DNA of 48,693 nt from Candidatus Bipolaricaulota bacterium (GTDB taxonomy: Bacteria; Bipolaricaulota; Bipolaricaulia; Bipolaricaulales; Bipolaricaulaceae), in the NCBI GenBank assembly GCA_014361055.1, contig JACIWI010000133.1, positions 1 through 48,693 of the forward strand, given 5' to 3'. Under the pieces are notes generated by a model. That model had not been told where the DNA came from. It ran no database searches and worked only from the letters and a program-made list of their open reading frames with translations. The translations under genes were made by a program, and so were the position numbers. This document shows positions 1 to 48,693 of this stretch, piece by piece. How positions within the stretch are numbered: position 1 is the stretch's first letter; every line of letters begins with the position of its first letter.

Positions 1-144
1 CGTCCATCTCTGAGCCGGGACGTCGTCGAACCGCGGGGATCGGAAGCTCTCCGCGTAGCCGGAGGCTCCGCGGCCCATTCCTATGTGGATTTCTAGCCGC
101 GGCGTTCCGAAGTTGTCCGCGTGGCCGAAGGCCCAGCGGGCCAT
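1..144 (-). CDS. 5' end of an unidentified ORF immediately downstream of the fumarase alpha gene (ATG at 144, frame open to window edge); product unknown, does not resemble fumarase beta
   Basis: ATG at 144 sits 1 nt after the fumarase alpha stop. The frame stays open to position 1 and reads MARWAFGHADNFGTPRLEIHIGMGRGASGYAESF. No recognisable family was found by eye. Confidence 0.25.
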   Translation of the reverse strand, partial: MARWAFGHADNFGTPRLEIHIGMGRGASGYAESFRSPRFDDVPAQRWT

Positions 145-996
145 TCATAGCACCTCTACCGTCCCATCGGGACGCACCCGAACCGTGGCGCGGCGGTGGG
201 CCCAGCACTGGACGACGATCCCCAGCGGGAGCGACGCGGGATGCCGGTGGGCGTACTCGGCGTGGACGGCCAACACGGTCGTCTTCCCTCCGAGCCCCAT
301 CGGACCCACCCCGGAGGCGTTGATCAGCTCCTCGAGCTCCGCCTCCAGGGCAGCAACTTGGGGCTCGGGATGGCGCTCCCCCACCGGGCGGAGGAGGGCC
401 ACCTTCCCGAGCTTGAGGGCGAGGTCGGCTCCACCGCCGATCCCCACCCCCACCACCGTGGGTGGACAGGGGAGGCCCCCGCATCCCACCACGTGTTCCA
501 CCACCGCTTCCTTCACCCCCCTGAGGCCCACCCCGGGAGGGAGCATCCGGAGGGCGCAGCAGTTCTCCGATCCCCCGCCCTTGGGAAGGACGTGGATCTC
601 TGCTTCGTTCCCATCCACCGGCTCCCAGGTGATGGCCGGTATGAGCCGGCCGGTGTTGTCCCCGGGGTTCCCTCCGGTGAGCGGGTGGACCGTGTTCGGC
701 CGCAGGGGCACCGCCTTCGTGGCCGCCCGCGCCGCCTCGGGAAGCGCCGCCCGCAACTCCGCAAGATGAGGGAACCCCACCCCGAACCGGACGAAAAACG
801 AGAGCGTGCCCGTGTCCTGGCAGATCGGGACCCGGCCCTCGCGGGCGATCCCGACGTTTCGGAGGATCGCCTCGAGCTGCACCCGGGCCGGGCCGGCCTC
901 CCGATCCCGGGCCCGCTCAAGCGCCCATACCACGTCCGGCGGTAGCTCCACGGCCGCCTTGGCCACCGCCGCGACCAGCGCCTCTATGAGCTTCAT
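145..996 (-). CDS. class I (Fe-S) fumarate hydratase / L(+)-tartrate dehydratase alpha subunit
   Basis: 283 aa carrying the ICQDTGT signature and the GGGSENCC and VGIGG motifs of the FumA/TtdA alpha family. The start overlaps the stop of the preceding oxidoreductase beta gene (993..996). Confidence 0.85.
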   Translation of the reverse strand: MKLIEALVAAVAKAAVELPPDVVWALERARDREAGPARVQLEAILRNVGIAREGRVPICQDTGTLSFFVRFGVGFPHLAELRAALPEAARAATKAVPLRPNTVHPLTGGNPGDNTGRLIPAITWEPVDGNEAEIHVLPKGGGSENCCALRMLPPGVGLRGVKEAVVEHVVGCGGLPCPPTVVGVGIGGGADLALKLGKVALLRPVGERHPEPQVAALEAELEELINASGVGPMGLGGKTTVLAVHAEYAHRHPASLPLGIVVQCWAHRRATVRVRPDGTVEVL

Positions 997-1856
997 CGCT
1001 TCCCTCCCAGTTCCCTGACCTTGGCCTCGTACATCTCGAGGTAGGTCGGCTTCTCCACGTCCACGAACTTCCCCACGAGGAAGTCGTGTCCAGGGACGAT
1101 CTCCGCCTCCTTGGGATCGGCGCCGTGGCGGATCAGGGCGTGCTTGGCGTAGTAGCGGAGCTCATCGAGCCCATCCCCGAGCTTGTTGCGCCGGCCGTAG
1201 TTGGTGGGGCAAGGCGACAGGATCTCCACAAACGTAAGCCCCTTCTTCCTCATCGCCTCCACCATCGCCCGCTGAAGTCGTCGACCGTCGAGGGTCGTCC
1301 ACCGGGCCACGTAGCTGGCCCCGGCTGAGGCGGCCAGGTGCACGAGGTTGAACGGGTGCTCGAAGTTCCCGTACGGGGTGGTGGTGGTCAAGCCCTCGAG
1401 CGGGGTCGTCGGCCCCACCTGCCCCCCGGTCATCCCGTAGTTGAAGTTGTTCACGCACAGGATGGTGAGATCCACGTTGCGCCGGGCGGCGTGGATGAAG
1501 TGATTGCCGCCAATGGCGAACAAGTCCCCATCCCCGGAGAACACGACCACGTGAAGATCGGGCTTGGCGAGTTTAAGCCCGGTGGCGAACGGGATCGCCC
1601 GGCCGTGGGTGGTGTGGTAGGAGTCCAGGCGCACGTAGCCGGCGATGCGCCCGGTGCAGCCGATCCCGGACACCACCGCCACCGAGTTCGGATCCCACCC
1701 CAGCTCATCGAGCGCGTACAGGAAGCACGACAGGGCAGAGCCCAGCCCGCAGCCGGCGCACCAGATGTGGGGAAGGCGGTCGGTGCGCAGGTACTTCTCC
1801 ATCGGGTGTCGCACCCCGGGCACCGCCTCGGGGATCGGCTTCGCCTTCACCGGCAT
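993..1856 (-). CDS. 2-oxoacid:ferredoxin oxidoreductase beta subunit (TPP-binding; KOR/POR/VOR-type, substrate not determinable)
   Basis: The listed ORF is extended at its N-terminus. The conserved protein begins MPVKAKP...HIWCAGCGLGS...GIGCTGR...SGDGD, which is residue 126 of the listed ORF, giving an ATG at 1856. That start overlaps the alpha-subunit stop by 10 nt. Confidence 0.88.
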   Translation of the reverse strand: MPVKAKPIPEAVPGVRHPMEKYLRTDRLPHIWCAGCGLGSALSCFLYALDELGWDPNSVAVVSGIGCTGRIAGYVRLDSYHTTHGRAIPFATGLKLAKPDLHVVVFSGDGDLFAIGGNHFIHAARRNVDLTILCVNNFNYGMTGGQVGPTTPLEGLTTTTPYGNFEHPFNLVHLAASAGASYVARWTTLDGRRLQRAMVEAMRKKGLTFVEILSPCPTNYGRRNKLGDGLDELRYYAKHALIRHGADPKEAEIVPGHDFLVGKFVDVEKPTYLEMYEAKVRELGGKR

Positions 1857-2998
1857 CGCTGCACCTCCTCGATCCCGGAGAGCACTTCCTCCGGGGTGTG
1901 GATCCGCCCCCCGGCGTGGTAGACCCCGATCACCGGGACCTTCCCCCGCACGACCCGCTCCACCTCCCGCGACATCTGCCCCAAGTTCAGCTCCACCACC
2001 ACGACCCCCCGGACCCGATCGGCCAGGGACCGCACCACAGGATCGGGGAACGGCCACGCCGTGATCAGGCGGAGCATGCCGGCCTTGATCCCCTGCTCGC
2101 GGGCCAGGGCCAACGCCCCATGGGCGACCCGGGCCGAGATCCCGTAGGAGACCACGGCGATCTCGGCGTCGTCGAGGTCGACCGCTTCGTAGACCGTGAA
2201 CTCGTCCCGAAAGCGCAGGATCTTGTCGCACAGGCGCCGCACCAGGCGGTCGTGGGCCTCGGCGGACATGTCCGGGTAGCCGCGCTCGTCGTGGGTGAGG
2301 CCGGTGACGTGGATCCGGTACCCTTCCCCGGCACAGGCCATGGGGGGCACGAGATCGGGATCGGGCTCAAAGGGGAGAAAGCGGTCCGGGGGCACCTGGG
2401 GCCGGCGGCGGGGGGCTTCCGGGACCTCCGCGGGGATCTCCACCCGCTCGTACATGTGCCCCACTACTTCGTCGGTCATGATCAGGACGGGAACCCGGAA
2501 CCGCTCGGAGAGGGCAAACGCCCGCACGGTGAGGTCGAACGCCTCTTGGGGGGAGGCGGGACAGAGGGCGATGATCTCGTAGTGGCCGTGGGACCCCCAG
2601 CGGGCCTGCATCATGTCCCCTTGGCCCACCGCGGTGGGGAGGCCGGTCGAGGGGGCGCCCCGCTGCACGTCCACCACCACGCACGGGGTCTCCGTCATCA
2701 CCGCGAGGCCAATGTTCTCCATCATCAGGGAGAACCCAGGACCGGAGGTGGCCGTCATCGCCTTGGCCCCGCCCCACGCCGCCCCGACCACCGCCGCCAT
2801 CGCCCCTAGCTCGTCCTCCATTTGGATGAACATCCCCCCCACCCGGGGCAGCCGCCACGCCAACCTTTCAGCGATCTCCGACTGAGGGGTGATCGGGTAG
2901 GCCGCGAAGAACCGGCACCCGGCGGCGATCGCCCCCTCGGCGATGGCCTCGTCGCCGTTCATGAAGTGCACGCCGGAGAGGATCGCCTTACCTGGCAC
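1847..2998 (-). CDS. 2-oxoacid:ferredoxin oxidoreductase alpha subunit
   Basis: 383 aa with GDEAIAEGAIAAGCRFFAAYPITPQSEI and TATSGPGFSLM, the typical KorA/PorA N-terminal domain. Confidence 0.88.
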   Translation of the reverse strand: MPGKAILSGVHFMNGDEAIAEGAIAAGCRFFAAYPITPQSEIAERLAWRLPRVGGMFIQMEDELGAMAAVVGAAWGGAKAMTATSGPGFSLMMENIGLAVMTETPCVVVDVQRGAPSTGLPTAVGQGDMMQARWGSHGHYEIIALCPASPQEAFDLTVRAFALSERFRVPVLIMTDEVVGHMYERVEIPAEVPEAPRRRPQVPPDRFLPFEPDPDLVPPMACAGEGYRIHVTGLTHDERGYPDMSAEAHDRLVRRLCDKILRFRDEFTVYEAVDLDDAEIAVVSYGISARVAHGALALAREQGIKAGMLRLITAWPFPDPVVRSLADRVRGVVVVELNLGQMSREVERVVRGKVPVIGVYHAGGRIHTPEEVLSGIEEVQRCR

Positions 2999-3314
2999 CG
3001 TTACCGCCTTCCCCGGTTGGGCGTCCGTCGTCGGGGTTCATCCCCGACGCCAACTTGCCTGTCTCGCCTTTCTCCGTCCAGATGGCGAAATCCGGGCAGA
3101 TGAGCTCGCAAAACCCGCACATCACGCACGCCCCGGCGTCGACCACCTCGGGGGGGTGGTATCCTTTCGCGTTGTAGTGATCAGCCTGGACGAGCACCTT
3201 CCGGGGGCAGAACTCGATGCAGAACCCGCACCCTTTGCATACGTCCTCCAGGACGTACACGTGGCCCTTGGGCACCCGCCACCGCTTCGCCACCGCCTTC
3301 TCGTCCACGATCAT
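2988..3314 (-). CDS. 2x[4Fe-4S] ferredoxin, delta subunit of 2-oxoacid:ferredoxin oxidoreductase
   Basis: The true start is the M of MIVDEKAV (residue 54 of the listed ORF), an ATG at 3314. It overlaps the upstream TGA in an ATGA arrangement. Two CxxCxxCxxxCP motifs are present. Confidence 0.75.
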   Translation of the reverse strand: MIVDEKAVAKRWRVPKGHVYVLEDVCKGCGFCIEFCPRKVLVQADHYNAKGYHPPEVVDAGACVMCGFCELICPDFAIWTEKGETGKLASGMNPDDGRPTGEGGNGAR

Positions 3315-4966
3315 AGGAGGTCCACCATCCGTGCCAGGACCCGCTCGCCGCGGTAATCGGGCAGGAGCAGCGGCGCCCGCCGCTCCTTGGGGACCGCCGC
3401 CGCCTTGAGTTGTTCCACGTACCGCTTGACGTGGGCCAGGGTCAGGCGGCCCACGCGGGCATCCTTGGCCCAAGCTGCGGCAGCGAGCCCAGCCCGGCGA
3501 CCGAACACGTTGTAGTCAAGAAGCGAGTTCCCCATCAGCCGATTCTTGCCGTGGACGCCACCCTCCACCTCCCCCCCGGCGAACAGGCCCGGGATCCCTG
3601 TCCACCCGTTTTCGTCGATCGCCACCCCCCCGTTCTGGTAGTGGAGGCTAGGGTAGACGAGGATCGGCTCGCGGGTGGGATCGATGTCGAACCGCACGTA
3701 CATCCGCCAGATCGAGGAAAGGGCCCGCTGGAACGTGCCCTTGCCGTGGATCATATCCACCATCGGCGTGTCCAGCCACACCCCGACCATGCCGGTGGGG
3801 GTCACCACCCCCCGGCCCCGCCCACCTTGCTCCAGGGGCATGCACTCCCGGATGAACGCCGCCGACTCCACGTCCCGCGGCTCAAGCGGGTGCACGAAGA
3901 GCTCCCCATCCCTGTTCACTGGCTGGGCGTCCAAACCGCGCACCTTCTCGGTGATGAGCAGGCCCACGAGCTGCTCCGGATACGCCGCCCCAGTCGGGTG
4001 GTACTGTACGGAATCCAGGTCGCGCAGCTTGGCTCCCACCCGGTACGCGAGCACCAGGCCATCGGCGGTCGCCCCGTAGTGGTTGGTGGTGGGGAAGCCC
4101 TGGATGTGCAGGCGCCCCCAACCGCCGGTGGCGAGCACGGTGGCCTTGGCCCGCACGATCAGGTACTCCTCCGTCTCCAGGTTCCACAGCACCGCTCCGG
4201 CCACCTGGCCGTGGACATCGGTGAGGAGCTCCACCGCCGGGGAGAACTCGAGCACGGGGATCCCCCGGCTCCTCGCCTCGTCCCGCAGCACCCGCATGAT
4301 CTCCATCCCCGTGTAGTCCTTGGCCGAGTGCATGCGCTTTCGAGACGTGCCCCCGCCGTGGATGGTGATCATCGTCCCATCGGGACCTTTGTCGTACATC
4401 ACCCCGAGCGCCTCATGCCAGCGGATGATCATCGGGCCGTCCTGGACCAGGGCTCGTACCAGCTTGGGATCGCCCGCGAAGTGCCCCCCGCCGATCACGT
4501 CCAAGTAGTGGATGGCCGGGGAGTCGTGGGGCTTGTCCGCGGCCTGGATGCCCCCTTGGGCCATCATCGAGTTGGAGTCCCCATGGCGGAGCTTGGTGGC
4601 GATGAGGATGCGGTCGGCGGGGATGCCGGCTTCGCACGCCCACAGCGCGGCCACCGTTCCCGCCCCGCCGCCCCCGATCACGAGCACGTCCACGTCGTAG
4701 TCCACCTTGCTTAGGTCCACCTCCCGTGGGTCGAGGAGGGGGTAGGCCTCGAGGAGGTCGGCCACCTCATGGGGCACGAGCTCCCCCTGCGACGGCCCCA
4801 CTTGGAGCGGGCGCTTGCCGCCTTCCTTGTAGTCGGGGTGGAATCCCCTGAGGAGTGCCTCCTGCTCGGCCAGGGAAAGGCGGGGGAACCGCGCTTTCAT
4901 GCGTTGGGGGCGCGTTGCTTCCACCTGCACGATCGATTCCTGCATCTCCTTTGGATACGTGGCCAC
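3311..4966 (-). CDS. fumarate reductase / succinate dehydrogenase flavoprotein subunit with non-covalent FAD (soluble FrdA/TfrA-like)
   Basis: 551 aa. FAD-binding VLVIGGGGAG follows an N-terminal extension of about 90 aa. The active-site region reads DSNSMMAQGGIQAA, so the His that carries covalent FAD in SdhA (RSHTVAAQGG) is replaced by Asn. GTG start preceded by GAGGAGGG. Confidence 0.85.
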   Translation of the reverse strand: MATYPKEMQESIVQVEATRPQRMKARFPRLSLAEQEALLRGFHPDYKEGGKRPLQVGPSQGELVPHEVADLLEAYPLLDPREVDLSKVDYDVDVLVIGGGGAGTVAALWACEAGIPADRILIATKLRHGDSNSMMAQGGIQAADKPHDSPAIHYLDVIGGGHFAGDPKLVRALVQDGPMIIRWHEALGVMYDKGPDGTMITIHGGGTSRKRMHSAKDYTGMEIMRVLRDEARSRGIPVLEFSPAVELLTDVHGQVAGAVLWNLETEEYLIVRAKATVLATGGWGRLHIQGFPTTNHYGATADGLVLAYRVGAKLRDLDSVQYHPTGAAYPEQLVGLLITEKVRGLDAQPVNRDGELFVHPLEPRDVESAAFIRECMPLEQGGRGRGVVTPTGMVGVWLDTPMVDMIHGKGTFQRALSSIWRMYVRFDIDPTREPILVYPSLHYQNGGVAIDENGWTGIPGLFAGGEVEGGVHGKNRLMGNSLLDYNVFGRRAGLAAAAWAKDARVGRLTLAHVKRYVEQLKAAAVPKERRAPLLLPDYRGERVLARMVDLL

Positions 4967-4977
4967 CTGTTCCCTCC

Positions 4978-5661
4978 TCAGGGCTCGATGTCCCGGGCCT
5001 GGTACGCCTTGGCCAACTCGTCCTTGCCCATGCCCATCAGCCGGTCCAGCTCAGCGTCGAAGGCCCCGGACTCCACCTCGGCCACCCGCCGGGCCAGGTG
5101 CTGGGCGCGGGGGGTGAGGTAGGCCCCGCAGAGGCGCCGGGCGAGCTGCCACACGTGGTAGTGGGCGATCTCCGCCGGACAGCGCATGGCACACAGGCCG
5201 CACTGGACGCAGTCGAAGGTGAGCTCGGCCACCTGCCGGATATCCCCCCGCAGGGCGGCCTGGACGGCGTCCATCACCTCCAGCTTCTGGGGGCAGGATC
5301 TGGTGCACGTGTTGCAGGCCACGCACCGCGCCAGCTCCGGGTACAGGGCGAGGAGCGCTTCCCCCCGGGGGGCGACCTGGGACAGCTGGTAGTCGGCCCG
5401 CTCGGCCGGGGTGGACGGCAGTTGAGCGATGTACATGCCGTCCTGGACCGTGGTCTGGCAAGCGAGATCGGCGTAGAGGCGGTAATCCCCGGGCAGACGG
5501 TACACGGTGGCGCAGGCCCCGCAGTAGCCGCCGCGGCACCCACAGCCCCGTACCAGGCGGTACCCAGCGTACTCCATGGCCTTCATGATCGTGAGGCCCT
5601 CGGGCACGCGGTACCCCTTGCCCATAATGTACACGGTGAGCATCCCTTGATCTCTGGTCAT
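4978..5661 (-). CDS. fumarate reductase / succinate dehydrogenase iron-sulfur subunit (FrdB/SdhB-like)
   Basis: 2Fe-2S motif CGCRGGYCGACA, then CVACNTCTRSCP and CVQCGLCAMRCP. The start is taken at MTRDQGMLTVY, an ATG at 5661 with a GAGGUGA Shine-Dalgarno, 4 nt after the HdrB-like stop. Confidence 0.8.
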   Translation of the reverse strand: MTRDQGMLTVYIMGKGYRVPEGLTIMKAMEYAGYRLVRGCGCRGGYCGACATVYRLPGDYRLYADLACQTTVQDGMYIAQLPSTPAERADYQLSQVAPRGEALLALYPELARCVACNTCTRSCPQKLEVMDAVQAALRGDIRQVAELTFDCVQCGLCAMRCPAEIAHYHVWQLARRLCGAYLTPRAQHLARRVAEVESGAFDAELDRLMGMGKDELAKAYQARDIEP

Positions 5662-5665
5662 CCCC

Positions 5666-6529
5666 TCACCTCTGTTGCGCACCGGCGGCCGCCGGGGTGG
5701 TCCCCTGGATCAGGGCCTCCGCCTCGGGCGGGAGGCAGGCGTCCGCCCCTAGGGCCCACGCCAGGAGCTGGCCCAGGTACGCGACGGGCAGCCGCGGCCC
5801 AATCCCCGGCCGGCGCGCCTCCAGGTTGAACTGACAGAGCGGACAACTGGTGACGATCAGGTCCGCCCCATTGGCCGCGGCGGAGGCGACGATGTCCCTC
5901 ACCCGCCCCGCCACGATCGCCGGCGCCCCCACCGTCAAGTACGCCCCGCAGCACTCCACCTTGTACGGGAACTCGGCGACCTCCGCCCCCAGGGCCGAGA
6001 GCACCCGCTCGAAGACCTCCGGCTGGTCGGGGTTGTCCACCCCTACCTCCCGCGGCCGCACCAGGGTACACCCGTAGTACGGCGCGGCCCGTACCCCCGT
6101 GAGGGGGCGGACCACCTTGGATGCCAGGTTTTCGTATCCCACCACGTCCCGTAGGAGCCCAAGGAGGTGGAGCACCTCCACCCCGCCGCGGTAGTCGTGC
6201 TCGTCGCTCATGAACGCGTTGATCCGCGAGAGCCGCTCCGGGTCGGCGGCCACGAACCGGGCCGACCGCCTGAGCGTCCCGTAGCACATCGCGCATAGGG
6301 TGAGGACCCGGTCCTCGCCCATGTCCTGGACGCGGATCAGGTTCCGTACCGGGCCCACGTGGCGCATCAGGTCATCGTTGGCCAGGGAGTACACGGTGCC
6401 GCAGCAGTTCCAACGGGGGAGCTCGACGAGCTCGCAGCCGAGGGCGGCGAGCGCGGCCTGGGCGGCCCGCTCGTAGTCTCGGGCCTGATCCTTCATCGCG
6501 CAGCCGGGGAAGTAAGGGATCCTCTTCAT
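5666..6529 (-). CDS. HdrB-like protein with two CCG (Cys-rich) domains (heterodisulfide reductase B / SdhE / TfrB C-terminal-like)
   Basis: The true start is MKRIPYFPGCAMKDQ, an ATG at 6529 that overlaps the HdrC-like stop as ATGA. Two CCG domains are present: C..PRWNCCGT and ...YKVECCGAY...SCPLCQ. Confidence 0.8.
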   Translation of the reverse strand: MKRIPYFPGCAMKDQARDYERAAQAALAALGCELVELPRWNCCGTVYSLANDDLMRHVGPVRNLIRVQDMGEDRVLTLCAMCYGTLRRSARFVAADPERLSRINAFMSDEHDYRGGVEVLHLLGLLRDVVGYENLASKVVRPLTGVRAAPYYGCTLVRPREVGVDNPDQPEVFERVLSALGAEVAEFPYKVECCGAYLTVGAPAIVAGRVRDIVASAAANGADLIVTSCPLCQFNLEARRPGIGPRLPVAYLGQLLAWALGADACLPPEAEALIQGTTPAAAGAQQR

Positions 6530-6921
6530 GGGGTCAGTTTCCTGTACGCCCCCACCAGGGCGATCTGGGGGACCCCCGCCGTCGCCCTTGGGTCGAGGTG
6601 CGGCAGGCCGCGGCGCAGGGCCAGGAGCCGCAGCGCCTCCATGACCCGGGCCACGTCCACCCCCTTCGGGCACCGCACCGCGCACGCCAGGCAAGAGGCG
6701 CACGCCCACGGGGCGGAGGCGGCGAGCACCGACTCATCCCCAAGCTGGACCCGGCGCAGCACCTGGTTGGGGAGGGCGTCCATGTGCTCGGTGAACAGGC
6801 ACCCTGCGGCGCACTTGCCGCACTGGTAGCAAGCGGACAGGTTCTGGCCGGACAGCTCCTCCACCTTGCCCACGAACGGGGCGGCGAGTGCCTCCCGGGA
6901 AAGCCTCAGCCCATCAGCCAT
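6526..6921 (-). CDS. HdrC-like 2x[4Fe-4S] ferredoxin-type subunit
   Basis: 131 aa with CYQCGKCAAGC and CASCLACAVRCP. ATG at 6921 preceded by GAGGUGA. Confidence 0.75.
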   Translation of the reverse strand: MADGLRLSREALAAPFVGKVEELSGQNLSACYQCGKCAAGCLFTEHMDALPNQVLRRVQLGDESVLAASAPWACASCLACAVRCPKGVDVARVMEALRLLALRRGLPHLDPRATAGVPQIALVGAYRKLTP

Positions 6922-7379
6922 CGTCTCACCTCTGCCACTGCGCGGGGTACCGCCCGGCGGACCTCCGGAGACAAGCCGCGCCGGAACGGGGGATCCGGGG
7001 GTATCCCGATCCCCAGCGCCCAGGCCTCGGGGATGTCCAGGCCCGCGGCGCGCAGGGCGGCCAGGGCCTGTGTGAGGCCCAGGCCGTGCGGCCAGCCGAC
7101 CCCTAATCCTCCCCCCTCACGGGGGGGTTCCCTCCTCCCCCTCCCCCCTCTGTGGGAAAGGGCCGGGGTGAGGGGGAACAGGGCCACCTCCCCCACCGGC
7201 AGGAACGGGGCCGCATCCACAATCAGCGCCCGCGGGAACCCCACCAGGGCGTGGGCCAGGGGGAGGCCCCCCTTGATCGCCTCCCACACCTCCGCCTCCG
7301 GGCACGGCCCGAGCTCCCGGATCACCGCCGGGCCAACGCCGTCGTCGCCCCGGTCGGGGTTGCCCAGGGCCACCACCAC
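6906..7379 (-). CDS. [NiFe] hydrogenase maturation endopeptidase (HycI/HoxW/FrhD family)
   Basis: Carries the ALGNPDRGDDGVGPAV motif. The start is probably the GTG at 7379, 1 nt after the large-subunit stop; the alternative ATGs at 7418 and 7421 would overlap the large subunit by about 40 nt. A Gly/Arg/Pro-rich insertion is also present. Confidence 0.7.
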   Translation of the reverse strand: MVVALGNPDRGDDGVGPAVIRELGPCPEAEVWEAIKGGLPLAHALVGFPRALIVDAAPFLPVGEVALFPLTPALSHRGGRGRREPPREGGGLGVGWPHGLGLTQALAALRAAGLDIPEAWALGIGIPPDPPFRRGLSPEVRRAVPRAVAEVRRWLMG

Positions 7380-7380
7380 C

Positions 7381-8832
7381 CTAGCGCGCGATCCTATGCT
7401 TTGGGTTTCCGTCCGCATCATAAATCTCCACCACGAGGGGCGTGTCCCCGGGCAGGAAGTGGGTGGCGCAGGCCAGGCACGGGTCGTAGGCTCGGAACGC
7501 CATCTCCACCCGGTTGAGGAGCTCCTGGTCCAAGTTGCCTTGCCGGACCACCGCCTCCGCCATCTGCTTCACCGAGAGCCCGATCCCGGCGGCGTTGTGG
7601 GTGGTGGCCACGATCAGGTTCACCCACTCCACCAATCCTTCCTCGTTCAGACGGTAATGGTGGAACAGGGTCCCTCGGGCCGCCTCCACGGCGCCGATCC
7701 CCTCCCCGGGCTGACCGAGTCTGCCCCGCACGTCCGCCCCGGTGAGCCCCTCGTCCTGGGCCAGGGCGGCGGCGGCCTCCGCCGCCTGGACCATCTCCGC
7801 GAGGCGCGCCCAGTGGTAGGCGAACGTGGCGTGCACCGGCCGCTCCCCGAAGAAATCGAGGAACCGCTCGAACTCCTCCTGGGCAAGCGGAGTGGCCATC
7901 CGCTCGGCCACATTCAGCCGGGCCAGCGGTCCCACCCGGTAGATCCCTGATCGGGAGCCGCCTTCAAACCCAGACCAGCCGATGTCCTTGAGGTACGGGA
8001 ACTTCACGTACGTCCAGGGCTCGGCGCGCTCGGCGATCCGGGCCATGGCGCCCACGGGGTCGAGTTGAAACAGCTCGTCCCCGTCCGCAGAAACCGCGCG
8101 GACCTTCCCGTGGTAGAAGTTCGGGGCGCCCTCCTCGTCCACCGTCCCCAGGTAGTGGGTGGGAAGGCGGGTCTCTTCCGCCAGGAGCAGGCTTTGGAGC
8201 TCCGGATCCGGCAGCATCTCCTCGTGGAAGAACGCCACCATCCGCTGGCTCAGTTTCACCATCACCTGTGCATGGCCCTGGATCTCCTCCTGGTCCTTCT
8301 TCGCAAGTGGCTTGGCTACCCCCCCGGGCAGGGCGAACACGGGGTGGATGGCCTTCCCCCCGATCAGCTCGAGGACCCGCTGGGCGCGGGCCCGTACCGT
8401 GACCACCTCTTTCCCCAGCTCGGGCCACGCCTGGAGCACCCCGACCACGTTGCGCTCCGACTTCGGGGTGTCCTTGGGGAGGAGCAAATCGGGCCCGCCG
8501 AGGAACACGAGGTGGAGGAGGTGATCGGAGAAGATGTAGGTGTTGTAGAAGAGCTCCCGTTGGAGGCGGGCCGCCCGCGGGACCTCCGCTCCGTACGCGG
8601 CGTCGAGGGCCTTGGCGGAGGCGAGATGATGGGCCTCTGGGCACACCCCGCAGATGCGCTCGGTGATCTGGGGCATCTCCTCGGCCCGACGGCCGCGGCA
8701 GAACCGCTCGAACCCCCGCAGCTCCGGCACCTGGAGCACCGCCCCCTTGAGGCCTCCCTCCTCGTCCAGGTAGAGGAGGATCTTCCCATGCCCCTCCAGG
8801 CGCGTGATGGGGTCGATGGCGATCTTCTTCAC
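7381..8832 (-). CDS. mvhA: [NiFe] hydrogenase large subunit, group 3 (MvhA-like)
   Basis: The listed ORF is N-extended. The conserved start is VKKIAIDPITRLEGHG, a GTG at 8832 with an AGGGAGAGGGGGG Shine-Dalgarno that overlaps the small-subunit stop. N-terminal RICGVC and C-terminal DPCLACATH Ni-binding motifs are present. Confidence 0.9.
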   Translation of the reverse strand: MKKIAIDPITRLEGHGKILLYLDEEGGLKGAVLQVPELRGFERFCRGRRAEEMPQITERICGVCPEAHHLASAKALDAAYGAEVPRAARLQRELFYNTYIFSDHLLHLVFLGGPDLLLPKDTPKSERNVVGVLQAWPELGKEVVTVRARAQRVLELIGGKAIHPVFALPGGVAKPLAKKDQEEIQGHAQVMVKLSQRMVAFFHEEMLPDPELQSLLLAEETRLPTHYLGTVDEEGAPNFYHGKVRAVSADGDELFQLDPVGAMARIAERAEPWTYVKFPYLKDIGWSGFEGGSRSGIYRVGPLARLNVAERMATPLAQEEFERFLDFFGERPVHATFAYHWARLAEMVQAAEAAAALAQDEGLTGADVRGRLGQPGEGIGAVEAARGTLFHHYRLNEEGLVEWVNLIVATTHNAAGIGLSVKQMAEAVVRQGNLDQELLNRVEMAFRAYDPCLACATHFLPGDTPLVVEIYDADGNPKHRIAR

Positions 8833-17256: not shown

Positions 17257-17590
17257 CGATGCCTAAGGTGCCAATCTCCGTGGACGCCGGAGAGACCCGT
17301 TCCTCGCTGGGCGGAACGAGGAGTTCCCCCCCACGGGTTCCGCACCCATGCCTGGGGAGACCGCCTCCTTGAACTTCCCGCGGTTTTCCACCGCCGGCCA
17401 GGTGCTCCAGGTGCTTGTGTAGCTTAACTTCGTGGAGTTATTCTATTGGGGCCAAGACCAAGGGCTTCGCGGTCCGGGCGTGGTCGCCGGCGAGGGGTGC
17501 GACCTCGAGCTCTGGTTGGCCGGGGTCCCGGACGGGTTTCATCAGCTTGCCATCGGAGGTGAACACGGGGCTATGCCCTAGCCCCAACAC

Positions 17591-18799
17591 ATGGAACCAG
17601 TTGGCATCGAACGGTATGTGCAGCACGTGGGCGAAGAGCTGGTGGCGGCCGTGTTCAAGGCGGCCCGGCCCCTGTACGGGCTGCGGGTGCTCGAGGTGAA
17701 CGCCACCTTCCACGGCGGCGGGGTGGCGGGGATGCTTCATTCCCTGGTCCCACTGATGAACGACGTGGGGGTCAACGCCGACTGGAGCCTTCTCTACGGC
17801 GATCCCTCCCTGTTCCAGGTCACGAAGAAGCTCCACAACGCCCTCCAGGGGGAGCCCGTGTCCCTGAATGAGCAGGACATGGCGAACTACCTGCGCGTGA
17901 ACGAGGCGTTCGCCCGGTACAGTCCAGTCGCCGCTGGCTACGACGTGATCATCGTCCACGATCCTCAACCCCTCCCCATGATCCGGTATCTGCAAAAAGG
18001 GAACCCGTGGGTGTGGCGGTGCCACATCGACCTCTCCACCCCTCATGAGCCGGTGTGGGAGACGCTCAAACCGTTCATCCTCCGCTACGATGCGGTGGTG
18101 GTCTCGTCGGAGGCGTTCCGCAAGCCGGACCTTGCGGTGGAGACCCACGTCATTCCCCCGGCCATCGACCCCTTATCCGAGATCAACCGGGAACTCTCCG
18201 AGGCCGAGGTGGGGCGGAAGCTCGACCAATACGCGATCCCCCGCGACAAGCCCATCCTCCTCCAGGTGTCGCGGTTCGACAAGTGGAAGGACCCGCTCGG
18301 GGTGCTCCAGGTGTTCCAGCGGGTGAAGGAGGCGGTGGACTGCCGGCTGGTGATGGTGGGGAACATGGCCACCGATGACCCCGAGGGACCGGAGATCTTC
18401 GCCCAGGTAGCGCGGCAGGTGGGGGCAATGGAGGACGTGCACCTCATCACCCAAACCGACGCCCTCCTCGTGAACGCCCTCCAGGAGGCGGCAGCGGTGG
18501 TGCTCCAGCTCTCCCGGCGGGAGGGATTCGGCCTCACCGTGTCCGAGGCCCTGTGGAAGAGGACGCCGGTGGTGGCGACCAACGTGGGGGGGATCCCGCT
18601 CCAGGTGATCCATGGCCAGACCGGGTATCTCGTGGAGCCAGGGGACTACGACGGGGCGGCGGCGCAGGTGGTAAAGCTCCTTCAAGACCCGGAGCTTCGG
18701 CACAAGCTTGGCAGCCAGGGCCAGGCCCACGTGCGTGAGCACTTCCTGATGCCCCGCTTGCTCTTGGACTGGCTGCGGCTGCTCGCGGAACTCGTGTGA
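17591..18799 (+). CDS. treT: trehalose glycosyltransferring synthase TreT (GT4)
   Basis: Strong motif agreement with archaeal TreT, as recalled from memory: FHGGGVAGMLHSLVPL, HDPQP, WRCHIDLS, QVSRFDKWKDP, DDPEGPEIF, REGFGLTVSEALWK, GGIPLQVIHGQTGYLV. Confidence 0.85.
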   Translation: MEPVGIERYVQHVGEELVAAVFKAARPLYGLRVLEVNATFHGGGVAGMLHSLVPLMNDVGVNADWSLLYGDPSLFQVTKKLHNALQGEPVSLNEQDMANYLRVNEAFARYSPVAAGYDVIIVHDPQPLPMIRYLQKGNPWVWRCHIDLSTPHEPVWETLKPFILRYDAVVVSSEAFRKPDLAVETHVIPPAIDPLSEINRELSEAEVGRKLDQYAIPRDKPILLQVSRFDKWKDPLGVLQVFQRVKEAVDCRLVMVGNMATDDPEGPEIFAQVARQVGAMEDVHLITQTDALLVNALQEAAAVVLQLSRREGFGLTVSEALWKRTPVVATNVGGIPLQVIHGQTGYLVEPGDYDGAAAQVVKLLQDPELRHKLGSQGQAHVREHFLMPRLLLDWLRLLAELV

Positions 18800-18841
18800 C
18801 GGACGGAGCCCGCGGCCATCTCCCCGGCTTTCGGACTGGGA

Positions 18842-19591
18842 TTAGGCGGCCCGGGCGATGGCCCAAAATTCGTCCGGATCCAAGGACGCCCCGCCCACCA
18901 GGGCCCCGTCGATGTCGGGGAGCGCCAGGAACTCCCGGGCGTTGCCCGGCTTCACCGACCCCCCGTACTGGATGCGGATCCCTTCGGCGACCTTCCCGAA
19001 CGCCTGCTGCAGCCAGGCCCGGATGCGGCCTGCCATCGCCTGGGCGTCCTCCGGTCGGGCGGGGACCCCGGTGCCGATCGCCCACACCGGCTCGTAGGCG
19101 ATCACCAGGTTCCGCCCGTCCGCGAGGGCAACCCCAGCCAAGGCCGCGGCGAGCTGACGTTCCACCACCGCCCACGCCCGGCCGGCCCGCCGCTCGTCCA
19201 GGGTCTCCCCCACGCACAGGATGGGTACCAACCCATGACCCAACGCCGCCCGGACTTTGGCCCCCACGAACGCGTCGCTTTCGCCAAACAGGTGTCGGCG
19301 CTCGGAGTGGCCGCAGATGAGAAAGCGTGCCCCGAGGTCGGCCACCTGGGCCACGGACACCTCCCCGGTAAACGCGCCCTGGTGCTCCGGGTGGGCGTTC
19401 TGTGCTCCCCAGGCGATGGGCGTTCCGGAAAGGAGCCTTCCCGCCATGGGAATGGCGGTGAACGACGGGAACACCACCAGCTCCACCGGAGGCTTCTCCC
19501 CCACCAGTTCCACCAGGCGCTTGAGGTACGCCTCGGCCTCGCTCACTGTCTTGTGCATCTTCCAGTTGGCGGCGACGATCGGCACCCGCAT
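18842..19591 (-). CDS. tpiA: triosephosphate isomerase
   Basis: Conserved start MRVPIVAANWKMHKT (residue 11 of the listed ORF), then ICGHSERR, AYEPVWAIGTG and GGASLDPDEF. Confidence 0.9.
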   Translation of the reverse strand: MRVPIVAANWKMHKTVSEAEAYLKRLVELVGEKPPVELVVFPSFTAIPMAGRLLSGTPIAWGAQNAHPEHQGAFTGEVSVAQVADLGARFLICGHSERRHLFGESDAFVGAKVRAALGHGLVPILCVGETLDERRAGRAWAVVERQLAAALAGVALADGRNLVIAYEPVWAIGTGVPARPEDAQAMAGRIRAWLQQAFGKVAEGIRIQYGGSVKPGNAREFLALPDIDGALVGGASLDPDEFWAIARAA

Positions 19592-19607
19592 CCATCCCCC
19601 TTTCCGA

Positions 19608-19637
19608 TTGACAAGCCCCATCCTAAACGCCTATGAT
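19608..19637 (+). promoter_or_regulatory. putative sigma70-type promoter TTGACA-18-TATGAT upstream of the SPFH gene
   Basis: Seen in the tpiA/SPFH divergent intergenic region. An AAGGAGGGG Shine-Dalgarno precedes the ATG at 19663. Confidence 0.4.
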
Positions 19638-19662
19638 GGCCCAGACAACCAAGGAGGGGACG

Positions 19663-20412
19663 ATGGGCACAACGGTTGCGATTATCGTGGCGCTGGTGTT
19701 GCTGTTCTTCGCCAGCGCCATCAAGATCGTGCGAGAGTACGAGCGGGGCGTGATCTTCCGCCTCGGGCGGTTGGTGGGGGCCAAGGGGCCGGGACTGTTC
19801 CTCATCATTCCCATCGTGGACAAGATGGTGAAGGTGGACCTCAGGACGATCACCTTGGACGTGCCGCCCCAGGAGGTCATTACCCGGGACAACGTGCCGG
19901 TGAACGTGAACGCGGTCGTGTACTTCCGGGTCATGGACCCCCAGGCGGCGGTGGTCGAGGTCCTCGACTTCATCGAGGCCACCCGCCAGATCTCCATGAC
20001 CACCCTCAGGTCCGTGCTCGGGAAGGTTGAGCTCGACGACATCCTGTCCGAGCGGGAGAAGCTCAACCGCGAGCTCCAGGAGATCATCGACGAGCACACC
20101 GACCCGTGGGGGATCAAGGTCATCACGGTGGAGATCAAGGACGTCAAGATCCCCACCGACATGCAGCGGGCCATCGCCCGTCAGGCGGAGGCGGAGCGGG
20201 AACGGCGGAGCAAGATCATCAATGCGGAGGGGGAACTCCAGGCCGCGGAGAAGCTGCGGGAGGCGGCGGAGATCATGCAGCGGTCGGCGGGAGCGCTCCA
20301 GCTCCGGTATCTGCAGACCCTGTCCGAGATCGCCACCGAGAACGCGACCACGATCGTGTTCCCGGTGCCCATCGACCTCCTCACTGCCCTGCGTGGGCGC
20401 GACCAAGGTTGA
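19663..20412 (+). CDS. SPFH/band-7 (stomatin-like, slipin) membrane protein
   Basis: N-terminal TM helix, then an SPFH domain ([11 protein letters not shown]...[29 protein letters not shown]) and a coiled-coil tail. Confidence 0.85.
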
Positions 20413-21146
20413 GGGTCTGCGCGCTGGGGAGCGGATCGGCGGGGAACGCCCTCCTCGTGGAGGGCCCGCGGGGGCTGCTCCTCGTCGACGCCGGCCTTTC
20501 GTGGCGGGACCTGCGGGCGCGGGCGGGTCGGGCCGGGTTCTCCTTGGAGGGCCTCCGATGGGCGGTCGTGACCCACGACCACGCCGACCACGTGCGCGGG
20601 CTGGAGCCGCTCCTCCGCCGGGGGGTGGAGATCGCTGCCAGTGCAGGTACCCTCCGCGCCCTCGGGATCGCGGGGACCCCGCTTCAGCCGGGGTTGGAAC
20701 TCGCGGGGATTAAGCTGTTTTCGTTCCCGGTCAGCCACGATGCCGCCCAGCCAGTGGGACTGAGGCTTGAGGTGGACGGGGCCCGGGTCGGGATCGCCAC
20801 CGACCTCGGCCAGGTCACCGAGGCGGTGCTGTCCTCGCTCCGGGGATGCCAGGTGCTGGTGGTGGAGGCCAACCACGACCTCGGGATGCTCCTCGCCGGG
20901 CCCTATCCGTGGCCCTTGAAGCTGCGGATCCTGGGGCCGGAGGGGCACCTCGCCAACGACGAGACCGGGCGGGCGCTCACGCTCCTCAGGGGCGATGGCC
21001 TCCGGGCGGTGCTCCTCGCCCACCTCTCCCAAGAGAACAACACCCCGGCGCTGGCGCTGGAGACGGTGGCCCGGGCATTGCCGGGCTGGGATGGGCACCT
21101 TTACTTGACCTATCCGGACCGGCCGAGCGCGGTGGTGTCCTCGTAA
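20409..21146 (+). CDS. MBL-fold metallo-hydrolase
   Basis: TTG start overlaps the SPFH stop. [18 protein letters not shown]...[10 protein letters not shown] motifs. Confidence 0.75.
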
Positions 21147-22786
21147 GGGCGCACGATCCCCAGTCCCGCCATCCCCCGCACGATCGCCCCCACTGTGGGC
21201 ACAGCGGTGCTGCCGCTCCAGAACTCCTCGGAGCGGCTCGTCTGGTAGACCACCATCACCACGTACTCCGGGTTGTCCCACGGGAAGAAGGCGGCCATGG
21301 CGGCGGTGACGTGGCCTGGGACGTACCCCCGTCCGGGGAGGGCGATCTGGGCGGTGCCGGACTTCCCCCCCACCTTGAACCCGGGCACGGCCGCGAGGTT
21401 TCCGGTGCCCGTGTTTACCGCGTACCCCAGGATCTCCCGCATCGTCGCGCACGCCTCCGCCGAAGCCACCCGCCCCCTCGCCTCAGGTGGGCCTTGGACC
21501 AGGTACGGACGGTACAGGGTCCCCCCGTTGGCCAGGGCGCAGTACGCCGCCCCCAGTTGCACCCCGGTCACGGCCACCCCCTGGCCGAACGAAGCCGTGG
21601 CCAGGTCCACCTCCGTCCACCGCTCCGGCGGGCGCAGGATGCCCGCGGACTCCCCGGGCAGGCCCACCCCGGTCGGGCGTCCGAACCCCATCCGGCTGAG
21701 GTAGGCATAAGTCCGCTCGATGCCCAGCCGCCCGGCAACCTGGACGAGCACGGTGTTGATGGACTGGGCCATGGCCGCCCTGAACGTGCGGAGCCCGTAG
21801 CTCTTGCCCTCGGCATTGCGGATGGGGACCCCGGCCACGAGGATCGGGGAATCCCCGGAGAACGTGTCCTCCGGGCCGACCAATCCCAGATCCACCGCGG
21901 CCAGCCCGATCAGCGACTTGAACGTCGAGCCCGGCTCGAACGCGTCCGTCACCGCCCACGCGTGGAGGAGGCTCGGGTCAGGACGGTCGAGGTCGTACCG
22001 TGGGGCCTGGGCGAGGGCGAGGATGGCCCCGGTGCGGGGATCCATGACCAGGGCGAACCCCCGATCCGCCACGTACTTCTGGACCCCTTGGGTGACTTCC
22101 TGCTCGCAGATCCACTGGATCCGGGCGTCCAGCGTGAGGTGCAGATCCTTCCCCGGACATCCGGGATCCTCCTCCCACAGATCGTACACCCGGCCATCGC
22201 GGCTGCGCAGGAGCCGCAGTCGGCGCGGTTTCCCCCGCAGCGTCTCATCGTAAGCATACTCCAGCCCGTCCAGTCCCTGTCCGTCCACCCCCACGACCCC
22301 CAACACGGCCAGGGCCAGCGGTCCCTGGGGGTAGACCCGCTTCCAGGTGTTGAAGAACATGAGGCCGTGGATGCCCAGTTCCACCGTCCGGCGCCGGAAG
22401 CGCGCTCCCACCTCCCGGTCCACGCCCCGAGCGAGCCACGTGAAATAGGCGGCGCGGTACACCTTGTCCGTCGCAGTCTCGCGCGCCATTCCGAGCTCCT
22501 CCACGAGCAGGTCCACCAGGAGCTCGGGTTTGGTCACGTGGAAGCCGTCGAGGGCGATGGAGTAGGCAGGGACATCACAAGCCAACGGACTGCCGTGGCG
22601 GTCGTAGATGGTGCCTCGACGGGCGGGGAGTTCGATCACGTCTTCCTGCACGGACTGGGCCACAGTCACCCACCGCCCGTGTTCCACCACCTGGAGTTGA
22701 ACCAGGCGCCCCACCACGGCCAGCCCCCCCAGCGCCAGGAGGAGGAACACGACCGTGGCCCGCTTAATGCTTGCCTCCTTGGTCAT
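21110..22786 (-). CDS. ftsI: peptidoglycan D,D-transpeptidase FtsI (class B PBP)
   Basis: 558 aa with an N-terminal TM helix, then STFK, SIN and KSGT-like motifs. Sits downstream of ftsL and rsmH. Confidence 0.85.
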   Translation of the reverse strand: MTKEASIKRATVVFLLLALGGLAVVGRLVQLQVVEHGRWVTVAQSVQEDVIELPARRGTIYDRHGSPLACDVPAYSIALDGFHVTKPELLVDLLVEELGMARETATDKVYRAAYFTWLARGVDREVGARFRRRTVELGIHGLMFFNTWKRVYPQGPLALAVLGVVGVDGQGLDGLEYAYDETLRGKPRRLRLLRSRDGRVYDLWEEDPGCPGKDLHLTLDARIQWICEQEVTQGVQKYVADRGFALVMDPRTGAILALAQAPRYDLDRPDPSLLHAWAVTDAFEPGSTFKSLIGLAAVDLGLVGPEDTFSGDSPILVAGVPIRNAEGKSYGLRTFRAAMAQSINTVLVQVAGRLGIERTYAYLSRMGFGRPTGVGLPGESAGILRPPERWTEVDLATASFGQGVAVTGVQLGAAYCALANGGTLYRPYLVQGPPEARGRVASAEACATMREILGYAVNTGTGNLAAVPGFKVGGKSGTAQIALPGRGYVPGHVTAAMAAFFPWDNPEYVVMVVYQTSRSEEFWSGSTAVPTVGAIVRGMAGLGIVRPYEDTTALGRSG

Positions 22787-23114
22787 CGTCCAGGGTCAGG
22801 TATCGGGTGCGCTTGGCATCGAACGGGCCCATGCCGAGCTCCCGGGCCCGCGCGGCGATCACGTCCGGGGCGTAGGCCCGTGCGCGTTGGTACTCCAGGT
22901 AGATCCGGGTCCGCTCCAGCTCCTCCACGGCGAGCAGGGCCTGGGCTCGCTCCGTCCGGAGCTGGACGAGGATGGCTCCCTGCCACAGGTACAGGAACAC
23001 CAGCCCGGCCACGACGATCCCCGCCCCGATCACGGCCAGAACGTCCGCCCACAGGGCGGGCATCGCCCTCGCCCGCACACGGCGGGCCACCGCTTCCTGC
23101 ACGACCGGCCGCAT
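22764..23114 (-). CDS. ftsL: cell division protein FtsL-like (septum formation initiator family)
   Basis: Small bitopic protein with a TM helix, a coiled coil and a C-terminal ...ARARELGMGP motif. Position between rsmH and ftsI. Confidence 0.65.
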   Translation of the reverse strand: MRPVVQEAVARRVRARAMPALWADVLAVIGAGIVVAGLVFLYLWQGAILVQLRTERAQALLAVEELERTRIYLEYQRARAYAPDVIAARARELGMGPFDAKRTRYLTLDDDQGGKH

Positions 23115-23146
23115 CGCAACAAGGGTAGATCAGGCTGGCCTCTGGC

Positions 23147-24058
23147 TCAGGGACAGGTGACCAGACCGGGGGCGACCTCGGGCACCCGTGCGGCGCGGAG
23201 CTTGGCCGACCGCGCCCGGGGGTTCCGGGCCACCTCGTCCGGGCCCGGCTGGATCGGCTTCTTCGTGAGGACCTCCAGCCGGCCGGCCAGGGCTGCCTGG
23301 CGGAAGGCGTGCTTGACGACCCGGTCCTCGAGGGAATGGAACGAGATCGCGCACACCACCCCGCCGGGCCGGAGGCGGGACAGGGCAGCGGCGAGGCCCG
23401 CCTCCAGGGCGGCGAGCTCGTCGTTCACGGCGATCCTCAGGGCCTGGAAGGTCCGGGTTGCGGGGTGGATGCGGTGATGGCCCGGGGGGTAGAGGCGGGC
23501 TACGAGGCGGGCCAGCTCTCCGGTGGTGCGGATGGGGCGGGCCCGCACCACCTCCCGGGCGATCCGCCGGGCGTGCCGCTCCTCCCCGTATTCCCAAAGG
23601 ATGCGGGCCAGTTCCCGCTCTGGGAGCCGGTTCACGAGGTCGTCAGCTGTGACGGCTCCCCCGGGGTCCATCCGCATGTCCAAGGGGCCATCGGCCTGAA
23701 ACGAGAACCCCCGCTCCGGCTGGTCCAGCTGGAGGGAGGAGACCCCGAGGTCGAACAGGAACCCATCGGCCCTGGCCACCCTTAGTCGGGTCAGGATATC
23801 CTGGAGGTCCCGGAAGTCCCCGTGCACGAGGCGTACCCTGTCCCCAAACGGGGAAAGCCGGTCCTGGGCGACCTTGAGCGCTTCCGGATCCCGGTCGACC
23901 CCCACCACCGCCGCCCCGCGGGCGAGGAGGGCCTCGGCGTGGCCGCCGGTGCCCACGGTGGCATCGACGAAGAGCTTTCCCGGGCCGGGTGCGAGGAAGG
24001 CGAGCGCCTCCGCCACCAGCACCGGCTCATGCCAGGTCTCGTAGCCATCGCCGGACAT
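23147..24058 (-). CDS. rsmH: 16S rRNA (cytosine1402-N4)-methyltransferase RsmH (MraW)
   Basis: Conserved start MSGDGYETWHEPVLV (residue 69 of the listed ORF), then DATVGTGGHA, FDLGVSS and ISFHSLEDR. Confidence 0.9.
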   Translation of the reverse strand: MSGDGYETWHEPVLVAEALAFLAPGPGKLFVDATVGTGGHAEALLARGAAVVGVDRDPEALKVAQDRLSPFGDRVRLVHGDFRDLQDILTRLRVARADGFLFDLGVSSLQLDQPERGFSFQADGPLDMRMDPGGAVTADDLVNRLPERELARILWEYGEERHARRIAREVVRARPIRTTGELARLVARLYPPGHHRIHPATRTFQALRIAVNDELAALEAGLAAALSRLRPGGVVCAISFHSLEDRVVKHAFRQAALAGRLEVLTKKPIQPGPDEVARNPRARSAKLRAARVPEVAPGLVTCP

Positions 24059-24947
24059 CGTCGATCCCCTCCCAGGCCTCTTCCTGCAGGCGCTCCCGGG
24101 TCCGATCCAAGGCCCGCGCCCACCCGGGCGAGAGCACCGTCTCCCATTGTCCCTCATCCTCAGGCAGGCGGGGCACGGCACGAGGAAGGTCCCTCTCCAC
24201 CAAGTCGAGGAAGGATTCCACTTTTGGGGCGTACGGGACGGCGAGGAACGGGGTCCCGCCAAGGAGGGCGAGCTCCAGGGCGTGGAGGCGGGTTCCGATC
24301 AGAAGAGGAGCCTGGGCGAGGAGGTCGAGCGCCTCCCGCGGGCCTGCCGGGACGACGAGGGGCAGCTCGGGCAGGGCCCGCTCGTCCTCGCCCCGGGCCA
24401 AGACCAGCCCCAACGGATGGGTCTCCAACCGGTCCGCGATCCGCTGGGCCGCGGTAAGGGCGCGATCCCGAATCGAGCGGGGGAGCGCGGGGACCAGGTT
24501 CACAAGGACCGGCCCGCCGCCACGGTGGGAGACCGGGGGGAGGGCCAGAACGGGGTCGCGGCCTTCTCGGGCGGGGATCCCGAGCCCGGCGAGGGCCTCC
24601 CGGGACAATGGGTCGCGCACGGAGAGGAAGTCCACGTTGGGCAGGACGGCCCGGAGGACCCGGCGGGAGAGGGGGGAACGCACGTCCACCCCCACGCAGG
24701 CGAGCCCCACCGGCCGCGGGGCGGCCCGGATGGCGAGAGCGTAGAAGAGGAGCGACCGGCGGGAGGTGCGGTCCTGGAGGATGCCCCCGGTGAAGAGGGT
24801 GGGGGCCCTTCGGCTGGGAAGGCGGGGCGGGGCGAGGGGGCGCACGGTCCACTCTGGGGCAAGGAGCTCCGTCCACGCCTCCCGGATCGCCTCGTCCCCA
24901 AGGTTCCCGTGCCCGAAGTACCCGTAGAGCACGATCGCGCGGGCCAC
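24027..24947 (-). CDS. polysaccharide pyruvyl transferase family protein (CsaB-like)
   Basis: N-terminal YGYFGHGNLGDEAI motif, 306 aa. It occupies the position where mraZ usually sits. Confidence 0.65.
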   Translation of the reverse strand: MARAIVLYGYFGHGNLGDEAIREAWTELLAPEWTVRPLAPPRLPSRRAPTLFTGGILQDRTSRRSLLFYALAIRAAPRPVGLACVGVDVRSPLSRRVLRAVLPNVDFLSVRDPLSREALAGLGIPAREGRDPVLALPPVSHRGGGPVLVNLVPALPRSIRDRALTAAQRIADRLETHPLGLVLARGEDERALPELPLVVPAGPREALDLLAQAPLLIGTRLHALELALLGGTPFLAVPYAPKVESFLDLVERDLPRAVPRLPEDEGQWETVLSPGWARALDRTRERLQEEAWEGIDDVRRWLRDLA

Positions 24948-24994
24948 ACTGGGAGTATACGGCGGTGATCTGAACGCACAGGGGCGCCAGGGGC

Positions 24995-25154
24995 ATGCTG
25001 CGGGTCTACGAGGCTGCGATGGAGCGCGGGTATACGCTGAGCAAGATCGGGCGGGCGCTGGGCCTCCACTTCACCGTGAGCAAGGTCGTCCGCCGTCGGA
25101 AAGGACAAACGCGGTCACAGGCCGAGACCTGGCCTCTTCGCCTGCTCCCGGCGG
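24995..25154 (+). pseudogene. possible remnant of a resolvase/transposase-type HTH (first about 40 codons only look protein-like)
   Basis: MLRVYEAAMERGYTLSKIGRALGLHFTVSKVVRRR resembles an HTH_7/Hin-like helix-turn-helix. The rest of the 96-codon ORF is low-complexity and overlaps the ArsR gene antisense. Confidence 0.2.
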
Positions 25155-25442
25155 TCACGGCGACGCGCCCGGGATCCGAAGGAAGTCGAGGAACGCGCGC
25201 ATCTGTTGGGCGATGCGCTCCTTGTTTATGGAGTAGTAGTGAAGCTGGGCCTGTGCGCGCACGTTCACCAGTCCGTGGAGCCTGAGGAGCTGCAGATGGC
25301 GGGACACGGTGGGCTCCTTCAATCCCAACCGGCGGGCGATCTCCTCCACCGCGAGCTCCCCGTGCTCGGCCAACAGCTGGAGCATTCGGTTTCGGGATCC
25401 CGCGCTGAAACACTTGAAGAAGGCTGCATACCGGTCCGGCAC
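25155..25442 (-). CDS. ArsR/SmtB-family transcriptional regulator
   Basis: YAAFFKCFSAGSRNRMLQLLAEHGELAVEEIARRLGLKEPTVSRHLQLLRLHGLV. The likely start is the GTG at 25442 with a GGAAGGAGG Shine-Dalgarno 5 nt upstream; the listed ATG at 25520 lies in the promoter region. Confidence 0.8.
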   Translation of the reverse strand: MPDRYAAFFKCFSAGSRNRMLQLLAEHGELAVEEIARRLGLKEPTVSRHLQLLRLHGLVNVRAQAQLHYYSINKERIAQQMRAFLDFLRIPGASP

Positions 25443-25520
25443 GGGTTCCTCCTTCCGCTCGTGCGTTTTCCCACGCTGGCTGCGGGATCGCAGCCCTTGA
25501 CGTGAGAGCCGGCAGTCCAT

Positions 25521-25586
25521 TATACTACATGCACTGTTAGCTATGTGTACAGTTAGCTAAATTGCTTTTCAAAAGGAGGCCGCGGG
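25521..25586. promoter_or_regulatory. AT-rich divergent promoter/operator with palindromic TTAGCTA-N9-TTAGCTA element
   Basis: Sequence tatactacatgcactgTTAGCTAtgTGTACAgTTAGCTAaattgc. TAGCTA is self-complementary and the spacer contains TGTACA. A TATAAT box faces the ArsR gene and an AAAGGAGG Shine-Dalgarno faces the DUF192 gene. Confidence 0.45.
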
Positions 25587-26138
25587 ATGCCGGAACAGGA
25601 GATGGTGCGGGACTGGCGGAGGATGGCGAAGTTCGCCGCCCTGGTGGTGTTGGTGGCCGGGGTGGCGTTCCTGGTGGGCCTATATGGGGTGGCCCCCAGC
25701 CTCGCCCGGGGCGGGGATGCGTATGTGCCGGCGGCCCTGGCGGCGATGCCCCCGGCGGTGGTCCAGGTGACCAACCCGGACGGAACGACAGCCCTCCTCG
25801 TCGTGCGGCTCGCGGAGACCGCCGATGCCAGGACGGCCGGGCTGCGCGGGGTCGGGCTGCGGGTCCTGGACGCGAAGCTCCTCCTCTACGCCCACCCGCG
25901 AGAACAGACGGTGCGGACCACCTACAACATGGAGGGGATTCGCGCTCCGCTGGAACTGGCGATCATCGGCGCCGACGGGACCGTGGTGGCGATCAGGAAG
26001 GTGGCCATGGGAACCCAGTCGGTGGACGTTACCGAACGGCACCGCTGGGTGCTCGCGGCGCAGGACGGCCTGTTCCGCCACCTCGGGATCGCCGTGGGGT
26101 CCAAGCTCGACCCGGCGACCATCCGCAAGCTCCGCTGA
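25587..26138 (+). CDS. DUF192-family protein (probably secreted/membrane-anchored)
   Basis: N-terminal hydrophobic segment. Core LLVVRLAETADARTAGLRGV...EGIRAPLELAIIGADGTVVAI fits the DUF192 (COG1430) pattern. Confidence 0.55.
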   Translation: MPEQEMVRDWRRMAKFAALVVLVAGVAFLVGLYGVAPSLARGGDAYVPAALAAMPPAVVQVTNPDGTTALLVVRLAETADARTAGLRGVGLRVLDAKLLLYAHPREQTVRTTYNMEGIRAPLELAIIGADGTVVAIRKVAMGTQSVDVTERHRWVLAAQDGLFRHLGIAVGSKLDPATIRKLR

Positions 26139-26246
26139 ACGAGTCCGGCCCGGGCGGCCGTGGGGTCGGCCCTTCTGTCCCTTGGCGATGTGGCCTTTTG
26201 GCGTGTCTATTCCTCACGGCGACCGGGCTTGTCCGAAAGTAGGCCC

Positions 26247-27656
26247 TCAGCCCGGAACCCCCTTGGACTCCTCCACCACCGACCGCTGCCAGCTGCGGCT
26301 GAGGAGGAATCCGAGCGCGATCAGCCCCGCGATCACGTTGGAGAGGGACATCCCCCACCACACCCCGTCCGCCCCAAGCCCAAGCGGGAACCCAAAAAGG
26401 TAGGAAAGCGGGATCCGCAGGACCCACAGCCGCACGACCCCCAGCACCATCGTCGGCACGTTGTGCCCGGAACCCCGGTAGATGGCCATCGCCGCGAAGA
26501 ACGTGCCCAAGAACGGCATGCTCACCGCAAATGCCCCGATGAACCGGGCCCCGAGTTCGATCACGTCCTCCCTCCCCGGGATGAACATCGCCACGGCCGG
26601 GTAGCGGATCAGCCACAACAGCCCAGCCTCCGCGGCGAGGATCACGATCAGCGCCCGTAGTCCCTTGCGCACGAGCTCCTGGGCCCGGTCCATCGCCCCT
26701 GCCCCCAGGGCCTGGCCGACCATCGTCGTGAGCCCGGTGCCGAGCCCCTCGGTGACGATGAACAGGATCCCCAGCACCCGATCGCCAATTCCATACCCGG
26801 CCAGGGCCGCCTCGGCATTGGGGAGCCTCCCGATGACCGCGGTCATGATCACGAACCCGAACGCCATGCTCGACTGGCCGATCGCCGCCGGGACCCCGAT
26901 CCGGAGGCCCTTCACGATCCAGGTCCACCGCGGAAAAAGAGCCGCCGGTTCCAGGCGCAGGTGGCCCTTCCCCCGCGCAAGAAGCACGAGGAACGCGGCC
27001 GTCACCAGCCCTTGCGCGGCCACGGTGGCGTAAGCGGCGCCGAGGATCCCCATCTGCGGCACCGGCCCCCACCCCAGGACGAGCAGGGGATCGAGGGCCA
27101 TGTTGAGGAGGGTTCCGCCCCCGTTCACGAGGAGTGGGGTTAAGGTATCCCCGGTGGCAGCGAGGGCGGAATAGAAGAGCCCGGGCAGGACCATGGTGGG
27201 AAGCCCAAGGAAGATGATCTGGATGTACAGGGACGCCGCGCTCGCCACCGTACCTTCCCCGATGAGGAGGGCGAGGACCCACGGGGACAGGAAGTAGCCG
27301 GCCACCCCCAACACGATCCCGGACACCGCGGAGAGAGAAAGGAGCTGGTTCAGGGCGTAGTTGGCCTCTTTGGGCCGGCCGGCCCCCACGTACTGGGCCA
27401 CGAGCGCGCTTACCGCCGCCCCGCCAAACCCGGATATGGACGAGATGAGAAACCACACGATCGGCCAGGATACCTGGATCCCGGCCACCGCCGCCGCGGA
27501 GGCCTCCGGGGGGAGCCGCCCGATCCAGAACGCGTCTGCCAGGTTGTAGAGGGTGAAGATGAGCGATCCCAGAATGGCCGGGCCGCCGATGCGGGCCATC
27601 GTGGCCAGCGCCGGTCCGGTGAGGATCTCGTCGCGCGAGGGAGTGCGGAACTTCAT
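26247..27656 (-). CDS. MATE-family efflux transporter
   Basis: 12-TM protein starting MKFRTPSRDEILTGPALATMARIGGPAILG, the typical NorM/MATE N-terminus. The start is taken at residue 20 of the listed ORF. Confidence 0.85.
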   Translation of the reverse strand: MKFRTPSRDEILTGPALATMARIGGPAILGSLIFTLYNLADAFWIGRLPPEASAAAVAGIQVSWPIVWFLISSISGFGGAAVSALVAQYVGAGRPKEANYALNQLLSLSAVSGIVLGVAGYFLSPWVLALLIGEGTVASAASLYIQIIFLGLPTMVLPGLFYSALAATGDTLTPLLVNGGGTLLNMALDPLLVLGWGPVPQMGILGAAYATVAAQGLVTAAFLVLLARGKGHLRLEPAALFPRWTWIVKGLRIGVPAAIGQSSMAFGFVIMTAVIGRLPNAEAALAGYGIGDRVLGILFIVTEGLGTGLTTMVGQALGAGAMDRAQELVRKGLRALIVILAAEAGLLWLIRYPAVAMFIPGREDVIELGARFIGAFAVSMPFLGTFFAAMAIYRGSGHNVPTMVLGVVRLWVLRIPLSYLFGFPLGLGADGVWWGMSLSNVIAGLIALGFLLSRSWQRSVVEESKGVPG

Positions 27657-28360
27657 GGCGAAGCGGTAAGTATACCCGAGACCGCGCTCGGTTGGGTTGA
27701 CGGAGGCTCCCATTCGGGGTATACGTCCGGTTCGCTGAGCCTATGGAAGACTCCGAACCCTGTCCTTCTCGCGAACCGCACCCGCCCCTCAGCACGAGCC
27801 GTTGGCCGCCGACCTCCGGCACACAGAACGCCGCGGGGGGCAACGCGGGACCCGAGAGGCCGCAACTCGGCGCCACAGCGCAGAGCGAACGTGTAGCGTC
27901 GCAGCTTGGCTGCGACGGCCTTTCCCCAACCACCGCACCGGGCTTCGAGGAGATCCAGGAACTCAGCCGGTTGCACGATCCTGATACCGCGGTAGCTGCC
28001 CAATGCCAGCAGGTGACGGTCCCCGGTGACGATGTACTCCGCGTCCGTTTCAAGGGCCGCGCTCAGAACGAAGTCGTCGCTGGGATCCTCGTGGATGACG
28101 CGAACTCGGCGGCGCCCCGGTGCGATCACGGCCGCTCTTGCGATCAACTCCACAAGTCTGAAAACCTCATCAGAGTTGAGCTTCTGATACTCGCGGATCC
28201 GAGGACGCTGTAGAACACTCTCCAGTTCATGCAGTAGAACCCGAGAAGTGGCAAGCTCGGCCTTGCCGTCCAGCCATGCCCGCAGCACCCGTCCCGGCGC
28301 CCCCTCCCGAGCGATGGTGGCGCTCACCACCACGTTCGTGTCAGGGACAAAGCGAATCAT
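27653..28360 (-). CDS. PIN-domain ribonuclease, putative type II toxin (PIN_3 family)
   Basis: MIRFVPDTNVVVSA...ESVLQRP...DDFVLSAALETDAEYIVTGDRHL. The PIN core is about 145 aa. The open frame then continues about 90 codons to 27653 through GC-rich low-complexity sequence, so the true stop is uncertain. Confidence 0.65.
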   Translation of the reverse strand: MIRFVPDTNVVVSATIAREGAPGRVLRAWLDGKAELATSRVLLHELESVLQRPRIREYQKLNSDEVFRLVELIARAAVIAPGRRRVRVIHEDPSDDFVLSAALETDAEYIVTGDRHLLALGSYRGIRIVQPAEFLDLLEARCGGWGKAVAAKLRRYTFALRCGAELRPLGSRVAPRGVLCAGGRRPTARAEGRVRFARRTGFGVFHRLSEPDVYPEWEPPSTQPSAVSGILTASP

Positions 28361-28379
28361 GGCCGGCGCCCACGGAGGC

Positions 28380-28649
28380 TTATCGCCGACGGCTGCGGAC
28401 CTCGCCCACGGCCTTCTCAACGTCGGCTTCCACAGCGGCCGGATCTACGCCCTTATTCCGTTCCCACACGGGCTCAAGCAGCTGCGCCAGTTCCGCCTTG
28501 GCCCGATCCACCACGGCCATCGGCCGCAGGACGAGTTGATCGCCGCTGCGGGCGATCTCCAAGTAGTCGCCCTCCCGAAGCCCCATCTCCTCACAGAGTT
28601 CCTTCGGGATGCTGACCTGTCGGCTGCGCGTGATCTTGACCAGCGGCAT
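28380..28649 (-). CDS. AbrB/MazE/SpoVT-family antitoxin
   Basis: MPLVKITRSRQVSIPKELCEEMGLREGDYLEI is a swapped-hairpin DNA-binding domain. It lies immediately upstream of the PIN gene. Confidence 0.75.
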   Translation of the reverse strand: MPLVKITRSRQVSIPKELCEEMGLREGDYLEIARSGDQLVLRPMAVVDRAKAELAQLLEPVWERNKGVDPAAVEADVEKAVGEVRSRRR

Positions 28650-28749
28650 GATCGCCTCCCTTCCTGTCACAGTATGGAAGTATCGAAGTATGGTAGTCCT
28701 TACTCAGCGATTGTCAAGGCGACGTGCGACCACGCGTGCTGGTAGGAAG

Positions 28750-28930
28750 ATGCGGTGCCAGGTTGCGAAGCGGTACTTGGACGGCCGGGGGATCGCCTAC
28801 GCCGGGGTAGACGTGGCGCCGACTACCAGGCGGCGATGGAGACGATGCGCAAGACCGGGCAGCAGGGCGTGCCGGTGATCGGGATCGACGGCGAGTCCGT
28901 GATCGGGTTCGACCGCGCCCGGACCTGCTA
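28750..28930 (+). pseudogene. decayed glutaredoxin-like (NrdH/Grx) gene with a frameshift and a lost N-terminal CxxC cysteine
   Basis: Frame A reads MRCQVAKRYLDGRGIAYAGVDVA. Frame B, about 28821..28930, reads DYQAAMETMRKTGQQGVPVIGIDGESVIGFDRARTC. Together they match the glutaredoxin fold, but the reading frame shifts by one and the first Cys of CxxC is absent. Confidence 0.4.
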
Positions 28931-29078
28931 GAGGCGAGGACGCGCACGGCCGCCCGACCAGTGGATGCAGGGGAGCAGAACGTCGTCAGCGGCCAGGGCG
29001 GCTCAACCCGAAGATAAGTCGCGCGCTCTGGATGTGACAGGTCAACATCTGACCCCGGAGTGCGGAGTGATAGGTCAC

Positions 29079-29594
29079 CTATGGAGTAGGAGCGCCCTCT
29101 TCTCTGGGAGCACGCTCAGGCGGGAACGCCGCCAGGGCCGCTCTGACAGAGTCCAGCAGTCGTTCAACGGACGCAATCCCACCCAACATATACTCCTCGT
29201 CAATCAATGAGGAACTCAGATCGCAGGCTACTGGCCCCCACCTGTTGACGAACTCGTTCTGGTACCGACCCTTGCCCAGGAAGTACTCGTCTGAGTGCTC
29301 GCGAGCATCACGAACTCTCTCGGCCATTTCCGTAGCCTCCAGGAACTCGCGGAGAGCAGGCTGGTCACGTCTTGAGACATGGGGTTCGATTCGACGGAGA
29401 AACCGCCGTGCCATTACCGTAGCTGTCAACGCGTAGTGCTCGAGGAACGGGCGAGATCGGAGAAGATCGGGCTCAGGTGGCCTCTCAGCGGACAGCTTGT
29501 CGCGAAGTTGGAGCAAGGCTGTGAGCATGCGGGATGCCTCCTCCAACCAAATGCGGCCAAAGAACAGACAGGTATTGAAATCAGACGTGTTCAT
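29079..29594 (-). CDS. hypothetical protein co-transcribed with the split restriction-modification genes (contains an R-x4-H motif)
   Basis: 171 aa. ATG overlaps the stop of the upstream restriction-modification C-terminal-half gene as ATGA. Local GC is lower. No family recognised; RRIEPH matches the minimal HEPN Rx4-6H pattern. Confidence 0.45.
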   Translation of the reverse strand: MNTSDFNTCLFFGRIWLEEASRMLTALLQLRDKLSAERPPEPDLLRSRPFLEHYALTATVMARRFLRRIEPHVSRRDQPALREFLEATEMAERVRDAREHSDEYFLGKGRYQNEFVNRWGPVACDLSSSLIDEEYMLGGIASVERLLDSVRAALAAFPPERAPREEGAPTP

Positions 29595-30967
29595 GATGCC
29601 CTGACTTCGTCCACCCGCGTGCGGGACTCATATAGGTGAGTCGCCTGTGTCCGATCACGGCTCTGTCTCACCCCCCACCTCGCGAAGGAATCTTTCCTCC
29701 ACGCCCGGGTAGAGGTCATCGATCTCGGCCTGGATCTCGATGGTCTTGGAGAGAGCGGTGGTGATGCGGCAGTAGGTGCGGATGTCGTCGAGGGTGAGGG
29801 TGCGGTCTTTGCGGTCCTTGAGCCACTTGTGGCACACCTGGTACCCGCCGATCGGGTACTCCCACATTCCGGCGGGACGGGCGCGAAGTACTGGCTCGGA
29901 TTGATGTACACGCGCTCCTGCTTAGCGTCGTAGCGGAGGCCCTTCTTGCCGGAGACGATCACCTTGCCGTCGCCCTCGCCCTGGAACTGGGCGAGCGGCG
30001 GATCGAGCTCGAGCGATCGGAGGAGATGTAGCTCCACCAGCCGTTCCCCCAGCTCGGCCATGTTCTTGAAGAGCTCACGATCGGAGGTGAACGGGATGCG
30101 CGGGAAGTCGAGCCGCAGGAACTCGGCGTACTTCTCGCGGTAGGTCGGGGCGTACAGGACCGCGTAGACGTAGTGGAAGATCTCTCCCGGCGACGGCTCA
30201 TGCCCATACGCCGCGGCGAGAGCCGCGAGAAGTTCGGGGTTCAGGTTCGGCCGCCGCTCAGAGGGGCTGTGTGTTGCGAGGGGGCCGCGCTGTTCTGCCC
30301 CGGGGTAGAGGTAGAGCGGGAAGACGAGGATGCCACCACGGTAGAAGGCGTTGAAGTCCGCGATGTGCTGGGCGCAGTACGCAAGGTTCCAAGTACCTCC
30401 ACCCACCACTTGTCCAGCACGGCCTGTATGCAGGGCAACGTTCTCGCCCGCAAGCATGTGGCGCATGACTTCTTCCCGCCCGAAGTCGATCGCATGCGGA
30501 TGGTAAAAGAGCCAACGGGCATCGAAGGGTCTGTACAGACAGGGCACCAGCTTCTTCTCCCAACATCTGTCTTGCTGGAGCAATCGGCGTTTCTCGGAGA
30601 GTCTCCAGTCGCGATTGTCCGGGAGGGCAAACGTCTCTCGGGCCAGGTTGTCGGAGAGGCTCGGGCTCAGGAACGTGCGGATACGGTTCCTGAGGATTTC
30701 GCGATCGAAGTCGAACACGAAGTGATCACGATGGGTCTTGATGCCGGTGCTGCTAACTGGGAACACATCCATGATCTTGGGAAACCGCTCGTACTGAGCG
30801 AACGCTGCCTCGTCGCGAGGGATGAACAGGTAGAAATCCGGTCCTGGCTGCACGGACTGCCACTTGGTGGTCTTCCAGTCGTGATCCTTGAGCCAGGAGT
30901 ACTTCGCCTCGCGCTGGCCCCACAGGTTGGCGTGGTACACCTTGGCCATTCTCTCCTTGCGCGTCAT
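29591..30967 (-). CDS. C-terminal (target-recognition) half of an MmeI-family type IIL / type ISP-like restriction-modification enzyme
   Basis: Begins MTRKERMAKVYHANLWGQREAKYSWL, the Y-H/A-x-x-LWG segment that in intact homologues follows the MTase domain directly. 458 aa. Start overlaps the MNT stop as ATGA. Confidence 0.65.
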   Translation of the reverse strand: MTRKERMAKVYHANLWGQREAKYSWLKDHDWKTTKWQSVQPGPDFYLFIPRDEAAFAQYERFPKIMDVFPVSSTGIKTHRDHFVFDFDREILRNRIRTFLSPSLSDNLARETFALPDNRDWRLSEKRRLLQQDRCWEKKLVPCLYRPFDARWLFYHPHAIDFGREEVMRHMLAGENVALHTGRAGQVVGGGTWNLAYCAQHIADFNAFYRGGILVFPLYLYPGAEQRGPLATHSPSERRPNLNPELLAALAAAYGHEPSPGEIFHYVYAVLYAPTYREKYAEFLRLDFPRIPFTSDRELFKNMAELGERLVELHLLRSLELDPPLAQFQGEGDGKVIVSGKKGLRYDAKQERVYINPSQYFAPVPPECGSTRSAGTRCATSGSRTAKTAPSPSTTSAPTAASPPLSPRPSRSRPRSMTSTRAWRKDSFARWGVRQSRDRTQATHLYESRTRVDEVRAS

Positions 30968-31281
30968 GCCTCGATCCCGACGGGCTTGACCTCGTCGCCC
31001 ACGAACGTCCCCTCCCCCAGGGAGGCGTACTCCTCGGACGTGTACCCGAGTGCCTGAACCGGCTCCATGATCCTCGCCGCCGCCACTCCCAAGAGCTCAA
31101 GCCGCTCCCGCAGGCCCATGCGTGCGAAGTCCTTGGAGATCACGACCACGTCAATATCGCTCTCCTTGTCGAGGATCCCCTTGGCGCGCGACCCATAGAC
31201 GATCACCTTCTCCGGCTCGATCCCCAGCCGGCGCAGCTCCTCCTTGTATCGCCTCACGGCTTCAACTGTCTCGCGATCCAT
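30964..31281 (-). CDS. minimal nucleotidyltransferase (MNT) of a HEPN/MNT toxin-antitoxin pair
   Basis: GSRAKGILDKESDIDVVVI is the GS...DxD Pol-beta-type nucleotidyltransferase signature. 105 aa. Confidence 0.8.
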   Translation of the reverse strand: MDRETVEAVRRYKEELRRLGIEPEKVIVYGSRAKGILDKESDIDVVVISKDFARMGLRERLELLGVAAARIMEPVQALGYTSEEYASLGEGTFVGDEVKPVGIEA

Positions 31282-31640
31282 TCCACCGCCTCCTCTGCCT
31301 GCCGCAGGTACGCCTCGGCCACCTCCCGGGGGTAGGCACGCACGACCTCTTCGAGGTCCGCCGGGTAGCGGGTGGCTGTGCTGGACCCAGCAAGCTTCCC
31401 GAGGAAGTCCCGCAGCTCCGATGGGGGGTCGAGCCTCGCTCGCTTGAGGAGGACGATCAGGTCGTGGATCCGCGGCGGAGTCCTTCCCGTCTGCTCCTGA
31501 ACCCTGGCCTTGAGCGCCTTCTCCACCGCGAGGTGGGCGAAGAAGACCGTGTACACGAACCGGCCTGCCGCCAGCATGTCCCGCGCGGCAGCGAGGTCGT
31601 AGCGCGCGGAGTTCAGCCAGTTCTCAACCCTTGCGTCCAT
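31254..31640 (-). CDS. HEPN-domain protein of a HEPN/MNT pair
   Basis: 128 aa all-helical protein with GRTPPRIHDL (the R-x5-H HEPN motif). It overlaps the MNT gene by 28 nt and the upstream MTase stop by 17 nt. Confidence 0.75.
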   Translation of the reverse strand: MDARVENWLNSARYDLAAARDMLAAGRFVYTVFFAHLAVEKALKARVQEQTGRTPPRIHDLIVLLKRARLDPPSELRDFLGKLAGSSTATRYPADLEEVVRAYPREVAEAYLRQAEEAVEWIARQLKP

Positions 31641-33492
31641 CTCCGTACCTTATGAAGAAAGCGATCGCCACGCCCTGGCGGATGTCGAACACGTTCTCGT
31701 CTGGGGAGCCGTCGGGGCAGATCTCCTTCTTGAGGGAGTTCCCGTGGAGGTCGAGCACGTAGATCTCGTCGAACGTGGTCATCAGGTGCTGGCGCATCCC
31801 GCGGAAGGTTGGGTTGTCGAGGTAGCCGTGGTTCGTGATCATCCCCACCACGCCCTGGCCGGCCTGGGCAATCTTCCACTCCGCGAACCGCAGGAATTTC
31901 ACGTAGTCGTCCTGGAGCCACTTAGGGTTCTTCTCCCCCAACGGCTTTCCATCTACCTGCTTGTAGTCTTCAATGAGCCCGCGGATCCACGGTCCCTTGT
32001 TGGCGGAGTGGCCGAAGTACGGGGGGTTCCCGAGGATCACGAGGATCGGCACGTCGCGCTTGACCTCGCCGGCTTGGTGGGATTCGTGGGCGAGGGACGC
32101 AAACCCCGGAAGCTGACTCTCGGCAAGCTCCTCCATCTCCAGGGTGTTCGTGAGGTAAAGCTTGAACCTGTCATCGGGGCCGAGGGTGTACCCCAACTCC
32201 TCGAGGAAGAACCCCATCTTGAGGTGCCCCACGGCGTAGGGCGCCATCATGAGCTCGAACGCATAGAAGTTCTTCAGGATGTGATCGCGGATGAACTCCT
32301 TGCGCCCCGCCTCTCCGTACTTGGAGACGAACTCCTCCACCGCGACCTGGGCCGCTCTCGCGACGAACGTCATCGTCCCCGCCGCCGGGTCGAGGAGGGT
32401 CACGCCGGGGGAGGCGAGGCCGTCAGGTCTCCCGAATCTCTGCTGGAGGATCTGGTGAAGGGAGCGGACGATGTAGGACACCACCGGCTCGGGGGTGTAG
32501 TACACGCCCCGGCGCTCGCGCTCCTCGGGGTCGTACTGGGCGAGGAACGTCTCGTAGAAGTGGACGATCGGGTCGGCCCCTTTGCCCTCGTGGAAGAACT
32601 GGTGAAGGATCCCCTTCACATCGGCCACGGCCAGGACCTCGGCCAGGTCGTCGACGATCCACTCCAGAGGCTTGGGGAGATCCCCAAGCGAGATGAAGCG
32701 GAACACGTCGCGGAGGATGCCGATGGTGTGGGGAATGGAGTCGAACGCAGCGCGACGGGTGAAGGTCTCTCCGGCCCGCACGCGGGCCGCAAACAGGCCG
32801 TAGGTGAGGGTTTGGGCGTAAAGGTCGGCGAAGTCCTCCATGGTCAGCCCGGCGATGAGGTGTTTCCGGAACGCCTCGTAGAAACCCAGGAGGTGGCCTC
32901 CCCCTCGGGTCTGCTCCTGGGCAAGCTCCTCGGCCACCACCTGGTCGCGGAGGAACCGGGTGCGCACGGCCAGGGCCACCGCCAGCTCTTCGGCGTTGTA
33001 CGCGCGGGGGAGGGAGAAGGCAAAGAACTGCTGAAGAAGCGTCTGCAGCTCGTCGGCCTGTTCGATCGGGGGCCTCGCGCCGAGCTTGGTGGCGACGAAC
33101 GGCCGGGCGAGGCGGGCGGCGGCCACGAGCGCTCCGTCGCGGTAGAGGCGGAACTCGAAGAAGTTGGTGAGGATGAGGTTCGGGAACGTTCTTCGGTAAC
33201 GCTGAAGCTGCTCGCTTTCCGCAATTGGCTCGAGGTTCTCCACCGTCGGCGCCTTGGCTTCGATGTAACCGATGATGTGCTGCTGGCCGTCCCATACCCG
33301 GAAGTCGGGGTTCCCGGCCTCGGTGGATTTCGGGAGCGTCGTGACGTGGACGGCCTCGAGCTTCGTTGCTTGGGCCCACGCGGAAACAAGGTCGGCCAGG
33401 GGCGCGTAGAAGCTCTCCTCGCGCGCATCGCCCTGGGCGGCGACTGCGGTGAGCCGAGCGAGGTAGTCGCGGAAGAGCGCCTTCTCAGCCAT
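31624..33492 (-). CDS. N-terminal half of an MmeI-family type IIL restriction-modification enzyme: PD-(D/E)xK nuclease domain plus gamma-class N6-adenine methyltransferase domain
   Basis: N-terminus GNPDFRVWDGQQHIIGYIEAK and TFPNLILTNFFEFRLY parallel the MmeI nuclease domain (D...E-x-K). MTase motif I is LLDPAAGTMTF and motif IV is ILGNPPYFG. The ORF ends about 140 aa after NPPY, and the target-recognition domain is missing from this polypeptide. Confidence 0.8.
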   Translation of the reverse strand: MAEKALFRDYLARLTAVAAQGDAREESFYAPLADLVSAWAQATKLEAVHVTTLPKSTEAGNPDFRVWDGQQHIIGYIEAKAPTVENLEPIAESEQLQRYRRTFPNLILTNFFEFRLYRDGALVAAARLARPFVATKLGARPPIEQADELQTLLQQFFAFSLPRAYNAEELAVALAVRTRFLRDQVVAEELAQEQTRGGGHLLGFYEAFRKHLIAGLTMEDFADLYAQTLTYGLFAARVRAGETFTRRAAFDSIPHTIGILRDVFRFISLGDLPKPLEWIVDDLAEVLAVADVKGILHQFFHEGKGADPIVHFYETFLAQYDPEERERRGVYYTPEPVVSYIVRSLHQILQQRFGRPDGLASPGVTLLDPAAGTMTFVARAAQVAVEEFVSKYGEAGRKEFIRDHILKNFYAFELMMAPYAVGHLKMGFFLEELGYTLGPDDRFKLYLTNTLEMEELAESQLPGFASLAHESHQAGEVKRDVPILVILGNPPYFGHSANKGPWIRGLIEDYKQVDGKPLGEKNPKWLQDDYVKFLRFAEWKIAQAGQGVVGMITNHGYLDNPTFRGMRQHLMTTFDEIYVLDLHGNSLKKEICPDGSPDENVFDIRQGVAIAFFIRYGDGRKG

Positions 33493-33540
33493 GCGCCTGA
33501 CTTATACCACCATGCGCCTGACTTATACCACAAGGATCAC
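33493..33540. repeat. 21-bp perfect tandem duplication (CATGCGCCTGACTTATACCAC x2) at the start codon and -10 region of the MTase-nuclease gene
   Basis: The plus strand at about 33488..33540 carries the unit twice. On the minus strand it reads GTGGTATAAGTCAGGCGCATG twice, and the second ATG is the gene start. An inverted partial copy AAGTCAGGC lies at about 33627..33635. Confidence 0.6.
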
Positions 33541-33725
33541 CCGTCAGGCCAGCGATCTAGGGAGTCGGGGCTTGTTCCGTGCATGTCGCCTCCCGACGCT
33601 GGGTACAGAGGGATGAGAACCCGGCAAGTCAGGCATCTCGGCTCTATGGAGATGACCAAACCCGCGAGTCGTGCGCTCGCAACATACGGGCGCCAGTTGC
33701 CCCTCTCTACGCGAAGATAACCGCC

Positions 33726-33989
33726 ATGCGCATCGTGGGGATGAAGGAACTGAGGGATCACGCGACGAAGCTTCTTCGTGGCCGTGACCCGGTGCTCGTC
33801 ATGCGCCGGGACAAGGTCGCGGGCGTGTTCCTCCCCCTGGACGGAGACGACCTCGCGCTTGAGCTCCGCCGCGAGGTCCAGCTCGGACTGGCGGCCAAGA
33901 TCCGGGAGAGCCTGACGAGCAAGGGGGTCTCGGAACAGGACGTCCTCGATGACTTCCAAGTTTCCCGCAAAGCTCGTCGTCGACGCTAA
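33726..33989 (+). CDS. Phd/YefM-type antitoxin (VapB-like)
   Basis: MRIVGMKELRDHATKLLRGRDPVLVMRRDKVAGVFLPLDGDD. The ATG is residue 50 of the listed ORF. It overlaps the downstream PIN gene. Confidence 0.65.
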   Translation: MRIVGMKELRDHATKLLRGRDPVLVMRRDKVAGVFLPLDGDDLALELRREVQLGLAAKIRESLTSKGVSEQDVLDDFQVSRKARRRR

Positions 33990-34395
33990 CGTCATCCTCT
34001 CCGCCGTCGTCGGAGGCAAGGCATCCGACCTCGTATGGGCCGTGCCCTCGCAGCTCGTAACCGCTGCGTACGCCCTTCAGGAGGTCATGCAGTACTCACT
34101 GACCCTCGCCGAGAAGGCGGACGTCCCCCTGGAGGTCGCCCTGGGTGCACTGCGCCTGCTCCCGATCACCGCCGTTCGCCGCAGCTTCTACGGAGCGAGA
34201 ATGGCCCAAGTCCGGGATCTGATCGGGAGCCGTGACCCAGACGACGTGGACCTCCTCGCGCTCGCCCTGAAGCTCGAGTCCCCGATCTGGACGAACGACT
34301 GCGACTTCCAGGGCCTCGGGGTTGTGATCTACACAACGGCCCAGCTGGCATCCATGTCGGATAGACCCACTCAGTCGGAGCAGGGGGTTGGGTAG
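33949..34395 (+). CDS. PIN-domain toxin VapC
   Basis: LVVDANVILSAVVGG...DVDLLALALKLESPIWTNDCDF, with PIN acidic residues. Confidence 0.8.
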   Translation: MTSKFPAKLVVDANVILSAVVGGKASDLVWAVPSQLVTAAYALQEVMQYSLTLAEKADVPLEVALGALRLLPITAVRRSFYGARMAQVRDLIGSRDPDDVDLLALALKLESPIWTNDCDFQGLGVVIYTTAQLASMSDRPTQSEQGVG

Positions 34396-35447
34396 CCGGT
34401 GACGAGGAAGTCGTCGCCCACGCGCTCGATCTCAAGGTCGCGAACGCGGATCGCCTGGGAGGGATCATCCACACCGTCGCCGCCCACGGAAGGGACGGCG
34501 TCCAGTCCGCCGAGTATCAAGGGGGCGTAGAAGAACGCGATCTTGTGAACAAGGTTCTGTGAGAGAAACGACCACGCCACCTCCGCTCCCCCCTCGACGA
34601 GGAGCGAGTCCGTCTCCTTCCCCAGCCGGCGCAGGAGCGCCTTCAGGTCGACCCGGTCCCCCTCTCCCGGCAGCCGCCACACCTCGACCCCTTTCGCGCG
34701 GAGCTGAGCTTCGATCTCAGATGGCATCCGGCCGGTGGTGGCGACGACGGTCTTCGCCTCTGGGGACAGGACCTTCGCCCCAAGGGGGATCCGCCCCTGA
34801 GAATCGAGCACGATCCTGAGCGGCTGCGGGCCTGGGACCTCGCGCACCGTGAGCTCCGGGTCGTCGGCGAGCACCGTCCCCACCCCGACCAGCACCGCTG
34901 CGTACCGCCGCCGCAGGGCGTGGACGAGCCGCCGCGCCTCGGGCCCGGTCAGCCACCGGGACCTGCCTGTGGCCGTGGCGATCTTCCCGTCCAGGGACAT
35001 CGCCAGCTTGAGGACCACGAATGGAGTTCGGTTACGAATCCAGTGGAAGAAGACCTCATTCAGGCGGCGGGCCTCGTCGGCGAGCACCCCCTCCACGACC
35101 TCGATCCCCGCCGCCCGCAACCGCGCGATCCCCTTTCCGTCCACAAGGGGGTTGGGGTCGCGAATGGCCACGATGACCCGGCGAATTCCGGAGGCGATGA
35201 CGGCCTCGGTGCAGGGCGGGGTCTTCTTCTCCCGATGAACACAGGGCTCCAGGTTCACGTAGAGGTCGGCCCCCCGGGCCCGGTCCCCGGCCTTCTCCAG
35301 GGCCACGGCCTCGGCGTGGGGGCCGCCGCACCGGGTGTGGTACCCCTCGGCGATCACCGCCCCGTCCCGCACTACCACCGCTCCCACGAGCGGGTTGGGC
35401 CGCGTGCAGCCCTCGCCCTGCCGCGCGAGCTCCAGGGCCCGCCTCAT
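34371..35447 (-). CDS. ribD: bifunctional riboflavin biosynthesis deaminase/reductase RibD
   Basis: Start at MRRALELARQ. CMP/dCMP deaminase motifs HAEAVAL and PCVHREKKTPPC, then a RibD C-terminal reductase domain. Confidence 0.85.
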   Translation of the reverse strand: MRRALELARQGEGCTRPNPLVGAVVVRDGAVIAEGYHTRCGGPHAEAVALEKAGDRARGADLYVNLEPCVHREKKTPPCTEAVIASGIRRVIVAIRDPNPLVDGKGIARLRAAGIEVVEGVLADEARRLNEVFFHWIRNRTPFVVLKLAMSLDGKIATATGRSRWLTGPEARRLVHALRRRYAAVLVGVGTVLADDPELTVREVPGPQPLRIVLDSQGRIPLGAKVLSPEAKTVVATTGRMPSEIEAQLRAKGVEVWRLPGEGDRVDLKALLRRLGKETDSLLVEGGAEVAWSFLSQNLVHKIAFFYAPLILGGLDAVPSVGGDGVDDPSQAIRVRDLEIERVGDDFLVTGYPTPCSD

Positions 35448-36100
35448 GAACCTCTCGTGTACCCCGCCGCCTTCCATAGGGCGAGCGCCGCCGCCCGGGG
35501 GTCGGGTTGAGCGAAGATCGCCGAACCGGCCACCACCAACTCCGCCCCCGCCTCCACCACCTGGCGCACGTTCTCCGGGCCGATCCCCCCGTCTACGGCG
35601 ATGACCACTGGCCGCCCCCGGAGTTCCCCCTGCAGGCGCCGGATGCGGTCCACCGCCTCAGGGTTAAACGCCTGCCCGCCGAACCCCGGCTCCACGCTCA
35701 TCACCAGCACCAGGTCCACTCGGTCGAGGTAGGGCAACACCGCCTCCATTGCCGTGCCCGGCCGGAGCGAGATCCCGACCTGGCAGCCGAGGCCCCGGAT
35801 CGTGCGGATCGCCTCCTCGGGTGGGTCGTGGGCCTCGACGTGGAACGTGATCACGTCCGCAGGACCCACCTTGAACTGCGGGGCATAGATGGCCGGGCGG
35901 TCGATCATGAGGTGGATGTCGAACGGAAGCCAGGTGTGCCGGCGCAGGGCGTTGGCCACCGTCGGCCCGAACGTGAGGTTGGGCACGAAGTGCCCGTCCA
36001 TCACGTCGAGATGGAGGTAGTCGACCACCCCCTCGACTCGCTTCACCTCCTCGGCGAGACGGCCGAAGTCGGCGGAGAGGAGGGACGGGGCCAGCTTCAT
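35444..36100 (-). CDS. rpe: ribulose-phosphate 3-epimerase
   Basis: MKLAPSLLSADFGRLAEEVKRVE...HLDVMDGHFVPNLTFGP...VMSVEPGFGGQAF. Confidence 0.9.
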   Translation of the reverse strand: MKLAPSLLSADFGRLAEEVKRVEGVVDYLHLDVMDGHFVPNLTFGPTVANALRRHTWLPFDIHLMIDRPAIYAPQFKVGPADVITFHVEAHDPPEEAIRTIRGLGCQVGISLRPGTAMEAVLPYLDRVDLVLVMSVEPGFGGQAFNPEAVDRIRRLQGELRGRPVVIAVDGGIGPENVRQVVEAGAELVVAGSAIFAQPDPRAAALALWKAAGYTRGS

Positions 36101-36774
36101 CGACGCCGGTTGGCGACCATAAGCATCGAGAGGAGCTGAAGGGCGGCCATCGCTGCGGCAGCGACGTAGGTGAGGGCAGCAGCGGTCAGGACCTCCTTCA
36201 CCGCGCCAAGCTCCTCCTGGGTCACGTACCCGCTCGTGCGCAGCGCCGCCACCGCCCGCCTAGAGGCGTTGAACTCCACGGGCAAGGTGATCAGGGTGAA
36301 CAGGACCGCCGCCGAGAACAGGATGATCCCGATGTTCACCAGAGGATCGGCGCGCAGAAAAAGGCCAATGAAGAACAACGGGAACGCGAGCTGGGAACCG
36401 AACATCGCCGCTGGGACCACCGCCGAGCGCAGGGCGAGGGGGGCGTACCGCTGGGCGTGCTGGATCGCGTGTCCGGCCTCGTGGGCGGCCACGCCCACCG
36501 CCGCTACCGACGCCGAGCCGGCGGCGGACAGGCGGAGGGTGCGGGAGCGCGGGTCGTAGTGGTCGCCGAGGGCGCGGCCCGTGCCCTCGATCTTGACCCC
36601 GCTCACCCCGGCCCGGGCCATGATCTCGTCCGCCACCTGGGCGGCGGTCACCCGACGCTGGGTCGGAACCTGGAGGTATTTGGCATACGTGCTCCGCACC
36701 TTGTACTGGGCGTAGATGGCGAGGATCAGGGCGGGGAAGAGGAGGATCAGCGTCTCCGGGTAGAAGAGCCACAT
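36097..36774 (-). CDS. membrane zinc metallopeptidase, YugP family
   Basis: HEAGHAIQH HExxH motif between TM segments, 225 aa. Confidence 0.8.
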   Translation of the reverse strand: MWLFYPETLILLFPALILAIYAQYKVRSTYAKYLQVPTQRRVTAAQVADEIMARAGVSGVKIEGTGRALGDHYDPRSRTLRLSAAGSASVAAVGVAAHEAGHAIQHAQRYAPLALRSAVVPAAMFGSQLAFPLFFIGLFLRADPLVNIGIILFSAAVLFTLITLPVEFNASRRAVAALRTSGYVTQEELGAVKEVLTAAALTYVAAAAMAALQLLSMLMVANRRR

Positions 36775-36815
36775 GGTCTCGCACCTCCTTGATCAAGCTC
36801 AGGCGTGAATTATAG

Positions 36816-37168
36816 CCGAGCTGGGGGAGAGGGCCATAGGCCGGATTCTGTCGAGGGGGACCATCCATCTATGCGGCCTACCCGGAGGCATCGGGCGGGC
36901 CACCCTCAAGCGCCTCCCTATTTGGCCTTGCTCCGGCCGGGGTTTGCCGTGCCCGGGAACCTCGCGGCCCCGGCGGTGGGCTCTTACCCCACCTTTTCAC
37001 CCTTGCCCGCACCCAGGCCAAGGGCCTGGGCCGCTGGCGGTCTGTTTTCTGTGGCACTTTCCAGGGATCACTCCCTCTCGGGTTTCCCCGAGCGGCCTGC
37101 CCTGCGGAGTCCGGACCTTCCTCAGGGGAAGAATCCCCTGCGGCCCCCTGGCCTTCTCCCCCGCCGCA
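36816..37168 (-). ncRNA. rnpB: RNase P RNA, bacterial type A
   Basis: The reverse complement matches conserved type-A blocks, with the E. coli M1 RNA sequence recalled from memory as the comparison. The blocks are AGGAAGGUCCGGACUCCGCAGGGCAGG (P4), GGUAAGAGCCCACC, CGGAGCAAGGCCAAAUAGGG, GGGUAGGCCGCAUAGAUGGAUG and CGACAGAAUCCGGCCUAU. P1 pairs GGGGGAGAAGGCC with GGCCCUCUCCCCC. Ends are approximate to about 5 nt. A TATAAT box lies at about 37197..37202. Confidence 0.85.
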
Positions 37169-37697
37169 GGCCGGTCCGCGTGTACCGGCAACGCGGACAC
37201 ACCCACATTATACCGGTGAACGATTCCACTCGACGAAGCGGCCGTCCACACCGCGGACAGAAGCGGCGCGCCAAAAGAAGGAAAAAAACAAGGGCACCGA
37301 CCCCATAAAGCACATAGCGCCAAGGAAATTTCCCGACCCTTTCCGGACGCGGGCTTTCCTCCAGCGCGGAAAGGAGGGCGGAAGCGAACCACACCGCGGC
37401 GTAACCGGGGCGAGAGCTGTTGGCCTTGCGCTCCGCCTCCTTCCGCAACTCCTCGGTACCCGGAATGAAAAGAGCTGGACCGGTATGAAAGGCCACCTGC
37501 CACCTTCGATCCTCCCCGCGCGCGAAGACCAAAAGGAAATGCCGCTCGCTCAACCCCCAAACCCGAAATATCTCCGCCGCATAGCGCCAGGGATCGGCGA
37601 AGGGATCCCGCCACGTGGCAAGATAAACGAACTGGATGCCTTTTTCCTGAAGATCGGCAATGAAGCTGAGGAGCTTGGCCCGATCCTCGGCCTCCAA
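37122..37697 (-). CDS. TPM-domain protein with C-terminal TM helix; 3' end uncertain
   Basis: LLSFIADLQEKGIQFVYLAT...FRVWGLSERHFLLVFARGEDRRWQVAFHTG fits the TPM (PF04536) pattern. A TM helix follows, then a CPRC-x16-CPRC tail. The last about 45 codons overlap the rnpB promoter and 5' end and may be read-through. Confidence 0.5.
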   Translation of the reverse strand: MEAEDRAKLLSFIADLQEKGIQFVYLATWRDPFADPWRYAAEIFRVWGLSERHFLLVFARGEDRRWQVAFHTGPALFIPGTEELRKEAERKANSSRPGYAAVWFASALLSALEESPRPERVGKFPWRYVLYGVGALVFFLLLARRFCPRCGRPLRRVESFTGIMWVCPRCRYTRTGLRRGRRPGGRRGFFP

Positions 37698-37750
37698 GGT
37701 TTGGCCGTAATCGTTGAGCGGGCCTACTTGCAGGGGAAGGAGGGGCTGGG

Positions 37751-38458
37751 CTAGCCCCAGCGCAGCACCAAGAAGCGCGAGCAGTGCTCGCAGGTCACCA
37801 CCTCCCGCCCCTCGCGGAGCTTAAGGAGCGTGGCCTCCGAGACCTTGAGATGGCAACCGCCACAGGCCTGGCCGTCCACATACACCACGGGATTGGCCAG
37901 CCGCTCGCTCAGCCTTTCGTAATGCTGCCGAAGGGAAAGGGGAAGCCGGGAAATCAGCTCATTCCTTTGGGCCTCCAGATCTTCTCGGCTCTTTCCCAAC
38001 TCCTCCCGCTTTCTTTGGAGCTCCGCGATCTCTTGCTCCAGCCGAGCTCGACGCTCGCGATACTCCGCCTCGTCCGCCACGAGCTTTTGCGCGTCCTCCT
38101 CCACGGCCTCCATGAGCCTTATCGCTTCCTCGCTGAGCTGGTCGAGTTTGGACCGCAGGACCTGTACCTGCTCCCGCAAGAACTCCATCTCCTTGTAGGG
38201 GATGATGTCGTGATCCAGTTTCCTTTGGTACTCCCGGATCTTCGCGTCCGTGGCGTCCACCTCGTTGGCCCGCTCTTGGGCCGTGAGGCGAAGTTTTTTG
38301 TGCTCCTCTTTGCGGCGGGCGAAATCCTGGTCGGTCCGGGCAATGCGAGCTCGCAGCCGCTCCTCCTCTCCGGCAATGTCGGCAAGGCGCCCCGCGAGCT
38401 TGTGCAAGTTTTCCTCCACCTCGGCCAAGGCCCGCAGAATCCCAAGGGCCTCGCTCAT
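37751..38458 (-). CDS. coiled-coil protein with C-terminal C4 zinc ribbon (COG1579 / zf-RING_7 family)
   Basis: Start at MSEALGILRALAEVEE. Long heptad-repeat region, then C-terminal CGGCHLKVS...CEHCSRFL. Confidence 0.7.
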   Translation of the reverse strand: MSEALGILRALAEVEENLHKLAGRLADIAGEEERLRARIARTDQDFARRKEEHKKLRLTAQERANEVDATDAKIREYQRKLDHDIIPYKEMEFLREQVQVLRSKLDQLSEEAIRLMEAVEEDAQKLVADEAEYRERRARLEQEIAELQRKREELGKSREDLEAQRNELISRLPLSLRQHYERLSERLANPVVYVDGQACGGCHLKVSEATLLKLREGREVVTCEHCSRFLVLRWG

Positions 38459-39516
38459 CCCTCCACCACCTCCAATTCCGGAAAGGCGCGGCGCAGAAGC
38501 TCCGCCACGTGCCAGACGAACGGACGCTCCGTCTCCGCGTGGCCAAAAAGGGCCACGGTCAAGCCCGCTTCCTCCGCCTCCTTCAGACGGTGGTAATTGG
38601 CCTCTCCGGTGATGTAAAGTTCGGCTTTTGGGGAAATCGCCTGAGGAACAAGGTCTCCACCGCTTCCCCCGCATACGGCCACCCGCCGCACCTTCCGTTC
38701 CCGCGGCCCCACCACGAGCTTTGGGCCGTGAACTCCTAGATGCTCCGCAAATCCGGAAAGAATTTCCTCCACGTCCTTCGGCTCAGAAAACTCACCGATT
38801 CGGCCAAGACCGTGCAAAGGAGAGCCTTGGGTCAAGGGATAAAGATCGTAGGCCACCTCTTCATAGGGGTGGGCGGAGAGCATGGCCCGCACCACCGCCT
38901 CCACCTTCTCCGCAGGAACAACCGTCTCCAACCGAATCTCCTCCACCTGCTCCTCTTTTCCCACCGTTCCCAGGAAGGGTCTCGCCCCTTCCTCGGGAAG
39001 AAACGTTCCTGTGCCTCTCAGGCGAAACGAGCAATGCCCGTACTTTCCGATCTTTCCAGCCCCGGCAGAGAAGATCGCTTGGGCCACGCGCTCCTCATAA
39101 CCTATGGGCACAAACACCACCAGTTTCAAAAGCCTTCCCCGGGGAAGAAGGGGTTTTGTTTCCTTGAGTCCCGCATAGCCCGCGAGGACCTCGCCCAACC
39201 CGCCGTGGGCTACATCATAAGGGGTGTGCAGGGAAAACAGGGTCGTGCCATGGGAAAGGAGGGCCGCGATCTTTCTTCCCAATGGGGTTTCCGTGTAAAT
39301 CTCGGAAATGGGACGGAAAAGAAGGGGATGATGGGTAAGAAGAAGGTCGATTTGGGAAAGGCAAGGAATATGGGAAAGCTCGAAATCCAAGGCCACGAGA
39401 ACCGTTCGGCATGGCCCCTCCAGGCTTCCCACCTCCAGGCCGCAGCGATCCCAATCCTCGGCAAGACTCAAGGGAAACCGCTCTTCCAGGAAGGCCACGA
39501 CCTCGGCGCGTTGCAT
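38455..39516 (-). CDS. Nif3-family dinuclear metal-centre protein (YqfO-like, with PII-like insert)
   Basis: 353 aa. N-terminus MQRAEVVAFLEERFPLSLAEDWDRCGLEVGS...TVLVALD, with conserved His/Glu metal ligands. Confidence 0.85.
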   Translation of the reverse strand: MQRAEVVAFLEERFPLSLAEDWDRCGLEVGSLEGPCRTVLVALDFELSHIPCLSQIDLLLTHHPLLFRPISEIYTETPLGRKIAALLSHGTTLFSLHTPYDVAHGGLGEVLAGYAGLKETKPLLPRGRLLKLVVFVPIGYEERVAQAIFSAGAGKIGKYGHCSFRLRGTGTFLPEEGARPFLGTVGKEEQVEEIRLETVVPAEKVEAVVRAMLSAHPYEEVAYDLYPLTQGSPLHGLGRIGEFSEPKDVEEILSGFAEHLGVHGPKLVVGPRERKVRRVAVCGGSGGDLVPQAISPKAELYITGEANYHRLKEAEEAGLTVALFGHAETERPFVWHVAELLRRAFPELEVVEG

Positions 39517-39573
39517 ACCATTTCAGTTTAGCGATTTCACCGAGGACCGCAATGGTGCGTATACTTCGAAAAA

Positions 39574-40455
39574 ATGGAGCCAATTGAGCTGATCGCAGGG
39601 GTATGGGTTTTCCCGGGTGCGGTGAATTTGGGGGTGATAGCGGCCGAGGGCCGGGCGGTTTTTATCGACGCCGGCCTGGACGATAGCGCAGCGCGGAAGC
39701 TCTGGCGCTGGGCGGAGGAAGCTGGCCTTAAACCCCATGCCGCCATCCTCACCCATGCTCATGCCGACCATTTCGGCGGCGCATATCTTTGGGAAAAGCG
39801 CGGCCTTCCCCTTTATGCCTCCGAGCCGGAGGGCGCGATGATGGAAAACCCAGAATTTGAGCCCATCTTCCTCTTCTCCGGAGCCTCCCCGCATCCAGAG
39901 CTTCTTTCCAAATTCACCCTGGCCAAGCCTTGCCGGATCAGCCAAACCCTTGCTCAAGGACCACTCGAGCTAGGTTCAATTTCTTTGGAGATCGTGGCCC
40001 TCCCCGGCCACGCACCCGCCCAGATCGGAGTCCGGGTCGGGCCGGTACTATTCTGTGCCGACGCTCTTTTTCCTCCGGAAATCCTTTCGAAACACCCGAT
40101 CCCCTTTTGCCATGATTTCTCCGGCGCTCTTTCGTCGCTGCGAAATGTGGAGGAGGCGGAGGTGGTGGTGCCGGGCCATGGTCCGATCCTGCGGAATGCA
40201 GAGGTGCGCGGAGCTTGCGGGGAATTCCGTGACCGCCTTGAGCAAATAAAGGACCTGGTCTTCCAGGAAACAACAAACCCAAAAAGCGCTGAAGAAATCC
40301 TGGCCAAAGTGGCCGCGGAGCTTGGGGCAAAGCTTCAGACCATCACGGAGTTTCTCTTGGCCAGGACCACGATCCTTGCGGCCCTCACGGCCCTGGTGCG
40401 GGAGGGCCTGGTGGAGGCCGTATTGGAGGGAAACCTCCTTTGGCGGAGGCGCTGA
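39574..40455 (+). CDS. MBL-fold metallo-hydrolase
   Basis: THAHADHFGG motif; 293 aa. Confidence 0.75.
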   Translation: MEPIELIAGVWVFPGAVNLGVIAAEGRAVFIDAGLDDSAARKLWRWAEEAGLKPHAAILTHAHADHFGGAYLWEKRGLPLYASEPEGAMMENPEFEPIFLFSGASPHPELLSKFTLAKPCRISQTLAQGPLELGSISLEIVALPGHAPAQIGVRVGPVLFCADALFPPEILSKHPIPFCHDFSGALSSLRNVEEAEVVVPGHGPILRNAEVRGACGEFRDRLEQIKDLVFQETTNPKSAEEILAKVAAELGAKLQTITEFLLARTTILAALTALVREGLVEAVLEGNLLWRRR

Positions 40456-41537
40456 TGGCCGTGCGCACAGGATACGCCGATCTTCCCCTCCATGGCGGCC
40501 GGGCTCCGCGCTGGCTTTTCGCCCGCATGGTGCGACTTTCCCGGGAAATCCTTCTTCTTTTGGCCGAGGAATTCGGAACCTTTGAGGTCTTGCGACGTCT
40601 CTCCGATCCCCATTGGTTTCAGGCCTTGGGCTGCCTTCTTGGCTTCGACTGGCACTCAAGCGGCCTCACCACCACGACCTGCGGGGCCCTAAAGGAGGCC
40701 TTAAAGGAGGTGGGCCCGGAGCTCGGGCTTTTCGCGGCCGGAGGAAAAGGCGCGGCCTCCCGCCAAACCCCCGATGAGATCACATCCTGGGCGGAGAAAT
40801 TGGGGATCGAGGCCGCGCCCTTGGTGTACGCCTCGCGGATGAGCGCCAAGGTGGACTCCGCCGCCCTCCAGGATGCCTTCCAGATCTACCACCACACGTT
40901 CTTCTTCGACCAAAACGGTAACTGGTGCGTGGTGCAGCAGGGAATGAAGGAAAGCGTGCATCTTGCCCGCCGCTACCACTGGTTCTCTGCGGGGCTCCAA
41001 AGCTTTGTGGTCGAGCCCCATTCAGGGGTGGTGGGAGAAAAGTCTTCTCTGGTGCTGAATTTGGTGGCCAAAGAAGCGGAGCCAGCGAGGACAGTGATTC
41101 CCGAGCTGGCCCAAAGGCCCCCGGATCATCTCGTGCGGGAACTTTCGCATCTGAAGAGCTTAAAACTTCCGGAGCGACACGCCCTTTTGCTTTCCGACAT
41201 CAATCCGCGGCGCCTGGAGAGCGTGTTTCTTCGCACCTATGAGGCCCAAGCCGAGAATTTCGAGGCTTTATTGGGTGTTCCCGGGTTGGGCGCTAAAGGT
41301 CTGCGGGCCTTGGCCCTCCTTTCCGAGCTCGTCTATGGGGCGCCCGCGTCCTTCCGCGACCCGGCCCGGTTCTCCTTTGCCCACGGCGGGAAGGACGGCA
41401 CACCCTATCCCGTGGATCGGGCCACCTACGACAAAACCATCGCTGTTTTGGAGCAGGCCATTCGGCGGGCCCGGCTGGGGGAGCGGGAGGAGCTCGCCGC
41501 TCTCCGGCGGCTTTCACTCCTCTTCCGCTCCCCTTAG
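40440..41537 (+). CDS. DUF763-domain protein
   Basis: N-terminus MAVRTGYADLPLHGGRAPRWLFARM matches the DUF763 consensus as I recall it; 365 aa. Confidence 0.55.
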   Translation: MAEALMAVRTGYADLPLHGGRAPRWLFARMVRLSREILLLLAEEFGTFEVLRRLSDPHWFQALGCLLGFDWHSSGLTTTTCGALKEALKEVGPELGLFAAGGKGAASRQTPDEITSWAEKLGIEAAPLVYASRMSAKVDSAALQDAFQIYHHTFFFDQNGNWCVVQQGMKESVHLARRYHWFSAGLQSFVVEPHSGVVGEKSSLVLNLVAKEAEPARTVIPELAQRPPDHLVRELSHLKSLKLPERHALLLSDINPRRLESVFLRTYEAQAENFEALLGVPGLGAKGLRALALLSELVYGAPASFRDPARFSFAHGGKDGTPYPVDRATYDKTIAVLEQAIRRARLGEREELAALRRLSLLFRSP

Positions 41538-41568
41538 GCCCGGCGGTGCTGGTGGGTTGGCGGCGGCC

Positions 41569-42405
41569 TCAAAGGAGGTGGGCCAGCTTTTTGGCCTCCT
41601 CAGCCATCGCTCCATTTCCCCCGGATCCCAAAAGGAGGGCGTCGTCCGCAACACCGATCTTCCGGAAAAGCCCAACCAGATCCTCCACCCGGAGCTTCCG
41701 CTTCTCCTCTCCCTCCAAATCCAGGACGATCCGGCCCTTGTGCATCATGACGAGACGGTTCCCCACGGAAAGGGCCTGATCCATGCGGTGGGTGACCATG
41801 AGGGTGGTAATCCCATGCTCGGCCACGAGTCTCTCGGTGATGGCCAGGACCTTCTCGGCATTGGCCGGGTCCAGGGCGGCGGTGTGCTCGTCCAAAAGGA
41901 GGAGCTTGGGCCTGGTCACGATGGCCATGAGAACAGTGAGGGCCTGTCGTTCCCCGCCGGAAAGGTAAGCCACCCTTTCGGAAAGCCTTTTTTCCAGACC
42001 CATTTCCAAGGCACCCACCGTTTCCGCAAGGAACCGCCGGCGCCGGGCGGTGAGGAGGAAGGAGAGGGAGCGCGGCCCCTTCTTCACGGCCAGGGCCAGG
42101 TTTTCCGCCACCGTCATGTGGGCGGCCGTCCCCTGAAGGGGATCCTGAAACACCCGGCCGATGAGGAAGGACCGGCGATGGGCGGGCCAATGAGTCACAT
42201 CCCGTCCGGCCAGTTTCACCCGCCCCCGATCGGGACGACAAGCGCCGGCAATGACATTTAGAAGTGTCGTCTTTCCCGCGCCGTTTGAGCCGATCACCGT
42301 GGCGAAATCCTGAGGAGCTAGGAAAAGGGTGACGTCCTGAAGGGCCACCACCCGCTCCGCGCCCAAGGGAAAGGTTTTGGTGACGTTAAGAACCTCCAAG
42401 ATCAT
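41569..42405 (-). CDS. ABC transporter ATP-binding protein (uncharacterised-substrate importer, COG1101-like)
   Basis: Walker A GSNGAGKTTLLN, signature LSGGERQAL, Walker B LLLLDEHTAALD. Confidence 0.85.
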   Translation of the reverse strand: MILEVLNVTKTFPLGAERVVALQDVTLFLAPQDFATVIGSNGAGKTTLLNVIAGACRPDRGRVKLAGRDVTHWPAHRRSFLIGRVFQDPLQGTAAHMTVAENLALAVKKGPRSLSFLLTARRRRFLAETVGALEMGLEKRLSERVAYLSGGERQALTVLMAIVTRPKLLLLDEHTAALDPANAEKVLAITERLVAEHGITTLMVTHRMDQALSVGNRLVMMHKGRIVLDLEGEEKRKLRVEDLVGLFRKIGVADDALLLGSGGNGAMAEEAKKLAHLL

Positions 42406-43286
42406 GAGGTCTCTCCTTTCAGGGCCGCCCGGATGGTGGGCGCGGCCAAAGCACCCAGGACCACCAGCGCCGTAAGAAGGCGCAGGTCCGAGGCGGTGAA
42501 ACCCAAAGCCGCGCCGTAGCGCAGGGCCAGGGAAATGGCCAGGCGATAAACACAGGAGCCAAAGATCGCGGCGAAAACAGCGAAGAACAAGGACCGCGGC
42601 CGAAGGAGAATCTCGCCCACGATGACCGAGGCCAGCCCGGCGATGATGGTGCCCACACCCATTCCCACGTCAGCAAAACCCGAATACTGCGCAGCCAAAG
42701 CCCCGGAAAACCCAACGAGACCGTTGGAAAGGGCCAGGCCAAGGATCAGGAGGTTATCGGGGTTCATGCCCAAGGAGCGCACGAGCTGGGGGTTTTGGCC
42801 CACGGCGCGCAGGGCTCCCCCGAGCTCGGTGTGGAGGAAAAGGAAGATGAGGAGGAACGCGGCCAGGCAGAAGATCCCCGCGGCCACGAAGTTTTCGTAA
42901 GCGCGGGGCACGCCCAAGGCCTGGGAAAGCTGGACGAGGGCGGAGGGTCTTCCGAGAAGGGAGAGGTTTGGGCGGCCCATGATCCGGATGTTCAAGGAGT
43001 AGAGCATGATCATGGTGAGGACGCCCGCGAGTAAGCCGGGGATGCGGAGGCGGGTGGCCAAAAGGCCGGTGAAGGCCCCGGCCAAGAGCCCGACCCCGCC
43101 CCCGGCCAGCGCCGCCAGGAACGGATTCGTTCCCTGCAGGATCAGGATCCCGGCCACCGCGGCCCCGAGGGGAAACGTTCCGTCCACAGAAAGATCGGGA
43201 AAGGAAAGGACCCGGAAGGAGAGATAGACCCCGAGGGCCATGAGGCCATAGATCAGACCCTGCTCGGCGGCGTGAAGGATCAGCAC
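42402..43286 (-). CDS. ABC transporter permease (COG4120-like)
   Basis: 294 aa polytopic membrane protein. Overlaps the ATPase start as ATGA. Confidence 0.8.
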   Translation of the reverse strand: MLILHAAEQGLIYGLMALGVYLSFRVLSFPDLSVDGTFPLGAAVAGILILQGTNPFLAALAGGGVGLLAGAFTGLLATRLRIPGLLAGVLTMIMLYSLNIRIMGRPNLSLLGRPSALVQLSQALGVPRAYENFVAAGIFCLAAFLLIFLFLHTELGGALRAVGQNPQLVRSLGMNPDNLLILGLALSNGLVGFSGALAAQYSGFADVGMGVGTIIAGLASVIVGEILLRPRSLFFAVFAAIFGSCVYRLAISLALRYGAALGFTASDLRLLTALVVLGALAAPTIRAALKGETS

Positions 43287-43290
43287 CGGC

Positions 43291-44259
43291 TCACTCCTTT
43301 ACGAACCTCTGCCCACCGAAGAGAAGCCCGGTGGCCAAGGCCTTGGCTTCCGGAGTGAAGCGAAAGCCAATCTCCTCGGCCACATCGAGGTTCAACCACA
43401 CCTGCGTTCCGGCCTGGCGCACGAACGGGATTTGTGCCGGCGGGGTCCCCTGAAGGACCTTGACCACAAGCTCCGCGGCCAAAAGGCCGTGGTCGAAGTA
43501 GTCAAATCCCGTGCAGATAAGGACGCCTTTTTCTAGGCTCGTGGGATCGGCAAAGAGGAAGGGGATCTTGTGGGCCTTGGATACAGCCACCACCGCGTCC
43601 AGTGCGGCGGCCACGGTGTTGTCCGTGGTGCAGTAGATGGCGTCCACTCGGCCAACGAGGGACTGGGCTGCAAGGGGTACCTCGGCCGTGTTATTCGCCG
43701 CAGCTAGGACTAGGGTGAGTCCCAACTCCTCCGCGGCCTTCTTCGTCATCTCCGTGAGGATGGCGGAGTTGGTCTCCCCAGGGTTATAGACCTGGCCCAG
43801 GCGCTTTAGGCCGGGGATGAGCTTTAAAAGTAGCTCCACATCAGCGCGGACGTCGATCATGTCCGAGGCACCTGTGACATTGGGAAACTCCGTAAGCCCG
43901 GCACCAACAGGATCAGTGACGGCCGCGAAAATCACGGGAACGTTGGTGTCCTTGAACACTTGCACTGCGGCCTGGGATGAAGGGGTGGTGATGGAGACCA
44001 CGAGATCCACGCCGCGGGCCCGGAAGTCCTGGGCGATGGCCATGGCCACGGAGAAGTCACCCTGGGCGTTGGTGATGATGAACTGCACGTTTTCGCCCTC
44101 GACAAATCCCGCGCGCCTTAGTCCTTCGATGACTCCGTCTCGACAGGCGTTGAGGGCGGGATGGTCAACGATCTGGGTGATCCCGATCACAATGGGTTTT
44201 CCTAGCCCAAAAATCCCAAGTACCGCTACCGCAAGGATTCCCAAAATCAGCTTTTTCAC
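43291..44259 (-). CDS. ABC transporter substrate-binding protein (ABC_sub_bind / COG2984 family)
   Basis: The likely start is the GTG at 44259 (VKKLILGILAVAVLG signal peptide) with an AAGGGGG Shine-Dalgarno. The listed ATG at 44280 lies inside the upstream terminator T-tract. Confidence 0.8.
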   Translation of the reverse strand: MKKLILGILAVAVLGIFGLGKPIVIGITQIVDHPALNACRDGVIEGLRRAGFVEGENVQFIITNAQGDFSVAMAIAQDFRARGVDLVVSITTPSSQAAVQVFKDTNVPVIFAAVTDPVGAGLTEFPNVTGASDMIDVRADVELLLKLIPGLKRLGQVYNPGETNSAILTEMTKKAAEELGLTLVLAAANNTAEVPLAAQSLVGRVDAIYCTTDNTVAAALDAVVAVSKAHKIPFLFADPTSLEKGVLICTGFDYFDHGLLAAELVVKVLQGTPPAQIPFVRQAGTQVWLNLDVAEEIGFRFTPEAKALATGLLFGGQRFVKE

Positions 44260-44270
44260 CGTACACCCCC

Positions 44271-44306
44271 TTAAAAACAAAAAACCGCAAGCTTTTGCTT
44301 GCGGCG
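44271..44306 (-). terminator. rho-independent terminator (8-bp GC stem, 4-nt loop, U-tract) downstream of fmt
   Basis: Minus strand reads GCCGCAAGC AAAA GCUUGCGG followed by UUUUUUGUUUUU. Confidence 0.6.
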
Positions 44307-44458
44307 CTGGGCATGACTCTCCGATTAGAAGAGAGTCACACCCTCATGCGAACCAATACCACACGTAGGCCTTCGCCCCGAGAATCACCTCCTTCCACAC
44401 CAAGTTCTTCCGCGTCACGCCCTTGAAATACGACGGACGACGGGGGGCTGTCAAGGGG

Positions 44459-45313
44459 TCAACGGTCGAAGCACCTGAAGCCCCCTCGGCAATAGCCGTT
44501 CAAGAAATCCCGGCCGGAGAGGCAGCGGCAGCCGGCGGGCTGGATCTCCAAAATCTCCAAGATCCCGGTGCCGGCGGCCACCAAAAGCTGATCCCGACGG
44601 GGAAGAACGCACCCGGGCTCGCCCGCTTTGGCCTTCGGGTCCACAACCCTTGTGCGCAAAATCTTCACGTACTCCCCGCGCCAGGTGGTGAACGCTCCCG
44701 GCCGCGGAGAAAGGCCGCGCACGAGGTTGTGGATCCTTTGGGCATCCCAATCCCAGCGAATTCGGCCGTCCTCGCGGTGAATTTTTGGGGCCAGGGAGCC
44801 GTTGGGCGGCTGCGGCCTGGGCTGGATTTCCCCCCGCCACCACTTCTCCACCGTCTCCACCGCGAGTTCCGCCCCCATTTTGGCTAACCTTTCCTCCAGC
44901 TCGCCCGCGGTCTCGTCCGGCCCGATTTCCGTGCGGCGCTGCAAAAGAATGGGCCCGGTGTCCATTCCCTCGTCCATGAGGAAGGTGGTGACCCCGGTTT
45001 CCCGCTCGCCGTGAATAACGGCCCAGGGAATGGGAGCGGCACCCCGATACTTGGGAAGAAGTGAGGCGTGGACGTTGATGCACCCGAGCTTCGGGAGATT
45101 CAAGACCACGGGGCGAAGGAGCTGCCCAAACGCCGCGGTGACCAGGATATCCAAGGAAAGGTTGCGCAGGGCCTCCACAGCCTCCGCGTTGTTTATGGAC
45201 CTGGGCTGGAGGATGGGGAGGCCCAATTGCTCTGCGGCCAATTTCACGGGCGGAGGGGTGAGCTTTAGCCCGCGGCCTGCGGGCCGATCCGGCTGGGTGA
45301 TGACCAGCAACAC
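44459..45313 (-). CDS. fmt: methionyl-tRNA formyltransferase (N-terminus incompletely resolved)
   Basis: VITQPDRPAGRG, HASLLPKYRGAAPI, C-terminal domain present. The conserved N-terminal residues RLAFAGTSSFAVPILQALAERFG continue in frame upstream of 45313 up to the def stop, without any ATG/GTG/TTG. Confidence 0.75.
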   Translation of the reverse strand: MLLVITQPDRPAGRGLKLTPPPVKLAAEQLGLPILQPRSINNAEAVEALRNLSLDILVTAAFGQLLRPVVLNLPKLGCINVHASLLPKYRGAAPIPWAVIHGERETGVTTFLMDEGMDTGPILLQRRTEIGPDETAGELEERLAKMGAELAVETVEKWWRGEIQPRPQPPNGSLAPKIHREDGRIRWDWDAQRIHNLVRGLSPRPGAFTTWRGEYVKILRTRVVDPKAKAGEPGCVLPRRDQLLVAAGTGILEILEIQPAGCRCLSGRDFLNGYCRGGFRCFDR

Positions 45314-45375
45314 CCCGAACCTCTCGGCGAGGGCCTGCAGAATGGGGACGGCAAAGGAGCTCGTTCCCGCGAAAG

Positions 45376-45918
45376 CTAAGCGCGGACCTGCGCCGCCGAA
45401 GGCACACCCTCCTTGCGACTCTGAAGCTCCCGGAAGACCCGAAGAACCCTATTTCGCTCGTGCACAGAAAGGTGGTCGATGAACAGGACCCCGTCCAGGT
45501 GATCAAGCTCGTGCTGGATCAACCGGGCATTGAGGTCCTGGACCTCAAGGACGTGGCGTTTTCCGTCCTCGTCCTGATACTCCACGCGTACGGCTTTGGC
45601 TCGAGGAACCGGAGCCCAAACCCCAGGAAGGGAAAGGCAACCCTCCTCTTCCAGGACCAGCTCCGGGGAACGCCAAAGAATGCGAGGGTTCAGCATCACA
45701 ATGGGCTCGGAATCCTCCGGGACTTCACCGTTTTCGTCAGCTAGACGGATTATAGCTGCCCGATAAAGGAGCCCGATTTGGTTGGCGGCCAGGCCCAGCC
45801 CCTCCACACGGGAAAAGCTTTCACGCAGGGCCTCCGCTGCGGCTCTGGCCTCGGGGCTGCCCGGACGCACCGGATGGGTGGGTTTCCGCAGGATGGGATC
45901 AGGGTAAACACGGACCAA
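45376..45918 (-). CDS. def: peptide deformylase
   Basis: GLAANQIG, EGCLSLPG and HELDHLDG motifs. The likely start is the TTG at 45918 (MVRVYPDPILRKP) with an AAGGAGGAGG Shine-Dalgarno 5 nt upstream; the listed start at 45969 is a GTG further upstream. Confidence 0.85.
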   Translation of the reverse strand: MVRVYPDPILRKPTHPVRPGSPEARAAAEALRESFSRVEGLGLAANQIGLLYRAAIIRLADENGEVPEDSEPIVMLNPRILWRSPELVLEEEGCLSLPGVWAPVPRAKAVRVEYQDEDGKRHVLEVQDLNARLIQHELDHLDGVLFIDHLSVHERNRVLRVFRELQSRKEGVPSAAQVRA

Positions 45919-45956
45919 CTTGGCCTCCTCCTTTTGGGCTTTATTATAAGCAAGTT

Positions 45957-48227
45957 GTGGCCAAGACACGGGCGGAAGACCTGGCGGAACGGGTAGCGCT
46001 GGTGCGCAAGGTGATAGAGCTGGAGCGGAAAAAGGGGCTCACGGACACGGCGGCAGTGGGCGGCTTAGAGGCTTTGGTGCGCCGCCATCTTCCCGCCGCG
46101 GCCAAAACCATCGCCGGATACAGCCAAATGACCGCAACGGAGCGGGCCCGGGCCTTGGAACGCCTGGAAGCCCAGCTCCAAAAAATCCTTCAAGGAGAAA
46201 CCGCTCTGCGCCTGGATAGCCCCATCTCCGCCGCGCCCGGAGTGGGAGAAAAACGCGCCCACCTCTTTCGTAAACTCGGGATCCACACCGTGGAGGATCT
46301 CCTTACCTTTTTTCCCCGCCGCTTGGAGGACCGCACTCAACTTCGGCCCATAAAGGATCTGCGAGATGGGGAAAACGCTTTGGTGGAGGGGGTTCTTCGG
46401 GCCAAATCCAAGGTGAAGGTCAAACCCAACCTGGAGCTGGTGAAAGCCGCCCTGGACGACGGAACCGGAATCCTCTTCGGGATCTGGTTCAACCAGCCCT
46501 GGATCTGGGAGCAACTGGAGCAGGGGCAGCGCTATGCGTTCTACGGCAAGGTCCAGATCCGCTTTGGAGAGATTCAGATGGAAAACCCCGTGTGGGAAAA
46601 GGCGGGAACGCGTTCGCAAACGGGAAGGTTCGTTCCGATTTATCCCAGCACGGAAGGTCTTTCCCAAAACATTTTGCAGCACGTGATTCGGCGGACCTTG
46701 GCCCGCGTGGGACCGATTCCGGAGACCATCCCTGAAGAAATCCGCGCGAAATGCAAGCTCCTTTCCCGCCGCGCCGCCCTCCAAAAAATCCACTTCCCCG
46801 AAAGCCTTGAGGAGTTCGAAAAGGCCCGGGAAACCTTGGCCTTTGAGGAGCTTTTCCTTTTGCAGCTCGGGCTTGTGCTCCACCGAAAACGCGAAAGCCA
46901 AGGACGGGTGATCACGCCCGACCCCCAGTGGCTAAAAACCTTTGTGGAAAGTCTTCCTTTTTCCCTCACCCCTTCGCAGCGGCGGGCCATTACCCATATC
47001 GAGGAGGACCTGCGTGCTCCTTATCCCATGCTCCGGCTTTTGCAGGGCGATGTGGGCTCGGGAAAGACCGTGGTGGCTGCGGCGGCCTGCGTTATGGTGG
47101 CCTCCGCCGGGGCCCAGGCCGCGGTCATGGCCCCTACGGAGATCCTCGCCGAGCAGCATTTCTTCGTGTTCCAGGAGCTTTTGCGCCCATTGCCCATCAA
47201 AATCGGGCTTCTATCCGGTGGACTTTCCAAAAAGGAACGGGAGGAGATGCTCGCTGCCATCGCCAAGGGAGAAATTCAGGTGGTGGTGGGAACGCATGCC
47301 CTCCTTGAGGAAGACGTGGAGTTCCGGGACCTGGCCTTGGCCGTGATTGACGAGCAGCATCGATTCGGAGTGATCCAGCGGGCCACCCTGGAGAAAAAAG
47401 GCCGGGGCACGAACGTCCTTGTCATGTCCGCCACCCCCATTCCCCGCACGGTGGTGCTCACCGTGTACGGGGAGTTCGAGCTTTCCGTGCTTGAGGAGCT
47501 TCCCATTCCCAGGCGGAACGTGCGCACGGTGTGGGTGGCGGAGGCCAAGCGCCAAGAGGTCTACGAAGAGGTGGCCCGGCGCCTGGCGAAAGGAGAAAAG
47601 GGCTACGTGGTGTTTCCGCTGGTGGAGGAATCGGAGGAGCTGGATCTCCGGGCGGCCACCGTGGCCTATGAGGAGCTACGAACCCGGTTCGGCGAGATCG
47701 TGGGCCTTCTTCACGGCCGCATGTCTTCCGAGGAGAAGCGCGCGGCCATGGCCGCCTTCCGGGAGGGCAGGACCCGCCTCCTTGTGGCCACCACCGTGGT
47801 GGAGCTGGGGTTGGATGTGCCGGACGCCTCGTTTTTGGTGATCGAGCATGCGGACCGGTTCGGCCTGGCCCAGCTCCACCAATTGCGGGGCCGGATCGGC
47901 CGCCAAGGGCAGGAGGCCATCTGCTGGGCTTTGGCCGATCCCTCCACTCCTGAGGCCCGGGAGCGCCTCACCGCCTTCCGCGACCTCACCGATGGGTTTA
48001 AGATTGCCGAAGCGGATTTGCGCATCCGCGGTCCCGGCGATCTTTTGGGCACGGCCCAACACGGTTTCATCTCCAAATTCCGGGCCGCAGACCTTGTTCG
48101 GGACCTCGGGCTTTTGGAGCGGGCGAGGATTGAGGCAAGGAAACTGGCGGAGAAAGGTGTTCCTCCGGAACTTGTGGCCGAGGTGGAGCGCCGGTTCGGA
48201 AAGGATTTGGAGCTTTTGGGGGTTTGA
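45957..48227 (+). CDS. recG: ATP-dependent DNA helicase RecG
   Basis: Wedge/N-terminal domain, then helicase motifs GDVGSGKT, VMAPTEILAEQH, DEQHRFGV, MSATPIPRT and HGRMSSEEK. The start (GTG at 45957) is uncertain. Confidence 0.85.
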   Translation: MAKTRAEDLAERVALVRKVIELERKKGLTDTAAVGGLEALVRRHLPAAAKTIAGYSQMTATERARALERLEAQLQKILQGETALRLDSPISAAPGVGEKRAHLFRKLGIHTVEDLLTFFPRRLEDRTQLRPIKDLRDGENALVEGVLRAKSKVKVKPNLELVKAALDDGTGILFGIWFNQPWIWEQLEQGQRYAFYGKVQIRFGEIQMENPVWEKAGTRSQTGRFVPIYPSTEGLSQNILQHVIRRTLARVGPIPETIPEEIRAKCKLLSRRAALQKIHFPESLEEFEKARETLAFEELFLLQLGLVLHRKRESQGRVITPDPQWLKTFVESLPFSLTPSQRRAITHIEEDLRAPYPMLRLLQGDVGSGKTVVAAAACVMVASAGAQAAVMAPTEILAEQHFFVFQELLRPLPIKIGLLSGGLSKKEREEMLAAIAKGEIQVVVGTHALLEEDVEFRDLALAVIDEQHRFGVIQRATLEKKGRGTNVLVMSATPIPRTVVLTVYGEFELSVLEELPIPRRNVRTVWVAEAKRQEVYEEVARRLAKGEKGYVVFPLVEESEELDLRAATVAYEELRTRFGEIVGLLHGRMSSEEKRAAMAAFREGRTRLLVATTVVELGLDVPDASFLVIEHADRFGLAQLHQLRGRIGRQGQEAICWALADPSTPEARERLTAFRDLTDGFKIAEADLRIRGPGDLLGTAQHGFISKFRAADLVRDLGLLERARIEARKLAEKGVPPELVAEVERRFGKDLELLGV

Positions 48228-48515
48228 ATGATCGACGAGAACGTCATGGCCAAAGTGGAGGCCCTGGCCGGGCTCAGATTAAGCCCGGAGGAGAGGGAGC
48301 GCCTGCGCGCGGATCTTGAGAGAATCCTCGCCTATTTCCAAAAGCTTCAGGAGGTGCCCACCGAGGGAGTTCCGCCCTTCTCCCCTCTTCCCGAGGTGCG
48401 GAACGTCCTTCGGCCCGATGAGCCCGGGCCATCGCTCTCCCAGGAGGAGGCCCTGCAAAACGCCCCCGAAAAGGAGGACGGGTTCTTCTCCGTTCCCCCG
48501 CTTTTTTCCCGATGA
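48228..48515 (+). CDS. gatC: Asp-tRNA(Asn)/Glu-tRNA(Gln) amidotransferase subunit C
   Basis: 95 aa. VEALAGLRLSPEERERLRADLERILAYFQKL is the typical GatC sequence. Confidence 0.85.
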   Translation: MIDENVMAKVEALAGLRLSPEERERLRADLERILAYFQKLQEVPTEGVPPFSPLPEVRNVLRPDEPGPSLSQEEALQNAPEKEDGFFSVPPLFSR

Positions 48516-48693
48516 GGGAGAACCCTGTTCGGGAAGGCGCGGCCTGGGTGATGCGGCGCGCCCGTTTCGTCCGCTTGGACCGAGAGGGTTTGGAGAAACT
48601 CGCGGAGGAACTCCGCCCCCTTCCCGACCCTTCCTGGGTTGGCCGCTACCATTTTCGCGGACAGGAGGAGCTCACTCTGCGCTATCTTCTCGT
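48512..48693 (+). CDS. 5' end of a Qng1/DUF2419-like (queuosine salvage) gene, truncated by the window edge
   Basis: ATG overlaps the gatC stop as ATGA. MRENPVREGAAWVMRRARFVRLDREGLEKLAEELRPLPDPSWVGRYHFRGQEELTLRYLL resembles the DUF2419 N-terminus as recalled from memory. Confidence 0.35.
   Translation, partial: MRENPVREGAAWVMRRARFVRLDREGLEKLAEELRPLPDPSWVGRYHFRGQEELTLRYLL

Follow-up and report, generated by a model that had tools for sequence, protein, structure and literature searches.

A HEPN-MNT gene pair between the two halves of a DrdV-like type IIL restriction-modification enzyme in Candidatus Bipolaricaulota

How does a restriction-modification (R-M) enzyme come to be encoded in two parts with a HEPN gene and an MNT gene between them, and is this pair a partner of the enzyme or a passenger? 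The question is raised by a locus predicted from sequence in a 48,693-nucleotide stretch of a Candidatus Bipolaricaulota bacterium (GCA_014361055.1 JACIWI010000133.1:1-48693), which as a whole is called the window here.

Gene layout and a frameshift in the window copy

The coordinates agree with the four minus-strand ORFs (622, 128, 105, and 458 aa) and the overlaps that had been reported: 17 nt for N-half/HEPN, 28 nt for HEPN/MNT, and 4 nt (ATGA) for MNT/C-half. A Pfam search of the four genes returned N6_Mtase, HEPN (E=3e-22), NTP_transf_2 (E=8e-10), and Type_ISP_C (E=3e-73). The HEPN and MNT genes, at 31254-31640 and 30964-31281, lie in the gap between the enzyme halves, as predicted. The features are the following.

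31624..33492, minus strand: N-half, 622 aa, with PD-ExK nuclease, helical connector, and gamma-class N6-adenine methyltransferase (MTase) core
31254..31640, minus strand: HEPN protein, 128 aa, PF05168 "HEPN-T" type (Pfam)
30964..31281, minus strand: MNT minimal nucleotidyltransferase, 105 aa (Pfam NTP_transf_2)
29591-30967, minus strand: the "458-aa ORF" as it stands in the window
29868..30967, minus strand: C-half, first 367 codons, with the KVYHANLWG strand and then Type_ISP_C profile positions 1-294
29867..29868, minus strand: site of a 1-nt deletion in the C-half, from comparison with sibling contig L008
29655..29867, minus strand: C-half, last 70 codons, in a different frame, with Type_ISP_C profile positions 295-339

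The 458-aa ORF had been taken for a single gene product, but it is a frameshift chimera in which the Type_ISP_C profile (247.5 bits, Pfam) is split between two frames: positions 1-294 correspond to aa 67-367 of the ORF, and positions 295-339 correspond to a 70-aa ORF in the other frame (29655-29867). Sibling contig L008, which is 98.7% identical, has one additional G at 29867/29868 that restores the frame; thus, the final ~90 residues of the 458-aa ORF are out-of-frame read-through, and the true C-half stop is at 29655. The deletion lies outside any homopolymer run. Because it costs the recognition half its conserved last 70 residues, including the family-invariant W-x5-GGYQV-x2-KWLKDR, the enzyme of the window copy has probably been disabled and is now inactive, whereas the HEPN and MNT ORFs are intact.

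Parts of the predicted surroundings change accordingly. The ATGA overlap of the target-recognition half with a 171-aa ORF is an artefact that exists only through the frameshift, and since this ORF is missing at all other loci of this kind, the proposed five-gene transcription unit is unsupported. Local GC is indeed lower than in the immediate flanks (0.60-0.65 versus 0.68-0.71), but the 37-48 kb portion of the window is equally low. The expected toxin-antitoxin flanks comprise a PIN_3/MazE-AbrB pair and, on the other side, a PIN_2 gene, but the ORF proposed as the upstream partner of PIN_2 had no match in a Pfam search. A single-base frameshift might also point to an assembly artefact or chimera behind the whole arrangement, but independent assemblies (JGI, ENA, NCBI, and Logan) of different samples show the same architecture, and we consider this explanation hardly conceivable.

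One enzyme in two ORFs

That both ORFs are parts of one enzyme was upheld by profile searches and homologue alignment, in which they tile single-chain homologues of ~1050 aa end to end. On a PADLOC type IIG profile of 1096 positions, the N-half covers positions 3-495+, the C-half 654-1019, and the out-of-frame 70-aa ORF 1020-1064; a second profile is tiled 4-610/616-915. When the 120 best N-half homologues are taken together with the window N-half, 90 of these 121 sequences are single chains of at least 1000 aa. The linker of the single-chain homologue P0002 (90% identical; ...IKRSAGARPRSPSRVSHADLWG...) aligns across the break, and the repaired length, 622 + 437 = 1059 aa, compares with 1057-1058 aa in homologues. 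In the window, the chain is not one polypeptide and is represented by two ORFs with two other genes between them.

The N-half motifs are as predicted (PD...ExK at aa 62-80, motif I at aa 366-376, and NPPY at aa 489-492). Residues P62-D63...E78-x-K80 are encoded at nt 33253-33309, motif I (LLDPAAGTMTF) at nt 32365-32397, and NPPY at nt 32017-32028; the columns of all three are invariant among 68 full-length homologues. The N6_Mtase match to the N-half scores 29.3 bits against a cut-off of 20.4 (Pfam), and the region aligns to the DrdV MTase.

Assignment to the MmeI family had to be given up. No Pfam MmeI_N/hel/Mtase/TRD/C model matched at E<=0.01, and MmeI was absent from the PDB matches at E<=0.01; sequence-family membership is thus not detectable by Pfam or PDB. 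The closest solved relative in the PDB search is DrdV (E=1e-51 over P0002 residues 311-1013), followed by LlaBIII and LlaGI. By sequence, the enzyme is a DrdV-like type IIL R-M enzyme with a Type_ISP_C recognition domain. It has its enzyme class and domain order in common with MmeI, the type IIL prototype, and by analogy with MmeI, one-strand m6A modification and fixed-distance cleavage are expected. The MTase and target-recognition domain (TRD) are homologous to their counterparts in the type ISP enzymes LlaGI/LlaBIII (E=1e-41 and 1e-34; Pfam Type_ISP_C). Type ISP enzymes contain an Mrr nuclease and a RecA-like ATPase motor, whereas the window enzyme is without such a domain, and no helicase/ATPase domain was matched in it by Pfam. 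A type ISP identity was rejected on the missing RecA-like/SF2 ATPase motor and on length (~1059 aa versus 1406-1578 aa for type ISP enzymes); the N-half covers only positions 845-1150 of a 1591-position PADLOC type ISP-like profile, of which no more than the MTase/TRD part is matched. The C-half Type_ISP_C domain is uninterrupted in the related loci L006, L017, L014, and L015.

By tblastn (33% identity, 98% of the query covered), the same family takes in the lp56/lp25 enzymes of Borrelia burgdorferi (BBQ67/BBE02, the lp56 gene being BBQ67) and other proteins that PGAP names "type ISP restriction/modification enzyme". Unlike the window locus, the BBQ67/BBE02-type enzymes are single-chain and without embedded genes. 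The lp56/lp25 enzymes are barriers to transformation (PMC4466376).

DrdV (PDB 7LO5/7LVV) and the window enzyme have the same order of nuclease, helical connector, MTase, and TRD, and they can be aligned at the NPPY motif and at the hairpin that surrounds the linker, with modest sequence identity. DrdV is one 1029-aa chain, whereas the window enzyme is cut at the equivalent of DrdV ~577-590, with two extra genes in the gap. The original prediction placed the cut at the MTase/target-recognition boundary; with the domain limits given by the DrdV authors (MTase 295-635, TRD 636-1029), it falls instead inside the MTase domain, ~50 residues ahead of the recognition domain, in the surface loop of a predicted beta-hairpin. 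AlphaFold modelling of P0002, an unsplit homologue, puts the break between strands 608-615 and 627-632, with the strand pairing taken from the DSSP string (pLDDT ~76-79) and not from coordinates. The N-half ends directly after the strand GVAIAFFIRY; the C-half strand KVYHANLWG (nt 30917-30943) is predicted to complete the hairpin, with the Type_ISP_C domain after it.

Separate R-M and recognition polypeptides also characterize type IIB (BcgI, BsaXI) and type I systems, in which they are separate gene products that assemble (PMC11997821). The break in the window differs from these in that it is derived from a fused ancestor, lies inside the MTase fold and not between domains, and holds toxin-antitoxin genes.

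Recurrence of the split and state of the inserted genes

HEPN and MNT genes between R-M halves recur in other genomes, with the same split in at least 8 Bipolaricaulota lineages and in different gene neighbourhoods; the order N-half/HEPN/MNT/C-half is found in L001-5, L006, L008, L017, and L022. The relatives carrying the split are uncultured bacteria. Among the 120 best C-half homologue clusters, ~40 are stand-alone C-half proteins of 425-445 aa.

Is the split enzyme simply dead? Plain gene disruption would mean that insertion killed the enzyme, leaving decaying pseudogene halves and a toxin-antitoxin pair that alone is functional. R-M genes are frequently inactivated, and the C-half is damaged in 3 of 8 HEPN/MNT-type lineages (frameshift in the window, IS truncation in sibling L008, and a frameshift in L001-5 that is present in five assemblies), suggesting that the split form may be prone to decay. 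However, both halves are full-length, and the C-half is whole down to its C-terminal motif, at loci of several kinds: those with a full cassette (L006, L017), with only MNT (L014, L015), with two stacked cassettes (L022), and with other inserts (L019, L020). N-halves down to ~70% identity retain intact ORFs and invariant catalytic motifs, and in some lineages it is the cassette, not the enzyme, that has decayed. In comparisons between split loci, dN/dS is 0.05-0.25 for the four genes (N-half, HEPN, MNT, and C-half), so that dN is far under dS in each and either half of the enzyme lies well below 1. These values are rough, because synonymous sites are saturated in most pairs. Alleles are also mosaic, and some of the divergence may therefore date from when a segment belonged to an unsplit gene. 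We regard disruption as very unlikely.

HEPN is presumed to be the toxin and MNT the antitoxin. The MNT motif G30-S31...D42-x-D44 (nt 31150-31194) is invariant, as G30-S31...D42-I-D44, in all orthologues, HEPN-less loci included. The predicted HEPN R-x5-H is present in the window (R53-x5-H59, nt 31464-31484), and its His is invariant, but the Arg is Lys in most orthologues, with K in L001, L006, L009, L010, and L022. The nearest structures to HEPN are 1WOL, 1UFB, and 1O3U. The pair resembles type VII HepT-MntA in combining a minimal HEPN with a minimal nucleotidyltransferase with GSx10DxD; it differs in that HEPN precedes MNT and that the catalytic Arg is not conserved. Membership in the curated MntA/HepT (DUF86) families was rejected, as MNT scores 26.2 bits with NCBIfam MntA_antitoxin against a cut-off of 60 and HEPN is PF05168, not DUF86.

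Several loci have lost part of the cassette: L014 and L015 carry an internal deletion of HEPN, and L016 lacks HEPN and most of MNT. In L009 and L010, cassette relatives that are 84%/80% identical stand free, flanked by EF-G-like and ProRS genes. With HEPN deleted in three lineages and a close relative free-standing between housekeeping genes, these comparisons tend to favor a cassette that hitch-hikes and is dispensable over the addiction module or composite R-M/abortive-infection system first suggested.

The same observations bear on a PrrC-like two-layer defence, in which the HEPN RNase would be restrained by MNT and/or the assembled R-M enzyme and freed when a phage blocks the enzyme or stops translation in the host, making the embedding adaptive and coupled in mechanism. 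HEPN genes occur inside R-M transcription units, EcoprrI-PrrC among them (PMC3710099; PMC12707154), and in this the window is alike. At least 16 HEPN clades, PF05168 "HEPN-T" included, are linked to R-M operons, and a two-layer defence model has been proposed for them (PMC3710099; PMC3506569). These links favor such a function, as do the co-orientation of the cassette and its overlap with both halves, purifying selection on HEPN where present, and a second HEPN-MNT pair, only 45-51% identical, in the same slot in L022. Conversely, the split enzyme persists without HEPN in L014, L015, and L016, the closest cassette relative is free-standing, the Rx4-6H catalytic Arg is Lys in most orthologues, the slot holds unrelated small genes at other loci, and there is no sensor domain like the PrrC ATPase. 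PrrC, with its ABC-ATPase sensor, lies between separate hsd genes, whereas in the window a minimal HEPN with its own MNT interrupts an ORF that is single elsewhere. A PrrC-type nuclease was rejected for this HEPN, a 128-aa single domain without an ABC-ATPase sensor whose host system is type IIL. We judge a two-layer defence to be rather unlikely.

Alternatively, the two-gene form could have come first, for example through a linker frameshift of the L018 type, and the gap could then have become a neutral landing site for assorted mobile toxin-antitoxin cassettes. L018 has no insert, and its halves lie in different frames with a 41-nt overlap; moreover, one and the same loop houses four different contents: HEPN-MNT, a Zn-ribbon MqsA-like (antitoxin-like) gene, a 23S_rRNA_IVP-like gene, and the two stacked cassettes of L022. 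However, L018 is possibly a sequencing frameshift, and HEPN/MNT-type loci leave no DNA to spare between their genes. The tail of the N-half, YGDGRKG*, comes from reading the RBS and start region of HEPN in another frame, its final 6 codons being the HEPN 5' end, and the ATGA junction, in which the MNT stop codon overlaps the C-half start, is conserved in 8/8 loci of the HEPN/MNT type. This reversed order is distinctly unlikely, and it differs from our preferred explanation in history only, the present mechanism being the same.

A probable two-subunit operon around a proposed passenger

Our preferred explanation, which we hold to be reasonably probable from these comparisons, is that a one-chain DrdV-like type IIL enzyme became a two-subunit operon through a hitch-hiking HEPN-MNT cassette. 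Essentially two ORFs alone would have lodged in the loop of the MTase domain's last beta-hairpin, so placed that the N-half stops out of frame inside the HEPN 5' end and the C-half starts at the MNT stop codon and brings with it the second strand of the hairpin and the whole recognition domain. Ribosomes may be handed along the unbroken overlapping ORFs from N-half to HEPN, MNT, and C-half, a chain that would keep the two halves co-expressed. The halves would then re-associate non-covalently, with the C-half filling in the missing strand, by analogy with the R-M and S subunits of type IIB and type I systems. The cassette would be a selfish hitch-hiker in a permissive, expressed loop and not an obligate enzyme partner.

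Once the cassette was in place, the enzyme would depend on the ORF relay, which may be why MNT or a mini-ORF was kept where the HEPN toxin was deleted. In L014 and L015, a HEPN remnant of 20 codons is left, with a stop that overlaps the start of MNT; what remains in L016 is a 40-codon ORF with the HEPN start fused in frame to the final 28 codons of MNT. With only two independent deletions, retention of the relay could be due to chance. MNT of the HEPN-less loci retains GS...DxD, with a dN/dS of 0.145 at a dS of 0.67; conservation of MNT and its catalytic residues without HEPN hints at a role beyond that of a leader ORF.

A broader reading, which we consider unlikely, is that the last beta-hairpin loop of the MTase in DrdV-like type IIL enzymes is a dedicated, recurrent toxin-antitoxin slot that couples toxin control to enzyme synthesis or assembly. 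The occupants proposed for it are HEPN-MNT, a Zn-ribbon antitoxin, and 23S-IVP-like four-helix proteins. If this were true, a single-chain R-M enzyme would have gained a guard or abortive-infection layer, and its recognition subunit would be freely exchangeable, with type IIL enzymes evolving towards a type I-like modular architecture.

The two pieces of the enzyme

Four ORFs run head to tail on the minus strand, with successive overlaps of 17, 28, and 4 nt, as the original prediction had described.

ORFs of the split-gene island and its flanks (window coordinates)
33579-34395, plus strand: PIN_2 and an upstream partner ORF without a Pfam match (flank pair)
31624-33492, minus strand: N-half (nuclease and methyltransferase [MTase]), 622 aa; Pfam N6_Mtase
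31254-31640, minus strand: HEPN, 128 aa; Pfam HEPN (PF05168)
30964-31281, minus strand: MNT, 105 aa; Pfam NTP_transf_2
29591-30967, minus strand: "458-aa ORF" (target recognition, C-half); Pfam Type_ISP_C
29655-29867, minus strand: 70-aa ORF, C-half end in shifted frame; Type_ISP_C 295-339
29079-29594, minus strand: 171-aa ORF; no match in Pfam, NCBIfam, or PADLOC searches
27653-28670, minus strand: PIN_3 and MazE/AbrB-type antitoxin (flank pair; Pfam)

The motifs expected in the N-half are in place (PD...ExK, aa 62-80; motif I, aa 366-376; NPPY, aa 489-492), and their columns do not vary across 68 aligned full-length homologues. Profile and homologue comparisons bear out the proposal that the halves are contiguous parts of one protein: they belong to one enzyme. 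The window's pieces tile the PADLOC REase_MTase_IIG profile of 1096 positions (3-495+, 654-1019, and 1020-1064) as well as a second PADLOC profile (4-610 and 616-915). We compared 121 sequences, the best 120 N-half homologues and the N-half of the window itself; single chains of at least 1000 aa with both PF02384 and PF18135 account for 90 of them. One unsplit chain, P0002 (1057 aa, 90% identical), spans the junction unbroken as ...GVAIVFLIKRSAGARPRSPSRVSHADLWG...; at the same junction the window's N-half ends in ...GVAIAFFIRYGDGRKG and a stop, and the C-half begins with MTRKERMAKVYHANLWG.... After repair of a frameshift in the C-half, the two sum to 622 + 437 = 1059 aa.

Of the solved structures, that of the type IIL enzyme DrdV is closest (E=1e-51), with the MTase-target recognition domain (TRD) parts of LlaBIII and LlaGI coming next. 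No MmeI_ model of Pfam matched, and no MmeI chain was among the PDB matches; thus, "type IIL" is right in the predicted "MmeI-family type IIL" label, and MmeI-family membership is rejected. The enzyme resembles LlaBIII and LlaGI in the MTase-TRD parts but differs in that no ATPase motor domain was found in it, and type ISP membership was rejected on that ground. By tblastn, plasmid homologues annotated as "type ISP restriction/modification enzyme" are single chain, including a 1086-aa gene of Borrelia burgdorferi lp56, which we take to be BBQ67. The Borrelia enzymes of this family are known to hinder transformation (PMC4466376). The top 40 plasmid matches include many single-chain relatives and no insert-type split; the lone two-piece match is cut at another place and has no insert. 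Downstream partners of this enzyme family vary: P0002, at locus L007, is followed by a 344-aa ORF (5648-6682) with a 4-nt overlap with its stop and only weak MauJ similarity, and an unrelated 282-aa ORF (9826-10674) lies downstream at L001.

GC content is 0.60-0.65 at the island versus 0.68-0.71 in the immediate flanks, so the predicted local dip exists, but the window is equally low at 37-48 kb. Two PIN-type pairs flank the island, as predicted, although the ORF upstream of PIN_2 has no Pfam match; L008, a sibling contig, has the PIN_2 pair in synteny. A promoter/terminator scan of 28.6-34 kb, uninformative for this phylum, returned no terminators and one promoter-like site outside the unit. 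A full-length bacterial RNase P RNA class A lies at 36822-37159 on the minus strand (242 bits). Two overlapping ORFs in different frames at 28609-28931 (plus strand), by eye a frameshifted glutaredoxin-like gene, were dropped, neither having Pfam support.

The break and the occupants of the loop

The split had been placed at the MTase/target-recognition boundary. The alignment puts it at about DrdV 577-590, inside the MTase domain as delimited by the DrdV authors (MTase, 295-635; TRD, 636-1029). In the AlphaFold model of P0002 (pLDDT 77), the break is the loop 616-626 between strands 608-615 and 627-632, the second of which is carried by the C-half. On this alignment and this model, ∼50 residues separate the cut, inside a predicted beta-hairpin, from the recognition domain downstream of it. 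By the general layout of the class I MTase fold, this hairpin would be the last strand pair of the sheet.

Directly after NPPY, the N-half carries a ∼100-nt mosaic patch (31912-32016, minus strand; aa 493-527). Of the differences from L008, which is otherwise 98.7% identical, 17 of 18 gap positions and about 30 of 78 mismatches are concentrated there. Three alternative versions of the patch circulate among homologues. Since the DrdV MTase loop aligned to it (around K486/K488) makes base-specific contacts, a patch swap may change specificity.

A cassette in a hairpin loop divides an enzyme of single-chain type, and other genomes with HEPN and MNT between the halves were found (L001-5, L006, L008, L017, and L022, for example), all on Bipolaricaulota contigs with varied gene neighborhoods.

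Gap contents and C-half state at related loci
L001-5 (five assemblies): HEPN and MNT; C-half frameshifted
L006: HEPN and MNT; C-half intact, 431 aa
L017: HEPN and MNT; C-half intact, 433 aa
L008: HEPN and MNT; C-half IS-truncated
L022: divergent HEPN-MNT pair (45-51% identical), preceded by a decayed second cassette; C-half intact, 432 aa
L014, L015: MNT only, HEPN a 20-codon remnant; C-half intact
L016: 40-codon ORF in which the HEPN start continues in frame into the final 28 codons of MNT; contig covers the first 105 C-half codons only

Split loci are widespread and conserve both halves; they can do without HEPN, and they retain the ORF chain. The ATGA junction persists in 8/8 HEPN/MNT-type loci, and the N-half tail is, in another reading frame, the HEPN ribosome-binding and start region. 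Scans of the metagenome and genome collections with HEPN yielded only one and four loci, respectively, too few for a census. Of the 120 best clusters of C-half homologues, about 40 are stand-alone proteins of 425-445 aa, of a few N-terminal types.

The hairpin loop is a recurrent site for small genes, because other inserts occupy it elsewhere. L019 holds a 192-aa protein weakly similar to 23S_rRNA_IVP, under the Pfam cutoff, and L020 and L021 hold an 81-aa Zn-ribbon protein faintly similar to the MqsA antitoxin. The L022 loop (4900-6004) contains two stacked cassettes: first a toxin-like ORF tail with a Zn-ribbon antitoxin-like gene that is truncated and shares 69% identity with its L020 counterpart, then the intact HEPN-MNT. 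At L018, the insert is absent and the halves overlap in different frames.

The C-half frameshift and the 171-aa ORF

A frameshift makes the "458-aa ORF" a chimera. Positions 1-294 of Type_ISP_C fall in it and 295-339 in the 70-aa ORF, in another frame; the PADLOC type IIG profile is split in the same way (654-1019, then 1020-1064). L008, a Logan contig syntenic with the window and 98.7% identical across 7.3 kb, has one additional G exactly at 29867/29868 and reads ...PPEVWEYPIGGYQVCHKWLKDR...; the repaired C-half is 437 aa, with its stop at 29655. The missing base lies outside any homopolymer, so that a real mutation is plausible, and owing to the frameshift the window's enzyme is probably inactive. 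In L008, the same gene bears a second lesion of independent origin: an IS with an rve/HTH_21 transposase (7220-8218, corresponding to window ∼29715) cuts off the last ∼20 codons of the C-half and also takes the place of the 171-aa ORF region.

Because the frameshift moves the C-half stop, the predicted ATGA overlap with the 171-aa ORF exists in the shifted frame only. This ORF is absent from all related loci and was therefore rejected as a system member, and with it the five-gene unit. Its family is small and conserved (at E≤1e-3, 40 representatives, usually 145-210 aa long) and has no linkage to restriction-modification (R-M) loci elsewhere.

Origin and fate of the cassette

HEPN and MNT look like a toxin-antitoxin pair. 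MNT has a canonical motif that does not vary among orthologues, and the protein scores far under the cutoff of the NCBIfam MntA model. In the predicted HEPN motif R-x5-H, the His is invariant, but the Arg is replaced by Lys in most orthologues. This HEPN belongs to PF05168, its nearest structures being 1WOL, 1UFB, and 1O3U, and assignment to DUF86/HepT was rejected.

Between split loci, dN/dS is 0.05-0.25 for all four genes (Nei-Gojobori), rough values since dS is mostly saturated. The MNT of the HEPN-less pair L014/L015 has a dN/dS of 0.145 (dS, 0.67) and keeps GS...DxD. Split alleles are interleaved with full-length alleles in the N-half tree; the nearest neighbor of a split allele is also split in 12/14 cases in the 80 residues adjoining the cassette versus 6/14 in distal segments. 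This suggests mosaic alleles spread by recombination, a weak signal because the cassette-adjoining segment is highly conserved. Free-standing HEPN-MNT pairs occur in L009 and L010 between EF-G-like and ProRS genes (84%/80% identical to the window's pair), and similarity to the window extends essentially no further than the start and stop codons. A search of the cassette borders for flanking repeats and target-site duplications gave short chance-level repeats only.

Precedents exist both for HEPN genes within R-M operons and for R-M enzymes whose recognition subunit is separate. A HEPN protein guarding an R-M enzyme, in the manner of PrrC, has a model in the literature (PMC3710099; PMC3506569), a possible reading but one weakened here by HEPN loss in related loci and by the free-standing relatives of the cassette. 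We favor arrival of the cassette as a selfish hitch-hiker, after which the overlapping ORFs would relay translation from N-half to C-half and the two halves would reassociate. Our literature search turned up no account of a type IIL ORF that toxin-antitoxin cassettes interrupt inside the MTase fold, nor of the decay series from full cassette to MNT only to mini-ORF, although absence is not proven.

For metagenome annotation, calls of a ∼620-aa "N-6 DNA methylase" and a ∼430-aa "type ISP restriction/modification enzyme" should be taken as halves of one system. The split is a natural, repeatedly sampled case of a large single-chain R-M enzyme divided in its catalytic fold and apparently surviving, which points to a site where type IIL enzymes may tolerate being engineered into split or specificity-swappable forms. 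The decay series suggests an evolutionary ratchet, in which the toxin is gone and a selfish insert would now be structurally indispensable as a translational relay.

Follow-up and report, generated by a model that had tools for sequence, protein, structure and literature searches.

A 21-bp tandem duplication of a putative leaderless-type promoter core and start codon at a split type IIG restriction-modification locus in Candidatus Bipolaricaulota

The stretch of DNA analysed here, called the window, spans 48,693 nt and carries a type IIG restriction-modification (R-M) enzyme encoded in two pieces on the minus strand. The N-terminal half is a 622-aa ORF (31624..33492) with a PD..EAK nuclease motif and an N6-adenine methyltransferase domain containing NPPY (Pfam N6_Mtase/Eco57I; PADLOC REase_MTase_IIG, 6e-157); a look-up of the exact 622-aa protein found no record. 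It is followed by a HEPN toxin-like gene (31254..31640; Pfam HEPN, 3e-22), which begins before the N half has ended (17-nt overlap of start and stop), and by an antitoxin-like gene for a minimal nucleotidyltransferase, MNT (30964..31281; Pfam NTP_transf_2), which overlaps HEPN and shares an ATGA with the next gene. NCBIfam gave no informative names, and its MntA match to the MNT gene lies below the cut-off. The fourth gene is the C-terminal specificity half (29655..30967; Pfam Type_ISP_C, 2.6e-73). Frame comparison shows that a 1-bp deletion near 29867 disrupts it and that the called ORF (29591..30967) continues beyond this point in the wrong frame, and the Type_ISP_C match covers only positions 1-294 of the 342 in the profile. 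The lost G is present in the related loci L001, L092 and L098.

The two halves align with positions 3-495 and 654-1072 of the PADLOC type IIG profile, and across them the type IIG/IIL domain set of nuclease, gamma-class N6A methyltransferase (NPPY) and specificity domain is present. The methyltransferase and Type_ISP_C domains match both the type IIG/IIL enzyme DrdV (type IIG/IIL also includes the MmeI class) and the type ISP enzymes LlaBIII and LlaGI, and an unsplit homologue (P0002) likewise matches DrdV (7LO5), LlaBIII and LlaGI. The match to the PADLOC type IIG model and the N-terminal PD..EAK motif speak for a type IIG/IIL enzyme. The helicase-like ATPase motor of type ISP enzymes is absent, the LlaBIII/LlaGI match covering only the methyltransferase and specificity parts (chain residues 845-1459), and unsplit homologues have about 1050 aa as against 1400-1580 aa for ISP enzymes; the locus is thus not type ISP proper. 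In contrast to single-chain type IIG/IIL enzymes, the protein is not one polypeptide here but two ORFs, the chain being split after about residue 620 by the inserted HEPN-MNT pair. A first-pass annotation had spoken of the restriction-modification gene; nuclease and methyltransferase are indeed encoded, but the ORF is only half of an enzyme that is divided by a HEPN-MNT cassette and has a frameshifted specificity half in this strain. On the plus strand, a divergent toxin-antitoxin pair occupies 33726..34395, with a Phd/YefM-like antitoxin (33726..33989; weak Phd_YefM match, E 0.039) and a PIN_2 toxin (33949..34395; Pfam, 6e-23), as also supported by the gene calls of L001.

The region upstream of the N half is conserved in Bipolaricaulota relatives, where a single-copy promoter reads TTGnCC, 18 nt, GGTATAA[G/A], 7-9 nt, ATG. 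In an alignment of 13 promoters (A1), the T.G of the -35 element, GGTATAA and the ATG are invariant, and the more distant upstream sequence and the genes that lie beyond it vary. Because these blocks persist while their surroundings change, the gene appears to carry its own promoter, and the earlier reading of a -10-like box is supported by the conservation of GGTATAA at a fixed distance from the ATG. The ancestral one-copy state may accordingly be written as TTGnCC(-35)-18 nt-(G)GGTATAAG(-10)-7/8 nt-ATG. TTGnCC lies 18 nt upstream of the -10 box in 10 relatives; the lineage of the window has TGGCCT at this spacing, a weak hexamer matching TTGACA at 3 of 6 positions. TATAA itself is invariant, and the sixth position of the hexamer is G or A, with no conserved T. 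A strict search of 33300..33900 for sigma-70 promoters and terminators returned 0 sites, TATAAG lacking the T at position 6. In this window of 67% G+C, TATAA is rare (10 occurrences on both strands), and one further gene, recG, is preceded by TTGGCC-N18-TATAAG-6 nt-GTG. Alignment A1 revealed no promoter feature that separates the loci containing HEPN-MNT from the unsplit ones.

TATAAG begins 14 nt upstream of each ATG in the window, the corresponding distance in relatives being 13-15 nt, and all close relatives use ATG as start codon. No usable Shine-Dalgarno sequence is found: only AGG stands 3 nt before the ATG here, and AGGGG abuts the ATG in relatives. In published leaderless genes, a TANNNT signal precedes the start by about 12 nt (PMC3160421), and leaderless sigma-70-type promoters are known from Actinobacteria and Deinococcus-Thermus (PMC3160421, PMC4007540). 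The -10-like box 7-9 nt before the ATG, the lack of a usable Shine-Dalgarno sequence and the -35-like TTG at 18 nt resemble those promoters, and the arrangement would therefore be of leaderless type, with transcription starting at or a few bases from the AUG. It differs from them in that the last base of the hexamer is G or A rather than T throughout the relatives, that the core occurs twice in this strain, and that the organism belongs to uncultured Bipolaricaulota. A hairpin or attenuator formed by GCCTGAC/GTCAGGC was also considered and dropped, as folding of the minus strand over 33470..33560 gave no RNA structure beyond that of shuffles (z = +0.92).

In the window, this promoter core and the start codon are duplicated. 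Positions 33489..33531 on the minus strand form a perfect tandem repeat of 2 x 21 nt (+1), reported by TRF with period 21, 2.0 copies, 100% matches and a score of 86, and by a repeat search as copies 33489-33509 and 33510-33530 with 100% identity. In the direction of the gene, the distal copy is 33531..33511 and the proximal copy 33510..33490, and the minus strand reads ccttG TGGTATAAGTCAGGCGCATG G TGGTATAAGTCAGGCGCATG G CTGAGAAG. The repeat is far beyond chance. A perfect 21-bp tandem repeat is calculated to arise about 1e-8 times in 48.7 kb of random sequence, and the 20-mer GGTATAAGTCAGGCGCATGG has two sites in the window, both in the repeat, even when 3 mismatches are allowed (0.01 expected from shuffles). 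The duplication junction of the two-copy (2x) allele reads GGCGCATGGTGGTATAAG, and the single-unit (1x) allele is recognised by CCTTGTGGTATAAGTCAGGCGCATGGC with only one unit.

Each unit holds an extended -10-like element, TGGTATAAG. The distal TATAAG (33522..33527) is preceded by TGG (33530..33528, an extended -10-like TGn) and lies 8 nt upstream of a decoy ATG (33513..33511); it corresponds to the GGTATAA invariant in the 13 aligned promoters. The candidate -35 element, TGGCCT at 33546..33551, aligns with TTGyCC of the relatives and is spaced at 18 nt from the distal TATAAG only. The proximal TATAAG (33501..33506, with TGn at 33509..33507) is 8 nt upstream of the real ATG (33492..33490), which opens the 622-aa ORF, and no -35-like hexamer was found in the sequence 16-19 nt upstream of it. 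Between the two start codons, the duplication has created a 3-codon mini-ORF, ATG GTG GTA TAA (33502..33513), which is in frame with the gene, is closed by the TAA of the proximal TATAAG and is missing from the 1x allele. The first-pass annotation had described the same anatomy (a duplicated unit, a TATAAG box in each copy, a 3-codon ORF at the first ATG and the gene start at the second), and sequence and translation agree with it.

The copy number of the unit is polymorphic among close strains. The 2x allele recurs in L001 (SRR30978041), a metagenome contig from an independent assembly with 98.7% identity to the window over 7.3 kb. Contig SRR34792195_4276 (L092/L096) comes from a strain that was identified by its PIN, antitoxin, HEPN and MNT proteins, which matched exactly. 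It carries just one unit, and the remainder of its intergenic region is one base different from the window. The variation between one and two copies that had been proposed for checking is therefore present, with 2x in the window and SRR30978041 and 1x in SRR34792195. A tuning of expression by the duplication, as had been suggested, accordingly stays plausible. Differences in the flanking ribD-rpe region (3, 9 and 6 per 1613 sites) group the strains as ((window, L001), L092), all at <1% divergence. A single copy is also found in the outgroup L099 (84% protein identity) and in 11 Bipolaricaulota relatives, and in a tandem-repeat scan of 84 loci the window lineage alone scored. An exact scan of JGI metagenome contigs for TATAAGTCAGGCGCATGG returned 6 matches, all unrelated chance matches in other contexts, and the junction 20-mer had no match in the viral contigs scanned. 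Because the relatives are single-copy and a near-identical strain has the 1x state, the comparison indicates that the duplication is a derived and recent event, within <1% strain divergence.

The duplicated 21 bp run from just upstream of the -10-like box through the start codon of the putative leaderless-type promoter, and replication slippage or unequal exchange is the simplest explanation of their origin. Spontaneous short tandem duplications arise at microhomology by replication slippage, and they include some in promoter regions that alter expression. The present case resembles them in being perfect, head-to-tail and of two copies, with 1 nt of microhomology at the ends of the repeat, and in being polymorphic among near-identical strains and derived relative to outgroups. 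It departs from typical cases in that a whole core promoter and start codon were copied, which gives a decoy 5'-terminal mini-ORF and no frameshift or spacer change. The duplication looks like an ordinary recent slippage mutation rather than a dedicated regulatory device.

The leaderless-type promoter would drive a four-gene defence operon consisting of the type IIG N half, HEPN, MNT and the specificity half. After the duplication, the copy that retains the -35 element at the right spacing would face a 5'-terminal AUG that opens only the decoy ATG GTG GTA TAA. On the transcript from the distal core, the real AUG would lie 21 nt downstream, 9 nt past the stop of the mini-ORF. In Caulobacter reporters, leaderless initiation followed 0.45 x i^-0.91, where i is the leader length, or about 3% at 21 nt (PMC8459731). 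The copy directly before the real AUG would retain TGn-TATAAG and have lost the -35 element. From the sequence, expression of the operon is most likely altered and probably reduced. Taken as a whole, we consider it reasonably likely that this is a recent, strain-specific, slippage-type duplication of a leaderless-type promoter core and start, which changes expression of the defence operon and is no purpose-built switch. Some features of the locus speak against this reading, among them the weak -35 element and the lack of T at position 6 of the -10-like hexamer. With its extended -10-like TGn the proximal copy could be fully active, and the net effect could then be nil, or an increase via two promoters. 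The distal transcript, too, could yield the protein if ribosomes re-initiated 9 nt past the end of the 3-codon ORF.

The state of the downstream genes also varies among the strains. The two 2x strains carry different lesions in the specificity half, a 1-bp deletion in the window and an IS (rve) insertion in L001, and their N-half, HEPN and MNT ORFs are open. In the 1x strain the specificity half is intact (437-aa ORF). The distribution of lesions speaks for the preferred reading, and the open ORFs speak against it. The lesions also bear on an alternative in which the duplication raises output: two TGn-TATAAG cores, 21 bp or two helical turns apart, would increase transcription of the R-M and HEPN-MNT genes, and the resulting toxicity would have selected the specificity-half lesions. 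The extended -10-like element TGGTATAAG in each unit may not need a -35 element, and the lesions are independent in the two 2x strains while the 1x strain is intact. However, the cores overlap within one RNA polymerase footprint and would compete rather than add, transcripts from the distal core begin with the decoy ORF, and the association of 2x with downstream lesions is based on three strains only. We regard a gain by tandem promoters as rather unlikely.

A second alternative concerns protein binding. The first-pass annotation had suggested an operator for a controller protein and had noted an inverted partial copy upstream. The inverted 9-mer exists: AAGTCAGGC on the plus strand at 33626..33634, one base from the previously given position of about 33627..33635, is the inverse of GCCTGACTT in each unit (33495..33503 and 33516..33524). 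Alone it is mildly unusual (p ~0.02; dinucleotide shuffles, 194-bp intergenic flank). In addition, GCCTGAC at 33543..33549 on the minus strand overlaps the -35 region; together with the GTCAGGC in the units it makes up an inverted repeat of 7 bp. The duplication might thus have added a GCCTGAC/GTCAGGC half-site for the Phd-like antitoxin, the MNT/HEPN complex or the R-M enzyme, and changed repression of the divergent promoters. In favour of such an operator, the 7-bp inverted repeat brackets the core promoter, 5 of the 7 GCCTGAC copies in the 48.7-kb window fall in 33495..33916, and two of them belong to the 194-bp intergenic flank and not to the repeat (p ~0.008, a post hoc value; the p of ~0.0007 for the cluster included a coding copy at 33910). 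That copy is conserved coding sequence of the antitoxin, and the -35-proximal motif is ancestral promoter sequence, since CCTGAC occurs at the same promoter place in L002, L013 and L099 and is common to relatives with different neighbours and specificity domains. As an operator of the Phd-like/PIN pair the motif was rejected, the homologous toxin-antitoxin loci L105-L108 having unrelated upstream regions without GCCTGAC.

Transcripts of controller (C) genes are themselves often leaderless. The C-protein operators of type II R-M systems resemble the present locus in that a repeated sequence overlaps the promoter of the restriction gene. They differ in three respects. No C-protein or HTH gene is present in the locus, the neighbours (Phd-like/PIN_2 pair, HEPN and MNT) including no HTH_3-type protein; the repeat is direct and not a palindromic C-box pair, the sole inverted matches being 7-9 bp half-sites 20-122 bp apart; and the unit is single-copy in every relative. 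The suggestion of a controller-protein operator is not upheld by these findings, and operator duplication in general is in our view improbable.

Phase variation had also been proposed. Phase-variable R-M genes with simple sequence repeats ("phasevarions") are similar in that the repeat sits at the 5' end of the gene and varies in copy number from strain to strain. They have many copies of a 1-7-nt unit, whereas the unit of the present locus is 21 nt long and occurs twice, with no sign of recurrence across about 80 homologous loci. The 21 nt equal 7 codons with an in-frame TAA, and the distal -35/-10 spacing stays at 18 nt, which means that neither frame nor spacing is shifted. Phase variation in the usual sense is thus not supported. 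A related form would be a reversible switch, in which slippage would take the 21-mer from 1x to 2x and back in a population and so toggle the leaderless operon between the real and the decoy 5'-terminal AUG. Both states do occur among strains <1% diverged. In addition, Logan contigs of SRR11866725 match the window at 100% identity and are interrupted to either side of the N-half gene and its promoter, as an allele mixture could cause. However, such breaks have other likely causes, for example the patches of recombination within the N-half gene. A long unit present only twice is not a hypermutable tract, and the distribution fits a single event on the tree. A reversible switch is accordingly quite improbable. 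Its specific version for leaderless genes, in which a gained copy moves the -35 promoter onto a decoy AUG and its loss restores the real AUG, we rate marginally lower still. If it were true, a population could tune the R-M and HEPN/MNT defence operon down or up with the coding sequence untouched.

It had further been suggested that the repeat is a target-site duplication left by an excised mobile element that had inserted at the promoter. Formally, two perfect direct copies that abut each other would fit this, and an IS (rve) has been active in the sister strain L001. Target-site duplications of common bacterial IS families are far shorter than 21 bp, and bacterial excision normally removes one copy of the duplication or leaves remnants. 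As no allele with an element between the repeats was found in the 3 strains and about 80 homologous loci, and as 21 bp is atypical, this origin is very improbable. An assembly or sequencing artefact is barely credible, since the identical junction is reproduced in an independent assembly from a different run (SRR30978041) and a de Bruijn assembler would need the junction k-mers of a 21-bp tandem repeat in the reads.

The preferred reading, a recent slippage-type duplication, opens no new mechanism. It provides a clean natural micro-duplication polymorphism in the uncultured phylum Candidatus Bipolaricaulota, and a ready-made 1x/2x pair for studying how duplication affects leaderless promoters and start codons at the 5' terminus. 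Arguably of more interest is the architecture around it, in which a conserved HEPN-MNT cassette divides a type IIG enzyme and seemingly one leaderless-type promoter serves all the genes. If the duplication changes the output of this operon, either up or down, it would help to explain why the specificity half is being lost independently in the two 2x strains.

The 21-bp tandem duplication over the -10-like box and start codon of the restriction-modification (R-M) gene, described in the first-pass annotation, is perfect. Tandem Repeats Finder placed 2.0 copies of period 21 with 100% matches at 33489..33531, a separate repeat search also found both copies to be 100% identical, and the 20-mer core was not found elsewhere in the window, even at three mismatches. 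The minus strand across the repeat reads ccttG-TGGTATAAGTCAGGCGCATG-G-TGGTATAAGTCAGGCGCATG-G-CTGAGAAG. As previously read from this strand, the distal unit opens a 3-codon ORF, ATG GTG GTA TAA (33513..33502), and the ATG of the proximal unit (33492..33490) starts the gene, a 622-aa ORF at 31624..33492. The inverted partial copy upstream is also present, one base from where it had been placed; this 9-mer lies at 33626..33634 (+) in the repeat search and is by itself only mildly unusual (p about 0.02).

The R-M loci of relatives have different genomic neighbourhoods and keep two upstream blocks, arranged as TTGnCC, 18 nt, (G)GGTATAA[G/A], 7-9 nt, ATG. Across an alignment of 13 promoters upstream of homologous genes, the T.G of TTGnCC, the GGTATAA, and the ATG never vary; sequence further upstream diverges. 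At the last hexamer position, G or A stands in place of the canonical T, and a strict consensus promoter scan of the R-M upstream region found no site. Neither the window nor the relatives' R-M upstream regions have a Shine-Dalgarno sequence at a workable distance from the ATG. Leaderless genes are marked by a TA signal of the -10 type some 12 nt ahead of their start codon (PMC3160421; PMC4007540), a signature that the R-M promoter appears to match. The two strands of the 67% G+C window together contain TATAA only 10 times, and one other copy, TTGGCC-N18-TATAAG-6 nt-GTG (45920..45960, +), stands ahead of recG (GTG at 45957, 756 aa) as a second putative promoter of the leaderless type, again with the non-canonical box. 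This rarity and the recG copy support TATAAG as a probable genuine -10-type box in this organism. The invariant GGTATAA supports the earlier "-10-like box" reading.

Pfam places an N6-adenine methyltransferase domain in the 622-aa product, the PADLOC type IIG restriction-methyltransferase model aligns to it through the model's N-terminal half (6e-157), and its translation shows PD..EAK (nuclease) and NPPY motifs. It is an incomplete enzyme, the N-terminal half alone: the Type_ISP_C specificity domain is encoded by a separate ORF (29591..30967) past the genes for HEPN (31254..31640) and the MNT nucleotidyltransferase (30964..31281), all on the minus strand. Stops and starts overlap among the N half, HEPN, and MNT. 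This toxin-antitoxin-like pair is inserted in a type IIG gene split after about residue 620 (29591..33492, minus). Many homologues in the database are unsplit, at about 1050 aa, among them the close relatives L002 and L013-L015; about 16 of the best 120 matches are roughly 620 aa with the same split point. The HEPN-MNT split also occurs in L003, L010, L011, L021, L099, and L100-L104, spanning several Bipolaricaulota species with HEPN identity as low as about 60%. In general, R-M operons are already known to contain HEPN genes (PMC3710099); no description of a type IIG gene split by HEPN and MNT was found in the literature. Since the resemblance of an unsplit homologue to the solved structures of DrdV, LlaBIII, and LlaGI is confined to the methyltransferase and specificity parts, the enzyme is type IIG/IIL-like, without the motor of type ISP enzymes such as LlaBIII and LlaGI. 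The presence of recG, def, ribD, rpe, and RNase P RNA establishes the window as chromosomal, and database matches place the lineage in Candidatus Bipolaricaulota.

Copies of the locus in other runs were reached by exact-protein look-ups. Contig SRR30978041_36836 (L001) shares 98.7% identity with window 29715..37002 and has the same two-copy allele; with the identical repeat in another sequencing run, an assembly artefact is for practical purposes ruled out. Contig SRR34792195_4276 (L092/L096) has exactly one unit (...ccttgtggtataagtcaggcgcATGGCGGAG) in an intergenic region with one differing base. Copy number thus varies across assemblies, as the first-pass annotation had proposed checking. 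SRR11866725 contigs show 100% identity to the window, but their ends flank the promoter and N-half gene and give no copy-number information. Substitutions in flanking ribD-rpe (3, 9, and 6 per 1613 sites) group the strains as ((window, L001), L092), all under 1% apart. Since the next outgroup (L099, 84% protein identity) and 11 further Bipolaricaulota loci have one copy each, and the 21-mer duplication turned up in the window lineage only when 84 homologous loci were searched for tandem repeats close to the start, the two-copy state is derived, very recent, and polymorphic. Between these strains, otherwise under 1% apart, the N-half gene also has two short dense-substitution patches at 31909..32015 and 32668..32773, one window-only (just past NPPY, with a 9-bp indel) and the other L092-only, which resemble tracts of gene conversion from other homologues.

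A -35-like hexamer, TGGCCT (33551..33546, minus), lies 18 nt upstream of the distal TATAAG only. The 5'-terminal AUG of a distal transcript would open the 3-codon ORF only, and the real AUG would lie 21 nt from the 5' end, 9 nt beyond the stop. In Caulobacter reporters, leaderless-type initiation equals 0.45 x i^-0.91, where i is leader length (PMC8459731); this relation gives about 3% at 21 nt, so translation of the real gene from the distal transcript would depend on re-initiation. In the proximal copy, TGn-TATAAG keeps its native spacing of 8 nt to the real AUG, with no -35. Judged from sequence, a net change in expression is the most likely outcome, probably a decrease; an increase via two promoter cores, or no effect, is conceivable. 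That one and two copies form a reversible decoy-start switch for leaderless operons is highly improbable.

The heptamer GCCTGAC/GTCAGGC survives as a candidate binding site, a weaker form of the operator proposed earlier. It occurs in each unit, across the -35 region (33543..33549), and at 33628..33634, and two copies in the 194-bp flank have a p of about 0.008. However, the -35-proximal copy is ancestral promoter sequence, present in relatives whose neighbours and specificity domains differ, homologous toxin-antitoxin loci lack GCCTGAC upstream, and the repeat region has no RNA structure beyond chance. An operator for a controller protein is not borne out, as the locus contains no HTH controller gene, the two units are in direct orientation, and every relative has just one. 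The defining features of simple-sequence-repeat phase variation are absent here, and the target-site duplication of an excised element is rejected, with no occupied allele in 3 strains and about 80 relatives and an atypical length of 21 bp. In sum, a leaderless-type core promoter and its start codon carry a real micro-duplication that is polymorphic among strains and ordinary both in kind and in its mechanism of origin.

Other features were observed in the window and its relatives. Similarity of the Phd-like/PIN_2 loci L105-L108 to the window starts exactly at the antitoxin ATG (33726); their native TATAAT promoter and GAGGTG Shine-Dalgarno are replaced in the window by R-M-side intergenic sequence (33493..33726). 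Relatives carry other cargo at the same site beside ribD (DUF4238, an RHH protein, HTH plus N6_N4 methyltransferase), and because of these differences the site is apparently a hot spot for insertions. A heptamer array, CGTGATC x 8.6 with 86% matches (12272..12331), lies at the 5' end or edge of a long minus-strand ORF (10303..12405), with inverted copies (ggtttacggataacggatcacggtttacg) at about 12365..12395, about 40 nt past the array. Upstream of a homologous R-M gene, L003 1..400 is full of REP-like palindromic repeats (gtagcgtcggggtttatccccgacg). The RNase P RNA is of bacterial class A (36822..37159, minus, 242 bits), with a TATAAT box about 45 nt upstream of its mature 5' end.

The Type_ISP_C half has decayed repeatedly, and the N half, HEPN, and MNT remain open; in L100-L104 (about 5529..6136, P0009 lineage) only a 225-aa remnant ORF is left. 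In the window, this half lacks one G (about 29867), and WEYPIGGYQVCHKWLKDRKDR, a conserved motif of the C-terminus, runs on in a different frame. In L001, an IS (rve) is inserted at the 3' end, after ...EIQAEIDD, at contig position about 7280. The one-copy strain L092 has an intact 437-aa ORF. The duplication is older than these lesions, because it is common to both two-copy strains and their lesions differ. At three strains, the association of two copies with lesions is an anecdote, compatible with relaxed selection or with selection against a mis-expressed enzyme.

Follow-up and report, generated by a model that had tools for sequence, protein, structure and literature searches.

A shift in composition at the rnpB locus of a Candidatus Bipolaricaulota contig most probably marks a misjoin of two related genomes

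Background

Stable-RNA genes are classic integration sites, and in the islands found at tRNA, tmRNA or other stable-RNA genes the composition boundary coincides with the RNA gene itself. Homologous-recombination mosaics between related bacteria, by comparison, show a single clean crossover in a conserved stretch, with gene order kept. A third route to an abrupt boundary lies in the assembly: inter-genome translocation misassembly, in which segments of two genomes are joined at a common sequence, is the error class targeted by metaMIC (PMC9661791), and GUNC (PMC8201837) detects chimeric metagenome-assembled genomes (MAGs) through the lineage heterogeneity of the genes within their contigs.

We report the analysis of a stretch of 48,693 nucleotides, hereafter the window, which is the whole contig of an NCBI Candidatus Bipolaricaulota MAG (locus tags H5T53_*, its own proteins being H5T53_07565 and MBC7093839-52) and in which base composition changes abruptly at rnpB, the gene for bacterial RNase P RNA. 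The initial annotation of this DNA held a chimeric contig, and integration or recombination at a stable-RNA gene, to be equally likely. We arrive at a probability of roughly 0.93 that the jump in composition is an assembly artefact, a misassembly in which two Bipolaricaulota genomes, here called A and B, have been joined inside rnpB; the misjoin itself is something that we infer rather than observe.

The locus resembles the translocation misassemblies addressed by metaMIC (PMC9661791) in that two genomes' segments meet at a common sequence, with an abrupt change of composition and lineage and with the correct neighbours left on separate contigs. It departs from that class, as outlined there, in two respects. 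The sources are related and have the same local gene order, so that the product looks like a normal syntenic locus and would pass checks of gene order, and what they have in common at the join is a ribozyme gene present in single copy, rather than an rRNA operon, insertion sequence or phage. As in the chimeras that GUNC is described as detecting (PMC8201837), the genes of one contig fall into two lineages; unlike the chimeras outlined in that source, the two lineages are of one phylum and probably of one family-level group. Classification at a coarse taxonomic level may thus overlook the chimera, the detection of which needed close relatives of both halves.

Results and Discussion

Composition and codon usage change at the rnpB locus

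The features of the window that bear on the argument are collected in Table 1; the last codons of the 191-aa gene overlap the 5' end of rnpB.

Table 1. Segments, genes and crossover zone of the window, with coordinates
Feature	Position	Strand	Basis or remark
A-type segment, high-GC, from a clade II-like Bipolaricaulota genome; bulk of the contig	1..36871	.	GC 0.677, GC3 0.88
ribD, A-type	34371..35477	-	Pfam RibD_C/dCMP_cyt_deam_1
rpe, A-type	35444..36100	-	Pfam Ribul_P_3_epim
Zn_peptidase_2 (YugP-like) gene (ZnPep), A-type, directly downstream of rnpB	36097..36774	-	PF04298, E = 3e-80
rnpB (bacterial RNase P RNA, class A), hybrid	36822..37159	-	RF00010, 242 bits
Crossover zone, 20 nt, ATGCCTCCGGGTAGGCCGCA on the rnpB strand	36872..36891	-	Same in both parents
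B-type segment, low-GC, from a clade I-like Bipolaricaulota genome	36892..48693	.	GC 0.617, GC3 0.73
191-aa membrane/zinc-ribbon protein (TPM-domain family homologue), B-type	37122..37697	-	ORF
Zn_ribbon_9/CT398 coiled-coil gene (zinc ribbon), B-type	37751..38458	-	Pfam
Nif3, B-type	38455..39516	-	Pfam
MBL hydrolase, DUF763, ABC transporter (three genes), fmt, def, recG, gatC, B-type	39574..48515	.	Gene calls and Pfam from contig L004

The shift is real by every measure applied. GC is 0.677 over 1..36821 and 0.617 over 37160..48693, the ribD-rpe-ZnPep stretch standing at 0.696, and within 34371..41000 the local change point falls at 37196, where GC goes from 0.694 to 0.606. Mean GC3 is 0.882 for the 19 genes on the left and 0.731 for the 12 on the right (Mann-Whitney p = 5e-6). 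Codon choice moves in the direction first noted, with AAA, GAA, TTT and CTT all commoner on the right: AAA/(AAA+AAG) rises from 0.10 to 0.42, GAA/(GAA+GAG) from 0.15 to 0.25, TTT/(TTT+TTC) from 0.12 to 0.33 and CTT as a fraction of leucine codons from 0.07 to 0.31. Tetranucleotide profiles correlate at r = 0.95-0.98 within one side and at 0.75-0.82 between left and right. The initial annotation had put the fall in GC at about ten points and the boundary at 37100..37350. The fall exists, but amounts to 6 points overall and ~9 locally (15 for GC3), and the shift does lie at rnpB, but the true switch of sequence, at 36872..36891, is 200-450 nt further to the left; the RNA gene is conserved, and the change in composition is therefore visible only beyond it.

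The left side is itself non-uniform, since a defence/toxin-antitoxin island at ~28.4-34.4 kb has a GC of 0.60-0.65, and because of this island the best single change point of the full window falls at 27943. Such a dip within the left part is what might be expected if the whole contig were one genome with natural compositional heterogeneity, arising from expression-linked codon bias or from a drifted ancient mosaic, a reading that we consider scarcely credible. Scored apart, the island genes have a GC3 of 0.83 and retain the codon usage of the left side, with which the island is continuous in the independent contig L001. At rnpB, on the other hand, the right side finds its close counterparts (98-99.5% identity) in contigs from another lineage, the left flank of which is low in GC as well, and amino-acid identities, not codon usage alone, change clade at the junction. 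Natural heterogeneity is further contradicted by all ten relatives measured and by two A-type contigs, in each of which GC is the same on either side of rnpB.

The two sides of rnpB have different relatives

Gene order across rnpB is conserved in ~30 relatives, with rnpB itself at the same syntenic position in 12 of the 12 loci scanned, and these relatives split into a low-GC clade I and a high-GC clade II. GC is 0.58-0.64 on both sides of rnpB in five clade I loci and 0.67-0.72 on both sides in five clade II loci; only the window is mixed (0.617 vs 0.677-0.696). Lineage affinity, examined over 46 loci, flips at the junction, so that the taxonomic best hits of the two sides differ, the genes on the left being nearest to high-GC clade II and those on the right to low-GC clade I.

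On the left, the nearest orthologues of ZnPep, rpe, ribD and MatE are all in clade II. Identities to clade II and clade I are, respectively, 78-80% vs 74-77% for ZnPep, 70-74% vs 60-69% for rpe and 74-78% vs 66-70% for ribD, MatE orthologues at 80-82% occur in clade II only, and the tetranucleotide profile of the A-type segment correlates with clade II at r = 0.92-0.98. On the right the preference is reversed, with identities to clade I and clade II of 68-79% vs 50-54% for the zinc-ribbon protein and 70-75% vs 57-62% for Nif3, and the MBL-ABC genes adjoining DUF763 reproduce the gene order of clade I. The adjacent right-side orthologues are found at this site in all relative loci that extend over them, and the full order as far as recG is found in clade I loci.

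This conserved setting bears directly on integration at a stable-RNA gene. A genomic island or mobile element inserted at rnpB, bringing in foreign DNA of lower GC, would explain why composition changes at an RNA gene of a kind known to serve as an integration site. We give it hardly any chance, since the low-GC side is made up of housekeeping genes (Nif3, fmt, def, recG, gatC) whose orthologues hold the same positions in ~30 relatives, in place of accessory cargo. A Pfam scan found no integrase or recombinase near the junction, rnpB being flanked by ZnPep, rpe and ribD to its left and by the 191-aa gene, zinc ribbon and Nif3 to its right. Self-BLAST of rnpB with 100 nt on each side gave only chance matches of <=17 nt in the window, and thus no duplicated rnpB fragment or att-like repeat of >=15 nt, though the far boundary of an island could lie past the contig end, to which the low-GC segment continues with no second boundary. 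Integration at rnpB is thus not upheld, and the remark that the locus is not a simple island is borne out by core orthologues at a conserved site.

Both parents exist unmixed in other samples

Logan contigs from other samples provide both parents. The A-type segment is 98.7, 97.7 and 94.7% identical to L001, L002 and L003, respectively, from three samples, L001 covering 29715..37002 of the window. L002 and L003 show the A parent unmixed: in both, the left flank leads to an A-type rnpB whose hairpin differs from the window's, and this in turn to the A-type version of the 191-aa gene. They are 100% identical to the window over 36775..36891, while the 191-aa orthologue beyond is 44% identical to the window's copy. 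The B-type segment is 98.1-99.5% identical to L004-L010 and L048, from eight other samples; L004 is collinear with the B-type block of the window (98.4% identical), and L004 and L048 carry the unmixed B parent from its right flank into rnpB. The 191-aa protein accordingly is 97-99% identical in the B-type Logan contigs but only 43-44% identical to the A-type orthologue (beside rnpB in L003; P0152, which is H5T53_05280).

The native left flank of B is found in L052 (JACIWM010000047.1), L053 and L054. L052 begins within rnpB, is 100% identical to the window from 37084 to 36872 and then diverges, continuing past 36872 with a clade I-like rnpB 3' end and a ZnPep-rpe-ribD block of 70% nucleotide identity to the window and a GC of 0.61. 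In tetranucleotide profile the B-type segment matches L052 at r = 0.96, vs 0.75-0.82 for the left side of the window. L053 and L054 are 96.4% identical to L052, and the SRA runs that contain them also yielded the B right-flank contigs L004 and L005. The B-type ZnPep is that of L052 (P0056); three other candidates for it, P0055 (L047), P0052 (L049) and P0037 (L050, L051), were rejected as belonging to other clade I lineages, with a zinc-ribbon protein 70-79% identical to that of B, and their loci served as extra controls.

What should adjoin each half of the window lies on separate contigs. The window's own MAG has a second, A-type copy of the gene adjacent to rnpB, H5T53_05280 (MBC7093397.1), on a contig of 5135 nt, and this copy is 99% identical to the A-type gene beside rnpB in L003. 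The JACIWM MAG (GCA_014360945.1) carries the orphan B-type left flank that starts inside rnpB, and it is linked to the MAG of the window only in that accessions and locus tags run consecutively (H5T54 = JACIWJ). An archaeal MAG of the JACIW series originates from a thermal habitat. An A-type zinc-ribbon or Nif3 copy from the window's MAG was not found among the clusters that could be inspected, which is not evidence of absence.

Ten independent contigs extend into rnpB, from one side or the other, and not one has the hybrid junction. Within rnpB, Logan contigs repeatedly break off, five samples at 37099-37101 and two at 36979, which shows that the metagenome graphs branch at this gene. The exact B-type zinc-ribbon protein is present in seven Logan contigs, and all six of these that reach rnpB end inside it; the exact ZnPep protein of the window occurs in three Logan samples and in its own contig only. 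No run is common to the three with the A-type ZnPep and the seven with the B-type zinc ribbon. At 90% identity, six B-type proteins (zinc ribbon, Nif3, MBL, ABC permease, recG, gatC) are found in no NCBI genome, the B-type MAG JACIWM included, other than the window's own contig, and exact look-ups of the window's 191-aa and Nif3 proteins returned no record. Scans of GTDB and JGI with the B-type zinc-ribbon protein gave relatives of <=76% identity only, which were of use for tracing synteny and clades, and no second copy of the junction.

The switch lies in a short stretch of rnpB common to both parents

The hybrid rnpB has a B-type 5' part of 268 nt and an A-type 3' part of 50 nt. From its 5' end it is identical to L004 and L048 over 37159..36979, and at its 3' end to L001, L002 and L003 over 36891..36822. 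A three-way alignment of the window with its A-type and B-type parents, spanning 34400..37560, holds 1004 sites informative for A versus B, of which all 800 to the left of the breakpoint are A and 203 of the 204 to the right are B. B-specific sites end at 36892 and A-specific ones start at 36871 (maximum chi-square 998), which leaves the 20-nt zone of Table 1, a stretch that is also identical in the aligned rnpB sequences of 11 of 12 relatives, with L011 the exception. Composition, lineage affinity and parental identity thus all change together, in one clean step.

Parent A has A at 36892, T at 36871 and a long form of the hairpin, against G, A and a short form in parent B, which also has T at 36959 and A at 36994. 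At 36892 and 36909 the window agrees with clade II relatives, and if the true A parent did so too, in contrast to L001-L003, the conservative interval for the breakpoint would be 36872..36958; sites 36959 and 36994 and the hairpin at 37015..37027 are B-specific with respect both to the A-type contigs and to clade II. Near the breakpoint, the exact stretches common to the rnpB genes of both parents are 20-49 nt long, possibly up to 87 nt.

The product is an intact RNA gene, which matches RF00010 over its full length (model positions 1-367) with 242.1 bits against a gathering score of 100, comparable to the native copies of the relatives (200-246 bits). The base pairs within the Rfam model are the same in the hybrid and in both parents. 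For the terminal P1 helix, duplex energies of -51.7 (hybrid), -57.8 (B parent) and -55.7 (A parent) were obtained, values that are affected by flanking sequence not part of the mature RNA and by shifts in pairing register.

An intact rnpB that scores as high as a native copy, a crossover in a stretch identical in both parents and a conserved synteny that would make the product viable are also what genuine homologous recombination would leave behind. The event would have been an orthologous swap of the Nif3-to-recG side, of at least 11.8 kb, between lineages A and B in either direction, with one crossover in the rnpB core. We judge this very unlikely, albeit less so than the two alternatives discussed above. 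Outside rnpB the lineages have only ~70% nucleotide identity, a divergence of ~30% that is far above normal tolerance, and the 20-49 nt of exact identity at the crossover make a poor substrate. The A-type gene supposedly replaced persists in the same MAG, 99% identical to A-type contigs elsewhere, and the B-type left flank that would match is found by itself, on a contig starting within rnpB. The absence of the hybrid junction from the ten independent contigs and the lack of any run holding both exact marker proteins tell against recombination as well. Were the hybrid real, which again we hold to be most improbable, at least 11.8 kb of core genes would have been replaced from a lineage roughly at genus level through a crossover of ~20 nt, and the A-type duplicate would come from a co-occurring non-recombinant strain.

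How the two genomes may have been joined

The reading that we prefer, a misassembly, takes the window as 36.9 kb of genome A and 11.8 kb of genome B joined in the conserved rnpB core. That reading, which the initial annotation had raised, gains support from the split best hits, from the existence of both parents in unmixed form and from the orphaned neighbours on separate contigs. Both source populations have the order Nif3 - zinc ribbon - 191-aa gene - rnpB - ZnPep - rpe - ribD, and they differ by ~30% in DNA sequence and by 6-9 points in GC. Being near-identical in the two genomes, rnpB would behave as a repeat in the assembly graph, and the assembler, or a later scaffolding or merging step, may have gone from the right flank of B into the left flank of A. 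The real right flank of A and the real left flank of B would then have been left over as short contigs ending in rnpB, and binning would have assigned the hybrid contig to genome A, the source of three quarters of its length.

One detail counts against the simplest form of this mechanism. With the parents at hand, the exact shared stretch comes to only 20 nt, whereas the smallest k-mer in usual use is 21, and a pure collapse of k-mers therefore needs one of three conditions: the A strain in the source sample may have had the window's bases at 36892 and 36909, like the clade II relatives; bubble-popping may have passed through single-base differences; or an overlap-based step may have merged the sequences.

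Conclusion

A public NCBI MAG contig very probably holds 11.8 kb of another lineage, including the commonly used core genes recG, def, fmt and gatC, while the MAG of that other lineage appears not to have the region. Taken at face value, the contig would give a false signal of horizontal transfer or recombination at rnpB, distort statistics of GC and codon usage and introduce conflicting signal into concatenated phylogenies. The remedy would be to split it at 36872..36891 and to join the right part to sequence of the JACIWM010000047.1 type. With gene order conserved, such a chimera is indistinguishable in appearance from a normal locus, and single-copy conserved RNA genes such as rnpB, besides rRNA operons, can be graph repeats between co-occurring relatives. 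For the biology of these bacteria, the boundary at rnpB would be without significance, an artefact of assembly and binning.

Composition and affinity on the two sides of rnpB

The base composition and codon usage of the window change at the rnpB gene, as the initial annotation had stated, and the change is seen in GC content, GC3, a change-point search and tetranucleotide usage alike. GC content is 0.677 over all of the sequence to the left of rnpB, 0.696 in the adjoining ribD-rpe-ZnPep block (ZnPep being the Zn_peptidase_2 gene next to rnpB) and 0.617 to the right, and a likelihood change-point search over 34371..41000 places the step at 37196, from 0.694 to 0.606. Mean GC3 is 0.882 for the 19 left genes and 0.731 for the 12 right genes (Mann-Whitney p = 5e-6); the named codons rise to the right as described, AAA from 0.10 to 0.42 of lysine codons, CTT from 0.07 to 0.31 of leucine and TTT from 0.12 to 0.33 of phenylalanine, and in tetranucleotide profile left and right reach a correlation of only 0.75-0.82. 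The fall in GC had been put at about ten points; it amounts to 6-9 points, with 15 points in GC3.

Over the whole window the best single change point is at 27943, because the left side contains a lower-GC stretch of its own (GC 0.60-0.65). This encodes PIN (PIN_2), N6 DNA methylase, HEPN plus nucleotidyltransferase and Type ISP C-terminal specificity domain proteins and looks like a defence/toxin-antitoxin island. It retains the codon usage of the left side (GC3 0.83, AAA share 0.11) and is contiguous with it in an independent Logan contig, L001. The match of that contig with the window extends leftward as far as 29715, where it gives way to a rve-family integrase/transposase gene that the window lacks, apparently mobile DNA specific to the strain.

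Coordinates of features in the window
Feature	Coordinates	Strand	Remark
A-type part	1..36871		high-GC, clade II-like
MatE gene	26247..27713		
Lower-GC stretch	28400..34400		within A-type part
rnpB	36822..37159	minus	Rfam RF00010, 242 bits, full length
Conservative breakpoint interval	36872..36958		
B-type part	36892..48693		low-GC, clade I-like
rnpB variable hairpin	37010..37030		
Overlap of 191-aa gene with rnpB 5' end	37122..37159		38 nt
ABC permease	42402..43286		NCBI MBC7093847.1

The zinc-ribbon protein beside the junction, used as query against GTDB genomes and JGI metagenomes, retrieved 36 Bipolaricaulota loci. The order DUF763 - Nif3 - zinc ribbon - 191-aa gene - rnpB - ZnPep - rpe - ribD is constant in every long-enough locus, the 191-aa gene encoding a membrane/zinc-ribbon, TPM-like protein, and rnpB lies between that gene and ZnPep in 12/12 loci scanned. 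The relatives fall into two groups by GC, clade I (0.57-0.65) and clade II (0.65-0.74). The right genes of the window are nearest to clade I and the left genes to clade II, so that rnpB marks a switch in phylogenetic affinity as well as in composition; the MBL-ABC gene order on the right is also that of clade I.

Identity of window proteins to the two clades
Protein	Side	Clade I (%)	Clade II (%)
Zinc ribbon	right	68-79	50-54
Nif3	right	70-75	57-62
191-aa gene	right	54-65	38-49
ZnPep	left	74-77	76-80
rpe	left	60-69	70-74
ribD	left	66-70	74-78
MatE	left	none at 80-82	80-82

Intrinsic heterogeneity within one genome, under which a single lineage would simply vary in composition along its length, is contradicted by this switch in amino-acid identities and by the uniformity of the relatives: GC on either side of rnpB is equal to within 0.03 in ten relatives and two A-type contigs (0.05 for the 1.6-kb L003), and the window alone is mixed. 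An island integrated at rnpB, the stable-RNA integration site of the initial annotation, is rejected, as the low-GC side consists of syntenic core genes, with no integrase near the junction and no att-like repeat in the window.

Two smaller observations concern these flanks. The clade II relative L017 has a fluoride riboswitch (RF01734, 48.6 bits, 18993..19057 minus) about 7 kb beyond rnpB, with no counterpart reported in the window. The ABC permease is annotated at 279 aa, 15 residues short of a 294-aa reading frame identical in Logan contigs, probably through a differing start-codon call.

The breakpoint within rnpB

The window was aligned with a composite of each parental type over 34400..37560, giving 1004 informative sites at which A differs from B and the window has the base of one or the other. 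To the left of the breakpoint 800/800 are A and to the right 203/204 are B (maximum chi-square 998), which places the breakpoint between 36892, the last B site, and 36871, the first A site. The intervening 20 nt are the same in both parents and in the rnpB of all but one (L011) of 12 aligned relatives. The bases of the window at 36892 and 36909 are also present in clade II relatives, and the A population of the source sample may differ from the A-type Logan contigs L001-L003; since the A parent may vary, and B is certain at 36959, 36994 and the hairpin 37015..37027, a more conservative interval is tabulated.

The variable hairpin differs greatly in length among Bipolaricaulota. B-type sequences, and some from clade II, have a short form; the A-type form exceeds it by about 20 nt, and that of the relatives L016, L019 and L020 by 40-50 nt. 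Near window position 36970, L019 and L020 have a further insertion, of about 39 nt. At the other end, rnpB sequence encodes the last 12 codons and TGA stop of the 191-aa gene, a putative tail (CCCCUGAGGAAGG). The A-type orthologues (L003, P0152) have the same ending, and in some clade II homologues (P0153, P0157) the stop comes sooner.

Unmixed parents and displaced neighbours

Three Logan contigs, each from a different SRA run (L001, L002 and L003), carry the exact ZnPep protein. Their overall identity to the window is 98.7, 97.7 and 94.7% respectively, rising to at least 99.6% in the rnpB-adjoining flank and 100% over 36775..36891. Within rnpB, L002 and L003 have five substitutions relative to the window, and their hairpin is different and longer; beyond rnpB both carry a GC-rich version of the 191-aa gene, an orthologue sharing only 44% identity with the window copy.

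For the B-type parent, seven Logan contigs carry the exact zinc-ribbon protein and an eighth a near-identical variant. Eight further runs supplied them, and their identity to the right side of the window is 98.1-99.5%. The B-type left flank is represented by JACIWM010000047.1 (GCA_014360945.1), which starts within rnpB and matches the window at 100% over 37084..36872. Beyond this match its rnpB 3' end is clade I-like, and the genes ZnPep-rpe-ribD-fusA-ftsZ follow; this part has a GC of 0.61 and is about 70% identical to the window in nucleotide sequence. The tetranucleotide profile of JACIWM010000047.1 correlates with that of the right side of the window at r = 0.96. Two Logan contigs (L053, L054) are 96.4% identical to it, and their source runs, SRR16588181 and SRR14699989, also yielded the B right-flank contigs L004/L005.

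The window is a complete contig, 48,693 nt long, of an NCBI metagenome-assembled genome under the label Candidatus Bipolaricaulota bacterium (MAG; proteins MBC7093839-MBC7093852, locus tags H5T53_*). The A-type fragment of the rnpB-adjoining gene from L003, used as query, retrieved P0152, 'hypothetical protein H5T53_05280' (MBC7093397.1), 99% identical to the query and encoded on a 5135-nt contig. It shares the locus-tag prefix and accession range of the window, where the zinc-ribbon gene is H5T53_07565 (MBC7093842.1), so that one MAG holds two versions of an otherwise single-copy gene, A-type on the short contig and B-type in the window, with 43% identity between them. The reading frame of P0152 ends within the rnpB 5' end and the short contig must therefore reach rnpB. 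P0152 is annotated as 157 aa with no partial flag; P0262, a Logan protein of the same 90% cluster, has 222 aa and other homologues 165-220 aa, and P0152 may have a wrongly called start or a frameshift. Among the clusters inspected there was no A-type zinc-ribbon or Nif3 copy from the H5T53 MAG.

At 90% identity, the zinc ribbon, Nif3, MBL, ABC permease, recG and gatC proteins of the B right flank occur in no NCBI genome except this contig, not even in JACIWM, which is of B type. H5T54 is JACIWJ, which places H5T53 and JACIWM in one consecutive submission series, and the accession series suggests that the two MAGs may have a common source sample. A misjoin leaves such a pattern: besides the hybrid contig, the A-right sequence is orphaned on a contig of the A bin and the B-left sequence on a contig of the B bin.

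Origin of the junction

A single clean switch of lineage inside a conserved RNA gene, with both parents intact elsewhere and both displaced neighbours on separate contigs, argues strongly, from sequence comparison, for an inter-genome misassembly of two Bipolaricaulota lineages (probability about 0.93), in agreement with the chimeric contig that the initial annotation had offered as an alternative. The rnpB gene would be a node common to two co-occurring populations in the assembly graph, from which assembly, or merging or scaffolding done afterwards, would have taken the wrong exit. Independent Logan contigs repeatedly end within rnpB, which thus acts as a common node in practice: those reaching it from the B right side all do so, at 37099-37101 in five samples and 36979 in two (L004-L009 and L048), and the A-type L001 begins at 37002. 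These ends point to the co-occurrence, in the Logan samples, of several related Bipolaricaulota populations with rnpB k-mers in common.

The sole awkward point for a misjoin is the exact common stretch of 20 nt, measured against the parents at hand, which would need strain variation in the actual A parent, bubble-popping over a few single-base differences or an overlap-based merge. Genuine homologous recombination, in which the hybrid would exist in a living genome, is very improbable: it needs a crossover between genomes some 30% divergent, the A-type duplicate in the same MAG and the orphan B-left contig must be explained away, and the hybrid junction appears in none of the ten independent contigs that reach rnpB.

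Inter-genome misassembly is the class of error targeted by metaMIC (PMC9661791) and GUNC (PMC8201837), and the junction is an error of this kind, unusual in that the common sequence is rnpB and both sources are syntenic relatives, so that the chimera mimics a normal locus. The composition boundary at rnpB is no new biological feature of these bacteria.
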